A DNA stretch of 64,000 bases from an uncultured delta proteobacterium (GTDB lineage Bacteria > Desulfobacterota > Desulfobacteria > Desulfobacterales > JAFDCJ01), in assembly GCA_963769935.1 (NCBI GenBank), contig CAVYNY010000017.1:96001-160000 (forward strand), in the 5' to 3' direction. Every line of letters starts with the position of its first letter. The first letter of the stretch is position 1. The position numbers were made by a program, and so were the translations under genes. Below the pieces are notes generated by a model that was given only the letters and a program-made list of their open reading frames with translations, was not told the origin of the DNA and did no database searches. Shown piece after piece: positions 1-64,000 of the stretch.

Positions 1-120
1 AACGGCAAAATCGATGATGTGCATGACGCCGTATGCCAGGGAAAATCCGATGGCGATGGTGATGTAAATGCCGCCGATCAGCAGTCCGTCCACAATGGCC
101 TGGGGTAATAAAACGAGCAT
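1..120 (-). CDS. Branched-chain amino acid ABC permease (LivH-like), N-terminus; runs off the window
   Basis: Manual translation MLVLLPQAIVDGLLIGGIYITIAIGFSLAYGVMHIIDFAV is a typical LivH start; lies downstream of the binding-protein gene. Confidence 0.85.
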   Translation of the reverse strand, partial: MLVLLPQAIVDGLLIGGIYITIAIGFSLAYGVMHIIDFAV

Positions 121-203
121 GGCTGCCTCCCTGAGATGGATGACGGCCGGTCGCGGGCGAGGCCCGCGGCCGGCCTTTATCTGTCAAATCGGACGGACGG
201 CGA

Positions 204-1439
204 TTACCGTTGATCCCAAGGCTTCATGGGATAAATCGGTTTCGCTTCCGCATCCTTTGCCGGCCCCACGATCACGGTTTTGCCGTTCTGGATCTGGATC
301 GTAAGAGGAGTGATACCAATGTTGGCGTGATAATATTGCCCCTCGTCGGCGAACTTGAGCCGACCGTAGAAGGTCTTCACGTCGAGTTCCTCCAGCGCTT
401 TCACCAGGGCGGCCTTGGCTTCGTCGGACAGCGGCGGCGCGGCCTGAATCTTCATCAGAGCCGCCTGGAAAGCGAGGCCCGCGGTGGAGGAACCGGCTTG
501 GGTGTAGTCCGCCGGCACGCCGAAGGCGTCTTCCGCTGCTTTGGCGTAGGTAGCGGCATCCTTCCAGAGCAGTTCGGCTTCGGTGTGAACCGTCGACGTC
601 CAGACCGAACCGCCGAAGACGCCATCGGCATCCGCGCCCAAGGCTTCCACGAAGGCCGGCTCGGTCACGCCGTAATGCATGAGCAGGGCCTTGGGGGTGT
701 AGTTGATCTGACGCAGGGATTTGACCATGTTGATCAGCTCCTCGTCATGGCCCCCGAAGGCCACCAGGTCCGGCCGCAGCACCTTGATCGCCGACATCAA
801 GGGGGTCAGGTCCTGTCCGGTGGGAACGATGTTGAACTTACGGACTTTGATGCCCTTTTCCTCGGCGGCCGCCTTGAACGCCTCGGCGGTGGCCTTGGAA
901 AAGGTGTCGTTTGAGCCCAGAATAACGGCTGTTTGGGGCGGAGGCGATAAATTTTTGATGGTGTCGATGGGGGTGGCGCCGGTGAAGTTGACCGGCGGAA
1001 TGGTGCCGAATGTATATTTGAATTTTTGCTCCCAGATAAGCGGCGACTCGGCGGAACCGGTGATCATCGGTATCTTGTATTTTTCCAGCACCGGCGCCGA
1101 TGCCAGGGTCACCCCCGAGGAATAGGGGCCGAGCACGAAATCGACCTTTTCCTGGGTGGCCAGCCGTTCGGCCCCGGAAGCGCCCTGATCCGGCTTGGAC
1201 TGGGCGTCGGTGTAAAACAACTGTACCTTGTAGCGCTTCCCGCCAATTTCGATGCCGCCCGCGTTGTTGACCGCCTGGGCCCAGAGGTCGTATCCGCGCT
1301 TGGTAACGTTGCCGCCCGTGGCCAGATCGCCGGAAAGGGACGTGATAACGCCCACCTTGTAAAAATCCCTATCCTGCGCCAGTGCGGGGCCCGCCGCGAT
1401 CAGGGCCAGTATCATGACTGTCAGAAGTCCGCGTTTCAT
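204..1439 (-). CDS. Branched-chain amino acid ABC substrate-binding protein (LivJ/K family)
   Basis: Signal peptide MKRGLL..ALA, KVGVITSLSG, VDFVLGPYSSG; AGGAGG RBS before the ATG at 1439. Confidence 0.9.
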   Translation of the reverse strand: MKRGLLTVMILALIAAGPALAQDRDFYKVGVITSLSGDLATGGNVTKRGYDLWAQAVNNAGGIEIGGKRYKVQLFYTDAQSKPDQGASGAERLATQEKVDFVLGPYSSGVTLASAPVLEKYKIPMITGSAESPLIWEQKFKYTFGTIPPVNFTGATPIDTIKNLSPPPQTAVILGSNDTFSKATAEAFKAAAEEKGIKVRKFNIVPTGQDLTPLMSAIKVLRPDLVAFGGHDEELINMVKSLRQINYTPKALLMHYGVTEPAFVEALGADADGVFGGSVWTSTVHTEAELLWKDAATYAKAAEDAFGVPADYTQAGSSTAGLAFQAALMKIQAAPPLSDEAKAALVKALEELDVKTFYGRLKFADEGQYYHANIGITPLTIQIQNGKTVIVGPAKDAEAKPIYPMKPWDQR

Positions 1440-1599
1440 AATGTCCTCCTTACTGATTAGATGGGTTTGATGGAATGGTATCGTCCAATGTGCCATGAAT
1501 GCTCTCGCAAGAAGCATGTCTTAGGTTTGATGGTATTTATTTTCAAGGTTGCCGGCGGCCGATCCGGGCAAAACCGCTTCGATTCGGATGGGATGTGGG

Positions 1600-2130
1600 T
1601 CCTTTGGGGCAGAAAATGGCGGATCAGGGGCAAAAGGCACTCCCGGCGCTCCCGTAGCGGGGGCATCCGCAAGGGGATGACATTGAGCCGGTAATAGAGA
1701 TCGCGGCGAAAATCCCCCGCCTCGGCCATTGTCTCCAGGTTCCGGCTGGTGGCGGCCAGGATTCGGACATCGACCCGGCGGCCGGCCGTGGCGCCTACTC
1801 GAGCGACCTGTCCGTCCTCCAGGAACCGGAGCAGCTTCACCTGGGAAGACAGGGGCAGTTCGGCAATCTCGTCTAGAAACAAAATGCCGCCGTCGGCCAG
1901 TTCGAAATAGCCGGGTTTGCCGCTTCTGTTCGCGCCGGTGAAGGCCCCTTTTTCGTACCCGAACAGCTCCGATTCCACCAGAGACTCCGGAATGGCGCCG
2001 CTGTTGATCTTGATCATGGGTTGATCGGACCGTGCGGAGTGCTTGTGAATGCGATCCGCCACCAATCCCTTGCCGGTTCCCGATTCTCCCAGAATCAATG
2101 CCGTGGATTCGACTTTGCTCACCTTCAGAA
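1600..2130 (-). pseudogene. Truncated sigma54-dependent activator (central AAA domain only)
   Basis: GESGTGKG, ESELFGYEKGAFTGA, LFLDEI and FRRDLYYRLNV present; no sensor domain and no C-terminal HTH; boundaries approximate. Confidence 0.8.
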
Positions 2131-2483
2131 AGATAAGAAGTTGCTTTTCCAGAGCGGATAAATCGAAATTCGCGAATTGTGTATCGGCTTCGGCTTCCGA
2201 CTTCGCTCTCCGAGCTACGACGGGACAAGGCAGCTCAACAGATTGAAGCACCCATCAGAGCAAACTATACATACTCAAATAATCAAAGCCGGTTTTGCTG
2301 TCAAGACTAATTTTTTACGCCGGGAGTGCATTTTCAGGCCAATTCGAATATAGCTCACCGGTTTGCCTGGGTTTGAAAGTCACCAAACGACTGAACGGCG
2401 ACCGCAGCACCGGCTTTGGCATCGTCATAGGGTACGGCTTGAGCCAAATAAAGTTTTTAGGCCTAACTCCCGATGAATAGTCT

Positions 2484-3041
2484 ATGAAGAGTTCATTGCC
2501 AATGGTTTTTCGATACCACGTATTTATCGGAGTCGGCCTGGCAGCTCTATCTTTATTTGTTTTTACAATATCCTGCGCCTCAAATCGTAAACAGCCGGCC
2601 GCCGCAGCCCCAACTATGAGCCGGGCTGCAAAAGCGGCAGGACACCCGCGAAGCGGCAGCGTGGAGCAGCGCATCCTTGAGGAATATAACCGCTGGAAAG
2701 GAACCCGCCACCTACTGGGTGGAACCGGCGGTGACGGCATCGACTGCTCCGGGTTTGTGAAAGCTGTCTACCAGGACGCCTTCGACATCATACTGCCTCG
2801 TACGACAAAAGCGCAGGTACGCCAGGGCAAACCGGTCCCCTTGGGTGATCTCCGGCCCGGCGATCTCGTATTTTTTAACCCGCCGAATTTTCCGCGCCAC
2901 GTCGGTATTTTTTTAAACCGCTCTCAATTCGTACATGCCTCCAAAACCAAAGGCGTCACCATATCCAAAATCGATGCCGACTACTGGCTTAAGTATTATT
3001 GGACCGCACGCCGTATATTGCCTGCCTCTCAAACACCTTAA
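2484..3041 (+). CDS. NlpC/P60 (C40) peptidase lipoprotein
   Basis: GIDCSGFV catalytic motif, GDLVFF, HVGI, FVHAS; lipobox-like ISC. Confidence 0.9.
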   Translation: MKSSLPMVFRYHVFIGVGLAALSLFVFTISCASNRKQPAAAAPTMSRAAKAAGHPRSGSVEQRILEEYNRWKGTRHLLGGTGGDGIDCSGFVKAVYQDAFDIILPRTTKAQVRQGKPVPLGDLRPGDLVFFNPPNFPRHVGIFLNRSQFVHASKTKGVTISKIDADYWLKYYWTARRILPASQTP

Positions 3042-3150
3042 AATTCACTATTCTCACTTTCTTTGTGGATAGCAAGAATCGGGTGGACCGTCCTTCCGAA
3101 TGTAAATATATTCACCTAAAAATTAACAGTAGAAATTATAGGAAATTGAG

Positions 3151-4188
3151 GTGAAAGTCATGAGTTCGATGAAACCATCCGAGTGGGCAATGCTGGTGGT
3201 GCTTTCCGTTTTCTGGGGCGGCTCCTTCTTTTTCATTGAAGTCGCGCTGCGCGGATTTCAGCCCTTTGCTATCGTCTTTTTGCGCGTGGTTTTGGCGGCA
3301 ATCATATTAACAGTCGTGGTATATCTAACCGGCCGACGCCTGCCGTCTTCACCCGGGGTGTGGGGTTCCTATTTTGTCATGGGCGCCCTGAACAACGCGA
3401 TTCCCTTCAGTTTGATTGTCTGGGGACAGACGCTTATCGACAGCGGGGTGGCGTCGATTTTGAACGCCACGACTCCGATTTTTACGGTGCTGCTGGCTCA
3501 TTTTATGACATCGGACGAGCACCTGACGTTTCGAAAAATGATGGGGGTATTGATCGGCTTTTGCGGAGTCTATATCATGCTGCAGCCCGAGCTCAAAGAT
3601 GGATTCAGCTGGCACGGGCTGGGCCACGTGGCCGTCCTGGGCGCCGCGGTTTCCTACAGCCTGGCCGGCATATTCGGCAAACGCTTTAAAAAAACATCTC
3701 CCGTGGTCAACGCAGCGGGCATGCTGATTTGCTCCAGTGTCATCATGCTCCCGCTGGTGCTTATGACCGGCGCCCTGGGTTTGTCCCGGCCGGCCGCGGC
3801 CGCCGTTGCTGCCGTATGCGGCCTGGCGACTGTGAGTACCGTCGTGGCCTACCTGCTCTATTTTCGGATTCTGGCCTCTGCCGGCGCAACCAACGTATTG
3901 CTGGTCACCTTTCTGATACCGGTCAGTGCGCTTCTATTGGGGGTCGGGGTGCTGGGGGAAGTCATCCATCTGCTGGAATATGCCGGTATGGGATGCATAT
4001 TTGCAGGGCTCATGGTTATCGATGGGAGAGTTCTGAGTCGGATCAAAAACAGTGTCGCCGGCCGGCAAAAAAAACGCTCATTTCGCCATATGGACCCTGA
4101 TGCGGCTAAAATCGAGGAAGGCCCGGCTTCGCCGGCGGCTGAATTATTGCTGCGCTTCAAAAAGCGTCGAGGGGTGAAGCTGCAGTAA
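3151..4188 (+). CDS. DMT/EamA family transporter
   Basis: WGGSFFF, SGVASILNATTPIFT, about 10 TM helices. Confidence 0.9.
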   Translation: MKVMSSMKPSEWAMLVVLSVFWGGSFFFIEVALRGFQPFAIVFLRVVLAAIILTVVVYLTGRRLPSSPGVWGSYFVMGALNNAIPFSLIVWGQTLIDSGVASILNATTPIFTVLLAHFMTSDEHLTFRKMMGVLIGFCGVYIMLQPELKDGFSWHGLGHVAVLGAAVSYSLAGIFGKRFKKTSPVVNAAGMLICSSVIMLPLVLMTGALGLSRPAAAAVAAVCGLATVSTVVAYLLYFRILASAGATNVLLVTFLIPVSALLLGVGVLGEVIHLLEYAGMGCIFAGLMVIDGRVLSRIKNSVAGRQKKRSFRHMDPDAAKIEEGPASPAAELLLRFKKRRGVKLQ

Positions 4189-4244
4189 ACTTTCCTGACC
4201 CGGGAAAGCCAAAATAGTGGATGATTCGGTCGAACGGCCTGTCG

Positions 4245-4460
4245 CTAATCCGGAATCTTTTTTGTGCCGGTCCACTTGCGAAACCGTTCGATCTCCTTTT
4301 TGAGCTGATCGGCTACCGGGGATGCATGGGAAGCCGCCAGGCTCTTATACATCTCGATGGCTGCCTCGGACAGCTTGTCTTGGGCCCTTAGAATAAAGAC
4401 GGGTTCGTCTTTTCCTATTTTCGGTATTTCGATTTTGCCGTACTTGCTTGATATCGCCAT
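4245..4460 (-). CDS. Small hypothetical protein (DEPVFILRAQD motif)
   Basis: AAGGAGG RBS before the ATG at 4460; 71 aa, plausible composition. Confidence 0.65.
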   Translation of the reverse strand: MAISSKYGKIEIPKIGKDEPVFILRAQDKLSEAAIEMYKSLAASHASPVADQLKKEIERFRKWTGTKKIPD

Positions 4461-4596
4461 TTTTCCCTCCTTTTGTGCAGAACTTACCTTAAATATAATT
4501 TTCGATTCAACCAAGTAAACAGGGTATACCTTAGTATTTAAAAAATGACCTGTTTTTTCACCGTTTCATCGCTTTACCGTTTCGCCGGTTCAACAG

Positions 4597-5628
4597 TCAA
4601 GCACCTTTGCCAAACGGGCAATGCGGGTGCGAACACTGCTCACAATCCTTGCATAGGCCCCCATGACCCAATAATGCCAGCTCGACCTTGCCAATTTTTT
4701 CGCCGGCTAGAATGCGGGGCAGCACCAGGTCCAGTACCGTGATGCGATGATACATACCGCAGGCCGGCACCCCCAGCAGGGGGACATCCCCGATGGAGGC
4801 CACCAGGAACATGGCGCCGGGCAGCACCGCCGAGCCGTAGTGCATTTCCGTCGCCCCGGCCAGGCGGATTCCCTGGCGGGTGACATCATCCGGATCAACG
4901 CTCATGCCGCCGCTCAGCAACAGCAAATCACAGCCGCGCTCCAACTGGGTTCGAATGGCGCTGCTGATAATGGCAGGGTCATCCGGGGCAAACGCCAGAG
5001 CTTCCACCATGCTGTTCAGAGCGGTCACTTTTTCAGTGAGAATCGGTGCAAAACGGTCTTCGATCAAACCGTGATAAACCTCATTGCCTGTAATGACCAG
5101 CCCCACTTTGGCCCGTCGCAGGGCCTTGACCGACAGGGTGGCACCGTTTTGCTGCGCGATGGCTGCCGCCCGTTCAATCGGAGCGCGCTTCATTATCAGG
5201 GGGATGGCCCTTGTCGCGGCCACCAGCTCTCCCTCTTTGACCAGGGTGTGGTTGTGAAGGGTGGCACACATGACTTCATCGACCATATTGAACGCCGCCA
5301 GTGATGTGGTGTTGACGGTGAAAAGACCGTCTTTTTCGGCCAGAAGCTTGATTTTGCCCTCCCGGGGGGCATCCTGCCAGACAATTCCCTCTCCGGCCAG
5401 TCCGGCAGCTAAAACGGCCGCCGCTTCGTCTTCATGAATTTCATCCTCGGCCAGGTCGATCTGATAAAGATGATTTTTACCCAGCTTTTGCAGGTGGCAG
5501 AGGTCATCATTGCAAACCGTATGTCCTTTTAAAAAAGCCGGTCCCTTGAACTCACCGGGACGGATCTCGGTAATATCATGGGCCAGTTTGGTACCGACAG
5601 CATCTTCTAAATTAATTTTTTTCAGCAC
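4597..5628 (-). CDS. MoeA-like molybdopterin-binding protein with C-terminal Cys cluster
   Basis: LAHDITEI, ITGNEV, SGGMSVDPDDVT, GGLCKDCEQCSHPHCPFGK; GTG start with GGAG RBS. Confidence 0.85.
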   Translation of the reverse strand: MLKKINLEDAVGTKLAHDITEIRPGEFKGPAFLKGHTVCNDDLCHLQKLGKNHLYQIDLAEDEIHEDEAAAVLAAGLAGEGIVWQDAPREGKIKLLAEKDGLFTVNTTSLAAFNMVDEVMCATLHNHTLVKEGELVAATRAIPLIMKRAPIERAAAIAQQNGATLSVKALRRAKVGLVITGNEVYHGLIEDRFAPILTEKVTALNSMVEALAFAPDDPAIISSAIRTQLERGCDLLLLSGGMSVDPDDVTRQGIRLAGATEMHYGSAVLPGAMFLVASIGDVPLLGVPACGMYHRITVLDLVLPRILAGEKIGKVELALLGHGGLCKDCEQCSHPHCPFGKGA

Positions 5629-5752
5629 GGTTCCGACTCCTTTCAAATTAAAGGGCAACGGGCAAAGAGCAGGGGGTATAGCGCAAGAGCCATAAGCCCC
5701 TAGCCGATTACCTGTAATCAGATCGATTTTATTTCGGCCACCAATCAGACAA

Positions 5753-6469
5753 TCAACCGGTCAACTCTTTTTCAGACCAGCATGCGTTTACGGCTTTCGG
5801 TGCCGGCTTTGCATTCCGATCGCCGTCGACGACGGCTTGGGAGTTTTTTTCAGGCCTCCAATTCATATCCGGCCAGCTGACCTCGCGCGCATTTGAATAA
5901 TAGGTCCCTTCAGCACAGGGCTTGCACAGCCGGCGGCCGTCCTTGATCACCTCGCGGTGGTCTCGCACGACCTGGCCGCATTGATCGCAAACCACCTTGC
6001 TGCGCGTAGGGCCGGGCAGATCAAACTCATCGACCGCTACCTGCACCTGCTGCACCCGAAATAAGACGCTGTCCGGCATGCGCTTGTAAGCTTCAAGCTG
6101 CTGAGGGTATTTTTGTTCTATTTCCGGGGCATAGACCGCTGCCAGGCTGCGGGCCTCCTCGGTGGATATCACCCTGAACGCCTTGCCGGTTTCGAGATTT
6201 AAAAAAGTGGCCGCCATGATACCGTAATCTGCAAATTTAAGGGAGCGGCGTCCCAATCTGACACCGGTGGCATGGGCGACGGCATCGGCCGTGCAGCGGT
6301 CCATCTCCACATATACGATGAGTTTCTTTATTTGATCGCGGCGGGTGGGTTCATCCAGGCCGATGAGTTTGCACCCCAGCATGGCCATACGCACGCCGAC
6401 CACCTGTCCCGGGCAGAGGTGCCCGTGGGCGGCGGCCGAGCTTTTTAAAAGGGATTCGAAACTTTGCAT
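5753..6469 (-). CDS. fmdE: FmdE family protein with C-terminal Zn finger
   Basis: HGHLCPGQVVGVRM, EMDRCTADA, CDQCG...CKPC. Confidence 0.9.
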   Translation of the reverse strand: MQSFESLLKSSAAAHGHLCPGQVVGVRMAMLGCKLIGLDEPTRRDQIKKLIVYVEMDRCTADAVAHATGVRLGRRSLKFADYGIMAATFLNLETGKAFRVISTEEARSLAAVYAPEIEQKYPQQLEAYKRMPDSVLFRVQQVQVAVDEFDLPGPTRSKVVCDQCGQVVRDHREVIKDGRRLCKPCAEGTYYSNAREVSWPDMNWRPEKNSQAVVDGDRNAKPAPKAVNACWSEKELTG

Positions 6470-6576
6470 ACTTAAATCATTTCAGATTATTTCAGGCATT
6501 TCTTTGACAGCCGGTCTTCAGAGGTCAAAATCCCCCCCACTTCGTTACTGATAGATCACCGGTAAAGCAAATTTCC

Positions 6577-6596
6577 TTATGTTAATGTTAACATAA
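6577..6596. promoter_or_regulatory. Putative ModE operator
   Basis: Palindrome TTATGTTAA-TG-TTAACATAA (TATGT-N8-ACATA) between fmdE and the divergent modE. Confidence 0.6.
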
Positions 6597-7038
6597 CAAA
6601 CGACAAAAAAAATTACCAGCGATTTGACGGTGGATCTTTAAATAGCATAGATTTATGTGTCTGTAACGTTAAAATTTTCACAGTTAGACCTCCCGGGCGA
6701 TCCCGCAAGAAATCACAGGGCCGTATTGACCGTGTGGGTGCGTAAGGATTGAGCGGGATTCGAAAGGTGGGCCGCTTGACCTTATTTTAGATATGCGATT
6801 TTAATTGCGGCGTCAATTTCTTATATGATAAAAACAGAGTTAAATTTACAGCAATTTAACTGCGCATCGAATCGATCCTTAAACGTGTCGAAAGAAGTCT
6901 CGTAACAGATCAATACAAATTCAAGGATCATGCCGTAAACTTCAAATCCCGGACCCGCAGGGTGCGCGCGGCCGATGTTAAGTTGACCAAAACTGAATTC
7001 GAACTGCTGGATGCGGGACACTCGATTTAGAGGGCGAA

Positions 7039-7368
7039 ATGGTAAAACTGGGTTTAAGATCGAGTCATTGGATCGTTGATGATGACGGCAATATCATTCT
7101 CGGCAAAGGTCGCGCCGAAATCCTGGCCAACATTGAAAAGACCGGCTCCATCAACCAGGCCGCCAAAGTCATGCAAATGTCCTACAAAGGCGTCTGGAGC
7201 AAGATAAAGGCCACCGAAAAACACCTGAACGAAAAAATCGTGCATGCCGACCGCCAAGAGGGCACTCGCCTGACCCGCTATGGCAAGGAACTGCTGGAAA
7301 AATACAAGTTTTTGGAAAAAAAGTGCATGGCCGCGGATGACAAAATTTTCAGCAAAATATTTGGTTAA
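7039..7368 (+). CDS. modE: ModE-type winged-helix regulator (HTH only, no TOBE domains)
   Basis: ILGKGRAEIL, GSINQAAKVMQMSYKGVW, GTRLT. Confidence 0.85.
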   Translation: MVKLGLRSSHWIVDDDGNIILGKGRAEILANIEKTGSINQAAKVMQMSYKGVWSKIKATEKHLNEKIVHADRQEGTRLTRYGKELLEKYKFLEKKCMAADDKIFSKIFG

Positions 7369-7609
7369 CAGGAAAGGAATTTTTATTTGCCTGAAAGGCA
7401 ATAAAAATTTAGCTCCCAATTGGGATGTTACAACTTTTACATTTCCGTCGCTTGACAAATACAACGATTTTCTTTATTAGCTTCGTATAATAGACGATGA
7501 GCGAACATCTCCATTTTACCGGCGCGATCTACTTATTAATATTTCCGCCGGTGATGCGGACTGCCTGCATTTTTAAACTGCAGAAATAAACTGCCGGTTA
7601 GGAGGGCCT

Positions 7610-8179
7610 ATGAACGAAGCCGACCGTGCATCGCAGGGGAAAAAGCCCGCCTGGCGAAGAGCGATTAAACCCGTCGTTCTCATCGGAATCGGTATTATCA
7701 TCGCTTTTCCGTTATTCAGCATGACTTATTACACCATGGTGCGCACATCGACGCCGCAATTTTGTGCCAGCTGCCACGAAATCCAATCCGCCTACAACAC
7801 CTGGAAAACCTCCACCCACGTCAACAATGCCCAGGGCTTTGTGGCCGACTGCATGGACTGCCATTTGCCGGCTCCCCACGACACCTTTAATTTTTTCTAT
7901 CAGAAGACGCTGCACGGCATCAAAGACGTATTCGTGCACTTCATGCAGGGCGAATACGATCGCAAAAAAAATCGTGAAGCGGCCTATGCTTCTTTTAAGA
8001 ATGAACAGTGCATGAAGTGCCACCGCAATCTGCTTTACATTCCGGATAAGCGCGGCGCCATGCTGGCGCACCGAACCGTCGTCTACCCGCGGCCGGGTTA
8101 TGAAAAAAAATGCGTGGACTGCCATCGTCCCCTGGTTCATATCCCGCGCCAAATTTATGACTACAAACAATTCGGCTGA
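7610..8179 (+). CDS. NapC/NirT family membrane tetraheme cytochrome c
   Basis: N-terminal TM helix, TSTPQFCASCHE, 4 CxxCH. Confidence 0.9.
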   Translation: MNEADRASQGKKPAWRRAIKPVVLIGIGIIIAFPLFSMTYYTMVRTSTPQFCASCHEIQSAYNTWKTSTHVNNAQGFVADCMDCHLPAPHDTFNFFYQKTLHGIKDVFVHFMQGEYDRKKNREAAYASFKNEQCMKCHRNLLYIPDKRGAMLAHRTVVYPRPGYEKKCVDCHRPLVHIPRQIYDYKQFG

Positions 8180-8281
8180 CTGATATAAATGCCTAAATTG
8201 TCTAAAATGCCCGCTAGTGCCCTGCATGGCAGGCGGGATCGTCGATATTGCATTCCAAGTCCTAAGAAAGGGGGGCAGAGT

Positions 8282-9679
8282 ATGAAAAGGCTTTTTTATA
8301 TCGTCGCGCTTACGGCTGCAGCTGCCGGCATGACGGCAACCTGGACCAGGGTCGCCGCTGCCCAAAGCACGGGAAATTTTCCCAAAGACAAGGAGTTTCG
8401 CATTGTGCGCAGCATGCCGCCGCAGGCGGTCGCCTGCCTGGAATGCCATAAGGCGGAACATCCCGGCATTTTCGACGACTGGGCCCAGAGCCGGCATGCC
8501 AGCGCCAACATTACCTGCTACGACTGCCACAAGGCCGAAGAGTTTGATCCGGACGTCAGCCAGGAGCACTATAAGCAGTATGAGCGCTCCGATACAAAAT
8601 ACGGCACCCGGGAATACAAAGTGCCGGTGACGGCGGCCGTAAGCCCCAAGGATTGTTCCCGCTGCCACCCGGATGAGGTGCTGGAATACAGCCGGAGCAA
8701 ACATGCCAATACCCTGGAGATCATCTGGAAAATCGATCCCTGGCTGAACAAGGGCATGAACAGCGATCTCGAAAGGACGACCGGATGTTACGTGTGTCAT
8801 GGTACCATTCTAAAACAAAAAGAGGGTGCCTTGGATCCGGCGACCTGGCCGAATGCGGGCGTGGGGCGGCTTAATTTCGACGGCAGCAAGGGCAGCTGCA
8901 CCTCCTGCCACACGCGGCACCGCTTCGCGGTCATGGAAGCGCGCAAACCGGAGGCCTGCGGCCAGTGCCACCTGGGACCCGATCATCCTCAGATCGAAAT
9001 CTATATGGAATCCAAGCACGGCGATATTTACACGGCGCACGGCAACTCCTACAACTGGAATGCCGCCCCGGGCACCTGGACACCGGGGGTCGACTACCGC
9101 GCGCCGACCTGCGCCGTCTGCCATATTTCGGGCGCCGGCCCGGTGCTGACAAGCCATGACGTTACCGAGCGGCTGGCCTGGGAAACCCAGGCGCCGTTGA
9201 CCGTTCGACCCAGTGATTTCAAACCCTTTCCCGCCAAGACGAATTACGAAGTCGAGCGCAAAAAAATGAAGGCCATTTGCCTGCAATGCCACGGCGACAC
9301 CTGGGTGAACGGCCATTTTGTCAGACTGGATGAGGTCGTTGCAGAATACAATGACGTTTACTACCAGCCGGCCAAAAAGATGCTTGATGATTTATATGCC
9401 AAGGGTTTGCTGGACAATACCAAATACTTTGACGAGCGCCTGGAATGGGAGTTTTACGAGTTGTGGCATCACGAAGGGCGCCGGGCGCGTTTCGGCGCCG
9501 CCATGATGGCGCCGGACTACGCCTGGTGGCACGGCTTCTACGAGTGCAAAAAACGCTTTATTAACTTCTTTGAGGAGGCCGATAACCTGATCAAGCACAA
9601 CCAGAAGGCCTATCGGGCCATGGATTTTCCGGCTGCCACGGGCAACACCAAGCGGCCGGTAGAATTATTTCCGGAATAG
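8282..9679 (+). CDS. Octaheme hydroxylamine oxidoreductase (HAO)-like cytochrome c
   Basis: 8 CxxCH, CGQCHLGPDHPQIEIYMESKHG, WHHEGRRARFGAAMMAPDYAWWHG; signal peptide from the ATG at 8282. Confidence 0.9.
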   Translation: MKRLFYIVALTAAAAGMTATWTRVAAAQSTGNFPKDKEFRIVRSMPPQAVACLECHKAEHPGIFDDWAQSRHASANITCYDCHKAEEFDPDVSQEHYKQYERSDTKYGTREYKVPVTAAVSPKDCSRCHPDEVLEYSRSKHANTLEIIWKIDPWLNKGMNSDLERTTGCYVCHGTILKQKEGALDPATWPNAGVGRLNFDGSKGSCTSCHTRHRFAVMEARKPEACGQCHLGPDHPQIEIYMESKHGDIYTAHGNSYNWNAAPGTWTPGVDYRAPTCAVCHISGAGPVLTSHDVTERLAWETQAPLTVRPSDFKPFPAKTNYEVERKKMKAICLQCHGDTWVNGHFVRLDEVVAEYNDVYYQPAKKMLDDLYAKGLLDNTKYFDERLEWEFYELWHHEGRRARFGAAMMAPDYAWWHGFYECKKRFINFFEEADNLIKHNQKAYRAMDFPAATGNTKRPVELFPE

Positions 9680-9710
9680 CCAAAAGCCCTCTTGCCAAAC
9701 AGCTCTTTAA

Positions 9711-9748
9711 AAAAACTTCGCTCCAAAAAGCTTTGGAGCGGAGTTTTT
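9711..9748 (+). terminator. Rho-independent terminator
   Basis: AAAAACTTCGCTCCAAA-AAGC-TTTGGAGCGGAGTTTTT after the HAO-like gene. Confidence 0.8.
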
Positions 9749-10010
9749 CTATTTTAAACCGTGTACGCAAGCCTATTTCAGAATCGAGACCGTGAAACCA
9801 CTGCTAATTATTCCGCGCTTTCTTCAATCTTCAAGGAACAACCTAAGATTGAAAGCACTGTTTTTGGGGACGGATTAATCAAGCTTTTGTTTTTATATCC
9901 TCAGGTGCCCGGCGCACGGTCCAGGGTTGACGATAACTAAATCAATGGGTAAGAATACAAGGGTAGGCGTTAGTCGGAAACACATATGATACCGCCAAAA
10001 TTTTTTATGC

Positions 10011-10096
10011 AAATCAGCGACTAGGGGCAGAGCGTGGTCTCGGCCCCTCCCAGGGGCCTGCCTTGTACCCCCAGCTCTGCTGGCGGTCGCTGATTT
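10011..10096. repeat. Long nested hairpin (REP/MITE-like or structured leader)
   Basis: AAATCAGCGAC/GTCGCTGATTT, GCAGAGC/GCTCTGC and GGCCCCT/AGGGGCC stems. Confidence 0.6.
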
Positions 10097-10128
10097 ATCA
10101 GGAAAATAATCGAAAGGGATAAGTATTT

Positions 10129-13100
10129 TTGCAGTTCATTTTAACTCTCGTTTATTTGATCTTTTTTTTGTCGGGTGCGGCCGCCCTGATGTATGAAGTG
10201 GTTTGGGTTCGTTCACTAAGCCTTATTTTCGGTGGAACCCACCTGGCCGTGACCAGCGTTTTGTCTGTTTTTATGGGAGGTCTGGCGCTGGGTAGTTTTT
10301 TAATCGGCAAGCGTGTCGATGCGGTCAAAAACCCGTTAAGATTATACGGCTTGCTGGAAATCGGCATCGCCCTGTCCGCCGTAATATTCATTTTTTTGAT
10401 GAAAATTTATCCCGCGATATATATCGTTTTGGTGCAGGGGAAGGAAAATGCGGGTTTATATCTTATATTCATCCGGGTCTTGTTTGCCTTGACCGTCTTG
10501 ATTTGGCCCACAACCCTGATGGGTGGGACGCTTCCCCTGCTGACGCGGTTTGTTTCAAGCCGCCCTGAAAAGCTCGGGGGACAACTATCCTTCCTTTACG
10601 GATTTAACACCCTGGGAGCCGTTGTCGGTACGGCAGCAGCCGGCTTTTGGCTGCTGCGATTTTATTCAGTCAGCACAACGCTCTATATCGCCATTCTGAT
10701 CAACAGCCTTATCGGGATTCTGAGCATTGTGATTGCGCCTAAGGCATCGATCGCGCCGGACCGTTTAACAATGGGTCCGAATTATGCCGATTTGAACGGC
10801 GTTGGTAAAACTTTGCACCAGGCAGCAACACCCAGCGAACTCGAGATCCGATTTCCATTCAGGGTCGTTTTCCTGGGGATTGGAATCAGTGGTTTTTGTG
10901 CGCTGGGCTATGAGGTGCTTTGGACCAGAATCCTTACTCTAACCATCGGTACGAGTGTTTACGGCTTTACCATCATGCTGGTGGCCTTTTTGACGGGCAT
11001 CGCTTTTGGCAGCAAAGCCTACGGGCTTTTACAAAAGTTGCTGCCCTCTAAGGCTATGGGTACGAAAAATCAAATTGTCGGGTTCGGTTTGGTACAGGGC
11101 AGCATAGGTGTTTGCGCCCTGGTTATAACGTATTACGTGCGCGATCTGCCGGTCAACTCTATTAACCTGTATGAATTTTTTGTGGGCCGGGGATTTGAGG
11201 TATTTGCTGCCCGGCAATGGGCGAATCTGACCCTCGCCTTTTCTTATATGGTTGTGCCGGCTTTCTTTATGGGTCTGGCCTTTCCGATCGCAGGCAGCGT
11301 GAATGCCATATATAGAAAGAAGGCAGGCCATGCGATTGGAGATGTACTGGCAGTCAATACAGTAGGTGCGATTTTCGGGTCGGCAGTGAGCGGATATTTC
11401 CTGATATATATCTTTGGCATCGAGCGCTCCCTCCAGCTCTTAACCGTTCTCAATATCGGACTGGGACTGCTGGTAATGTTGAGTATTCGGAACATCAAAC
11501 TGCTGAATCGGGGAGTGGTTGCGCTGACGGCGGCCGTCCTGGTGCTGCTGATTCTGCGTCCCAATTTTATGAGAATGTGGGACGCGGAATTTTTTGCTAT
11601 ATTCCAGAACAATCTGCCCGATGCCTACGACACCCTTGCGAAGAAACGGGACGCCGTTGAAAATACCAACGTTCTCTTTTATCGTGAAGGTGTCGATTCG
11701 ACCATCAGCTCCATCAAGATCAAGGGCGGGATTCAAGCATTGCTGGTAAACGGGAAAGTCGTTGCGTCCTCGTCCGCGCAGGACCGCCAATGCCAACTGA
11801 CCCTGGGGCATCTGCCGATGCTCTTGCACAAAGATCCTCGTAAAATACTTGTCATTGGATTAGGTACCGGTATGACGCTGGGAGCAGTTTCAGTCCACCC
11901 AAATCTTGAGGAATTGACTCTGGTGGAAATTGAGCCCAATGTTATCGGAGCCGCCAGAACCTTTGCAAATTTTAACAACCACGTACTGGAAAATCCCAAA
12001 CTGCAGATTGTATTTAACGACGGGCGGAATTTTTTAACGACCACCAAAAACAAATATGATGTGATTACCGCCGATCCGATTCATCCATGGACCCAGGGCT
12101 CGGGATATCTTTATACGGCCGAGTATTTTAATTTAGCCTCGCAACATCTTCTCCCCGGGGGCATCATGTGCCAGTGGCTGCCGATTTATGAGTTGAGCGT
12201 AGCTGATCTCAAGTCTGTCACCAGAACCTTTGCCCTGAGTTTTAGGTATACCATGGCCTGGATGACCCAGTACGACGCCGAGCTGATCGGAAGCAATGAG
12301 CCGATTATTATCAATGAGGCGGAACTGGAAAGGCGCATTGCCCGGCCGCCGATCTCAAAAGATTTGGAACCGGTGATGATGGGCACAGCAACCGATTTCC
12401 TCAGTTATTTTGTAATGGGCAGCAAAGCAGTCACAGAATTCAGCCGGAACGGAATCATCAACACGGACGATAACTTATACCTTGAATTTTCAACTCCGGT
12501 TTCGGTAGGAAAAGATGTTATGCAAACCAATGCCAATGCAATCGCTCAATATCAAGAGGATATTTTTCCCTATCTTCTCCCGGCCGGAGACGATGCGGCT
12601 CGAGAACAGCAAAGAAAAAAGTGGAGAGACGCCACTGAAGCTGCCGTGATCGCCGATCGGGCGCGGGCGCTCTTTTTGGGAGGACATTATGACAGCCCGA
12701 AATTCCGGCAGGCATTGGCAGTTCTGGATAATAAATACCCATGGTTTGCACCCGGAAGGTTTTTAAAGCAGCAATACGAGGCCGAACTCTCAAAGGTGCC
12801 GAGCCTGCTTCAAAATATTTCCTTAATTCTCCTGAACGAAAAGGGAGCGCCGATCAGACTGGTAATATCAGCTGTGATTGTGCGCGTCAGCAAAGTGAGG
12901 GCGGCTGCCGTCTTTGTCGACAATGCCGCTCGAGACATCTACGGGCAGAGGTATTTTTCCGGCAGCGATCTGGATAAGACCATAGCGGGATACGTATCCG
13001 GCGTGATGGCTGCGATACGCTCCATCTATGAGCGGGAAACCCAAATTGCCGTCAGCCGGGGAAGAAAATTTCCGGCTGCTGATCCTACCAAGAAGAAGAT

Positions 13101-13146
13101 AAGGGGTGTGATCCTAGAAAAAATTCAGGCAGCCGGCGATTTCTGA
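10129..13146 (+). CDS. Fused membrane (MFS-like)/spermidine synthase-like SAM-fold protein
   Basis: SGAAALMYEVVW, duplicated membrane halves, VIGLGTG, VEIEP, DGRNFL, DVITADP. Confidence 0.85.
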   Translation: MQFILTLVYLIFFLSGAAALMYEVVWVRSLSLIFGGTHLAVTSVLSVFMGGLALGSFLIGKRVDAVKNPLRLYGLLEIGIALSAVIFIFLMKIYPAIYIVLVQGKENAGLYLIFIRVLFALTVLIWPTTLMGGTLPLLTRFVSSRPEKLGGQLSFLYGFNTLGAVVGTAAAGFWLLRFYSVSTTLYIAILINSLIGILSIVIAPKASIAPDRLTMGPNYADLNGVGKTLHQAATPSELEIRFPFRVVFLGIGISGFCALGYEVLWTRILTLTIGTSVYGFTIMLVAFLTGIAFGSKAYGLLQKLLPSKAMGTKNQIVGFGLVQGSIGVCALVITYYVRDLPVNSINLYEFFVGRGFEVFAARQWANLTLAFSYMVVPAFFMGLAFPIAGSVNAIYRKKAGHAIGDVLAVNTVGAIFGSAVSGYFLIYIFGIERSLQLLTVLNIGLGLLVMLSIRNIKLLNRGVVALTAAVLVLLILRPNFMRMWDAEFFAIFQNNLPDAYDTLAKKRDAVENTNVLFYREGVDSTISSIKIKGGIQALLVNGKVVASSSAQDRQCQLTLGHLPMLLHKDPRKILVIGLGTGMTLGAVSVHPNLEELTLVEIEPNVIGAARTFANFNNHVLENPKLQIVFNDGRNFLTTTKNKYDVITADPIHPWTQGSGYLYTAEYFNLASQHLLPGGIMCQWLPIYELSVADLKSVTRTFALSFRYTMAWMTQYDAELIGSNEPIIINEAELERRIARPPISKDLEPVMMGTATDFLSYFVMGSKAVTEFSRNGIINTDDNLYLEFSTPVSVGKDVMQTNANAIAQYQEDIFPYLLPAGDDAAREQQRKKWRDATEAAVIADRARALFLGGHYDSPKFRQALAVLDNKYPWFAPGRFLKQQYEAELSKVPSLLQNISLILLNEKGAPIRLVISAVIVRVSKVRAAAVFVDNAARDIYGQRYFSGSDLDKTIAGYVSGVMAAIRSIYERETQIAVSRGRKFPAADPTKKKIRGVILEKIQAAGDF

Positions 13147-13164
13147 TCCGTTTGATCGATCGGG

Positions 13165-13476
13165 TTAGGTTTCCTGCAATACTTCATCCACCCATTGCAG
13201 AGCGGCAATCATATTGGGGAAACCCGTCGTCGTTAATGATAGCAGAACTGCATGCATAATTTCATCGGCGGAGGCGCCGGAGTCCAATGCCTTGCGCGTG
13301 TGAGACATGACCGCGCCCCTTGAATTGGCACCGACGGCAATACCGAGTTTGATGAGATCCTGGCATTTGGGATCCAGGGGGCCTGCGGCGCGGCAGGTTT
13401 GGCCCAGTTGTTTGAAATCTTTTAAAACTTCGGGAAATTTGCGGGAAAACTTTTCGTAGATTTTCGGAAGATACAT
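13165..13476 (-). CDS. Carboxymuconolactone decarboxylase (CMD/AhpD-like) family protein
   Basis: GPLDPK..LIKLGIAVG, AVMSH, TGFP; RBS before the ATG at 13476. Confidence 0.85.
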   Translation of the reverse strand: MYLPKIYEKFSRKFPEVLKDFKQLGQTCRAAGPLDPKCQDLIKLGIAVGANSRGAVMSHTRKALDSGASADEIMHAVLLSLTTTGFPNMIAALQWVDEVLQET

Positions 13477-13575
13477 AATGGCTCCTCTCTGAGAAAGATT
13501 CATAAGCACGCGCGAAGCATCCCTATTGGATAAATCCGAAATAACAGCCAGTCTTTCAAATGCAAATGACAAAAA

Positions 13576-14685
13576 TTATTCGGATAGCAGTACCACCGAA
13601 TAACTGTTAAACAATGCCCAAACTTCATCCCCTTCCACAAGTGCAAGACGTCTGCAGCTTTCACTCGTCACAATTGAACACACCTCAGTCCCATCCGAAA
13701 TGCGGATGATATATTCCGTATTGATTTCACCCTCGGTGATTTTTTCAACAACTCCTTTGAACATATTGTCTGCGCTGCATCCTTGTCCATTGCCACTTTT
13801 CTGCAATATCACCCACGGCGCTTTGATCTCGGCCGTTGTCAGCTTGCCCACCTTCAGGTCAAGCCGCTGCAAGCTATCGTTCGTGATAACCGTAGTGACG
13901 CGGTGTCCGCTTATGGTCACCAGTTCGACGCGGGTTTGGATGTCGCCCTTCTGAATAGTTTGGATCTTGCCGCAGAAAGAGTTTCTCGCGCTGGTTTTGC
14001 GCCTGGATTCCCTTTCCATGAAAAGCTTAGCAACTTGCTGGATTTCGTTTTCGGAAAAGGTAACATAAGACGAGGTCAGATTGGGCGTCGAATGTCCCAA
14101 CATCATTTGGACTGCCGGCAGGGGCATGTTGCCCTGCATTAATTCCACCGCCCGTGCCCTGCGAATCATCTCCGGGCCGCCTAACCGCTTGGAAAAACCG
14201 CAGGCTTGGGCGCGTTCGTAAAACTTACGGCGCACAAAACCGGGATCGACAGCGAGCATGTCCGGAGGCACCTCCTGAAAGGCAGGATCTGCCAGCATGT
14301 CTCGGAGTTCGTTGGAGAGTGCTTCCGAGATCTGAACCTCCCTTGGATGAGATTGTATGCCAATGCTCGTGGCACGAAAGAACAACGCATGCCGAGCCGG
14401 ATCGATGTCCTGCAGCGGATTCAGCGCCAAAACCTCGTTCAGCTTGGCACCCGTGTAGCGGATCAAAAGAAAAATGATCAAAATACGCCGGCGGGAAAAG
14501 CGGATATCGGCACGCGGGGAACTATCCGTCCATTCACGAAAGGAATCCTCCATCAAATCGAGTTGGGTGGTATCCAGGCACTGCTCTTCATCTGGAATCG
14601 AGACGATGCGTCCATGGTTCATGCTTTTTGATACTGATATCCTTGATACAGGACTCATTTGTTTGGTTTTTGGTTTTGGTTTCAT
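13576..14685 (-). CDS. tunR: TunR-family tungstate/molybdate regulator (recombinase-like domain plus two TOBE domains)
   Basis: RYTGAKLNEV and MLGHSTPNLTSSY integrase-like motifs fused to TSARN-type TOBE repeats; the start may be downstream (14622). Confidence 0.85.
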   Translation of the reverse strand: MKPKPKTKQMSPVSRISVSKSMNHGRIVSIPDEEQCLDTTQLDLMEDSFREWTDSSPRADIRFSRRRILIIFLLIRYTGAKLNEVLALNPLQDIDPARHALFFRATSIGIQSHPREVQISEALSNELRDMLADPAFQEVPPDMLAVDPGFVRRKFYERAQACGFSKRLGGPEMIRRARAVELMQGNMPLPAVQMMLGHSTPNLTSSYVTFSENEIQQVAKLFMERESRRKTSARNSFCGKIQTIQKGDIQTRVELVTISGHRVTTVITNDSLQRLDLKVGKLTTAEIKAPWVILQKSGNGQGCSADNMFKGVVEKITEGEINTEYIIRISDGTEVCSIVTSESCRRLALVEGDEVWALFNSYSVVLLSE

Positions 14686-14800
14686 GGGACTGCGCTACCG
14701 GTCATGCCCGTTTAGCTGCATTTCACTATTCTTAACATATCCACCCCATACAGCGCCAGGCCAAAAACAACTTGACAGGCCTCGAATATCCTGGTACCCA

Positions 14801-14830
14801 TGGACACGATAATAATTATTTTCGTGATCG
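14801..14830. promoter_or_regulatory. Putative TunR operator
   Basis: TGGACACG-N14-CGTGATCG, resembling the CGGTCACG-N14-CGTGACCG signal I recall for Desulfovibrio mod operons. Confidence 0.7.
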
Positions 14831-14938
14831 TTGCAACCAAAATTGAGGTTGACCGCCATGCCAGACAACCATCGGGTTCGAGTTGTAATGTGCGCCAAAC
14901 TGGTACACCAGTCTTTTTTCAACTGAATGGGAGGATCC

Positions 14939-16138
14939 ATGTCCGAACGATATAGGTTTGATCGAATGGAACTGGCCGGGTCTTTGGGGGATCTCGGGAC
15001 ACTGCTGCCCATCGCCATCGCCATGGTTCTTTTCAACGGCCTCAACCCGCTGGGTCTATTTTTAAGCATCGGGGCCTACTACATCATTTCCGGTATTTAT
15101 TTCGGGATTACGGTTCCGGTTCAGCCGATGAAGGTTATCGGTGCCTATGCGATTGCCACATCCATGAGTCCCAACCAGATTCTGGCTTCATCCCTTCTCA
15201 TGGGGATTTTTCTTTTGATCATCGGGCTGACCGGGGCCATTGACGTCATCCGCAAGGTTACCCCTAAATCGGTCATTCGCGGGGTGCAATTGTCCACCGG
15301 AGCACTGCTGATTTCCGGCGGCATCAAGTTCCTGATCGGGACCTCGAAATTTCAGGCCCTTCAGAATGCAGTGGAACCGTATCTCGCCTTTCAGTTCATC
15401 GGCCCCATACCCGTCAGCCTGGTTATTGGCGGCATCAGCGGCATCATCACGCTGCTGCTGTTGGATAATAGAAAATTCCCGGCCGGCTTGATTGTAGTGG
15501 CGGGTGGACTCATAACGGGCATGGCATTGGGCGCCAAAATCAACCCGAGCCGTGGCGGCATTGCCTTTAACGTTCCGGAAATTCTCCCCTTCGGATTTCC
15601 GGGGAAGGCCGATTTCACCTTTGCCCTATTTGCCCTGGTGCTGCCTCAACTTCCGATGACGCTGGGTAACGCGGTATTGGCGTATACGGATCTTTCAAAG
15701 GAGTATTTTGGAGAACGGTCGGCCAAGCTCACCAATCGAAAGGCCTGCGTGAGTATGGCTCTGGCCAATTTTTTCAGCTTTTGCCTGGGTGGCATGCCGC
15801 TTTGCCACGGTGCCGGGGGACTGGCGGCGCATTATCGTTTCGGCGCACGAACGGCAGGGTCCAATTTGATGATTGGACTGCTCTTCGCGGTGTTGGCGAT
15901 CGTTCTCGGCAACAATATCGTCAGCGTTTTAAACCTGCTGCCCATGTCAATCCTAGGTGTCCTGCTCATGTTTGCGGGCTCCCAGTTGACACTCACCATT
16001 ATGGACCTGGACAATCGCAAAGACTATTATGTCGCGACTTTGATTCTTGGCATCACCCTGGCGTCCAATCTTGCGGCGGGTTTTATCGCAGGGATGATCA
16101 TTGCCCATCTTCTCAGATGGAACAAACTATCCGTTTAG
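14939..16138 (+). CDS. MOT1-type molybdate/sulfate transporter
   Basis: ELAGSLGDLGT, PVQPMK, PQLPMTLGNA, GGMPLCHGAGGLAAHYRFGART. Confidence 0.9.
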   Translation: MSERYRFDRMELAGSLGDLGTLLPIAIAMVLFNGLNPLGLFLSIGAYYIISGIYFGITVPVQPMKVIGAYAIATSMSPNQILASSLLMGIFLLIIGLTGAIDVIRKVTPKSVIRGVQLSTGALLISGGIKFLIGTSKFQALQNAVEPYLAFQFIGPIPVSLVIGGISGIITLLLLDNRKFPAGLIVVAGGLITGMALGAKINPSRGGIAFNVPEILPFGFPGKADFTFALFALVLPQLPMTLGNAVLAYTDLSKEYFGERSAKLTNRKACVSMALANFFSFCLGGMPLCHGAGGLAAHYRFGARTAGSNLMIGLLFAVLAIVLGNNIVSVLNLLPMSILGVLLMFAGSQLTLTIMDLDNRKDYYVATLILGITLASNLAAGFIAGMIIAHLLRWNKLSV

Positions 16139-16176
16139 GAGCTGGCAAGTAATCCAGCAGGGTGAGACGGGAAAAT

Positions 16177-16830
16177 TCATTTCAAGCACCTGGCTACGAG
16201 AACATCCGAAGGAATGCCCCATGACACCACAGTTGTGTTGTTTTTGATTACCCACTGATGCTCGGAAATAAAGCAGGCCACCTCGATTGGTCGGCAGCCT
16301 CCCACCAGAGATGGATTTAAACTGTGAATCGCTCGCCAAACGGCGATAATTGCACGGGAGACCGCACCTTGGCCAAACGTCAGGCTTGTCACGCACAGAA
16401 GGCCATTGTTCTTGAGGATTCGATAGGCCTCATTGACAACTGCCCGGATTTGGTCCGGGGGAAGAAGATCAAGGACATAATTTGAAATGAATCGGTCGCA
16501 GCTGCCGTCCTCAGCCGGCACTTCCGCAGATCCGCTCGTCAGTGTGACGGAAGCGCGATTTTTGAATCCATTCAAACGGCGCTTCGTTAAGTCCACCATG
16601 GTGGCGCTTATGTCGAAACCGTGGTAGCCGGCATCGGTCGGGAGACACTCATTGAACAACCGCAGCGCAAAGCGGCCGGTCCCGCAGCCGAATTCGACGA
16701 TATCATGAGCATTTTCAAAATCCCCGAATTCAACCAGCTGATCAAGGGCCGGGTTTTCGTAAAAGGATTGGGTGTCTTGTTTGCGTCCGAAACGGTCGTA
16801 AAAACGCCGCGCCTGCTCCGGTGTAAACAT
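16177..16830 (-). CDS. Class I SAM-dependent methyltransferase
   Basis: EFGCGTG, DISATM, YVLDLL. Confidence 0.85.
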   Translation of the reverse strand: MFTPEQARRFYDRFGRKQDTQSFYENPALDQLVEFGDFENAHDIVEFGCGTGRFALRLFNECLPTDAGYHGFDISATMVDLTKRRLNGFKNRASVTLTSGSAEVPAEDGSCDRFISNYVLDLLPPDQIRAVVNEAYRILKNNGLLCVTSLTFGQGAVSRAIIAVWRAIHSLNPSLVGGCRPIEVACFISEHQWVIKNNTTVVSWGIPSDVLVARCLK

Positions 16831-16881
16831 GGCTGCAATTCTCCTCTCTATGCAAGCTGTCGGCTACAGGCGACAGGCTTT

Positions 16882-17967
16882 TCAAGGCTCGCAAGTGACA
16901 TGGCACACGCCGGTGGGAGTTTCGATGCTGAACGGAAAATATTTGCGTTTGAACCACAGCGCGACATTGACCAGGCTGATCAATACCGGCACTTCCACCA
17001 GGGGACCGATCACAGCCGCAAAGGCCTGGCCCGAATCGATGCCGAACACCGCCACCGCCACGGCGATGGCCAGCTCGAAGTTGTTGGAGGCCGCCGTGAA
17101 GCTCAGGGTGGCGGCCTGCTCATAGGTGGCGCCCACTTTCATGGAAAGATAAAACGACACGAAGAACATGATCACGAAATAGATGCACAGCGGAACCGCC
17201 ACCCGCACCACATCCAGCGGCAGCTGCACGATGTATTCTCCCTTCAGCGAAAACATCACCAGGATCGTAAACAGCAGCGCGATCAAGGTGATGGGGCTGA
17301 TCCTGGGAATGAATTTTTGTTCATACCATTCCCGGCCTTTGGTTTTCAGCCCCACCCAACGCGAAATCATCCCGCCGATGAAGGGAATTCCGAGATAGAT
17401 GAACACGCTTTCGGCGATCTGACCAATTGAAATCTCGACCACGGCGCCCTTCAGACCCAGCCACTGGGGCACCAGCGTGATAAAAAAATAGGCATACACC
17501 GAGAAAAACAGCACCTGGAAAATGGAGTTGAACGCCACCAGCCCGGCGCAGTATTCACGGTCGCCTGCCGCCAGATCATTCCAGACGATCACCATGGCAA
17601 TGCAGCGCGCCAGGCCGATCAGAATCAGGCCCACCATGTATTCGTGCCGGCCGGAGAGGAAGGTGATCGCAAGTAAAAACATCAGAATTGGACCGATCAC
17701 CCAGTTCTGTATCAGCGACAGGCCCAGCACCTTCACATTGCGAAATACCCGGGGCAGCTGCTCGTATTTAACCTTGGCCAGGGGCGGATACATCATCAGG
17801 ATCAGCCCGATGGCAATGGGGATATTGGTGGTGCCCACCTGGAAGTAGTTGATTACCTCCCGGACGCCCGGAAACAGGTAGCCCCACATCACTCCGGCGA
17901 ACATAGCCAGAAAAATCCACAGGGTCAAAAAGCGGTCCAGAAACGAAAGACGTTTAATCTCGGACAT
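16882..17967 (-). CDS. acr3: ACR3 family arsenite efflux transporter
   Basis: [41 protein letters not shown]. Confidence 0.95.
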
Positions 17968-18006
17968 GGCTGTCTCCTTACTCCATCATCTGAGTTCTGA
18001 TTCGGT

Positions 18007-18373
18007 TCAGCTTTTATGATAATTCTTACACAACTCCTCCTTGTCCGTCTCCAGGATCTGCTCCAGGCGGATTGCGTCCTGCCGGACTCTGACAGAGCGA
18101 TTCAATGATCTGCTAACCCACGCGATGGCTTCTTTAATTTCCGGCGGTGCGTCAGGGCCTGCTGAACGATAGTACATCCAGCGTCCTTTTTTCCGGCCGG
18201 AAACCAGCCGCGCCTGGCGCAGGATGGACATGTGTTTGGAAACCGTTGAAGGCGCCAGTTCGAGAAGCTCGATAAGCTGGCAAACGCACAACTCTTCTCC
18301 GTTTCAAAGCCAGCAGGATCCGCAGCCGGTTTTCTTCAGCCAGGGCCTTTGTGATGTTTAAGAATTCAAGCAT
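18007..18373 (-). CDS. arsR: ArsR/SmtB regulator split by a +1 homopolymer frameshift near 18304
   Basis: KALAEENRLRILLAL then ELCVCQL..STVSKH in another frame; removing one A from TTG AAA C restores the ORF. Confidence 0.8.
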
Positions 18374-18384
18374 GCAGCTGTTCC

Positions 18385-18431
18385 TATTTCGTTATGTGGC
18401 GAAATATAAAATTAAGAATTGGTCATGTCAA
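18385..18431 (-). promoter_or_regulatory. Sigma70 promoter with overlapping ArsR operator
   Basis: TTGACA (18431-18426)-17 bp-TATATT; palindrome TATTTCG-N8-CGAAATA at 18385-18406. Confidence 0.7.
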
Positions 18432-18733
18432 GCCGCATAATAAAAAAAATCAGGCGGCAGGCGCACCGGTGTGTTCCGCCGCTGGTGGGACTCGATTTGG
18501 CCGTATCAATTCAATATTTGCGTAAACGTCAAGGTTGCCGATAGATTTCAATTTTGCTGACCGGTTGCAAATCTTTTTAACATGAAATATGTTGCCTCCG
18601 AAGTTTGAAGACGACGGCGGGAAGCTTCGGCCTGGTTATGGCGGCACCGTTTCAGGCGCTTAAAAGAAAAGTTAAGGAGGATTTCTTACTTGGGCGGCAT
18701 TAAAATCATTTTGCAGTCACGGAAACGGCAACA

Positions 18734-19675
18734 TTGACTACCGCCGCGGATCATAACAGCATGCGGATGGCTGTATTTAGACTTTTGGCAGGGGCCGTCA
18801 TGATCAGCTTCTCAGGGGTGTGGGTTAAGGTCAGTCATGTGACGCCGGCGTCATCGGCCTTTTACCGCGTCCTTTTCGGCGATCTCCTGCTGCTGGCAGC
18901 GGCAATCTGGCGCCGAGAAGTCAAATGGCCCAGTATCCGGCAGCTGGCCCTGGCAACGACCAGCGGGTCCTTTCTGGCTCTGGATCTGCTTTTTTATCAT
19001 TCCAGCATTTTTTACGTCGGCCCCGGCCTGGGGACCATCCTGCCCAATTTTCAGGTATTCATCCTGGCGGCCGTCGGGATTCTTTTTCTCGGCGAAAAGC
19101 TTCGCTGGTCGCTCCTGACAGCGATTCCCCTGGCATTTGCAGGATTGTTTCTGATCGTCGGCATCGATTGGGGCGGTCTGGATGCGAGCTACAAGGTCGG
19201 CATCTACTTCGGTCTGGGGTCGGCGTTCTGCTATGCCTGGTTTCTGCTGTCTTTGCGTAAACTGCAGGCCGAACAGGCGGGGGTATCGGTCTTTTTCGTG
19301 TTGATGGCGGTGTCGTTTGTCACCGCCGTTTTTTTGGCGGCGGAAATCATCCACTCAGGCGGCACATTTGCGATTCCCGATCTGCAAAGCCTGGTCGCAT
19401 TGGCGGCTTTGGGGCTGTTCAGCCAATCGCTGGGTTGGGTCATCATTACCAATGCCCTGCCGCATATCCGCGCGTCCTTGTCCGGCCTGATCCTGCTGCT
19501 GCAGCCGGCCCTGGCCTTCGTTTGGGATGTGCTGATTTTCCAGAGGCCGACCAGCACGATCAACTGGCTGGGGGTGCTGGTGGTTCTGGTTGCCGTTTAC
19601 CTGGGCACGTTAAAGCCGACGCAGAGCGCGCGCAGGGAATGCAGTAAAAAAGACCTCGAGGATCCTCTAATATAG
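18734..19675 (+). CDS. DMT/EamA family transporter
   Basis: About 10 TM helices, AFYR, LLLQPALA. Confidence 0.85.
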   Translation: MTTAADHNSMRMAVFRLLAGAVMISFSGVWVKVSHVTPASSAFYRVLFGDLLLLAAAIWRREVKWPSIRQLALATTSGSFLALDLLFYHSSIFYVGPGLGTILPNFQVFILAAVGILFLGEKLRWSLLTAIPLAFAGLFLIVGIDWGGLDASYKVGIYFGLGSAFCYAWFLLSLRKLQAEQAGVSVFFVLMAVSFVTAVFLAAEIIHSGGTFAIPDLQSLVALAALGLFSQSLGWVIITNALPHIRASLSGLILLLQPALAFVWDVLIFQRPTSTINWLGVLVVLVAVYLGTLKPTQSARRECSKKDLEDPLI

Positions 19676-19785
19676 GCGGTCGGGACGATCTCGCATCTCT
19701 ATCAATTCGAACTTCAAGCATTTACTCGCCGGCAATCTTACAGCTGATGGAAATACCCGCCGAGCCGGACCCGTCAATAGCTAAA

Positions 19786-20310
19786 TTAAATGTCAAACTT
19801 AAATTGACGCATATATTCTCCAAGCCGCTGTTTTTTTTCAGCACTCAACGACGGACAATCCGCCGGGCCTTTCGCATCCTCGGCCATGCGGGCGGCAAAC
19901 ACCATGCAGGTTGGCTCGCCGCATTCCTTGCAGTTGGTCTTCGGCAGCAGTTTGAGAATCTCGATCAGTTGGGGTTTGGGTGCGCCTTCATAGCTGGGTT
20001 CAATCCCATTTCGGTTTTCCCAGGCATCGTTGATTTCCCGCTGCAGCCACGCGAGGATCTTGTCGGCTTCGTCCTCGTCTTTGAGAGCATTAATTGCGAT
20101 TTTGCAGCCGTGCACGGTAATAAGCTTGCCCTGTGATCGAAATATAACCGCCGGCGGATCCTTGAGGTAATCAAAACCGCCGAGGACGGCATTCAGATAG
20201 GGCAGCACCGCCGAAATATCCTGCTCCAGATGGGCGATGCAGTGCACGGATTCAAAGCTCGGGTTGCACTCGGGTCTGAATATTTCTTTGGAATAGCTTT
20301 TTAGCAACAT
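19786..20310 (-). CDS. Fe-S-binding protein (C-terminal 4-Cys FeS domain)
   Basis: LPYLNA, LLPKTNCKECGEPTCMVFA..CP. Confidence 0.85.
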   Translation of the reverse strand: MLLKSYSKEIFRPECNPSFESVHCIAHLEQDISAVLPYLNAVLGGFDYLKDPPAVIFRSQGKLITVHGCKIAINALKDEDEADKILAWLQREINDAWENRNGIEPSYEGAPKPQLIEILKLLPKTNCKECGEPTCMVFAARMAEDAKGPADCPSLSAEKKQRLGEYMRQFKFDI

Positions 20311-20416
20311 GACCGATACTCCTTGAGTGGTTGGTTTAGGGTTAACTTAACCGTGTTTTCATTTTTTCACTGGCTTTAGTTATGATCATTCATTTCGACT
20401 CAAGCAATTGAAGCGA

Positions 20417-21549
20417 TCAATATTCGACTTTGACAATCACCAGGGTGATGTCGTCTTCCTGTTTCCGGGCGCCTCGGAAATTCTGTACAGCATTCAATAT
20501 TGCCTCTTTAATAGCCTTTGCCGACTTGCCGGCCTGCGCCCGGACAATCTCCCGCAGCCTTTCTTTGCCGAACAATTCGCCTTTTATGTTCTGCGTCTCC
20601 CACAGTCCGTCGGTTCCGAAGACAAATATTTGCTCCGGTCTGATCTCTCGTCGGTATTCTGCGTAAGCTACATTTTTGGAAACACCCATGGCCATTCCCT
20701 GGCCTCCCAATTCCTCAAAAATACTCATATGCGGATCATAAACAATTGCCGGGTCGTGGCCGGCTCTGACCCAGCGCACGCTTTTTGCCTGGAAGTCGAA
20801 TTGTGCGTAAAACAAGGTCATAAACCGGCCGGAGTCGCCGACGTCCAGGCAGAGCTGATGGTTGATGTCGGAAAGATCGCAGCGATGCAACCCGGAAATG
20901 CTGCCCTCTGATGCAGCAAGGCCCGGGCGGTAGCCATTAGCAGGGCTGCGGAGATGCCGTGTCCGGTGACATCGCCGATGACCACCCCGAATTTGCCGGC
21001 CTTGTGCTCAGCGATAGTCAAGTAATCGAAATAATCACCACCTACCCGTCGCAATAAATGCAGCTGCCGGAAACATCCAGTCCGGGAGCCTCCGGATCTG
21101 ATTGGGGCAAAAGGCTGCGTTGCACTTCGGTTGCCAGCGCCATTGAGTGCTCCACGCGGACGTTCTTTTGCAGAGCGGGCCGATGGTATTGAAAACGCGT
21201 CCAAGCTCGCCGAATTCATCCCGCGAGCGGATATCCACCCGGGTGTTAAAATTCCCGCAGCCAAGTGCCGAACGCCTTGAGTCAGTATCCGGAGACGTTG
21301 GGTGACGGTTCGCGAAAACAATAAGGCAAGCGCCGCAGCAATTAGAATCATTGCCAGCATCAAATACAGAGAAAAGTCAAATTGGTTGGAAATGAGCTAA
21401 TTGACAAGCGGCTCCCGGACCAGTGGTGTTTGCCTGATCAGTTCATTGCCGAGTTTGTGCAGGTGCATAAAACCAAATGTCCTTAAGGCCAGCGGCGGAA
21501 TAATCGCAACCACCAGCAGTATGATAAGCAGCTTCCAGCGGTATCTCAT
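20417..21549 (-). pseudogene. Degraded HAMP + SpoIIE (PP2C) phosphatase gene
   Basis: TM1 start, periplasmic domain apparently deleted; HAMP (DEFGEL), GGDYFD, GDVTGHG, AGH, TDG and DDITL spread over several frames. Confidence 0.8.
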
Positions 21550-22027
21550 GGTTTTCCTTCGGGGGTATACCCCTGTTAAAACAGATGGTCCCGGGGTGCC
21601 ATGTGCGCTCAACAGACAAGGCGGTCCGAACACCTGCCGGATTCAGCGAACGCCCTCTGTACCGGGCATCTGTGAGCAGCCCGTTGCCTGAGCGGACGGA
21701 TGATCTTCCAGCCAGTATTTTAAATTACCCAGCATAACCGCTAAATTTCTTCATGGATAAATTCTTCCTCGCTGATGTTCAATACCATCGGCAACTCCTT
21801 CATACTGTCGGATTCCGGAGGACCATAATGAGCAGAGGCAACAAAAATATTTTGATTTGCCGGCTTATCATCACTTTTCCTGTTACTCCTTTCGGGCCTT
21901 TTTTTGTTCGGCCTATCGTCATTTTCCTTCCTCCCCTGAGTCATCAGGCAAAACATCTCGCATCGGATTCATAAATTCCGACTGGCTGCATTTTTAATGA
22001 TCCTTCGCAGGCCTTTGAAGGTTCAGG

Positions 22028-23116
22028 CTATGGTTCAGAGCAATATTTCTTTCCTCTTCCTTCCGAAATTTCGCACAACATGCCGCCGTTGCCGCATTGG
22101 GCGGTCTCAAACTGCAAAACGGGATGATCAATGCCGAAGCTGTGAAATAAAGCATGACGAATTTTTTGACCGATTTGCTCGGTCCGGCTTACGGGTTGAT
22201 CCGCCACCTCTATGTGGCAGGAAAAAGCAACGCTGGTTGAAGACACATTCCAGGCATGCATGTAGTGGATGCCCACAATATCCGGCAGTTTCAAAAGTTG
22301 CTTTCTGATCTGTTCAAGATCGAGTCCCTTGGGGGTGGCATTCATCAGAACCAACCCGGATTCTTTTAAAATTCCCCAGCAATTCTCCAAAATAAAGAGC
22401 ACAATCAGAATCGACAACACCGGGTCCAGCCAGTACCAGGGTTTAAAGATCAACACCACGCCGTTGATGAAGACGACCACCGAGGTGAGCAGGTCTCCCA
22501 GCATGTGCCAAAAGGCTCCGCGGACATTCAGGCTGTGTTTCGAATCCCGGTGCAGCAGCCAGGCCGAAAGACCATTGCCGGCTATACCGACCGCCGCCAG
22601 TCCCATAACCAGCCGTCCAATCACCGGCTGCGGATTCTGAAACCGCTGGATGGCTTCGAAAACAATGAAGGCGGCTGCTCCCACCAGTATTACCACATTG
22701 ATCTGGGCCGCCAGAATTTCAGCACGGCGATAGCCGAACGTGTTTTGCACCGTTGCTCCCTTTCGACCGATACGAAAAGCGATATAGGATATCAATATGG
22801 CGCCTGAGTCGCTGAAATTGTGAATTGCGTCCGAAATCAGCGCCACACTATTGGCCAAAACCCCTCCGATGATCTGGGCGATAGGGATAATAAGATTCAA
22901 GCCCAGGGTCATCAAAAGACGGGATCCGCTGGTATCTTCCATGTTCACATGGTGATGCGAATGGCTGTGTGCATGGCTATCTGTCGCTTCATCCTCCTTC
23001 TGGTGGATTTGCGTTGAAGACAAATACTCCAGGTGATTGTCGATATGGATGTCGGTGTTCTTATTCATTTGTGGTATATTCCGCTTCATGTTTAGGCTGT
23101 GGTCGGATTTCATCAT
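22028..23116 (-). CDS. Cation diffusion facilitator (CzcD-like)
   Basis: His-rich N-terminus, SVALISDAIHNFSD, TFGYRRAE, HMLGD. Confidence 0.9.
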   Translation of the reverse strand: MMKSDHSLNMKRNIPQMNKNTDIHIDNHLEYLSSTQIHQKEDEATDSHAHSHSHHHVNMEDTSGSRLLMTLGLNLIIPIAQIIGGVLANSVALISDAIHNFSDSGAILISYIAFRIGRKGATVQNTFGYRRAEILAAQINVVILVGAAAFIVFEAIQRFQNPQPVIGRLVMGLAAVGIAGNGLSAWLLHRDSKHSLNVRGAFWHMLGDLLTSVVVFINGVVLIFKPWYWLDPVLSILIVLFILENCWGILKESGLVLMNATPKGLDLEQIRKQLLKLPDIVGIHYMHAWNVSSTSVAFSCHIEVADQPVSRTEQIGQKIRHALFHSFGIDHPVLQFETAQCGNGGMLCEISEGRGKKYCSEP

Positions 23117-23433
23117 CTCCTCGTTAGTCGCCTCATAAATAGGGCGAATTTCTCATTCGGAGGGATTTGTCTTTTTGATAATGCGATGAATGCTTTTTAC
23201 CGGACGGATCGATTGTTATGATCCACTGCTTTGGGGAGAAAATGTAGATCAGATTAGAAGGCAGGTAGTTAATAAATAGATCGGCGTCGATTTTTTTATG
23301 ATCGCTCCAGAAATTAACTGCCAGCAAAAGGGTTAACAGCAAATATTGTATTCTTTGCCTGTTCTCACTATCCGTTTTATTCATTGTCGACATTTGCAGC
23401 GTATCCCCACCTTTTCCCCAAATAAGAGGATTT

Positions 23434-24141
23434 TTAAGATAATATTAGCGGATCGATAATAAAATACACTCCCAAAAGGACGATGGTAATTCCGGCTGCG
23501 CGTCGAAACCACAAACCGGCACCCTGCCAGGCGCTGCTTTCGGTCAGTTTGCGCACCATGGCCGTGGAACTGCCGGCCGCGACGATGGGAAGGCAGTGAC
23601 CCAGGGCGAAGAGGATCATCATGACCGAACCCGCGACGATTTTCTGCTGCACGGTGACGATGGCCAGGATCGGGGCGATGAAGCCGAAGGTGCAGGATCC
23701 GGACAGGATGCCGTAGGCGAGCCCCAAGCCGAACGCGCCGTGGATGCCCCGCAATTTCAACCGGTAGAGCAGCGCGCCGGACATGGAGCATGCCTGCACG
23801 CCGAGCATGCCCAGGGCCACCCAGATCAGGACGCCGCCGACAAGGATCTGCCACCATATGCCCACATCGCCCAGCATACGGCCCAGCAGGGCGCAGACGA
23901 TCCCTGCGACAGCGATGGTAATAAAAAGCCCCAAGGTGAAAGCGCCGGCATACCAGGCGGCCCGCCGGGGGTTAACGGCGCTTTCCTGCCCGCCCACATA
24001 GGCCACGATCAAGGGGATGGAGGCCAGGTGGCAGGGGGAAAACAGCACGCTGACCATACCCCAGGCAAAGGCGCCCACCGCGGCGACGGCCAAACCGCCG
24101 GTCATCCATTGATTTACGGTCAGCAGAAACTGATCAAACAT
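23434..24141 (-). CDS. ccdA: CcdA/DsbD-type thiol-disulfide membrane transporter
   Basis: SPCHLASIP, SCTFGFIAP, 6 TM helices. Confidence 0.85.
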   Translation of the reverse strand: MFDQFLLTVNQWMTGGLAVAAVGAFAWGMVSVLFSPCHLASIPLIVAYVGGQESAVNPRRAAWYAGAFTLGLFITIAVAGIVCALLGRMLGDVGIWWQILVGGVLIWVALGMLGVQACSMSGALLYRLKLRGIHGAFGLGLAYGILSGSCTFGFIAPILAIVTVQQKIVAGSVMMILFALGHCLPIVAAGSSTAMVRKLTESSAWQGAGLWFRRAAGITIVLLGVYFIIDPLILS

Positions 24142-24206
24142 ATCCGCATCGATCCTTTGCTAAAAATGCCAATGGGGACTAAGCACATATTTTTTCATGA
24201 CTTTCA

Positions 24207-24596
24207 TTATTCAATTCCCATTTTTTTTAGCTGGTTGACGATCGCCTTTTCACTCATGAAACCGACATGGCGGAAGACCTCCTTGCCGTTTTCATGGAAA
24301 AATATCTGCGTGGGGATGGCCCGTATTCCAAAGCGCCGGGCCTGTTCCTTGTGCTTCCAGACATCAATGAACACAATGGCGGCTTTTTCCGCATATTGTT
24401 TTTCCATCTTCTCAATGATGGGAGTCATCATTTTGCATGGAATGCATTCAGTGGCACCCAAGTCGATCATAGTAACCTTGCCTTTGACCGGTACGTCATC
24501 GAAATCTTCGGCCATGGCGACACCGGCTGTCAAGACAGCCGCGACAAACAATAATGAGATGCTCCGCAGGCAGATGCCGGCATAATATCGATTCAT
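24207..24596 (-). CDS. Exported thioredoxin family protein
   Basis: Signal peptide, CIPC, IPTQIF. Confidence 0.85.
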   Translation of the reverse strand: MNRYYAGICLRSISLLFVAAVLTAGVAMAEDFDDVPVKGKVTMIDLGATECIPCKMMTPIIEKMEKQYAEKAAIVFIDVWKHKEQARRFGIRAIPTQIFFHENGKEVFRHVGFMSEKAIVNQLKKMGIE

Positions 24597-24794
24597 AAAT
24601 TACCCCTATCGGTCAGAAACTGATTGGTCCTTGTATCGGCGTCTACTTTTGACCAGTTGAACCTCGCACCGATATTTGCTTCTATTATCTCATATGCCTG
24701 CCAACTGAATCTTTCGGAGGAGGGAAGGCAGTGCGTTTCGCCAAAAGTAAGGTGTTAGTAAACGACCGCAGCTTGCTTTTTTAGAGCTGTACGA

Positions 24795-25220
24795 TTAGCC
24801 GCAGCAGGAGCTCGTCACACCTTTAGCCGCTGGCTCAGCCGAAGCTTTGCGAGCACACGCTGTTTGCATGGCGTTCTTGACAGTTTTGATATCTTCAGGT
24901 TTCAGGTTGAAGTCCTTGTTTTTTTCAATCCCGAGTTCGGTTACCACAATATAATTTTTAAGCGGCACCTTCGCCTGTTCAAGAATGGCTTTAGCACATC
25001 CCACCGAGCAACCGTCGATGGCCACCATTTGCGGTACATCTTTGGCAGACTGGACAAACCCGCTGAGTTGCCCGCCAATGCCGGCCAGGCAAAACATTTT
25101 GCCGAAACCCTCGCGGGTTAATTCCACCGCCGCTTGATTGGTGAGCTGTCCCACGTTGGAACCGCCCGAGCAGGCCAGGATCATAATGTTTCCATCTGGA
25201 GTACAACAATCGTTAGCCAT
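24795..25220 (-). CDS. DGC-domain putative zinc-binding protein
   Basis: ACSGGSNVGQ, FCLAG, IDGCSVGC. Confidence 0.85.
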   Translation of the reverse strand: MANDCCTPDGNIMILACSGGSNVGQLTNQAAVELTREGFGKMFCLAGIGGQLSGFVQSAKDVPQMVAIDGCSVGCAKAILEQAKVPLKNYIVVTELGIEKNKDFNLKPEDIKTVKNAMQTACARKASAEPAAKGVTSSCCG

Positions 25221-25387
25221 GTATGGCCTCCTTTTATGCTTGTTTGTTAAAAATCTGGTACTTTGCCAAAAAAATTATTCAACCGGTGCATATCCAATTG
25301 GTGCTGACTTCATTATTGAAAGACTCTCTGTTTACATCAAAATGCCGGCGGCATTATTTACGGAAAAATCCTATGCGATCACTGGAA

Positions 25388-26578
25388 TCAGGCCGGCTCC
25401 GATTCAGCTGCCAGACGGGATGGAACGACCTGGCCGTTGATCAAAATAAAGCTCAGCATCAGCGTGATGACTAAGGCAGCGGCGTAGATCATGAACAACG
25501 CGGACAGGCCGTAGACGGATGCGATTTTTCCGCCGATGGCTGTCCCGAGACCTCCGCCGCCCATGAAGCAAAAAGCCACCAGAGACATGGCCGCCCCCCG
25601 CGCTTTGCGGGCGAACTCAGTGGCACGCGTTAAAAGGGTGGAGTGGGTGAAAATAAACCCGAGACCCAGCAATCCGATGCCGACCACCAGCCACCCGACA
25701 CTGGGGCCGAAATAATAGATGAAAAAGTCGGCCAGAGTGGCAAACATAAGCCCCAGTGTCAGGATTTTGCGGGCACCGATTTTTGGAACGAGTTTGCCGC
25801 TTAGGCGCCCGCCGACCACCGTCATCAAGCCAAAAGCCGTCATGATAATTCCGATGGTCAGGTAGTTGAAATGATGTGTTTTAGCAATGAAGGCGCCGAG
25901 ATAGGAAAAGCTGCCGATGATGAACATGCCTTCCAGCAATATCAGAATATAGGTAAACAGGCTTTTGGGATCGGCCAGAAGTTTCAAATAAGGCGCAATA
26001 AATTTACTGTCCGCATGCTTGGTATCCGGCAGCAGCTTATAGTTTTTGATGAGCATCACCATCGGAATGACGGACAGCAGGGCATAGATCGCGAACACGC
26101 CGCGCCAGTTTAAAAAATAGGCAATCGCGCCGCCGGTAACCATGCTTAAGCCCTGACCGAGAAAGGATATGCCCATGAAGTTTCCGATGGCGCCCTGTCT
26201 TTGCTCGATCGGAAAAATATCGCCGATCAACGCCAGCGATATGGGCATCACGGCCGCCGCAAAAATGCCGGTCAGCGCCCGGTAAATCGCCAGATCGGTC
26301 AAGCCAAAGCCCGCCGCACACATTCCGGTGGCGATGGTAAACAGTATCATCGAAAAAGTTATGACCTGTTTTTTGCCGTAGCGATCCGCCAGGGGACCGA
26401 AAATAATTTGAAAAATGCCAAAAGGAATCATGTAAGCGGCGATCAGAAGCCCGGCACGCTCGACTGCAACGCCTATATTTTCAGAAATCGCAGGCAGAAT
26501 GGGTGACACGACCCAGTTATCGGCCATAACAATAAATCCCAAAAAACCAAGTAAGATGACAATTCTATTTTTTTTCAA
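25388..26578 (-). CDS. MFS transporter
   Basis: GPLADRYGKK motif A, 12 TM helices; TTG start after GAGGGAG. Confidence 0.9.
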   Translation of the reverse strand: MKKNRIVILLGFLGFIVMADNWVVSPILPAISENIGVAVERAGLLIAAYMIPFGIFQIIFGPLADRYGKKQVITFSMILFTIATGMCAAGFGLTDLAIYRALTGIFAAAVMPISLALIGDIFPIEQRQGAIGNFMGISFLGQGLSMVTGGAIAYFLNWRGVFAIYALLSVIPMVMLIKNYKLLPDTKHADSKFIAPYLKLLADPKSLFTYILILLEGMFIIGSFSYLGAFIAKTHHFNYLTIGIIMTAFGLMTVVGGRLSGKLVPKIGARKILTLGLMFATLADFFIYYFGPSVGWLVVGIGLLGLGFIFTHSTLLTRATEFARKARGAAMSLVAFCFMGGGGLGTAIGGKIASVYGLSALFMIYAAALVITLMLSFILINGQVVPSRLAAESEPA

Positions 26579-26710
26579 CTTGACAGCTCCCTCAGGAAAT
26601 TCTGTCAGCAGGCATATCAAACCCTTTTAACGGTAGGGTATGGACATGCCCGCTGGGTTGATTGTTGGTGTGGAACGGTATTGCTGCCTCAGCTTAATCG
26701 AAGCGTGATG

Positions 26711-26944
26711 TTATTCGGCCAACCAGGACTTAACCTCTTCTTTTTTGGGGATTTTGCCGACGCTTTTGACTTGGCCGTCAATAACAACAGCCGGCGTGCC
26801 GAACACACCGTAGCCGGCAATTTCCATAGTGTCGGTCACATGTCCGACGGTAGCATCCACGCCCGCTTCCGCTAAAGCTTCTTTAACGATTTTTTCTGTC
26901 TGTTGACATTTGGGACAACCGGGTCCAAGCACTTTGATTTCCAT
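26711..26944 (-). CDS. Small redox-active disulfide protein (thioredoxin-like, MTH895 type)
   Basis: MEIKVLGPGCPKC, TPAVVIDG. Confidence 0.9.
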   Translation of the reverse strand: MEIKVLGPGCPKCQQTEKIVKEALAEAGVDATVGHVTDTMEIAGYGVFGTPAVVIDGQVKSVGKIPKKEEVKSWLAE

Positions 26945-27003
26945 GATGAGTACCTCCTGATTAAAAAATTTAATGTTTGACTAATTTTTTGTGGGCTTTT
27001 ATT

Positions 27004-27508
27004 TTATTGTTTCGCAAATGCATCTTGCAGCCATTGCTTTAGCTTTGTTTTGGGTGGAATTGAACCGACCGACTTGACCGCGCCGTTGACAATCAGCGCC
27101 GGGGTGCCCATCACCCCGTAGCTGCCGATTTCAGCGATGTCGGTAACGTGCTCGACATCAGCCGCCATATTCATCTCGGCCATCACCGCCATCAGATCCT
27201 GCTCCAGCTGGTTGCAGCGCGTGCAGCCGGAGCCCAGCACCTTGATTTCCAGCCCGTCCGGACCGCTGTTCTCAATTGGACGGCCGGTAAATTTTTTAAA
27301 CTCTCTTAAGAAAGCGTTGCCGTATTCCGCTTTCGACGACTCGGGAATATAGTTGCGCTTAGCGAGCCGTTTTAATAGTTCGCTACGAATTTCTTCATCG
27401 GATTGGACGGCAAACCCTTCAGCCACTTCGGTTAGAACAGGCTTCAGCCCGATAATGCCGGTGCGATCCCCTCCGACTTTTGATTTGAGTGATTTCATCT
27501 GAAGTCAT
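27004..27508 (-). CDS. Two-domain small thioredoxin-like protein; +1 homopolymer frameshift near 27479
   Basis: IKVLGSGCTRC; the N-terminus MTSDEITQIK joins VGGDRTG if one A is removed. Confidence 0.75.
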
Positions 27509-27536
27509 GATATTATTTTCTTCTCCGTTTAAGTGG

Positions 27537-28925
27537 TTAAGCGAAAAAATGGCCGAAAATCATGCCGCTGATAGTGGCCATGACCACCACCAGGCTCACA
27601 AAGGCCACCGTCTTCTTAGTACCCATGATACTTCGGATCACCAGCATGTTGGGCAGGCTCAGAGCCGGACCGGCCAGAAGCAGCGCCAGGGCCGGACCCT
27701 GCCCCATTCCGGCGCCGAGAAGACCTTGCAGAATCGGTACCTCGGTCAGCGTGGCAAAGTACATAAATGCGCCGACTACCGATGAGAACAGGTTGGCCCC
27801 CAGGGAATTGCCACCCACCAGTCCGGCGACCCACTTGGATGGAATCAGGCCTTCCGAGCCGGGTCGGCCGAGTAAAAGACCTGCAACCAGCACCCCGCCG
27901 AACAGCAGCGGGGTAATCAGCTTGGCAAAATCCCAGGTGGACGTAAACCAGGATTCGGTTTCCCCGCGGGTGGTGGTCAGCAGCACCACCAATGCAATGA
28001 TGCCGGCCGCAAAGGCAATCAGGGGCCGGTGCGGGAAAACAAATGCCAGGACCAGAACGGCGGCGGCGGCTAGGACGACTTTAATAGCTTTTACGCGGAA
28101 CCATTTGGTCAGCAGCACGCCGAGCGCAATCGCAAAAAACCCCGTCAGCCACCACTTGACGCCGTAGACCGTATTCCAAAACCCCACCGGTTGTTCGGGT
28201 TTGCCCCAGGTGGCAAAGATCAGAACTCCCACCATGCAGGCAAAATAGATCACATTCTGCCACAGCGGCCGCTCCACTTCCTGCTCCGGCAGGTGCAGGG
28301 CTGCCTGGGCCTTGGCCTGCTCTTCCTTGCGGAACATGAGATGCATGATCAGGCCGATGACCACGCTGAACAGCACGGCTCCCACGGCCCGGGCCACGCC
28401 GAGGGGCAGCCCGAGCACCCTGGCGGTCAAGACGATCGCCAGCACGTTGATCGCCGGGCCGGAATACAGAAACGCAATGGCCGGGCCGAGGCCGGCGCCG
28501 CGCTTCCAGATACCGGCGAAAAGCGGCAGCACCGTGCAGGAGCAGACCGCCAGGATGGAGCCCGACACGGAGGCCACTCCATAGGACATGACCTTTTTGG
28601 CGCCGGCCCCCAGGTATTTCATGACCGCGGCCTGGGACACGAATACGGAAATGGCGCCGGCGATGAAAAAGGCCGGCACCAGGCACAGCAGCACGTGCTC
28701 CTGGGCGTACCACTTGACTAAAGCCAACGACTCGATCACCGCGCCGGTAAATCGGCTATTGTTTATCGGAAGCCAGAAAAATATAAGAAAAACGCCGATA
28801 ATGAGACTTAAAGGCTTCCATATGGCTTTCCAATCGATTGAGCTGGGTTGGGTGTCAACCTTTTCAACCTTAGAGGATTGTTTGATGCCGGCCCTATGTT
28901 CAGTAACTGCGGATGGTTCACTCAT
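27537..28925 (-). CDS. arsP: ArsP-like (DUF318) permease
   Basis: EHVLLCLVPAFFIAG, AVCSCTVLPLF, MYFATLTEVPI. Confidence 0.85.
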   Translation of the reverse strand: MSEPSAVTEHRAGIKQSSKVEKVDTQPSSIDWKAIWKPLSLIIGVFLIFFWLPINNSRFTGAVIESLALVKWYAQEHVLLCLVPAFFIAGAISVFVSQAAVMKYLGAGAKKVMSYGVASVSGSILAVCSCTVLPLFAGIWKRGAGLGPAIAFLYSGPAINVLAIVLTARVLGLPLGVARAVGAVLFSVVIGLIMHLMFRKEEQAKAQAALHLPEQEVERPLWQNVIYFACMVGVLIFATWGKPEQPVGFWNTVYGVKWWLTGFFAIALGVLLTKWFRVKAIKVVLAAAAVLVLAFVFPHRPLIAFAAGIIALVVLLTTTRGETESWFTSTWDFAKLITPLLFGGVLVAGLLLGRPGSEGLIPSKWVAGLVGGNSLGANLFSSVVGAFMYFATLTEVPILQGLLGAGMGQGPALALLLAGPALSLPNMLVIRSIMGTKKTVAFVSLVVVMATISGMIFGHFFA

Positions 28926-29014
28926 TTTTGTATTTCCTTTCTCCCTTATGATCCATGCTGAATCTATAAAATTTATCTGAATATTTAAGTCGGGGGGCAG
29001 TGTTTAATAAAACG

Positions 29015-29038
29015 CTATATGCATATTTAACGATATAT
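29015..29038. promoter_or_regulatory. Second copy of a putative ArsR operator, upstream of the permease
   Basis: CTATATGCATATTTAACGATATAT, an inverted near-copy of 29407-29430. Confidence 0.6.
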
Positions 29039-29052
29039 TAAAATAAAAAAAA

Positions 29053-29397
29053 TTAGCCCCGGCAGATATCGATTCGGTTTATAAAAGGTGCTTTTTTCAT
29101 CATTTCTGCGATTTCAGCATCTTCGTTCAACCAGTGCTGAAGATTGCCAAGCAGACTGGCGGCATAGGGGCTACTCTTGCCGTTGGCAAGGGAATAGTTT
29201 ACCCACAAGCCTTCTTTCCTATAGTCAACCAACCCGGCCTCTTCGAGTATTTTCAGGTGCTTGGATACCGTCGGCTGAGCCAGCTTTAATGCCGCCTGAA
29301 GCTCACAAACGCACATAAATTTTTGCTGCAGCAGCTTGATAATTTTGACCCGATTTGGGTCAGACAACGCTTTCATGACTTTCACAAATGATTTCAT
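29053..29397 (-). CDS. arsR: ArsR/SmtB regulator
   Basis: KALSDPNR, MCVCEL, QPTVSKHL, C-terminal IC. Confidence 0.9.
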   Translation of the reverse strand: MKSFVKVMKALSDPNRVKIIKLLQQKFMCVCELQAALKLAQPTVSKHLKILEEAGLVDYRKEGLWVNYSLANGKSSPYAASLLGNLQHWLNEDAEIAEMMKKAPFINRIDICRG

Positions 29398-29406
29398 GAT
29401 AACCTC

Positions 29407-29452
29407 ATATATCGTTAAAATAGAATATAGTCGGTCTCGCCACTTTTGTCAA
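29407..29452 (-). promoter_or_regulatory. Sigma70 promoter and ArsR operator
   Basis: TTGACA at 29452-29447; imperfect palindrome TATATCG-N8-GAATATA. Confidence 0.6.
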
Positions 29453-29489
29453 ATCTTTTTTGCAAAAATTAATACCGAAATTCTAAACC

Positions 29490-29868
29490 CTAACAAATCT
29501 CCAAAGCAATCAGTGTAATGTCATCATGGGTAAGCGATTTTTCGGCATAATCATGCAATTTTTTGAGCACCACAGATTTAAGTTCGGAAAGAGAGGCTTT
29601 CGGGTTAGCGTCAAGGACATCTTTAAGACGCGTTAATCCAAAATTTTCACCCTTGGGGCTGGGTGTGTCGATGATGCCATCGGTATAGACCAAGAGCCGG
29701 TCTCCGGGCGCCATCGAAATCGTGAATTGCTCGTATATCGTATCAAATTCGACTGCAAGGGGGATGTTCAGCGGAAAACTGTCACTCTCATCTTTCCGGT
29801 CTGAGGGTCTTGCATAGGACCAGGCTTTGTCGCCCGTTCGCCTGTATAGAATTGGGGGGTGTCCGGCA
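29490..29868 (-). pseudogene. C-terminal fragment of a SpoIIE (PP2C) phosphatase
   Basis: AGHPP..PLAV..GDRLLVYTDG..DDITL with no N-terminus; abuts the stop of the upstream gene. Confidence 0.75.
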
Positions 29869-29876
29869 GAAAATTA

Positions 29877-30410
29877 TTAGTTGCTCAACAGTTTTTCCAT
29901 TGAGATCAATAATTCATTTTTTAGATCGTTACGGGCGCGATATTTACATTTGGCGGCCCAATCATCGGTTAATTGATGCATCCAGTATATAGGCTTTGGC
30001 GGTGTTTTCTTCCATTCCACAAATAGCCGGTAAAAAAGATAAATATCCCAGGCGACGTTCCCGGCCCAGCCAACACTGTCGGCGATTAGCTTGCCGACCT
30101 TTTTGTGTGGATCGTAAAAATGCTGGATTCTTTTATCGCTTAAGAATTTAACAGATGGAAGGGCCGCCTCCAAGGAATCATCCTCGAGCATGGGAATCCA
30201 AATGATTGCAGCGCTGATATCTGCATCGGGATATTTTTCAAAAACATTTTCATGCACCGCACGGGCACCTTTGTCACGTCACATGGGGCATGTAGGAGAG
30301 AGCAAGGCGAAGAATCGGATTTTGTCACGATCCCTGTTAAATCGCTCTTTAAGCGATTCCAGAGACTTGTCCAGGTTAATTATACGAGTTGACTGGTTGT
30401 CATTTTTCAT
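29877..30410 (-). CDS. Thioredoxin-like selenoprotein with CxxU motif
   Basis: ATG at 30410 reads LLSPTCPM-TGA(30281-30279)-RDKGARAV in frame into ORF 29877..30257; a hairpin follows the TGA. Confidence 0.75.
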
Positions 30411-30666
30411 TTCAAAAACCTTTCAACTTATCCACCACCCGGCGGATATCGGCCAAGCATCATTTTCCCTTAGGGTTCATCGTCGCGCAGCGGCAATTGC
30501 CAAACTTCTTTTCCATTTGGATTCTTTCCATTATCGTTGACTTGCCATTTTCTAAATAGTCCCGGTTAATATCATCGGCCGAGTACTCGAAACAGTAGCA
30601 AATTAAGTTCTTCACAAAGCTCTTCCTTTTGAATTTATATGGGACCGTTGCGTTTCACACCGCGTT

Positions 30667-30842
30667 ATATGAGACTGCATCTCACACAGAGCGCTCAGAG
30701 GTCACAGAGGTTCGGGTTAGTAGTCGCCTGCGGCGAAAGAAAAATGTTCTCCGCGGTCTCTGCGAGCTCTAACGAAGTGGGCGTGATAGTAAGTCCAACT
30801 GTGTCCGAATTCCCAAAAGTTTCTTTCTCGATTAATCTGGCC
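30667..30842. repeat. Composite intergenic repeat element, copy 1
   Basis: Shares arms GGCCRG..ATCRARAAAGAAAC and TGMAGTYTCATAT, plus an internal CACAGAG/CTCTGCG hairpin, with 53092-53268 (opposite orientation). Confidence 0.6.
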
Positions 30843-31596
30843 TTCTTTTGGGTAAAGTCAGGAACACTTTGCGGCTGAACTTATGAAGCACCGGGGTTCC
30901 CATGCCGTGCCGGATGGCTTTCAGGGTTTTTTCTTTGTCGATCGGCACGGTGCCGGCGAGCATAGCGACCGGCAGGTGACGGAAGGCCTCCGCCGCCATG
31001 GGCGTGCTGGGACCGAGCATCACCGTTTTTACCTTTTCCGCGACATTGGCCAGAATTTCTTCAGTGCTGTTGTTCAAAATGGAAGTGGAGGTCAACAGCA
31101 GTACCTGGGCCCAGTTTTTCAGCTTTTTATAGAATTCTTCCTTGTGGCCGAGTCCTCTGGAAGTATCCAGAATCTCCACGAAACTCCATTTTTTTCAAAG
31201 TTTCTGACCAGCGGACCGAAGTAGCCGACCATGGCGACCCGGCGGCCCCGGCCGATTTTAAATCTTTCGAACATGAGGCTGTTGTCGTCATCTTCGGGCA
31301 GCTCAAGGGCCGCTCGGTAGTTGAGGGCATTGATCAGGGCCAGGGCCATGCTTTTTTCAATGGGTATGTCGCTCTTAATTTTTTCAAGGAGCTGTTCCGC
31401 CGGATCGGCCTTCATAATCGACGCGGGTATTTAAAACCATGCAGGACTTTTTATCGCTAAAGTAGGTGTATGACAGGCCGATCCCGCCATCGGAGGTGGT
31501 GACGGCGGTGTAGCCGAGACCCAGGCTTAGTATCGTTACATTGACCTTTCGGGCCTGTTCGATGAATAGATCATAAAGCCTATTGTTTAATTCCAT
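30832..31596 (-). pseudogene. DUF364 (Rossmann-like) protein in three frames
   Basis: GLGYTAV, LALINAL, VAMVGYFGP, MLGPSTP; two single-base indels near 31405 and 31180. Confidence 0.75.
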
Positions 31597-31723
31597 TATC
31601 GGATTCTCCTTCGGGGTTAAGCTGCGGCGCTGCTGCGACGGCTTGAAACTATCATAGTTGCTGTTTTCCTACAACAGGTTCGAGGCTTCTCTCCAAATAA
31701 AATGCTGGAATGTTGGATAAATC

Positions 31724-31835
31724 GGTTAGCCCGTTTGCCGGTTAGCCGGTAGGCCGTTAAGCCTATTTATCGGTTAGCCGGCCAACGGCCCAACGGCCCA
31801 ACGGGCTAACCGGCTAACGGGCCCACGGGTCAACC
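31724..31835. repeat. Inverted array of degenerate octamers (CGGTTAGC/GCTAACGG)
   Basis: GGTTAGCCCGTT... on the left and ...AACGGGCTAACC on the right. Confidence 0.75.
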
Positions 31836-31884
31836 CGTCTCATTTCCGCACTCAAGTTTACCCTCATATCGGCCGATATTCCAG

Positions 31885-32048
31885 CTAAGAGCTCACTCAA
31901 AGATAACTTCCCATTTTATACGCCGCTGCATCCCGCCCGGCTGCGTTGCGAAAGCTCGGAATATCCAGATATTCCTGCGTTTTCGCGCCTTGCCGGCCGG
32001 GCGCCGCAACGCCTAAAATTGTGAACTTATTTTTGAGTGAACCCTTAG
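31885..32048. mobile_element. MITE-like element
   Basis: About 35-bp imperfect terminal inverted repeats CTAAGAGCTCACTCAAAGATAACTTCCCATTTTA / TAAAATTGTGAACTTATTTTTGAGTGAACCCTTAG with nested internal stems. Confidence 0.7.
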
Positions 32049-32091
32049 GTTTGCCGCCGTCGTGCTCATAAATAGAATGGATTCCATCATC

Positions 32092-32913
32092 ATGCGAAAA
32101 TTTAGTCCAGCAAGACATATACTGTCGATGTTTCTCGGTTTATTTATAGTGCCGGCTTTTTTCGGCATTGCCTGGGGTCATCATGAAAGCATTCCGTGTG
32201 CGACGTGCCATGATAAGACGGCGGAAGAGCTCAAAGATTATGTCCACGACAGTACTAAATTTCCAATCAGTGCGCGCTGTCTTGCCTGCCATGACGGCAG
32301 CATGGATGTATCCGGACTTAATCCGCCTCATGTTATCAACGGCCGGAAGGAATTGGCCGGCGGTTCTTTTTCGCCCACAATTTTTTCCGACACCGTCGGC
32401 CATAATATTCTATCCATTGATCAGGAACAGGGATTGACCCCCCCGGGCGGCGCTTCCCTGGATGATTTTGGCTGTTTAAGCTGCCATGACGCCCACGACA
32501 ACGGAAATTTTCGCAATCTGAAAAAAAAGATAAATGGATACGCAACCTTGGTCGAGGCGGATGGCGACCCGAATTTTCAACAAAACGTTTACATTTCCGG
32601 AATCAACGATTTTTGCGGGGCGTGTCACGAGCGGTTCAACCGCACCCGCAACAGCCGTGGGGCAAGAGGGTGGCGTCAGCATCCTGTGGGAATTACGATA
32701 TCCGGCTCCCGACATGCCGATTTCAACCACTGGTCCAGCCAGTCCGAGCGCATCACCCAGGCCGAATATCCATCGGGAAATTCCTCTGACCTTTACGGAG
32801 CCCAGTTGATCTGTCTTTCATGCCACCGCGCCCATGCCACACCTTATAATAATGCGCTGCGCTGGGATTACAGCCAAAATTCCCAGGGATGTCTGGAATG
32901 TCACCCCTTTTAA
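32092..32913 (+). CDS. Short OmcS-like hexaheme cytochrome c
   Basis: 6 CxxCH; GGSF, GHNI, PPGG, CLSCHDAH, HPVG and CLSCHRAHA motifs colinear with 40689..41873; start approximate. Confidence 0.8.
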   Translation: MRKFSPARHILSMFLGLFIVPAFFGIAWGHHESIPCATCHDKTAEELKDYVHDSTKFPISARCLACHDGSMDVSGLNPPHVINGRKELAGGSFSPTIFSDTVGHNILSIDQEQGLTPPGGASLDDFGCLSCHDAHDNGNFRNLKKKINGYATLVEADGDPNFQQNVYISGINDFCGACHERFNRTRNSRGARGWRQHPVGITISGSRHADFNHWSSQSERITQAEYPSGNSSDLYGAQLICLSCHRAHATPYNNALRWDYSQNSQGCLECHPF

Positions 32914-32970
32914 ATGAATTTCCCACGCAAATACAACTTAGCGCTTATGGGGCTCAACCCTCGGCCCGGG

Positions 32971-33906
32971 TTACTCCTTAACGGCAAATACCTGTATGCG
33001 GTTGTTGTTCGTATCGGCAATAAAGATGTTCCCGCTCTTGTTGATGCACAGTTGAGAGGGATAATTTAAAAGACCTTCTTTCCAGCCCATCGCCGACAGT
33101 CGCCCCAGGAAGGATCCATCCGGCCCGAGAATGATGACCCTGCTGCCATTGTGGTCGACCAGATACATATGTCCCCGGTTATCGGTGGTTATGGCGGTCG
33201 GAAACCGCACATATTCCTTCAAGCTTTGGGTCAGCGGAGAAAACTCGGCCGAATCCTTGGCCGCCGAAAATACCTTGGCATTGATGCTATCGATCAAGAA
33301 AACCGTTCCTTTAAAATCCACTGTGAGATCCGAGAGGAAACCGTAGGCTTTCGGGAATTTTTTTTGTGCCAGGTATCGGCCCTCAGAGTTCAACACCAGG
33401 ATGCGCTCGGAAAATATATCTAAAATATAGATGTCGTCATTGCGGTCGATACAGAAACTGCGCGGGACATATGTCGGGGAAGGCAGTCCGGTCGGATTCA
33501 GGTCGCCGATAAATGCGCCGGCCGGGGTCAGGCGCACAATTCGGCGTTTTTTGCGGTCGAGCACGAAAATTTCGCCTTTGGAATTTAGCTGCACCCGGGT
33601 CGGATAGGCCAGCTCGGGCATCTTAATTGCCGGCGAGCCGCCGCTGATGGTTTGATCCCGCAATATATAGCGCAGGAGCCGGCCGTTTCCGGTGTCCGCT
33701 ACAATTACATGGGATTGGTCATCACAGGCAATGCCTTCAGGCTGCTTGAGCGGCGTGCCATCCTGGCCGGCGGTGCTCGTCTGAGCGGCATAAATGGTTG
33801 TGATATAGCTGAACTTCAACACTTCGGTCCCGAAAGATGCGTCTGAAATCAACCCGAAACTCAGCGTGGCGGTTATCAGGACAATCGTTTTGATAAATGC
33901 GCTCAT
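32971..33906 (-). CDS. NHL-repeat beta-propeller, exported
   Basis: PEGIA, VADTGNGR, IADTNNNRIQVF; signal peptide from MSAFIK. Confidence 0.9.
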   Translation of the reverse strand: MSAFIKTIVLITATLSFGLISDASFGTEVLKFSYITTIYAAQTSTAGQDGTPLKQPEGIACDDQSHVIVADTGNGRLLRYILRDQTISGGSPAIKMPELAYPTRVQLNSKGEIFVLDRKKRRIVRLTPAGAFIGDLNPTGLPSPTYVPRSFCIDRNDDIYILDIFSERILVLNSEGRYLAQKKFPKAYGFLSDLTVDFKGTVFLIDSINAKVFSAAKDSAEFSPLTQSLKEYVRFPTAITTDNRGHMYLVDHNGSRVIILGPDGSFLGRLSAMGWKEGLLNYPSQLCINKSGNIFIADTNNNRIQVFAVKE

Positions 33907-33919
33907 TGCGGTTGCAGTC

Positions 33920-35239
33920 TCACTTTCTGCGTTCGGGATGGCATTGGATGCACAAGTCATAAGTGGTTTCAAACGGCATCATATTGGGCTTGTTTCCGGT
34001 ACCGCAGGCCTTGTGACAGCTCAGGCATTCTACGGTAAGGTTCTTATCTCTCGGATCAATCACCTTTTCTCCAATCGGGTGGGTGGCATGGGTCTCCCAT
34101 TGATGACATTTACCGCAAATTTTCTCACCGATGGAGAGTTGCGGCGGCATGAGAAGGATATTGTCCGCCGCATGGGGTGCATGACAGGCGGTGCAGTTGC
34201 CCGTTTTTACAGGTTCGCACAAAGTCGTATTTTTGGGATTCTTGATCGACCATTGCTGCAGTCTAACCGTATCTTCATGACATCTGCCGCAGGTTTCGCC
34301 GATGGATTTTTCCAGAAGCTTTTTTTGTTTTGAGCCATGGGGATTGTGGCAGTTCAAACATCCGACTTTGTCCGTCAGCGGCCAGTGCACCCGGCTTTTG
34401 GCGAAAATCGCATCCACCGCATCGCGGTGACATTGCCGGCACAGTTCCGTTCCCTGTTTTTTGGTCCTGGTGGCATTCGGCGAGCCGGCATCGAAATGGC
34501 ATTCGGTGCATTTATTTTCGGCGACCGGAGGATGGACTTGATCGTATAAAATACCGCGGGTATTGGATCCATGCGCGCTGTGGCAGGAGTCGCAGTTCGT
34601 ATCGGCAACAGGGTAGCCCAGGTGTTTGCGTTTAAACGAAAGCTGGTTGGTTTTATGGCATTCCGTGCAGAGGGCCGGAACGACGTTTTTTAACAGATAC
34701 TCCGACCTTGCCGATGCGTGCGGATCGTGGCAGTTGAGGCAGCCTTTGCCCTTCATCAATGGATCGTGTTTGAATCGTACTTCGTTGGTTTGCTTACCGA
34801 CATCCTGGTGGCAATTCACGCACAGCGCATTGCCCGATTTGTTGAGAAGGAAGCTGTTGTCCGACCCGTGGGAATTGTGGCAGGTCTGGCAGTTGCCGTC
34901 AACGACCACCTTATGGATGCTGCGCGCTTTGTCCGGCACGACTTGTTGATGGCAACTGCGGCAAAGCGTATTGACGTCCGAAACTAAAAGATTCTTATGG
35001 CTGGAAGTATGCGGATCATGGCAGGCGGTGCAATCTCCCTTTTTAAGCAGCGGATGCACGGACCGTTGTTTGCTCGTTTTGGCCACGTCCTCGTGGCATT
35101 TCAGGCATTGGGTGCCTTTGGCGCCGGGCTGAAGACTAACCTTATGCTGCGGGTATGCCGGCGCAGCAAAGACCATCGTTAAAATTGTGCCGATTAATAA
35201 AAATCGGGCAGATTTAAGGTTTATAAAGTTTCGTCGCAT
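33920..35239 (-). CDS. 16-heme periplasmic cytochrome c
   Basis: 16 CxxCH counted, paired CxxCHxxH repeats, signal peptide. Confidence 0.9.
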   Translation of the reverse strand: MRRNFINLKSARFLLIGTILTMVFAAPAYPQHKVSLQPGAKGTQCLKCHEDVAKTSKQRSVHPLLKKGDCTACHDPHTSSHKNLLVSDVNTLCRSCHQQVVPDKARSIHKVVVDGNCQTCHNSHGSDNSFLLNKSGNALCVNCHQDVGKQTNEVRFKHDPLMKGKGCLNCHDPHASARSEYLLKNVVPALCTECHKTNQLSFKRKHLGYPVADTNCDSCHSAHGSNTRGILYDQVHPPVAENKCTECHFDAGSPNATRTKKQGTELCRQCHRDAVDAIFAKSRVHWPLTDKVGCLNCHNPHGSKQKKLLEKSIGETCGRCHEDTVRLQQWSIKNPKNTTLCEPVKTGNCTACHAPHAADNILLMPPQLSIGEKICGKCHQWETHATHPIGEKVIDPRDKNLTVECLSCHKACGTGNKPNMMPFETTYDLCIQCHPERRK

Positions 35240-35241
35240 GG

Positions 35242-37317
35242 CTATTCGATAATATGGCAATCCTTACACGTTTTGTCGGCAAACGGCTTGTGGACGACGG
35301 CTTTAAAAAACTTGGGATCTGTAGAGGTATGGGGGTCATGGCATTTGCCGCAATCCATCCGGCCGGCATCGACGCTGAGATGGGCCGTTTGAAAAGAATT
35401 TTTCTTATAGTCATGGCATTTGCCGCACAACAGCTGGATAGGTTGCACCATCAGCGCTCGCTGGGCTGCAAAATGGGGTTTATGACATATTTGGCAATTT
35501 TTGAGATCCGAGGGGGCATGCACGTAAATTTTGGCAGTCGCTGCCATAGCGTCTTTTGCGCCGGCGGCGGGAACCTCGGCTTCAGCAGCCGGTTCTTCCT
35601 CCGGTGGGTACATCCTGGCCTTCAGGTCGCTATGGCAGGTCAGGCAGAGGTCCGGGTAATCCGCCAGCAGAAGATTTTTTAGATTCGCTTTATGCGGACT
35701 GTGACACTTCGTGCACTCGCCGGCGACAACCGGGTCGTGTTTGCTTGCGATGTCTTTTATTTCCTCCCCAGGATCCGTGCCGTGGCAGGAATAGCATAAA
35801 AATCCCTGTTTGGCGACGGTCATTCCGGCAAAATCGCTGCCGTGCGCAGCATGGCATTTAAGACACTTTCCGTTTTTAAAAAACTCATGGTTGGACCCTC
35901 CCACGGCTGCCTTCATCAAGTCGCCATGGCAAGCGGCACACAGTTTCGGGTCGTCTATGGCGGCCACTAGAAGTTTATTGTTCTTTGCGCCATGGGATCG
36001 ATGGCAGGACTCGCATTTTCCTTCGATTACCGGCAGGTGCGTATTCGTCTTCAGGAATTTGACTTCAGCGTCAAAATGACAGGCGTAACAAACCGTGTCG
36101 GTCTTGCCTTTGAGCATCCCGTAGAAATTCGATCCGTGGGGGTTGTGACAGACGTCGCATTTGCCCTCGGAAAAAGGCTCATGTCGGATGTGATCTTTTT
36201 GAGCCTCTTTGGTCTTCGCATGGCAGCCCAGGCATAGCGGCTGCTCTTCGGCCAGCAGAAGTTTTTGGGTTTTGGCCGCGTGTTTTTGATGGCAGGAAAG
36301 ACAGCCCCGGCCATCGGTTACCGCTTTGTGAGGGACGCTTGCCGGTACGTTTTTATTTTCGTGGCAGTCAAAACAGAGCGTATTGCCCGCTTTGACCAGC
36401 AAAACCGGATTCTCCGAAGCATGGGGAGCATGACAGGCAATGCATTTTCCTTCCCGGAAGGGTTGATGTTCGATGGTGCCGCCGGCCTTCAGATCGGCAG
36501 CCTTGTGGCAATCTTCGCAAAGTTGGGCGCCTTTTTGCCTGGTGGCAAAGGGGTTTTGAGACGAGGACGCATTGTGGCATTTTTCACAATCAAGCTTGAC
36601 CACCGGGGAATGCGCGCTGGTTTTTAAAAGCTTAAGTTGAGCCGAGGCGTGAGGGCTGTGACAGCCGGCGCAGGAAGCAGTTTCCACCGGATATCCGCGA
36701 TGGGCAGTTTTGAAAGCGGCCTGTTGGACGTTGTGGCAGGACATACACAGCGGCACTTCTTTCTTCCTGAGAAGATCGGCCTGATCCGAGCTGTGCGAGA
36801 AGTGACAGGTGTCGCAGGAATCTGTCTGCAACGGCTTATGCACCACCTTCTTTTGAAAGGCTTTTTGCGGATGGCACTGGTAGCACAGATCACTGCCGGC
36901 AGCCTTTAAGAGAGGGGTTGTCTGGGACGCATGCGGGTTATGGCAATCGGTGCATTTCCCGGTTTTCAAAGCGGTGTGCACCGCGGCTTTATCCAGTCCG
37001 ATTTTTTCAGGAGGATGGCAGGAATAGCAGAGGTCGTTGCCTTCCCTTTTCAGCAGTAGTTTAGGGATGATGCCGTGTCGCAGGTGGCAGTCTTCGCACT
37101 TTTTTTCCTTGACCACCGCGTGCACATCCTTCATTGCCAGATATTTTGCCGCAAAGTCGCTGTGGCAATCCAGACATTCCTTGCGGGCGAATTTACCCGT
37201 TTGGCGTGAAGGGGCCGGAACGCAGGCGGCTACATAAATAAAAATGCCGGCGGCCAATAGAATGGCGACTCCGGCAGATCCGGACAGCCTCGGTAATGAA
37301 ATCGTGGTTTTCCTCAT
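35242..37317 (-). CDS. 26-heme cytochrome c lipoprotein
   Basis: 26 CxxCH counted; lipobox VAAC. Confidence 0.9.
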   Translation of the reverse strand: MRKTTISLPRLSGSAGVAILLAAGIFIYVAACVPAPSRQTGKFARKECLDCHSDFAAKYLAMKDVHAVVKEKKCEDCHLRHGIIPKLLLKREGNDLCYSCHPPEKIGLDKAAVHTALKTGKCTDCHNPHASQTTPLLKAAGSDLCYQCHPQKAFQKKVVHKPLQTDSCDTCHFSHSSDQADLLRKKEVPLCMSCHNVQQAAFKTAHRGYPVETASCAGCHSPHASAQLKLLKTSAHSPVVKLDCEKCHNASSSQNPFATRQKGAQLCEDCHKAADLKAGGTIEHQPFREGKCIACHAPHASENPVLLVKAGNTLCFDCHENKNVPASVPHKAVTDGRGCLSCHQKHAAKTQKLLLAEEQPLCLGCHAKTKEAQKDHIRHEPFSEGKCDVCHNPHGSNFYGMLKGKTDTVCYACHFDAEVKFLKTNTHLPVIEGKCESCHRSHGAKNNKLLVAAIDDPKLCAACHGDLMKAAVGGSNHEFFKNGKCLKCHAAHGSDFAGMTVAKQGFLCYSCHGTDPGEEIKDIASKHDPVVAGECTKCHSPHKANLKNLLLADYPDLCLTCHSDLKARMYPPEEEPAAEAEVPAAGAKDAMAATAKIYVHAPSDLKNCQICHKPHFAAQRALMVQPIQLLCGKCHDYKKNSFQTAHLSVDAGRMDCGKCHDPHTSTDPKFFKAVVHKPFADKTCKDCHIIE

Positions 37318-37346
37318 TGGATGGTGAATGTTAACCGCAGTATCCT

Positions 37347-39083
37347 TTATCTTTTAAGGTCGGTGCGATAAATTTTAACGGGATAATATGCTTTGAGCTT
37401 TTCGGCCCAAACCTCCACGGACTTTTTCAGTTTATCATCGAAAACCTTTTTGGCAATTTCCTGCTTGACCTCTTCAAAGGGTTGAAGCTGGGCCGGGACG
37501 ACCTGATAGATGTACAGCACATAATACCGGCCCCCGGGGCCTTCATACAGTCTGAAATCACCGGTCTTCGCTCTGGAAACCGCTTTTTGCACATTTTCCG
37601 GCATACTGCTTTCCGTTATCAGACTGCCGTCAAACTTTAAAATTCCTGGGGTATTTTGATCGACCTGACCTTCGGCATTGGAGCCTAGCCAGTTGAAGTC
37701 GGTACCCTTTTTGAGCTTATCGATGGCCGCCACGGCAGCGCTTCTTTGGTCAAATACGAGGCTTTTAATTCTCAACAGCCGGGGGGCGGTGTATTGTTCA
37801 GCGTTTTGGGAATAATAGGTTTTCAAATCCTTCGGTTCAAGCTTAATATCGGGGGCGACAGCCTTGCGGATGAACTCATCGAAGAGCAGAGAAATTTCAT
37901 ATTCCGTAACTTTTTGGCGATATTCGTCTGTTTTATCGAGTCCCTGCTTCAAGGCTTCTTTCAACAGCAGTCGTTTTTGAAGCATTTCTTCCAGGATGTC
38001 GCTTTTTTTGCTGTTGATTCTTTTATTTTTGGCGGCCAATTGGACTCCGTGGTAGAATTTCGCTTCAACGGCCGCGCTGAGGTCTGAAACGGTAATGGGT
38101 TTTTCGCCTTTAATCCGGGCCAGAACTCTTTTGTCCGTCAACAAATTTTCAAATCCCGGCTTTTCAGCTTCGTAGTCCAGCCGGTCTAAAAGCGTTTGAT
38201 CCAATTCAACATATTTTTTTTTCAATTCGCTGTAGTATTGTCTGGCCGCCTTAACTTTCTTCTGGTTAAGTGCCTGCCGCCGCGCTATTTCCTTGGCCTC
38301 CGGGTCCTCATCAGCCGGATAGCGGATATCTTCCAGTTTAAAGACGACAAATCCCTTTTTGCCGATGGAAAGAACCGGGCTGACCGATCCGACTTCCATT
38401 TGCGCCGCAAGCTGGGCCACCGGCAGCGTCAGGTCTTTGCTTTTTACATAATCGGCCCGGTTGTCCGCTTCGCCGATGCCCCAGTCAAGGGCTTTTTGCA
38501 AAACGTCGTCAAAACTGACGCCCGCTTTCAGCTGGGTTTGAATCTGCCTGGCAGCATCTTCCGTTTTCAGCCGAAGCGATTTGATCTTAAACTCCTTTAC
38601 CATGGATTTATAGCGCTGTTCAACCACGTCCTCATCGGCCGTAATATCTTTGACATAGCCTTCAAGCAAAAGCTCCCTGAGGGCTTGTTTTGAGTATGTA
38701 TCCAGCGCCGCTTTAATTTCGGGAAGCTCATCCAGTCCCATGTTCCTTGCTTCCAATACGATCAATCGCGTATTGATCAGGCGCTGCATAATGTCGGAAA
38801 AATCGATCCGGCCGGCTTTTTCTCCCCTGGGCCGGGCGGCATGGGAAGCGGCCACGGCGCGATCCAATTCCTCCAGGCTGATCGGATCGTCATTGACGGT
38901 TGCGACGGCTTCTTTACCGTCAATGATCGGCAATTTCTGATCAGACGCCTTGCCGTAGCCGGCAGCTGCCAGGAGAAAAAAACTGGCCGTCACGATGATC
39001 AGCACTGATGAAACTGGTTTCAGGCGCATTGGATTCCTTTTCGGATGTGCTCTCGTGGGTACACTGAGGCGGAAAAAAGCCAT
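37347..39083 (-). CDS. SurA/PpiC-like peptidyl-prolyl isomerase chaperone (duplicated module)
   Basis: VATVNDDPIS, LIVLEARNMGLD and a second copy VLARIKGEKPIT; alternative start at 39029. Confidence 0.8.
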   Translation of the reverse strand: MAFFRLSVPTRAHPKRNPMRLKPVSSVLIIVTASFFLLAAAGYGKASDQKLPIIDGKEAVATVNDDPISLEELDRAVAASHAARPRGEKAGRIDFSDIMQRLINTRLIVLEARNMGLDELPEIKAALDTYSKQALRELLLEGYVKDITADEDVVEQRYKSMVKEFKIKSLRLKTEDAARQIQTQLKAGVSFDDVLQKALDWGIGEADNRADYVKSKDLTLPVAQLAAQMEVGSVSPVLSIGKKGFVVFKLEDIRYPADEDPEAKEIARRQALNQKKVKAARQYYSELKKKYVELDQTLLDRLDYEAEKPGFENLLTDKRVLARIKGEKPITVSDLSAAVEAKFYHGVQLAAKNKRINSKKSDILEEMLQKRLLLKEALKQGLDKTDEYRQKVTEYEISLLFDEFIRKAVAPDIKLEPKDLKTYYSQNAEQYTAPRLLRIKSLVFDQRSAAVAAIDKLKKGTDFNWLGSNAEGQVDQNTPGILKFDGSLITESSMPENVQKAVSRAKTGDFRLYEGPGGRYYVLYIYQVVPAQLQPFEEVKQEIAKKVFDDKLKKSVEVWAEKLKAYYPVKIYRTDLKR

Positions 39084-39132
39084 GACATATTTCCTAATTA
39101 TTTACAAGCCCAAACTTAAGGGAAATGTTCGA

Positions 39133-39147
39133 GCAATTACTATGCCA
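39133..39147 (-). promoter_or_regulatory. Sigma54 -24/-12 promoter (chaperone-26heme-16heme-NHL operon)
   Basis: TGGCAT-AGTAA-TTGC on the minus strand. Confidence 0.85.
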
Positions 39148-39272
39148 GGTGCAGTTCACCGGCGGAAAACTGCCGACCGCCGCACTAGGAGGGAACCGAC
39201 ATAACCAATAAAATTAATCCACCGATGTAAGAGCTGCCAATTCAATGCTTGGGCGGCGACACCCGCCGCAGG

Positions 39273-39308
39273 TGGTGAAATCACCAAACCGATTTGGCAA
39301 TTTCACCA
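39273..39308. promoter_or_regulatory. Tandem enhancer (sigma54 activator) sites
   Basis: TGGTGAAATCACCA and TGGCAATTTCACCA, 22 bp apart. Confidence 0.8.
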
Positions 39309-39405
39309 TCCTTTATAAACCATGCATTTCGTTTAGTACGCGCTGAATTTTTATAACAATTTGTTATTAAATAACAATCGATCAATGACGCCCCTTGCCG
39401 CCGCG

Positions 39406-39420
39406 TGGCACACTCGTTGC
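39406..39420 (+). promoter_or_regulatory. Sigma54 -24/-12 promoter (NHL-omcS operon)
   Basis: TGGCAC-ACTCG-TTGC, consensus match. Confidence 0.9.
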
Positions 39421-39486
39421 AATTATCGTTGCAATAACTATTGGGACCTGATATCTGGTAATAGCTTGAATTGCAGGATTACCGCG

Positions 39487-40473
39487 ATGAAACGTATGCT
39501 CGACAAAATCAAACACTCCATTTCAGCCGCTCTTCGACCGGCGGTTGTCACATTTTTGTTGAGTGCCGTATGGGTTGCAGGTGTCCCGGCCGAAGTTCAG
39601 GCCGAGGTTCAAACCTCCTTCCTTTACCGGCTGTCCAATTTTTCAGGACCCGTGGCTTCCAATTGGGCAACGATCTCAGTTGATCAAGCCAGAGACGAAA
39701 TTTATGTAACCGACGGCCAGTCGGGCATTATCCGGATTTATAATGATCGGGGCATGGAGGTTTATCGTTTTGGCGATGACTGGAATTCAGGCAGCCTCCT
39801 GTTGGCAGCCGCCGCCCGAAATGATGGAAACATTCTCGTCTTGACCCGCAGGTTCTCCGCAAATTCAATTGTGCTCTGCAATTTCAGAGGCGAGTTTCTG
39901 GCCGTACTTGCTTTGCAAGACTTCCCCCCCGATTTTTCGGGTTTTTCACCGACAGACATGGTTTACCGAGACAGACGGCTTTACCTGCTGGATAATAATT
40001 TACTGCGGCTGGCCGTCACCGATTCCAACGGTTATTTCATGGCCGGCTACGATCTCGGCGCGCTGTTGAAGATCGACGATAATAAGCGAATGGCAACCCA
40101 GCTCGGCGGGTTCAGCGTGGATCACGCTGGGAACATATACTTTACCGTGCCGGTGCTTTTTACAGCCTTTAAACTTTCGCCGGACGGTAAGCTGGCAAGC
40201 TTCGGCAAGCCGGGAAGCGCTCCCGGCCGGTTTAACAATCTGGGGGGAATTGTCGCCGATGACCAGGGCTATATTTATGTGGCGGACCGGTTAAAGTCGG
40301 TTGTCATCATATTTGATAAAGATTTCAAGTTCGTGAATGAGTTCGGTTATCGCGGACGCCGGCCGTATAATCTGATAGCTCCCAATGATTTGGATCTGGA
40401 TGCCGCCGGCCGGCTGTATGTGTCCCAGCTGGCCAGTATCGGCGTCAGCGTCTTTAAAATTATCTACCAGTAG
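39487..40473 (+). CDS. NHL-repeat beta-propeller upstream of omcS
   Basis: FGKPGSAPGRF, IYVADRLKS, EFGYRG; the ATG at 39487 lies downstream of the promoter. Confidence 0.88.
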   Translation: MKRMLDKIKHSISAALRPAVVTFLLSAVWVAGVPAEVQAEVQTSFLYRLSNFSGPVASNWATISVDQARDEIYVTDGQSGIIRIYNDRGMEVYRFGDDWNSGSLLLAAAARNDGNILVLTRRFSANSIVLCNFRGEFLAVLALQDFPPDFSGFSPTDMVYRDRRLYLLDNNLLRLAVTDSNGYFMAGYDLGALLKIDDNKRMATQLGGFSVDHAGNIYFTVPVLFTAFKLSPDGKLASFGKPGSAPGRFNNLGGIVADDQGYIYVADRLKSVVIIFDKDFKFVNEFGYRGRRPYNLIAPNDLDLDAAGRLYVSQLASIGVSVFKIIYQ

Positions 40474-40576
40474 CTTCAAACATCTGTAGAAGCTGCCGGA
40501 AAAAAGGAGGTGATGAAACTCAGGTAGGGATAAGGATTTTTTTTGGTTTCCGAATTTTAACGGTCGATACAAAATT

Positions 40577-40664
40577 TTCCCTCCGAAAAAGGTAAACCCA
40601 TCGAAAGGTGGGGTCACAAAGCCGACGGGTCCTCATTAACGGGGGACGGCCGGGCTGCCGGGAA
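40577..40664 (+). ncRNA. c-di-GMP-I (GEMM-I) riboswitch
   Basis: GGTAAACCCATC-GAAA-GGTGGGGTCACAAAGCC..GGGTCC..GGACGGCCGGGCTGCCG: P2 with GNRA loop, CAAAG junction, P3; 25 nt before the omcS ATG. Confidence 0.9.
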
Positions 40665-40688
40665 GATGAAGATAAGGAGAACAACTGG

Positions 40689-41873
40689 ATGAAAACAATT
40701 AAATTATGCTTAGCCATGATGGCCGCGGTCCTGCTGTCCTTCGGATTAAGTACCGCGGCCCTGGCCTTCCACAACGGCGGCGTGGCGCACTGTGACGGCT
40801 GCCATACCATGCACAACTCGGAAAACGGCCAATCCATCATTGAAGGGGGAGTTGTCGGCGTAACCGGCGACTACCTGACCAAGGGCACCGACCCCGGCTC
40901 CACGTGTTTGACCTGTCACGCGGGAAGCGGCAGCTACCATGTACTCAGCGATGACGGCTCCAACCAGACCCCGGGCGGCGATTTCTACTGGCTGACCAAA
41001 ACTTTCAGCTATCCGGTGCGCAGCAGCACTGTAACCCGCCACGGGTACAACTTCGGGCACACGATCATCGCCGCAGATTTCGGTTTTTTGACTCCGGACC
41101 CCGATCTGGCTCAAGCCCCCGGAGGCACCTTTCCATCGGCACTGTTGACCTGCAGCAGCTGTCATGACCCGCACGGTGTCAAGGTTAACCGGACCGGACC
41201 CATTGCCGGATCAGGCTCCTACGGTAACGCACCTCCGCCCGGCGCGGATCTGGGAAATTATCGGCTTCTGGGCGACATCGGATACCGGCCGGCGAGCGGC
41301 ATCGTGACATTTACAAACTCGCCGCCGATCGCCGCCACCACCTCAATTGCTCCCAATCCAGAGAGCGACAGCAACCACACCGACTACGGCAAGGGCATGT
41401 CCGAATGGTGCTCCAACTGCCACACGGCTTTTTTGGCACCCGGGGGGGCGGGACAGCATAAGCATCCGGCCGGCAATACCTCCGGCCTGGGCGCCGCCGG
41501 CATTTTCAATAACTACAACAGCTATGTCAAGACAGGCGATTTAACGGGAAATGCCGCAACCTCTTACCTGGCGCTGGTGCCTTTTGAAAGGCAGATCTCG
41601 GATTCGACGCTGTTAGATTCGCACAGTACCCAGGGACCGGATGGAAGTTCGAACGTTATGTGCCTGTCGTGCCATCGGGCCCATATTTCGGCTTTTCCGA
41701 ACTCGGGGCGCTGGGATTTCGAAACCGAACTGCTGGTCAATTCCCATCCGCAGGATACCGATACGGGAGCAATTGCCGGGGATCAGCTGGCCAGCTACTA
41801 CGGCCGGGATATTGCGACCGTTTTCGATCCCGAGCAGCGGAGTCTGTGCAACAAATGCCACGTCAAGGACTAA
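40689..41873 (+). CDS. omcS: OmcS-family hexaheme nanowire cytochrome
   Basis: Mature start FHNGGVAHCDGCHTMHNS, TPGGDF, APGGTFP, CSSCHDPHG, GMSEWCSNCH, YNSYVKTGDLTG, CLSCHRAH, C-terminus QRSLCNKCHVKD; closely parallels Geobacter OmcS/OmcT. Confidence 0.93.
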   Translation: MKTIKLCLAMMAAVLLSFGLSTAALAFHNGGVAHCDGCHTMHNSENGQSIIEGGVVGVTGDYLTKGTDPGSTCLTCHAGSGSYHVLSDDGSNQTPGGDFYWLTKTFSYPVRSSTVTRHGYNFGHTIIAADFGFLTPDPDLAQAPGGTFPSALLTCSSCHDPHGVKVNRTGPIAGSGSYGNAPPPGADLGNYRLLGDIGYRPASGIVTFTNSPPIAATTSIAPNPESDSNHTDYGKGMSEWCSNCHTAFLAPGGAGQHKHPAGNTSGLGAAGIFNNYNSYVKTGDLTGNAATSYLALVPFERQISDSTLLDSHSTQGPDGSSNVMCLSCHRAHISAFPNSGRWDFETELLVNSHPQDTDTGAIAGDQLASYYGRDIATVFDPEQRSLCNKCHVKD

Positions 41874-41895
41874 CCTGAATAATCCAGGCAAGCAT

Positions 41896-41932
41896 AAATG
41901 GCTGGCGGCGCTCTGCCGCCGGCTATTTTTTT
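41896..41932 (+). terminator. Rho-independent terminator after omcS
   Basis: AAATGGCTGGCGGC-GCTCT-GCCGCCGGCTATTTTTTT. Confidence 0.85.
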
Positions 41933-42058
41933 GACTGAATTGGGCATTGACGGTATATTATGATTGATGCTATCCAATCACCGTCGGTATGTAGATATCC
42001 CATTTTTTCAAGGTTGGATTGAAGCCCCCCTTTTCTGCCCCTAAAGGAGGTCAGGCTT

Positions 42059-43489
42059 TTGAAGATGCCGCGGCTGAATCGATATTTTGTTTTTTTGCTG
42101 GCTGTGCTTATCGGCGGCTGTTTTCCCCTCGAACCGGACGTTGACGTTGCCGTCCTTAAAATGCCCCTGGGACAGGATGGCGAAGTGATTTTATACCTGC
42201 AGCAGCTGCCGCCGGAAGCCGACAAGCTTCGCTTTGATATCGACGGGATTTCCGCCGTAAGGGATGACGGCTCGGTGGTGCCCTTATCCCTTTCCCTGAC
42301 CGGCCTGAAAGGCGCAGATCTCGCGGGGCTTCAAAAATTGATGGCAAGCGGGGTTCTGACCCCGGGCCATTACACCGGACTCTCCATCCGGATCAAGCAG
42401 GCCTGGGTCGAGACCGCCGAAGGTGAGGCCGCGCTGAAAGTTCCCGAGGAACCGCTGAGCGTGGCGCATCCCTTCGACGTGGCCCGGGAAAAAGCCTCGG
42501 CCCTGTTTCTGACGCTTAATCCCGGCCGGCAGATTACGGGGGAGAATCGATTTGCGCCTGTTTTCAGCCTGGCGTCAGCCGGCCAATTGCTGATCAATCT
42601 CACCGCTCTCGTCAGCAACCCCGAAACCAATCTCATCACAGTTTTCAACAAAGCGACCATGCAGGTGGCCGATGCGATTGCCGCCGGCCAGGGACCCATG
42701 GCACTGGCCCTCGACCAGCTCCGGGGCCTGGTGTATGCAACGGTTGCGCGGGATGACGCCATTTTGGCGATCGACGTCTTCAAACGGCAGATTATCAACA
42801 GGCTGAAACTCAATTTCAGGGACAATCCGGTCGATTTGGTCCTGACCCCCGACGGCCGGCGGCTGGTGTCGGTTAACCACGACTCCAATACGGTCAGCCT
42901 TATCGATGCCTTCTCGATGACGGAGGAAAGAAGAATCAGGGTCGGTGAGGGGCCGGCCGCTGCGGTTATGGACCCATCGGGTTCAAGGGTCTACATTTTA
43001 AATACGCGCTCGCGATCGATTTCGGTGGTGGATCTGTCCCAAAACACCCTGGTGGTTACGATCGGCGTCGAGGCGTCTCCGCTGAGAGGCACGTTTAATC
43101 GTGAAGGCGATATGCTATTTGTTATCAGCGGCGATTCACCTTACCTCACCGCCATCGATCGATCCCGGCTGGCCGTCACTGGAAAAATTTTTGTGGGGAC
43201 GGGGGCTGTTTCCATAAAGGCCGACAATCAAAGCGGTCTGCTCTATGTCGGCCGCAAGACCGGCGGCGAAATCGCCGTCATCGAACCGTCTTCTTCGATG
43301 TTTGTCGACACATTTCAGGTCGGCGGCAGGCCGGTGTTCCTGGCGATTGACGAGCAGGAGAGATCGCTGTTTGCGGCGCTTTCCGACCGTAAAATCCTTC
43401 AGAAAATCAATCTCATCAGCAAGAAGGTCGTTGCTGAAATAGAAGTGGGGAAGGGGGCTTACGCAATTGTGGTCATGGGCGAGAGGTAG
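42059..43489 (+). CDS. Lipoprotein with beta-sandwich N-domain and YVTN/YncE beta-propeller
   Basis: Lipobox IGGC; repeats VSVNHDSNTVSLID, RIRVGEGP, EIEVGKG. Confidence 0.8.
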   Translation: MKMPRLNRYFVFLLAVLIGGCFPLEPDVDVAVLKMPLGQDGEVILYLQQLPPEADKLRFDIDGISAVRDDGSVVPLSLSLTGLKGADLAGLQKLMASGVLTPGHYTGLSIRIKQAWVETAEGEAALKVPEEPLSVAHPFDVAREKASALFLTLNPGRQITGENRFAPVFSLASAGQLLINLTALVSNPETNLITVFNKATMQVADAIAAGQGPMALALDQLRGLVYATVARDDAILAIDVFKRQIINRLKLNFRDNPVDLVLTPDGRRLVSVNHDSNTVSLIDAFSMTEERRIRVGEGPAAAVMDPSGSRVYILNTRSRSISVVDLSQNTLVVTIGVEASPLRGTFNREGDMLFVISGDSPYLTAIDRSRLAVTGKIFVGTGAVSIKADNQSGLLYVGRKTGGEIAVIEPSSSMFVDTFQVGGRPVFLAIDEQERSLFAALSDRKILQKINLISKKVVAEIEVGKGAYAIVVMGER

Positions 43490-43492
43490 GAT

Positions 43493-45688
43493 ATGGGCCG
43501 GACGATTTTCCCTTGTATCTGTCTGATTGCGATTTTCTTTTGGATCCATGCCCAATTGGGTTCAAGCGCCAGGGCCGACAGCGTGGACTTTAATACCGAC
43601 CATCGGTATATCGATTCCAGAGGCACGACCAAATTTAAACTTACCGGGGAAAATCTCGATACCAATTATGAGCAATTTAATCAGCTCTACAATCTTAACC
43701 TTTCAAAAAACATTTATCCTTATCTGCTTTTTAACAGTGGAACCGTATACCAGATAAATTCAACCTCGTCTTCAAGCGGAGACAACAACGTCGATACCGA
43801 GGAGAAGATTCTGACTCCCTTTGCCGAACTGAACCTTACCAATCCGATATACCAGGCCGGCCTTGCCTATCACAAAAGAAGAATCGAGGAAGATGTAACC
43901 GATGTGCCTGATACCCGGGCAGACCGCGATGAAATCACCGGGACGCTGGGGATGAACCCCCCTTCCGACTTGTTTCCGGATTGGAGCCTGCGCTACAGCG
44001 ATATCCACACCTACGACGATCCGGAAACCCAGGATCAGTTTCAGAAGGTGTGGATGCTGGATACCGCCTACACGCCTTTGAGTGGCCTCTTTCTCGACTA
44101 CTCGTACGCGCGCACCGATACCGAAGAAAAACTTCAGAATTTCGATACGGTCGAACAATCGCATCTGGGTACGGCCGAATATTCCCGCAATTTTTTCAAC
44201 CAACGCCTGTCCATGGACACCTCCTATACGGTCAATTACAGCAAATTTGAGTTTTCGAGAGGCAGCGGTACTTCCGAAGTTCCATTGCTGCGGTTTGCCG
44301 GTCTTTCGTCGCTGAGCAATACACCGGACGACGGCCCGGCGATGGGTACCAACCCGGCTTTAATCGACGGCAATCTGACGGCCTCGGCCGGCCTGAATAT
44401 CGGAACCGCCGGCGATCAGAGCCAGCCGGTCAACATGGGGCTCGATTTCGGATTTGCGATCGATGTGGATACCCTCCATGTATGGGTGGATCGCCGTCCG
44501 ACCAGCACGGTTGTCAACTCTTTTTCCTGGAGTGTTTATACCAGTCCGGATAATACGGATTTCAGCACCTGGACCCTGGTTGCAACCGTGTCCCCAGCCA
44601 ATTTCGGGACGCTCGACAATCGCTTCGAGATATCTTTTCCCCGGGTCAATACGCGGTTTATCAAGGTGGTGACGGCCGCGCTGTCTCCTGTTGTTCCCGG
44701 TGCGGGGAGCTTCCCGAATATCTTTGTCACCGAGTTGCAGGCCTTTATCACGACCTCGGGGACATCCTTCAATACCCAAAGCAGCGTCCTGAATCAAAAC
44801 TATAACCTCGGTCTCAGAGGCAAGCTCAGCGCCAGTACCCTGCTTGGCTATAATCTGTTCTATAACCAGCAGGATACAGATCCGGGCAATATCAAACGCA
44901 CGCAATATACCAACGGTCTTTATTTGAATCATACCTTCAACGATACCTTTTCCGCCAACGCCAACGGTCAACGCACCGACATCTCCAATGACGTTGCGAA
45001 TGGAACCGAGGATTCCTACAATTACACGTATGGGACTTCCCTAAGGGCAAATTGGCTGGCCACGTTCAATCAGGCGCTGACGTTCAGCGGGTCATATGAC
45101 AACACCGTTCTGGGATCATCTTCGCAGAACGCCCTGTTCCTGCGCAATAATGCCATTCTTTATCAAGGCTGGAGTGCGTTTTTGGATACCGGCTACACCT
45201 GGGAAGAGCCTGAAATCGGATCCCGCATATCCAGTGTTATTATCAGACAGGGCACAAACCTGCAGCCGAACCAAAAAATCAGCCTTAATCTAAGTTTTTC
45301 GTATAAGCGAACCATGCAATCCGGCGAAGACGTCGGACCCAGCGACGAAACCAGATGGGACATACAGGGATTTTATATACCGTTTCGCAATCTGTCTTTT
45401 TTTGCCAAAGTAAATTCGGTCTACCGGGATGGTTCGACGGACACATTTCAGAATTACACCGTGAACTGGTCGCCTTTTCCGGATGGCGATCTGCAGTTTT
45501 TTTTCGTTTTTAACGAAATCCTGTTGTCTGAAAGCAACCAGGAAGAAAGGGTAGTCGGACCGGGTTTGAAATGGACCATCGGTCCGCACATCTCTTTAGA
45601 TATGTCCTACAATTATACGACCAGCGACAACGATACCGAGAAAATTGAATCAAACGTTTTCAGTGCGGATTTAAGGACCCATTTTTAA
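43493..45688 (+). CDS. Large outer-membrane beta-barrel with inserted discoidin-like domain
   Basis: Signal peptide, alternating Y/N/S-rich beta-strands, C-terminal Phe (DLRTHF); central ALIDG..TRFIKV..VTELQA insert. Confidence 0.75.
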   Translation: MGRTIFPCICLIAIFFWIHAQLGSSARADSVDFNTDHRYIDSRGTTKFKLTGENLDTNYEQFNQLYNLNLSKNIYPYLLFNSGTVYQINSTSSSSGDNNVDTEEKILTPFAELNLTNPIYQAGLAYHKRRIEEDVTDVPDTRADRDEITGTLGMNPPSDLFPDWSLRYSDIHTYDDPETQDQFQKVWMLDTAYTPLSGLFLDYSYARTDTEEKLQNFDTVEQSHLGTAEYSRNFFNQRLSMDTSYTVNYSKFEFSRGSGTSEVPLLRFAGLSSLSNTPDDGPAMGTNPALIDGNLTASAGLNIGTAGDQSQPVNMGLDFGFAIDVDTLHVWVDRRPTSTVVNSFSWSVYTSPDNTDFSTWTLVATVSPANFGTLDNRFEISFPRVNTRFIKVVTAALSPVVPGAGSFPNIFVTELQAFITTSGTSFNTQSSVLNQNYNLGLRGKLSASTLLGYNLFYNQQDTDPGNIKRTQYTNGLYLNHTFNDTFSANANGQRTDISNDVANGTEDSYNYTYGTSLRANWLATFNQALTFSGSYDNTVLGSSSQNALFLRNNAILYQGWSAFLDTGYTWEEPEIGSRISSVIIRQGTNLQPNQKISLNLSFSYKRTMQSGEDVGPSDETRWDIQGFYIPFRNLSFFAKVNSVYRDGSTDTFQNYTVNWSPFPDGDLQFFFVFNEILLSESNQEERVVGPGLKWTIGPHISLDMSYNYTTSDNDTEKIESNVFSADLRTHF

Positions 45689-45882
45689 GTCTCACCCGGA
45701 AGCTGGAGGCGTGAATGCCGGCGTGAAGTCAGGCTGGTTTTTCGCAACGGCAAGGGCTTCTTTTTATCGTCATTTTAGCGGGGAATGTCAAAGCAGTTGA
45801 TCGCAAAGGCAAAAGCAGCTATGCTTTAAAAAGCATTTTGCAAAATCAGAGGGCCAAGATACTTTAATACGAGGAAATTAAG

Positions 45883-46476
45883 ATGGTTAGAGCGGCAAAT
45901 CGCACACATTTCAGGCTCTGTCTTTTATCCTTTATCCTTATTTTTTCGGTTGCCTGCGGTTCCAAATACAACATATCCGAAAATTACCATGACCCGGATG
46001 TCGATTTCGCGCTCCTGCGGACTGTGGCCGTGATGCCGTTTTCCAATCTGACCAATGATAAGCTGGCGGGGGAAAGGGTGCGCAGTACTTTTATGAACAG
46101 CCTCCTGTCTACCGGCGCGCTTTATGTGATTCCTCCCGGGGAGGTGGCGCGCGGAATTTCACGGGCTGGAATCGACAACCCATGGGCCCCATCCGGCGAG
46201 GATATCAACAAATTCGCGGCGATTGTCGGTGCCGATTCCGTGATTACCGGGGTTGTCACGGAATATGGGGAGGTACGGTCGGGCGCCGTAACGGCCAATG
46301 TGATATCATTGAGCATGCAAATGCTTGAGAAAGATTCACGCAAAGTCATATGGTCTGCAGCCACTACCAAAGGCGGGATATCCATCTGGGATAGGCTTTT
46401 CGGCGGCGGCGGCCAGCCCATGGAAGATGTAACCCAAGCGGCGGTAGATGATATTATCAATAAACTTTTCTATTAG
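45883..46476 (+). CDS. CsgG/DUF799-like lipoprotein
   Basis: Lipobox SVAC, VAVMPFSNLT, ADSVITGVVTEY, KVIWSA. Confidence 0.75.
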   Translation: MVRAANRTHFRLCLLSFILIFSVACGSKYNISENYHDPDVDFALLRTVAVMPFSNLTNDKLAGERVRSTFMNSLLSTGALYVIPPGEVARGISRAGIDNPWAPSGEDINKFAAIVGADSVITGVVTEYGEVRSGAVTANVISLSMQMLEKDSRKVIWSAATTKGGISIWDRLFGGGGQPMEDVTQAAVDDIINKLFY

Positions 46477-47584
46477 GACGGCTGTCCTTCTGCTTGCATT
46501 TCTGCTTTGCAATTCAAGTGCTGCAGCCCAAAATGACGCGGCCGATGAAGCGGCTGTCCCCAAGACCAGCGGCAGTACTGAACGGCTTAAAATTGCAGTC
46601 TATCCGGTCTCAAACCTCAGCGGAAGCACCGCGCCGCTTGCCGCCATAGGCCTGCAGCTGATCGGGGAGCTTAAAGATTCGGACGCCACCCTCATCGAGG
46701 GTGACGTCCTTGACAGCGTCATTACCAAATACCGTGTTCGTTACCTGGGCGGTCTTGATAAGGCGACCGCGCAGGCGCTGCGGCGGGATGCCGGGGCCGA
46801 TTGCGTTCTGATAACATCGTTGGAGCTTTACAGTGAAGTAGTTCCCCCCAAAATTGCGTTGACAGCCCGGTTGGTTTCAACCGGAAGTAAGACGGAAATT
46901 CTATGGATCGATGGTATCGGCCTGGCCGGTGACGACGCTCCCGGGCTTCTGGCGCATGGGTTGGTCGAAGACCCCCTGATGCTGATGAGAAGAGCCGTTC
47001 ATCGCCTGGCACAATCCCTGACAGTTTTTCTATCCGGGCAGGGGAAACGGGTGAATTCCCGGTCGCCCCAGAAAAAGTTCGCTCCCGAGGTCATCTACCG
47101 TAAAGATGTCCTGGCGGGCGACAAGACTTATAGAGTGGCGGTTGTGCCCTTTTTCAACCCGAGTGCCCGCACCTTCGCCGGAGAGATCCTGGCGCTGCAT
47201 TTTGTCAGACAGCTATGGGCGCTTGAGAATTTTAAGATCATTGAACCCGGCGTGGTGCGGCAGCAGCTTCTCAAATCAAGGATTATCATGAATAGCGGCA
47301 TTTCCCTGGCCGATGCCGATCTCATTGGCCACGAGTTGAATGCCGATCTCATTCTAAACGGCAAGGTCATTGATTATCAGGACTATCGAGGCTACAGCGG
47401 TATCGTCAAAGTGGATTTCTCGGCCCAGCTCTTCGAACGCGCCAGCCGCGAGGTGGTTTGGTCGGTAAAAAGCTATCATCAGGGGGATGACGGCGTTTTC
47501 TTTTTCGATTGGGGAAAGGTAAATACGGCTTACGCGATGGCCAGCCAGATGGTGCAGCTGGCGGTGGAGGAGATGGGTGAGTAG
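46448..47584 (+). CDS. Tandem CsgG/DUF799-like domain protein
   Basis: IAVYPVSNLS..EILW and VAVVPFFNPS..ADLILNGKVIDY..EVVWS. Confidence 0.7.
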   Translation: MILSINFSIRTAVLLLAFLLCNSSAAAQNDAADEAAVPKTSGSTERLKIAVYPVSNLSGSTAPLAAIGLQLIGELKDSDATLIEGDVLDSVITKYRVRYLGGLDKATAQALRRDAGADCVLITSLELYSEVVPPKIALTARLVSTGSKTEILWIDGIGLAGDDAPGLLAHGLVEDPLMLMRRAVHRLAQSLTVFLSGQGKRVNSRSPQKKFAPEVIYRKDVLAGDKTYRVAVVPFFNPSARTFAGEILALHFVRQLWALENFKIIEPGVVRQQLLKSRIIMNSGISLADADLIGHELNADLILNGKVIDYQDYRGYSGIVKVDFSAQLFERASREVVWSVKSYHQGDDGVFFFDWGKVNTAYAMASQMVQLAVEEMGE

Positions 47585-47712
47585 TTTCAAGTTAATTGTT
47601 ATTGGTTATTGGCCGTTGGTTGCTGGTCAGTGGCTCGTTATGAATAAAAGCAGTGTCTAAAAACTATACCGCGAAAGGTTGATCAGAGCGAACCTGAAAG
47701 TGAAGTGAGAAG

Positions 47713-49281
47713 ATGAAGCCCGGTACCCAAAATCCGGTAATAACCCCTTTTCGACCTGAAATGAAAAAATCCTTGCCGTATATTTACGTCCTCGCCTTTT
47801 TTTCAGGTATGTGCATCATGGCCAATGAACTTTGTGCATCCCGACTCGTGGCACCCTATTTCGGTACCTCCTCCTTTGTCTGGACCAACATCATCGGCGT
47901 CATAATGATTGCCCTCTCGGCCGGTTACGTTATCGGCGGGAAGCTCGCCGATCGGAAACCAAGGCTTGGTATCCTGTTGAAGCTGCTCCTGGCTGCTTGT
48001 GTGTTTCTCTTCCTGCTCCCTTTTGTGGTTTACCCCGTTGTCCAGGGGCTCTCATCTTTCTTGGAGAGCTTCAACTCCTCATTTTCGTTCATATTTTTCG
48101 GATCGCTCTTAGCCATAATTTTCCTGTTCTCTCCACCGATCGTGATCTTGGGCATGACCAGTCCTTTCCTTATACGCATTGTTGCCCGGACCGACCACGT
48201 GGGGGGCTCTGTAGGGCGCATTTTCGGCATCTCAACCATCGGGAGCGTCGTTGGAACATTTTTGCCTGTCCTTGTGCTCATTCCGGCCATCGGCACAAGC
48301 AAGACGATCCTGTTCTTTTCCTCAGCCCTCTTCGTCGTCGCCGCTCTGGGTTTCACTGGAAAAACAAGGGCGCTTCTTTCAGTAGCGGCGATCGTGCCGT
48401 TCCTTTTCCCGGTGCCGGACGCGAGGCGAACTCCGGGAAAGATCTACGCGACGGAGTCGTCCTATCAGTATATAGAGGTGTTCGACATAGGCTCTTACCG
48501 TTATCTCGTGTACAACAACGCAGCTGGATTTCAGACGGTCGCCAACAAGAGAAGTCCTCTCACAGGCCTGAACTACTACTACGACTACTATTCTCTCCTC
48601 CCCTTCATTTTTGAGGGCACGCCCAAAAAGGCCCTTATCATAGGCCTGGGGGGCGGCATTATCGCGAACCAGTTGCGCTACTTTCATCCGGAAATCATCG
48701 TAGATGGCGTCGAAATAGACCCGAAGGTCATACAGGTCGCCCGGAAATACTTCGCCCTTAGGTCCGATGCAGATGTATTCAATCAGGACGGACGTATCTT
48801 TGTGACATTGAGCAAAAAAAAATACGACATTGTCATCATCGATGCTTACACACGACAAGTCTACATTCCTTTTCACCTGACAACTGTGGAATTCTTCACG
48901 AAGCTGAAGGATAGACTTTCGGAACAGGGAATTGTCGCAATGAATGTTTCCGCGCCCAGAGAAGACTCGCCGCTCCTGCAGAGCATCATGAACACGCTGC
49001 GGCTTGTGTTCGGTCACGTGTATCTATTCAGAATCCCGATGTCTTACGACAATATCGTGCTCGTCTCAGACAGAAGCTTGGACTTCGGGTTGTTCGGACG
49101 GGCGGCCGGGACCGAACTTCAGGGCATCGCCCAGTTAAGCCGGCCCCTGTTCCGGGAAATCAAAACCAACGGCAAGTACGAACCGCTTACCGACGACCGG
49201 GCTCCCGTCGAACATATGGTGGATTGGGAGATTCTCAAACAGGAAATCAAGGCTGATAAAGCCGGACCCGGTGCCGGCTGA
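47713..49281 (+). CDS. Fused membrane/spermidine synthase-like protein
   Basis: SRLVAPYFGTS, IIGLGGG, VEIDP, DGRIF, IIDAY, LTDDRAPVE; the start may be 47761. Confidence 0.85.
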   Translation: MKPGTQNPVITPFRPEMKKSLPYIYVLAFFSGMCIMANELCASRLVAPYFGTSSFVWTNIIGVIMIALSAGYVIGGKLADRKPRLGILLKLLLAACVFLFLLPFVVYPVVQGLSSFLESFNSSFSFIFFGSLLAIIFLFSPPIVILGMTSPFLIRIVARTDHVGGSVGRIFGISTIGSVVGTFLPVLVLIPAIGTSKTILFFSSALFVVAALGFTGKTRALLSVAAIVPFLFPVPDARRTPGKIYATESSYQYIEVFDIGSYRYLVYNNAAGFQTVANKRSPLTGLNYYYDYYSLLPFIFEGTPKKALIIGLGGGIIANQLRYFHPEIIVDGVEIDPKVIQVARKYFALRSDADVFNQDGRIFVTLSKKKYDIVIIDAYTRQVYIPFHLTTVEFFTKLKDRLSEQGIVAMNVSAPREDSPLLQSIMNTLRLVFGHVYLFRIPMSYDNIVLVSDRSLDFGLFGRAAGTELQGIAQLSRPLFREIKTNGKYEPLTDDRAPVEHMVDWEILKQEIKADKAGPGAG

Positions 49282-49300
49282 GACGGTCGTACCGGCCCGC

Positions 49301-50689
49301 CTACTCCAGCCCATATTTCTTCACCTGGTAGCGCAGCGTATCGTAGCTGATGTCCAGCAGTTTGGCTGCCAGGGTCTTGTTGTAATTTGATTTTTCGAGC
49401 GCCTGGCGGATGAGGTCCTTTTCCACCTCCTCCAGGGATATACCCGAATCGGGCAATGAAATTTTATCGCCGGTAAGTTGTTTGGTGCTTAAATTGTTGC
49501 CGAAGATCCATTTGGGCATCTGTTCCGGTGCAATAATTTCCGCATCTTCAAGCACGACGAATCGTTCGACCAGATTCTTGAGCTCTCTGACATTGCCCGG
49601 CCAGGCGTAGTTTATCATCAATTCTTCTGCCTGCGGTGTAAAGCCTTTAATTATTTTTTTATTATATTTCTTGGCAAAGTGGCTCAGAAAATAATTGGCC
49701 AGCAAGGGGATATCATCCTGTCTTTTTCTAAGCGGCAGGACGTGCAGATAAAAGGCGGTCAAACGAAAGAACAGGTCTTTGCGGAATTCCCCTTTGCTCA
49801 CCGCTTCGGAGAGGTTGCGATTCGTCGTGGCGATAACCGTCGCCTCCACATCGATTTCCCCTTTGCCGCCGATGCGTCTTATTTTGCGGTCTTCCAAAAC
49901 TCTGAGCAACTTGCTCTGAAGGTCCAATTTCATGTCCCCGATCTCATCGAGCAGGATGGCTCCGCCATTCGCCATTTCAAATAATCCCTTTTTGTCCGAC
50001 TTGGCATCGGTAAACGATCCCTTCTCATAGCCGAACAGCTGACTTTCAAGCAGCGATTCCGGCATGGCGGCACAGTTCACCGAAATAAAGGGTGCATTCC
50101 AGGAGTTGTCCGTATTGAACATTAATTTATGAATTCGTCGGGCGATAAGCTCTTTGCCGGTTCCGCTCTCTCCGGTGACGAGAATGTTGGAGACCCGGGC
50201 CTGGGCAATTTTCTTGATTTTTTCCTCCAGATCCTTGATGATGCCGGACTCTCCGACAATTTCCCTGTCAATGACTTCGGAATAGGCTTTTCTGAGATAG
50301 TCCACCTCCTCTTTGAGATTTTCTTTTTCAATAATGTTGCGGATAACGATTTTGACCTCATCCGTGTTAAACGGTTTGGTCAGGTAGTCGGAGGCGCCGA
50401 GCTTCATTGCTCTGACAGCCGTTTCGGCCGTATCATCCGCGGTGAGCATCACCACGGGGGTCGTCAGTCCATTTTCTTTTATTTCCTTAAGTATATCAAT
50501 TCCGTCACGATCGGGCATTCGGATGTCCATCAGCAGCAGATCCGGATTGCAGGACTTTATTTTATCGATAATGCCGGTGGTTTCAGTCTCGGCAAAAACG
50601 TCGTAGCCTTCCCTCCTCAACGCCTTGGAGAGCACCGTGACGATAAGTTCTTCGTCATCCAGCAAAAATACTTTCCCCTTGCTTTTCAT
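49301..50689 (-). CDS. NtrC-family sigma54-dependent response regulator
   Basis: REC (LDDE, MDIRMP, KPF), GESGTGKE, GSFTDA, WPGNVREL, C-terminal HTH. Confidence 0.95.
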   Translation of the reverse strand: MKSKGKVFLLDDEELIVTVLSKALRREGYDVFAETETTGIIDKIKSCNPDLLLMDIRMPDRDGIDILKEIKENGLTTPVVMLTADDTAETAVRAMKLGASDYLTKPFNTDEVKIVIRNIIEKENLKEEVDYLRKAYSEVIDREIVGESGIIKDLEEKIKKIAQARVSNILVTGESGTGKELIARRIHKLMFNTDNSWNAPFISVNCAAMPESLLESQLFGYEKGSFTDAKSDKKGLFEMANGGAILLDEIGDMKLDLQSKLLRVLEDRKIRRIGGKGEIDVEATVIATTNRNLSEAVSKGEFRKDLFFRLTAFYLHVLPLRKRQDDIPLLANYFLSHFAKKYNKKIIKGFTPQAEELMINYAWPGNVRELKNLVERFVVLEDAEIIAPEQMPKWIFGNNLSTKQLTGDKISLPDSGISLEEVEKDLIRQALEKSNYNKTLAAKLLDISYDTLRYQVKKYGLE

Positions 50690-52896
50690 GCCGTCTGTCC
50701 CTTTATATCCTGCAAAACCTGAAGGGAAACATTGACAACGGTTCCCCGGTTGGGTGTGCTTTCGACATAAATGTCGCCGCCGTGCTCTTCGACGAGCCGC
50801 CGGGTGATCGCCAGCCCCAGGCCGGAGCCCTTGCTTTTGGTTGTGAAAAACGGCTGGAAGATTTGATCCAGCGCTGTCGTTTCAATGCCCTTGCCGGTGT
50901 CGGCAACCGCAATGCGGATGGAATTTAAAGCGGCATCATAGTATGTCTTAACCGCCAGGGCGCCGCCGTCGGACATGGCTTCGATCGCATTGAACATCAG
51001 ATTCAAAAATACCTGCTGCAGCTGCATGGGATCGGCCATGGTTTTGGGGATGTCGGCGCCAAAGTCCTTTAGTACTTTTATCGGACTTGGGGAATTCGAG
51101 GACAATAGGGGGTGCTTCAAGGAAAATGAAATGGTTTTATCAAGCAGATCGTTTATATCCGTAAGCATTAGCTGCAATTGGGGCGGCTTGGCGAAATTCA
51201 GCAGGCTCTTAATCAATAATTCGATGCGTTTAATTTCATCAACGGCTTTGACCACAATCGATCGGTCCTCTTCCGAGATGCAGGGCTCCTGAAGGAGTAC
51301 TTCCACCGATCCCTTGATGCCGGCCAGCGGATTTTTGATTTCATGGGCCAGGCCGGCCGCCCATTCGCCGACCGTTTTCAACTGTTCGGTTCGCTGCAAG
51401 GCTTCCTCCACCCGTTTACGGTCGGTGATATCCCGGATGACATGAATCAATCCGGTAAGTTGGTGATCGCTGTCGAACATAGGCATTGCGCGTATCTCAA
51501 GAAACCGTTCCAGGTGCGGCTCATACATTTCAAAGGAGGCCGGCTTTTCCGTCCGGTAGCATTCACAGCTGGGGCAATCTTCCGGCGGACTTTGCTTGCC
51601 ATGGTAATACTGATAGCATTTTGCTTCGGTATCTTCCAGAAACGGCAGATTCAGGAATTTTTCAGCGGCCTTGTTGGCGCGGATGATTCTGAAATCCCTA
51701 TCATGAATTGTTATCATATCGGTGATGGTATTAAACGTGTCCTCCCATTCCTGCTTGGACTGCAGGACCAATTGCTCCATTTGCCTGCGTACCGAGATAT
51801 CGCGGTCAAACGCCAGGATATATCTGTGACCCATATATTCGACCAGCCCGGCGCTGATTTCTACCGGAAAAATCGTGCCGTCTTTTTTGCGGTGGTCTAA
51901 CTCAGCCTTGATCCATTCACCTTCTAAAATGCGCCGGAACCGTGCCGGGGCAACCTCGGCATCCTCCGGGGCATCGAGATCTTTTATCAGGTTTAGCTTC
52001 AGCATTTCATCGATCGTATAGCCATGCATATCGGCGGCGGCCTGGTTGGCATCCACAATATCGCCGCGGTTTTCGCCTTCGGCTTCGACCATGAAAATGG
52101 CGTCCCCGGCGCTTTCAAAGAGCGTGCGGTATCTTCGTTCGCTTTCCCGGATATTTAAGATGTTTTGCTTCAGGGACTCCGACATGGCATTAAAGGATGT
52201 GGCCACCTCGCCGAACTCATTTTTTAAGCCTTTGATGCGGTAATCCAGATCACCTTCCTGCAATTGACGCGTGGCTTTTAAAAGAACCTTGACCGGTTTG
52301 GTAAACTCGCCGATGACAAAAAAACAAAAGCCGGCCGCAATCAGAAGCGTTATGACCACCAGCGTATTGACAATATGTTCTGACCGGCCGATTGCATTCA
52401 GTGAGGCTTCGGTTTTATCACCCAGCCTGCTGCTGGCTATGTGCACCATGTCGTTGGCCTGCTCCACCAGCGTCTGCGATGTCCGGAACGCCGTGTCGCC
52501 CTCCTGCATCCATTCGGCAAGATTGCCCTTCAGGGTCAGAATCCGGCCGATAGATCCTTTTAACAACTCGACTCCCGAGTTCAATACCTCAAGCCGTTTT
52601 ACCACCTGGGGTCTGTGATGGCAATCAAAGCAGGTGACGGACACGCGCTTCAAATTATTGACGTTGGTCAGAATTTCGTCCGGGCTTTTATCGTAGCGTG
52701 TCCCGATGAGGTAGAGGTCCGACTGCACATTTTTTATCTGGATCAGCAAATGTTCCCGCAGGATTTCAACCTGGTGGAGTTTAATCAGATAGCCGAGCTC
52801 CGAGGTGGCATCCTGGATTGTTGAAACGATATAGACGCCGCCGCTGATCAATATGATGCAGACGAGGCCTAAAGCCATGAATATTTTTTTCTTCAT
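50686..52896 (-). CDS. Sensor histidine kinase with periplasmic CxxCH, HAMP and two PAS domains
   Basis: CFDCHH between two TM helices, AHEIKNPL, PFFTTK, GSGLGL. Confidence 0.92.
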   Translation of the reverse strand: MKKKIFMALGLVCIILISGGVYIVSTIQDATSELGYLIKLHQVEILREHLLIQIKNVQSDLYLIGTRYDKSPDEILTNVNNLKRVSVTCFDCHHRPQVVKRLEVLNSGVELLKGSIGRILTLKGNLAEWMQEGDTAFRTSQTLVEQANDMVHIASSRLGDKTEASLNAIGRSEHIVNTLVVITLLIAAGFCFFVIGEFTKPVKVLLKATRQLQEGDLDYRIKGLKNEFGEVATSFNAMSESLKQNILNIRESERRYRTLFESAGDAIFMVEAEGENRGDIVDANQAAADMHGYTIDEMLKLNLIKDLDAPEDAEVAPARFRRILEGEWIKAELDHRKKDGTIFPVEISAGLVEYMGHRYILAFDRDISVRRQMEQLVLQSKQEWEDTFNTITDMITIHDRDFRIIRANKAAEKFLNLPFLEDTEAKCYQYYHGKQSPPEDCPSCECYRTEKPASFEMYEPHLERFLEIRAMPMFDSDHQLTGLIHVIRDITDRKRVEEALQRTEQLKTVGEWAAGLAHEIKNPLAGIKGSVEVLLQEPCISEEDRSIVVKAVDEIKRIELLIKSLLNFAKPPQLQLMLTDINDLLDKTISFSLKHPLLSSNSPSPIKVLKDFGADIPKTMADPMQLQQVFLNLMFNAIEAMSDGGALAVKTYYDAALNSIRIAVADTGKGIETTALDQIFQPFFTTKSKGSGLGLAITRRLVEEHGGDIYVESTPNRGTVVNVSLQVLQDIKGQTA

Positions 52897-53055
52897 TTTT
52901 AATCTGCTATTTTATGGGTTTCAGAGGTTTAGATTTCTAAACTGGAAAAAATCTTCGCAAAATACCACATTGTGACGAAAAGCGAAACTGCTTTCAAAAT
53001 TCCCTGCTTCTCTGGCTTTAGACCTGTATCGGTTAACATTTGTCAGATGCAAAAA

Positions 53056-53473
53056 GTTTCAGGTGTCAGCTCGGCCGCCGGCCAAAACAACGGCCGGTCT
53101 GATCAAAAAAGAAACAGAATAGTTCACCGCAGAGCCCGCAGCCTCCGGCCCATAGGGCCTACGCCCCGGTGGGAGAACGCCGAGGAAGAAAATGTTAATT
53201 AATTTCTCTGCGCTCTCAGCGGTGAGACACTTCATAAAAATCGCATCGAATTTAATGAAGTTTCATATGAGTTTTCACTTGTCAGGCATTGGAAGTGCTG
53301 AATACTGAGACCTATAATTTGCTCAATTGTTGCTGGACGAGTATAATGCCTCATAAAGGCCAATTTTTTGGAGCGAAGTCCCGGAAAAATAATTCAATAG
53401 TTATTGTCTTTTTTTATATCATTTTGGTCGGTTACAGGCTGGACTGACACCTGAAACCTGACACCTGAAACCT
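53056..53473. repeat. Nested composite repeat element, copy 2
   Basis: Outer heptamer arms GTTTCAGGTGTCAG / CTGACACCTGAAACCTGACACCTGAAACCT enclose an element (53092-53268) homologous to 30667-30842. Confidence 0.65.
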
Positions 53474-53531
53474 CATAATTAACCTGACATCCGTCGACAA
53501 CTGCAACAGATAGCCGACCCGGCACGCCGCC

Positions 53532-55943
53532 CTACTCCTCCTTGACTGTGCGCTGCGCGGGATCATGGAAATACAGGTATTTAAACAATCCGTCGGGACC
53601 GTGGCAGTCCATGCACGGCAAATTACGGGATTGAACCCTGAGAAAACTATTGTCGGCCGACCCCTCTGTCTTGACGCCGGTGCCCTCGGAAGGACTCCCT
53701 GAACTCCACTGATGCGCATTGTGGCAGGAGGGGCAGGAAAGATTGCCGACCGTTATTAACTGGCCGGTGGTCTTGTCAAAAAGTGGGAAGTAGTTGGCCC
53801 GGCCTTTCGTATTGCGGCCGACGTTGGTAATCAGCTTACCCGCCGGGTGAAAGGCAATCGGTGGAATTTTATCAGCGGCCGCGCCATTTCTGGAATGGCA
53901 GGAAATGCACATCATTTCGGCAATGCTGTTGCCTGAGGTTAAATCCCGGGCCCAGAGCCTGATTTTATTGGGGCTGTTGTGAACCAGATGACAGACGCCG
54001 CAGGTGCCCGATTCGAGCGGAGTTTGACCGATTATATTCAGGGCCGACGGTGCCATCGAGACCAGATCATGATCGGTTTTATTGATATACGCCTGCGCAG
54101 CATGGCAGTTTTCGCAAAGCCCGGCTGCGGGTGAATTTTCCAATCTTAAAAAACTGTTTTGTGAGGTCCCCTCGATCTTAATCTGGTTTTTATCAGGTGT
54201 CTGCGACGGCGCCCAGCGATGCGGATCATGGCAGGTGGGACAGGCGATGACACCGTTTGGCGAAATTTTCCCCTTTCCGTCAAATAACGGCAAGGTGGTG
54301 GCGAGCCCTTTTTCAGAAGGTGGCAGGTCGATTGGATGGGAATAATCTTTGATTACTTTTTTGCCTGCCAGGCCGTTGTCGCTATGACAGTCGAGACAAA
54401 GGCCATCGACCGCACTTTTATTTTCCGCGGTTCGTTTCCTGGCCCAGAGAAATGTCTGCTGGGCATTGTGCACCAGGTGGCAGCTGCCGCAGACACCCGA
54501 CTGCAAAGGCGTTTGATTCCGGGTGTTCCTGGCTTCCGGCGCCACCTTGCCCAGATCATGTTTGGAATCGGCAATGTAAAATTTGTCACGGTGGCATTCA
54601 CGGCAGATTTCCGGTGACGGCTGCCTGATAAAGAATTGGCGGATCGGTTTGTTTTCTTTGGCTGCGGCGGCGGCAGGGGCTGCCGCCGACCGATGAGGGT
54701 CATGGCAGGTGGTGCACGTTATGACCCCCTTCTGATCCTGCAATCCGAAATCGTTATAAAGCGGAAGGTCCGGCTTATTTTCAGGCCGAACCGCCAGCGG
54801 ATGCTGGGTGCCGGTTAAACTGGCTTTACCTGCGATATTGCCCTGGCTGTGACAGCTCAGGCACAGTGCTGTGGTAAAATTTTCTCCGCCGGCAAGTTGT
54901 CTGGCCGCCTTGTGGGGCAGATGGCAGGCCGAACAAACGCCGGCCTGAGCTACCGTCTGGCCTTGAAGATTCCTTTCATTCGGCCCTGACAGCTGCAGAT
55001 TGTGGGTGGTATCGGAAATCGACTTTTTGTCCGGGTGACAGTTCAGGCAAAAGGCCGCCTTTTCATCGTTTGTTACCAGCAGGGACGCCTGTTCGGTCTG
55101 GTTTTTATGGACCTTATGGCAGGTCAGGCATATCAACTCTCCGTTGCGGCCTGTTTCGGCACCTTTTTTTATTATCGCTTCAGGTATCGTTGCTTTTACC
55201 GGCTTGACGTTTACGACATGCATGGGTTTTTTTTTGCCGGCCGGAGTCATAGGGTTCTTATCCGGGTGGCATGCCATACAAAGACTGGAATCGCGGCCGC
55301 TTTCAATCAGAAAACTCTCATACTTCGCCCCGTGGGCGGCGTGGCAGGTTTCGCATATCAGTTGATTGGGTTTATCGCCCGCCAACGCATACCCTTCCAT
55401 CAGACGGTGGGGAATTTCCTGCTTGACGGTATCCAACGGGTGATTGTGAAATTTGCTGGCATCAGCCATCTCCGGGTGGCACATGCGGCACATGGCTGAA
55501 TTGCGGTTGGAGGTTCGCATGAAAATCGACTCTTTGTTGCCGGGCCCGCTGGGAACTCCGTGGGCGGTGTGACAGGTGGCACATACCATGTTGCCCTGTT
55601 CGTCCAGCGGAAAAATAGGGGGTATCTTCATGTGCGCGGGCGGCGGCACATTGGTTTTGTGTTGAGCCGTCTGGTAGGCGCGGGCGCGGGAATCCTCGAT
55701 GCTGCCGTCATGACAGGAAAAGCACATTTCAGGCGTGGCAACTACTTTGGCAGCCGTATAATCGACCAGGTCACTCCCCCGGCCCTCTACAAAAAAGGTG
55801 TCAATCCAGCGATAGTGACAGATGGCACATGCCTTGGCTGAATTGGGGTTTTTCGGCGGCGCCACATTCATCTGGGCATCGGACAACTTGAAAAGCAGAA
55901 CCAGCGCAACGCTAAGTAGAATCAGGAAACTTTTTCTTTTCAT
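53532..55943 (-). CDS. 20-heme cytochrome c, exported
   Basis: 20 CxxCH counted; internal three-heme repeats (HDL..GVC..CH..HP). Confidence 0.9.
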   Translation of the reverse strand: MKRKSFLILLSVALVLLFKLSDAQMNVAPPKNPNSAKACAICHYRWIDTFFVEGRGSDLVDYTAAKVVATPEMCFSCHDGSIEDSRARAYQTAQHKTNVPPPAHMKIPPIFPLDEQGNMVCATCHTAHGVPSGPGNKESIFMRTSNRNSAMCRMCHPEMADASKFHNHPLDTVKQEIPHRLMEGYALAGDKPNQLICETCHAAHGAKYESFLIESGRDSSLCMACHPDKNPMTPAGKKKPMHVVNVKPVKATIPEAIIKKGAETGRNGELICLTCHKVHKNQTEQASLLVTNDEKAAFCLNCHPDKKSISDTTHNLQLSGPNERNLQGQTVAQAGVCSACHLPHKAARQLAGGENFTTALCLSCHSQGNIAGKASLTGTQHPLAVRPENKPDLPLYNDFGLQDQKGVITCTTCHDPHRSAAAPAAAAAKENKPIRQFFIRQPSPEICRECHRDKFYIADSKHDLGKVAPEARNTRNQTPLQSGVCGSCHLVHNAQQTFLWARKRTAENKSAVDGLCLDCHSDNGLAGKKVIKDYSHPIDLPPSEKGLATTLPLFDGKGKISPNGVIACPTCHDPHRWAPSQTPDKNQIKIEGTSQNSFLRLENSPAAGLCENCHAAQAYINKTDHDLVSMAPSALNIIGQTPLESGTCGVCHLVHNSPNKIRLWARDLTSGNSIAEMMCISCHSRNGAAADKIPPIAFHPAGKLITNVGRNTKGRANYFPLFDKTTGQLITVGNLSCPSCHNAHQWSSGSPSEGTGVKTEGSADNSFLRVQSRNLPCMDCHGPDGLFKYLYFHDPAQRTVKEE

Positions 55944-56021
55944 CCCTAATTATTCAAATTTGGAAAATCTGGTCCTCTGGGCCAGGCCAGAGTAAACCGG
56001 CTAGGCCGAAGACATATGCCG

Positions 56022-56161
56022 TGGAATGATGGAATATTGGAATGTTGGAATTATGGGTTCTGAAGGATGAAATCTTTTTTCGATACACCTCATAGATCAG
56101 AAACTAAAAACAAGATAAATTCCGTTTTTTAAACCCAATATTCCATTATTCCAGCATTCCA
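56022..56161. repeat. Inverted array of TGGAATRN octamers
   Basis: TGGAATGATGGAATATTGGAATGTTGGAATTATGGG ... CCCAATATTCCATTATTCCAGCATTCCA. Confidence 0.8.
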
Positions 56162-56231
56162 TTGGACGTCTAAAGGAAAACGCCGCCTTTGTGGTGTGAA
56201 ATCAATTCCGGGCCCTCGGGGTTATGATTCC

Positions 56232-57182
56232 CTACTTTGATTCAGCTTCGCCCACCTGGCGGTATACGCCGACCTTGTTGGCAAACATTTCCACCACATA
56301 GAGTCGGTCCTGCCGATCTATGAATAGGCCAACAGGAGTCTTGAATTTTTTTACCTTGCCGGTTGCCGGCTCACCGATAGCGGCGTAAAACTCCCCGGTC
56401 GACGTGAAAATTTGAATGACGCCCATGTAACTGTCACTGACATAGATGCGGTTGTTTTTATCAACGGCGACGCCCTTGGGTCTGAAAAATTCTCCTTTTT
56501 CAACCCCCCATCCGCCGATGAAATTTACAAACAATCCGTCCGGATTCAGCTCCTGAACCCGGGTATTGATCACATCAACGATATAGAGGTATTTTTGTTT
56601 ATCCAGCGCTATCAGAAAAGGATAGCGGAAGGCGCGTTTGTCGGTGCCCGGTGTGCCCCATGAATCAAGCAATTTAAGATTTGAGAGATCGTAGACCAGA
56701 ATGCGATGGTTGTCGTTGTCCACGACATAGCAGCGGTGGCGGGTGTCATCGACGGCCACATCGGTGGGGTCCGCCGGATGTTTCAAAGCCGGAAGTTTAA
56801 TTTGGGCGATAAAGCCGCCGGTGCGATCAAATATCTGCACCCGATGGTTGCCGGAGTCAGCCACATATACCCGGCCTGATTCAGGGATGTCGATGCCCAG
56901 CGGGTATTTGAACTCCCCGTCGCCTGCACCCGCCAGGCCGAAGGAAGAAACCGGCATTCCCCGGGAGCTGTATATCCGGATACGGTTGTTGACGCCGTCA
57001 ACCACATAGATTTGTCCATCTTTTGATACAGCGACCTCGCTGGGCTCCTTTAGCTGATCGGTTATTTCGAATTGAAGCTCCACATTAATTAGACGAATCC
57101 CCAATGCCGGCGTCACCGCCAGCAGCAGGATGACGGCCGACAGCACTAGGTATGAGTAGCTGTGTTTAGGCAAATATAACAT
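56232..57182 (-). CDS. NHL-repeat beta-propeller, exported
   Basis: YVVDGVNNRI, VADSGNHRVQIF, FFRPKGVAVD. Confidence 0.9.
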   Translation of the reverse strand: MLYLPKHSYSYLVLSAVILLLAVTPALGIRLINVELQFEITDQLKEPSEVAVSKDGQIYVVDGVNNRIRIYSSRGMPVSSFGLAGAGDGEFKYPLGIDIPESGRVYVADSGNHRVQIFDRTGGFIAQIKLPALKHPADPTDVAVDDTRHRCYVVDNDNHRILVYDLSNLKLLDSWGTPGTDKRAFRYPFLIALDKQKYLYIVDVINTRVQELNPDGLFVNFIGGWGVEKGEFFRPKGVAVDKNNRIYVSDSYMGVIQIFTSTGEFYAAIGEPATGKVKKFKTPVGLFIDRQDRLYVVEMFANKVGVYRQVGEAESK

Positions 57183-57228
57183 CAAAGTCCTTTTTTAGGT
57201 TTCAGGTATCAGGTGTCAGCACAGCCAA

Positions 57229-57479
57229 CAATCAAAATCACAAATTCCAAATCACAAAACTCAAACAATTTCCAATGACCAAAATTCAAAATTCCAAACA
57301 GGACTTCATCGGTTTTGTTATCGCTTTAGATAAATAAGCGATCCTTTGATCGCGAACGCACAAAAGTTCTAAAACATGAAAAAATAAAACAGTTTGATTT
57401 TCTTGATATGGCCGGTTTCGGTCATTGATTATTGTGATTTGGAATTTATTTGTTATTTGGTGCTTGTAATTTGGAATTT
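57229..57479. repeat. Inverted array of AAATYMC heptamers
   Basis: AAATCACAAATTCCAAATCAC..CAATGACC versus GGTCATTG..GTGATTTGGAATTT. Confidence 0.75.
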
Positions 57480-57542
57480 ATACCTTTCCGCCAGTTCTTT
57501 GCCATCGGTTTTCTGCCTCCTGGAAATTGACATGACACCCGT

Positions 57543-58520
57543 CTAGTTTTCAAACAGGTCCGGAAAATAAAAGGTTTTGTATTTAGTCACCAGGCCTTTG
57601 ATGTTCAGCGATTTAAGATTGGTGGCCGTCTTTTCGCTAAAGCCCAGCTGCTTAAAATCCAGGATGCTGTGGGAAGAATGGCACTCCTCACAGGCCACGC
57701 TGATTTCCTTTTTGGCGATGTCCCGGTGAAAATAACTCAGGCCTTCGGTTCTCTGCTTGTCTGTCAGGGATTTTTCCTTCTGCAGGAATTCTTTTGCCTT
57801 GCGGGTGTCCTCAGGGTTGAATGTCAGTTGTCTTTCTCCGTCATTTTTTACATAAACCGCTATTCTGGATAAAAAATGCGCTGATTTGTGGGCGGTTTGC
57901 GTCCTGGGGTTGTAATACGTACCGAAAGGCTTCCCGCTGAAATCCGCGTTTTCGGTGTCTTTCCAGTCAAAGGTGAAATCAGGGAATTTTTCTTTTTTTA
58001 AATGACATACGTCACAGACCATAAATCCGGTGTGCAAATTTAAAAGCGCACGGACCAGTTTATTTTCAGTATGGGGATACAACGGGTGGCAAACACGGCA
58101 GGCGGTTTCGTCATCCAGCCGGGTGATATACGACTGTTCTCCCTTATGGATATCTTTCAAAGGGTAATTTTTTACCAGCTGCTTGTCTTTTAATTCGCGG
58201 TGACAGGCAGTGTTGCAATTAACCTGTGTCTCACCCGTGTGGGGAACTTTCACCACACCGGTGTGGCACATGCGGCAGTCCACCTTGCCATGGGGCGACT
58301 GGTCATATTTTGCTTCATCAATATGCAGCACTGTGAATCCGCCATCTTTATTATGCCGGACAAGACCTGGATATTGATGACAGGTAAGGCACCCCCCTTC
58401 GTCGAGTGCAAAGCTCACAGTGGCCGTACTAAGGAGCAAGCTGCAAACAACCAGTGTCACAAAGACCAATGGATACGCCCTCAAATTTTTTAAACGAATT
58501 GAATGAAAAAGCGCTTTCAT
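57543..58520 (-). CDS. Multiheme cytochrome c (5 CxxCH + 1 CX3CH)
   Basis: CLTCH, CRMCH, CNTACH, CRVCH, CDVCH, CEECH; the ATG at 58520 lies downstream of the sigma54 promoter. Confidence 0.88.
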   Translation of the reverse strand: MKALFHSIRLKNLRAYPLVFVTLVVCSLLLSTATVSFALDEGGCLTCHQYPGLVRHNKDGGFTVLHIDEAKYDQSPHGKVDCRMCHTGVVKVPHTGETQVNCNTACHRELKDKQLVKNYPLKDIHKGEQSYITRLDDETACRVCHPLYPHTENKLVRALLNLHTGFMVCDVCHLKKEKFPDFTFDWKDTENADFSGKPFGTYYNPRTQTAHKSAHFLSRIAVYVKNDGERQLTFNPEDTRKAKEFLQKEKSLTDKQRTEGLSYFHRDIAKKEISVACEECHSSHSILDFKQLGFSEKTATNLKSLNIKGLVTKYKTFYFPDLFEN

Positions 58521-58596
58521 GACAATAACGTCCTGGTCTGTTTGTTCAAAATCTGAATCACCCAATGCCAATAATGCTAACCTCGAAACTTTAGAG

Positions 58597-58611
58597 GCAA
58601 TTACTATACCA
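58597..58611 (-). promoter_or_regulatory. Sigma54 -24/-12 promoter
   Basis: TGGTAT-AGTAA-TTGC, 14/15 identical to 39133-39147. Confidence 0.85.
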
Positions 58612-58763
58612 AACAGCATTTAGTTTCCAGCTTTTTTGCCAAAGCATCTTTTACCCCCCCTTGGTGTTCAGGGAAAGCAGGGTGGTTGCCGCGTCCTCGT
58701 TTTTGCATCGGAAAAACAAGGGCCGCGTGCAAAAAAACCGTTGCGGTCAGGGCATTCGTTGCC

Positions 58764-58799
58764 TGGTGAAATCACCAATCTGATTCGGTGAAATGCCCA
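58764..58799. promoter_or_regulatory. Tandem enhancer sites
   Basis: TGGTGAAATCACCA and CGGTGAAATGCCCA, 22 bp apart. Confidence 0.8.
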
Positions 58800-58886
58800 A
58801 TTGTTCTTTATTTGATAAACGAATTAAATCCGGCTGACTACCATTAACAAAAGGTTTTTAAAAGATCATTCCCGTCGCAGACGCTC

Positions 58887-58901
58887 TGGCACATACATTG
58901 C
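58887..58901 (+). promoter_or_regulatory. Sigma54 -24/-12 promoter
   Basis: TGGCAC-ATACA-TTGC, consensus match. Confidence 0.9.
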
Positions 58902-59042
58902 AAAATATTCTTAAAATCAAATAATTGCAACCCAATTCCGTTTCGAATCCCAATTTTTAAGTAAGGTCAGGTAAAGCATCTGCGGTAATTTATAACCGAC
59001 TGGTAAATGCCGATTCTTCAATTTAAAGAGGCAGTGCAGCTT

Positions 59043-60119
59043 ATGGTAATCAAAAAACTCCTTAAATTCATAATCTCCTTCTGGGCCATCACCTTATTCT
59101 TAGCGCTTATCACGCCGCCGGGTTCCGTAGCCTCCGATATCGGCAACTGTCTTTTATGCCACAAGTACCCCGGTCTAAGCCGGATAGACGAAAACGGCAA
59201 ATTCAGGCTCATGTACGTCAATGAAGACATATTCAATAAAAGCGTACATGCCAAAGTTAAATGCGAAGGCTGCCACCCGGACATCCAAAAGATTCCCCAC
59301 GAGCCGGCCAAAAAAGTCGACTGCCTGACCCAATGCCACATTATCGAGCCATCCAGCGAAAAAAAATTTTCCCACAAAGATGTCGCGGATTATTTGGCCA
59401 ATAGTGTGCATGCCAAGGTCGATAAAAATGGACAACCCAAAAAATATCAGGAGGATATACCGACGTGCAAGAACTGTCATGAAAACCCGCTTTACCGGCC
59501 GCTGTCTTTTTTCAAACGGGTGCGCCCCGGCATATCCGATGTCGCTATAGGACGGTGCCGGGTTTGTCATAAATCCGATGAATTTATCTATAGATTCTAT
59601 AACCACGTGACGACCAGGCTGCACAAGATCAGAAACCCGAGAAATATCGCCGAAGTGTGTGCCAGATGCCATGACGATGACGAAATCGTCGCGCGGCATA
59701 ACCTGTCCACCAAAGCCGTATTCTCCTACGGCGAAACGTTTCACGGCAAGGCGGCCCGTTTTCTGGATGAAAGAATCCCCGATTGCCTCGACTGTCATGT
59801 CAAACCCGGCGAATCCGTGCACCAGATGCTGAGCCACAACGATCCGAATTCCATCACGCATGTAAACAACCGAGGCAGAATCTGCGCCACTGCGGACTGC
59901 CATCCCAAGGCCACACCGCAAATGGCCAACTACAAAGTTCACGCTGAGTTCAACAAGGAGCAAAGCCCTCTGCAGTATTATTTTCAGGTATTTTTTATCG
60001 TATTGACCGGCGGCACCCTGCTGCCCCTGATGGGCCTGTTGTTTCTCGATTTATTCAGAAGATTGATTCCGCATGCTGCCATCAAACGGAGTAAGTCCAC
60101 CAATGGAAAAACATCTTAA
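59043..60119 (+). CDS. Membrane-anchored multiheme cytochrome c (CbcL c-domain-like)
   Basis: 6 CxxCH + CLTQCH + CATADCH; signal peptide and C-terminal TM helix. Confidence 0.85.
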   Translation: MVIKKLLKFIISFWAITLFLALITPPGSVASDIGNCLLCHKYPGLSRIDENGKFRLMYVNEDIFNKSVHAKVKCEGCHPDIQKIPHEPAKKVDCLTQCHIIEPSSEKKFSHKDVADYLANSVHAKVDKNGQPKKYQEDIPTCKNCHENPLYRPLSFFKRVRPGISDVAIGRCRVCHKSDEFIYRFYNHVTTRLHKIRNPRNIAEVCARCHDDDEIVARHNLSTKAVFSYGETFHGKAARFLDERIPDCLDCHVKPGESVHQMLSHNDPNSITHVNNRGRICATADCHPKATPQMANYKVHAEFNKEQSPLQYYFQVFFIVLTGGTLLPLMGLLFLDLFRRLIPHAAIKRSKSTNGKTS

Positions 60120-60972
60120 AATCAAGATAAAAAACGGCCAAAAATATTTCTACAAATTTACGCCGCTTCAGAGAGCACAGCATATAACCATTGCATCATG
60201 TGTCATCGTGCTGGTCCTGACCGGCATGCCCCTTAAATTTCATGATGCATTCTGGGCGCCCTATCTTTATGCGTTCTTTGGCGGAATTAAGGTGGCCCCG
60301 GTGGTTCATAAGACTGCCGGCACGGTCTTGATGCTTCTTTTTATGTTTCACCTGATTTACGTGTTCTACTGCATCGTGACGGACATGATAATTCCGTTGA
60401 AGAAAAAAAACCAACTGCGGGTAGGCACGGTCCTCAAAACCCTGCTGACCCACCCCATCATGCCAAGCTTCAAGGATGTCAGGGATATCATCGATCTTTT
60501 GAAATATTACCTGTTCTTGACCGATAAACGTCCCGCAGGCGAAAAGTTTACCTGGAAAGAAAAGTTTGACTACTGGGCACCCTTCTGGGGCATCGTCATC
60601 ATGGTGACCACCGGTATCATTATGTGGCAGAAGGAAATCGTTACCAGTATCCTGCCGGGATATGTCATCAACTTCGCCCTGATTGCCCACAGCGACGAAG
60701 CCCTGCTGGCGGCCTTGTTTTTGTTCATCTGGCACTTTTACAATGTGCATTTTTCCACCTCCGTTTTTCCCATGGGTACGGTATTTCTGACGGGATATCT
60801 GCCGGAGCATCTGATGGTCGAAGAACATTATGATTACTACCAGAAAGTCATGAAAGCCGCCGGATTAGAGGATGAGATTCTGGCACCGGATGGTTCGGCA
60901 GCAAAAAAATCGGAAAAAGCGCCGGAACCAACCCGCATCATATCCATCTCGGATCTGCCGCGAGTATCCTGA
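60103..60972 (+). CDS. Di-heme cytochrome b (FdnI/CbcL b-domain-like)
   Basis: QRAQH, LTGMPLK, VHK, KFTWKEKFDYWA, AHSDEALLA, WHFYNVH. Confidence 0.88.
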   Translation: MEKHLKIKIKNGQKYFYKFTPLQRAQHITIASCVIVLVLTGMPLKFHDAFWAPYLYAFFGGIKVAPVVHKTAGTVLMLLFMFHLIYVFYCIVTDMIIPLKKKNQLRVGTVLKTLLTHPIMPSFKDVRDIIDLLKYYLFLTDKRPAGEKFTWKEKFDYWAPFWGIVIMVTTGIIMWQKEIVTSILPGYVINFALIAHSDEALLAALFLFIWHFYNVHFSTSVFPMGTVFLTGYLPEHLMVEEHYDYYQKVMKAAGLEDEILAPDGSAAKKSEKAPEPTRIISISDLPRVS

Positions 60973-60998
60973 GCGGACGCTGAAAGAGGAAGTTATTA

Positions 60999-61877
60999 AT
61001 GAAGACGTTGGTTGCAAAACTATATATCCTGGGGTCTTTGGCTTTAACGGTGATTTTTATCATCATTATCTGGAAGGTGACTTTCGGGCATATTGTCGAA
61101 GAGTATCGCGCCCGCAAGGTGAATGTAGAACTCGCCCAAATAAAAGAAAAGCAGCAAAAGGAAAAAGAGGCAGTCACATTTCAAAAAGCGATTCTGGAAG
61201 GCGAGAAGCGCCAAAAGATTTACCTCGGCTACCGGGTTTTGGAGCAAAGGTGGATAGAAGGCCATTTTCATCACATTGATTTTGATTTCAAGCCGGACAA
61301 GACAAATTACTGCATTGAATGCCACGGCGACCTGCCCCACGACAAGATCAAGGAGTTACGGGCGTTCGGCAATATGCATGCCTCTTTTATGGCCTGCGAG
61401 ACCTGTCATGTCAGGCTTGAGGGGGAAGCCCGGACCGGTGTGTTCAAATGGTACGACCGCCAGGCCGGTCAGATTGTTGAAAGTCCGGTGAAAGAAGGGG
61501 TTCGGCCCGGCATGTATAACGCAAAAATTCTGCCGTTTGAGCGGGTTAACGGACAGCTGCAAAGAGTCGACAATCCGGAAAGAATTGCATTCGCGCACGA
61601 ATACCAGAAAACGGAAAAAGACCTGACCGAGCTGCAAAAGTCCAAGGCCAGAAAAATCATTCATAACATCGTCAGTGAAAAACCCTATTTATGCGAAATG
61701 TGCCACCAGACGGAGAATCCGGTTTTGCCGCTCAAAGAGCTCGGATATCCGCAGCACCGCATTGATACGATCGTCAGCACCGAAGTCATCGGGATGATCA
61801 AAAATTACACCAAGTTCTATATTCCATTGCTGCTGGAGCCCGGGGCGGGAACCCAAGCCCCGGCCCCGCAGCAGTAA
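60999..61877 (+). CDS. Membrane-anchored triheme cytochrome c
   Basis: N-terminal TM helix; CIECH, CETCH, CEMCH; resembles the C-half of 57543..58520. Confidence 0.85.
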   Translation: MKTLVAKLYILGSLALTVIFIIIIWKVTFGHIVEEYRARKVNVELAQIKEKQQKEKEAVTFQKAILEGEKRQKIYLGYRVLEQRWIEGHFHHIDFDFKPDKTNYCIECHGDLPHDKIKELRAFGNMHASFMACETCHVRLEGEARTGVFKWYDRQAGQIVESPVKEGVRPGMYNAKILPFERVNGQLQRVDNPERIAFAHEYQKTEKDLTELQKSKARKIIHNIVSEKPYLCEMCHQTENPVLPLKELGYPQHRIDTIVSTEVIGMIKNYTKFYIPLLLEPGAGTQAPAPQQ

Positions 61878-61945
61878 ATATTTAAACAACTATGAACAAT
61901 ATTGAGGCAATTGAAGCCTATCAGAAGGTCTTAAACCTGTCGGCC

Positions 61946-62033
61946 TTGGAGTAATGGAGTGATGGAGTATTGGAGTGTTGGAGTATTGGAAAAAGACATC
62001 AAACCTTTAGCCATTTCTCCAGTACTCCAATAC
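61946..62033. repeat. Inverted array of TGGAGTRN octamers
   Basis: TGGAGTAATGGAGTGATGGAGTATTGGAGTGTTGGAGTATTGG ... CTCCAGTACTCCAATAC. Confidence 0.8.
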
Positions 62034-62122
62034 GCTGAAACCGATTTAAATTGAAACCGCACACAACAGGTTACCTTCGTTTGGTTCATAGATCCGAAAA
62101 ATAAAGATAGAGGAGAACTGCT

Positions 62123-63280
62123 TTGGGAATTGGCAGATTAAGCGCTTTTACATCCTGTATTTTTTCCGTTCTTTTTTTGTTGCTGTCTTCCGGCATGGCC
62201 CTGGGAACAAATGCCGTTTCCGACACGGAAAATTGTCTGCTGTGCCATCGATATCCGAGCATCGGCAGATATGATGAAAGCGGAACCAAAAGGGTTTTTT
62301 ATGTCAACGATAAAAAATTTGCCGCCTCAGTTCACGGCAAATTGAAGTGTAAAGATTGTCATGTCGACCTCAACCAGATACCGCACACGGATGTCAAAAA
62401 GGTTGATTGTGCCACCAAATGCCACATCAAGGAGCCCTCAACCAATCAGGAATTCTCCCACATCAACATGATTGAAAAATTCGAGGCCAGCGTCCATGGA
62501 GCCGGAACGGCCGAAAATCCCAAACCTTTTCCCGAAGATTTGCCCACCTGCAAATACTGCCACGAAAATCGCATGTACAACCAGTTGGATGGGGTATGGG
62601 GCAACAGCGCGGCCCTGTCCAATGAAACTCTGGCGCGCTGTGTCGGCTGTCACACGAAGGAAAGCTGGGCTCAAAATTTTTACGCCCATTTTACCCATCG
62701 CATGCGGCGCCGCCGGACCCAGGCCGAAGTCGTAAAATTGTGCACCAGCTGCCATGAAGATACCCATAAAATGGCGCGCCACGGTCTGGAGAGTATTGAG
62801 ACTTATAAAGACACTTTTCACTGGAACCTGGTCAGGTACGGCGTCAAAAACGCCCCGGACTGCATCAGCTGCCATGTACCGGTCGGTTATGCCACTCACG
62901 ACATACGCCCCCGAAGTGATCCGATTTCACCGCTTCACATTTTCAACCGCATCAAGACCTGCAGCAACCAGGGCGGGATTCAGATCTGTCATCCCGGGGC
63001 GACGGCCGAGTTTGCCACCGGCAGAGTGCATGCGTACGGCACAAAAGTTCAGATGCTGGCCGGCACCAACTTCAGTGATTTCAGTAATAAGGAAATGACC
63101 AGCGTACTCAAACGGGCCGAAGCCGATACATCTGAAGCAGAAGTTTTTGATTACAAGGTGCTGCAGTTGATCAAGCTGTTTTATAAAATCATGATCGGCG
63201 GGACGGTTTTGTTTATGGGCTTTCATCAATGGCTGGATTTTTTGCGGACAAAAAGAAGGCAGAAGCAGTCAAAAAAATAA
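62123..63280 (+). CDS. Membrane-anchored multiheme cytochrome c, paralog of 59043..60119
   Basis: 6 CxxCH + CATKCH + CSNQGGIQICH; C-terminal TM helix. Confidence 0.85.
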   Translation: MGIGRLSAFTSCIFSVLFLLLSSGMALGTNAVSDTENCLLCHRYPSIGRYDESGTKRVFYVNDKKFAASVHGKLKCKDCHVDLNQIPHTDVKKVDCATKCHIKEPSTNQEFSHINMIEKFEASVHGAGTAENPKPFPEDLPTCKYCHENRMYNQLDGVWGNSAALSNETLARCVGCHTKESWAQNFYAHFTHRMRRRRTQAEVVKLCTSCHEDTHKMARHGLESIETYKDTFHWNLVRYGVKNAPDCISCHVPVGYATHDIRPRSDPISPLHIFNRIKTCSNQGGIQICHPGATAEFATGRVHAYGTKVQMLAGTNFSDFSNKEMTSVLKRAEADTSEAEVFDYKVLQLIKLFYKIMIGGTVLFMGFHQWLDFLRTKRRQKQSKK

Positions 63281-63339
63281 GGCATAATCCGGGATCATAA
63301 ATAACTATTGTAAGACATATTTCCTGAAAGGCCGCTAAC

Positions 63340-64000
63340 ATGGAAATTGAAGAATCAGTATTAAGCGCTGCTGCCGCACCGCCTGTCGAAAATGTCAGGG
63401 GCAGTCGGTATTTTGTGCGACTCAACTATTCCGAAAGGGTGCAGCATTCGGTGTTTGCCATGTGTTTCATTGTCCTGGTCATCACCGGATTCATGCTCAA
63501 AATTCCGGACAGCATCGTGAAGTCCTTTGGAACGGCGGGCGAGATCGTGTTCAGCTACCGCAGCATTTTGCATCGCACGGCCGGCATAATTATGATGCTG
63601 GTGGGTGTCTATCACTTTTATTATCTGATCTTTAAACGGGCGGGCCGTCGCTGGCTGATCGACATGCTGCCGCGCTTAAAAGATTTAAAAGATATGTGCG
63701 ATAATTTCCTCTATTACATCAACCTGAAAGAAGAACCACCTGAATTTGATCGCTTCAGCTATAAACATAAAATCGAATACGGGGCCCTGATTGCCGGCAC
63801 CACGATCGTATCGGTTACCGGACTGATCTTGTGGTCGCAGTACAAATGGAGCAAATTTGTCGTGGACATTGCGGCTCTTGTCCACGGCATGGAAGCCATT
63901 CTTGCGTGTTTGGCAATCATGATATGGCATCTGTATGAAATCCATTTCAGACCGCACAAATCTCCGCTGGACAATACGTGGCTTACCGGAGTGATCGATG
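63340..64000 (+). CDS. Second di-heme cytochrome b; runs off the window (absent from the ORF track)
   Basis: Manual translation: ERVQH, ITGFMLK, LHRTAG, DRFSYKHKIEY, VHGMEAILA, WHLYEIH. Confidence 0.88.
   Translation, partial: MEIEESVLSAAAAPPVENVRGSRYFVRLNYSERVQHSVFAMCFIVLVITGFMLKIPDSIVKSFGTAGEIVFSYRSILHRTAGIIMMLVGVYHFYYLIFKRAGRRWLIDMLPRLKDLKDMCDNFLYYINLKEEPPEFDRFSYKHKIEYGALIAGTTIVSVTGLILWSQYKWSKFVVDIAALVHGMEAILACLAIMIWHLYEIHFRPHKSPLDNTWLTGVID

Follow-up and report, generated by a model that had tools for sequence, protein, structure and literature searches.

The 64,000-nucleotide stretch of DNA analysed here (the window) comes from an uncultured delta proteobacterium and contains two similar control regions, one (A) ahead of a predicted nanowire operon and the other (B) ahead of cytochrome operons on the quinone side. 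The question raised by the locus was whether the operons around the two regions are switched together and, if so, by which regulator. A preliminary description made from the sequence alone had held that the likeness of the regions proves a shared regulatory logic, and had left the regulator unnamed.

The twin control regions are a real feature of the window. The 15-mer TGGTGAAATCACCAA was located at 39273-39287 and at 58764-58778, its sole two exact copies in the 7.99-Mb, 41-contig genome. Each region contains two half-sites, imperfect 14-bp palindromes of the form TGGTG-N4-CACCA, at a period of 22 bp. Enhancer A (39273..39308, no strand assigned) consists of half-sites 39273-39286 and 39295-39308, while enhancer B (58764..58799, likewise without strand and kept in relatives) consists of half-sites 58764-58777 and 58786-58799; the second half-sites thus begin at 39295 and 58786, 22 bp past the first. 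The 8-bp linkers, AACCGATT in A and ATCTGATT in B, are identical at six of eight positions. Local alignment of A with B gave a score of 56 (shuffles: mean 22, maximum 35, none of 1000 as high), and the likeness was confined to the motif blocks, the spacers scoring like shuffles (944/1000 and 207/1000 shuffles reached their scores). The identical 15-mer, the 22-bp tandem period with similar linkers, the 14/15 identity of the leftward promoters (minus-strand starts 39147 and 58611) and the placing of the rightward promoters 123 bp (58887) and 133 bp (39406) from the first base of the enhancer had all been reported in the preliminary description and were borne out.

A matrix was built from the four half-sites of the window only, so that diverged sites may be missed, and was used to scan the genome. 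Besides A and B, which were the only two intergenic high-scoring tandem sites, the scan returned one site inside a gene and four weak calls. The third-best site (C21:39920) was rejected as a regulon member as it lies inside a gene. A relaxed scan of the genome gave 74 tandem calls, with a promoter at 75-135 bp only for A, B and one weak call, and so yielded no further convincing member. The preliminary description had held that its reading would fall if the motif were common genome-wide without sigma54 context; the tandem motif was found not to be common, and the regulon in this genome is local.

Four sets of genes diverge from the two regions. To the right of A (39487..49281, plus strand) are an NHL protein, an OmcS homologue (likely 40689-41873), a YncE-like propeller, a putative outer-membrane barrel of 731 aa, two lipoprotein-like genes and a spermidine-synthase-like membrane protein; the barrel has no family match, and its role is putative. 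The OmcS homologue aligned with PDB 6EF8 (E 4e-77, residues 1-407) and has six CxxCH motifs, and may by homology form a conductive filament. To the left of A (32971..39029, minus strand) are a SurA/PPIase-like protein, 26-heme and 16-heme cytochromes and an NHL protein. Leftward of B (53532..58520, minus strand) are a 5-heme cytochrome (likely start 58520), an NHL protein and a 20-heme cytochrome. The genes to the right of B (59043..64000, plus strand) encode a 6-heme cytochrome c, a cytochrome b, a 3-heme c, a 6-heme c and a second cytochrome b, followed outside the window by a further 3-heme c; the multiheme cytochromes of this group are membrane-anchored. By analogy with CbcBA, as described in PMC10553843, its cytochrome b modules would be quinol oxidoreductases.

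Several other features were recorded in and near these genes. Repeat-like inserts occur at 31920-32045, which has high RNA contig depth and loose ends, and in the gaps 52897-53531, 55944-56231, 57186-57542 and 61878-62122. A second six-heme cytochrome gene (32062-32913, plus strand) runs convergently to the A-left genes, and neither a sigma54 promoter nor an enhancer was found ahead of it; G022 has a further enhancer at the 3' end of this second six-heme cytochrome gene, facing a spermidine-synthase-like gene. Beyond the window (65702-71854 in window numbering) are a 7-heme cytochrome, ResB-/CcsA-like maturation genes (identified by a look at the sequence) and a second 20-heme paralogue. A NapC/NirT-like tetraheme and octaheme cytochrome gene pair, identified in the same manner, lies at 7610-9679 (plus strand), apart from the regulon.

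All four gene sets face a sigma54-type promoter. The rightward promoters are at 39406..39421 (A, plus strand), 115.5 bp from the enhancer centre, and at 58887..58902 (B, plus strand), a perfect -24/-12 consensus 105.5 bp from the enhancer centre. The leftward promoters, which lie farther off, are at 39132..39147 (A, minus strand, 143.5 bp) and 58596..58611 (B, minus strand, 170.5 bp), the latter a TGGT variant found at the same position in G008 and G021. When scored against the general sigma54 consensus, the four had 0, 0, 1 and 3 mismatches, with GG and GC at fixed spacing, and they are kept in relatives. Nine promoter-like matches were found in window 30000-64000; the four at A and B are intergenic or before likely start codons, the remaining five are intragenic, and only the A and B matches qualify as good sigma54 promoters. 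Near the A-right promoter, TTGCAAT occurs twice (39415-39440) across the -12 element, as an inverted repeat around the start.

The preliminary description had also read the spacing in helical turns. On the rightward side this held, the two promoters being in phase; the leftward promoters (126 versus 153 bp ahead of the enhancer's first base) differ by about 2.6 turns, and the phase match is therefore limited to the rightward side. Sites resembling the IHF consensus (taken from PMC7962754, up to two mismatches allowed) were located at 39354..39366 in A (plus strand, one mismatch, 46 bp before the promoter) and at 58845..58857 in B (plus strand, two mismatches, 36 bp before the promoter). Both are centred 69.5 bp from the enhancer centre, which places the extra helical turn of A between the IHF-like site and the promoter.

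The same geometry was examined at the sites of other genomes by a near/far rule that was picked, like the IHF window, after the data had been viewed. Distances from the enhancer centre to the near promoter clustered at about 92, 104, 115 and 125 bp (36 sites), with phasing of R=0.66 at 11.4 bp (n=36; none of 2000 uniform null sets as high); when the modal class was left out, R was 0.54 at 11 bp. An IHF-like match lay 30-42 bp before 25 of the 36 near promoters (shuffle mean 11.8, none of 500 as high), in a window set after viewing the alignment. Far promoters were unphased to the enhancer (n=20; 879/2000 null sets as high) and without clear IHF signal (8/20; 31/500 shuffles as high). An opposite promoter was retained as well at 20 of the 36 near-promoter sites, and three of 40 sites had no promoter under the rule used. 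The far promoters form a distinct class, TGGTAT...AATTGC, with a near-fixed spacer; since it occurs on both site types across families, the 14/15 identity of the two leftward promoters is a feature of the class. Both far promoters of this genome (39132-39147, 58596-58611) have an A where close relatives have G. The possibility that a weak palindrome over the far promoters is a repressor site was discarded, since the palindrome is missing in G215 and G248.

Between the two regions lie, on the minus strand, an NtrC-type sigma54 activator (49301..50689, 462 aa; receiver, AAA+ and HTH domains) and a sensor kinase (50686..52896, 736 aa; a sensor between two membrane helices, HAMP, two PAS, kinase), and this pair is the likely regulator, the activator being the predicted cognate one for the palindromes. 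The activator matched Pfam PF00072, PF00158 (E 2.6e-62) and PF02954. Its sigma54-contact loop reads GSFTDA, a variant of GAFTGA in which the F-T pair, essential in that loop, is kept. The kinase has a CxxCH motif at residue 89, within a predicted four-helix sensor; the motif was present in 120/120 of the sensor homologues listed (the best 120 of 624 found) and invariant across 39 aligned sensors. The structure model of the sensor is all helical (mean pLDDT 88.9) and matched the NarQ sensor-TM-HAMP (E 2.6e-4) and Adeh_2942 (target TM-score 0.77). These features suggest that the sensor would bind heme covalently and sense redox. From the 57-92 bp gaps between kinase and 20-heme genes in G248 and G022, the B-left transcript probably continues into the kinase and activator; the same gap is 635 bp here.

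Conservation was surveyed first by pattern. The kinase sensor was found in 16 of 401 genomes of the order, and in a phylum survey in 25 of 401 genomes, this one included. The tandem pattern at up to three mismatches occurred in 24/401 order genomes, and its reversed control in none; at up to two mismatches it occurred in 9/401, and all nine encode the kinase. Any match was present in ten of the 16 kinase genomes versus 14 of the 385 others, the latter all at three mismatches. Loci were then fetched (1.21 Mb, 43 genomes) and gave 40 tandem calls, against 0-1 in each of five shuffles, a count in which six loci had been chosen by motif match and kin genomes are not independent. Periods in these loci were 22 bp for 31 pairs, 21 bp for seven and 23 bp for three, and no other period had more than four. 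G170 and G356, fetched for three-mismatch matches without kinase, yielded no matrix call. A scan of named genomes gave three loci only, one of them new.

A site at the nanowire or conduit genes together with one at the cytochrome b operon was found in seven genomes of five families (G000, G008, G021, G089, G106, G184, G245); in G215 and G248 the omcS site is retained together with one at NHL/20-heme genes. Outside the order, sites precede omcS-like genes in G417, G594, G638, G668, G672 and G742, that of G672 without a clear promoter. The scan of other omcS clusters that the preliminary description had called for gave sites before omcS in relatives; G454 has a full omcS cluster and no site in the fetched DNA. 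The kinase is encoded in each of the eight genomes of the order that have omcS, and omcS without the regulator was seen in none of the 401 genomes; the cassette accordingly travels as a unit, so that co-occurrence is inflated and the counts are not independent.

The enhancer is not tied to omcS. In G008 and G245 it heads an operon with an OmcE-type gene instead, and the outer module comprises a 9-10-heme protein, a 218-aa four-heme gene (L008:8105-8758 in G008, L060:18007-18660 in G245), NHL and barrel-like genes. The four-heme gene matched PDB 7TFS, an OmcE structure, and 9YUQ. Entry 9YUQ is the model from an OmcE nanowire paper (PMC13712944).

Within the fetched DNA, site and activator were largely found together. 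A recognition-helix signature was present in one of 41 activator candidates of this genome, namely the activator of the window, and kinase-adjacent activators with the signature formed one clade of 31 (support 0.995) in a tree that took the 78 of 93 candidates that were long enough. Among 29 genomes with a signature activator in the fetched DNA, 23 have a site; the six without (G335, G454, G535, G568, G740, G764) include three short contigs and the full cluster of G454 noted above. Sites were found in two of the 14 genomes without a signature activator there, G215, whose activator orthologue is on another contig, and G106, whose activator fragment abuts a run of N (assembly gap). On account of this gap, G106 was set aside as a case of 3.3-Mb operon separation or of sites outliving their regulator. 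Nine genomes with a sensor homologue and no adjacent signature activator (G046, G093, G137, G562, G591, G593, G620, G646, G784) had no site in the fetched DNA, and three of them have the sensor joined in one protein to an activator whose HTH is different. These fusions to a sigma54 AAA+ domain (G046:C21:48338-50575, G093:C328:4155-6392, G137:C232:22419-24431) have the form of a membrane-anchored one-component activator; the one in G046 lies close to an operon of 8-heme, 3-heme and cytochrome b genes that has a sigma54 promoter of its own.

An additional layer of control was identified just before omcS. A c-di-GMP-I-GGC (GEMM-I, RF03167) riboswitch aptamer was found at 40582..40663 (plus strand; 67.3 bits, cut-off 59), and a GEMM-I riboswitch recurs in 11 of the 15 relatives' loci scanned. 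The aptamer of the window keeps the G at what is probably position 20. A G at position 20 would favour c-di-GMP over cGAMP by the rule given in PMC6140456, and omcST of Geobacter is described as likewise under such a riboswitch (PMC6456294). Owing to this second layer before omcS, shared activation need not mean equal output.

RNA evidence came from four sediment metatranscriptomes of one study, in which RNA contigs 90-99% alike over parts of both A-side operons were found, indicating neither strand nor level. The bin that holds enhancer A (39171-39837) had almost no contig cover in the four runs, which is uninformative alone. Four contigs (two runs) start exactly at window 40447, a base that falls within the last part of the NHL gene and 240 bp ahead of omcS. 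This position is possibly a processing site or an internal start, a weak hint; folding of 40447-40690 gave a stability that is not unusual (z -1.0).

The reading that we prefer is that A and B are conserved tandem palindromes between divergent sigma54 promoters, and there is a good likelihood, judged from sequence comparison, that they bind the activator encoded between them and so co-switch the nanowire, periplasmic and inner-membrane cytochrome operons. By known sigma54 biology, the kinase would phosphorylate the activator, two activator dimers would occupy the half-sites two turns apart and then oligomerise, and IHF would bend the DNA so that the activator could open the near promoter. A looser loop, formed without IHF, would serve the far promoters. 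Positive feedback is proposed because the B-left transcript probably includes the kinase and activator. The least certain part of the scheme is the signal, which may come from a periplasmic heme c in the kinase through its redox or ligand state, with the chances about evenly divided.

Some of the same observations would fit an arrangement in which the activator at both sites drives the rightward promoters only, the leftward ones being otherwise governed or held down, so that two operons rather than four are controlled. Neither phasing nor a clear IHF signal was seen for the far promoters, and their class TGGTAT...AATTGC could mark the overlapping site of another factor. We nevertheless consider this unlikely, since no other activator site is evident near the far promoters, a sigma54 promoter requires an activator and distances above 300 bp occur in Desulfovibrio (both according to PMC4641369), and the opposite promoter is kept at 20/36 near-promoter sites. 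A different factor altogether, for instance a redox regulator of global reach or an activator whose gene lies at another locus, might bind the palindromes while the neighbouring pair controls other genes. The regulator was assigned by linkage and co-occurrence, and the three-mismatch matches in 14/385 kinase-less genomes, against none for the reversed control, indicate that related motifs of other activators may exist; however, none of the 385 had a match at two mismatches or fewer, sites were absent from the fetched DNA of the nine genomes with the sensor homologue and no adjacent signature activator, and in G394 and G301 sites directly precede the kinase gene, all of which makes this very improbable.

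It is hardly credible that the twin regions are a relic of local duplication, or a chance likeness, with no present shared control. The linkers and leftward promoters are indeed alike beyond the bare consensus, but the spacer DNA of A and B is unrelated, on which ground recent duplication of the whole region was rejected, and both site types persist in five families and in other orders. The linker bias itself is seen again among relatives (12/30 have GAT at positions 5-7), which favours selection over recent copying. A single regulon whose regulator can be identified is very likely, with comparative support short of proof. The claim of the preliminary description that nanowire and quinone-side operons form one regulon was well supported by the site pair kept in seven genomes of five families; its word "proves" was too strong, given the unphased leftward promoters and the riboswitch of omcS.

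More broadly, and with somewhat less than even confidence, the heme-c redox kinase and its sigma54 activator may act throughout Desulfobacterota as a portable master switch of extracellular electron transfer. One 36-bp enhancer would then co-induce quinol oxidoreductase, periplasmic, barrel and nanowire genes, its control would persist when the nanowire module changes from OmcS to OmcE type, and omcS would in addition be gated by a cyclic-dinucleotide riboswitch. How nanowire and conduit genes are induced outside Geobacter matters for iron reduction, for sulfide oxidation with iron oxides and for syntrophic electron transfer. The predicted regulon comes with a defined regulator, a defined binding site and a possible signal, which makes nanowire control outside Geobacter directly testable, and its motif marks which cytochrome operons of a genome likely act as one chain, sequence-unrelated modules included.

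The layout is that of ordinary sigma54 control. The motif, regulator and regulon were not found described in the literature searched, which was mostly open-access; RegPrecise and the additional files of PMC4641369, possible holders of a related motif, were outside its scope. The gene content resembles the Oet-type conduit/OmcS cluster of syntrophic sulfate reducers, in which an OmcS-like cytochrome has a putative barrel and large multiheme cytochromes as neighbours, and the cytochrome b and multiheme c modules resemble CbcBA as a quinone link, OetABI and CbcBA being likened by layout (PMC10553843). In the main text of that paper "sigma" and "two-component" gave no matches. In Desulfurivibrio alkaliphilus, growth with ferrihydrite strongly induces the omcS-like genes DA_402 and DA_403, with log2FC values of up to 11.3 and 8.1 (PMC12545173, Table S3).

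A CxxCH motif in a periplasmic sensor is shared with the heme-c sensors GSU0582 and GSU0935, which are PAS-like domains of chemoreceptors as described in PMC3831638, whereas the sensor of the window is predicted to be all-helical and is part of a kinase. The PAS-like alpha/beta fold is absent from the sensor model, the best matches of which are four-helix sensors. In predicted fold it is like the NarQ-type four-helix sensors; NarQ is not known to carry a heme motif.

In Geobacter sulfurreducens the omcS cluster likewise has a sensor kinase (GSU2507) next to it, together with the sigma54 response regulator GSU2506, and deletion of GSU2507 in an omcS mutant raised omcB transcripts, as described in PMC11077965 and PMC10599522. 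The two pairs are set apart by their annotated domains: in those sources GSU2507 is a 621-aa Cache_1/HAMP kinase and GSU2506 contains PAS, whereas the pair of the window consists of a 736-aa kinase with a heme-motif helical sensor and two PAS, and an activator without PAS. Pfam gave no Cache match in the window's kinase and no PAS match in its activator.

The nearest described analogue is DVU3142 of Desulfovibrio, the predicted regulator of the Ohc electron-transport operon (PMC4641369). The same source defines a sigma54 enhancer as a palindrome lying upstream of the promoter at a distance of about 100 bp or more, and the tandem 14-bp palindromes, at 105.5 and 115.5 bp from the near promoters, fall within this distance. 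Both cases are predictions from comparative genomics in which palindromic sites lie about 100 bp before a -24/-12 promoter, the regulator gene is linked and the target is electron transport. As presented there, DVU3142 is a one-component activator of one periplasm-to-membrane operon, whereas here a two-component pair is predicted to act on up to four operons that span the cell envelope.
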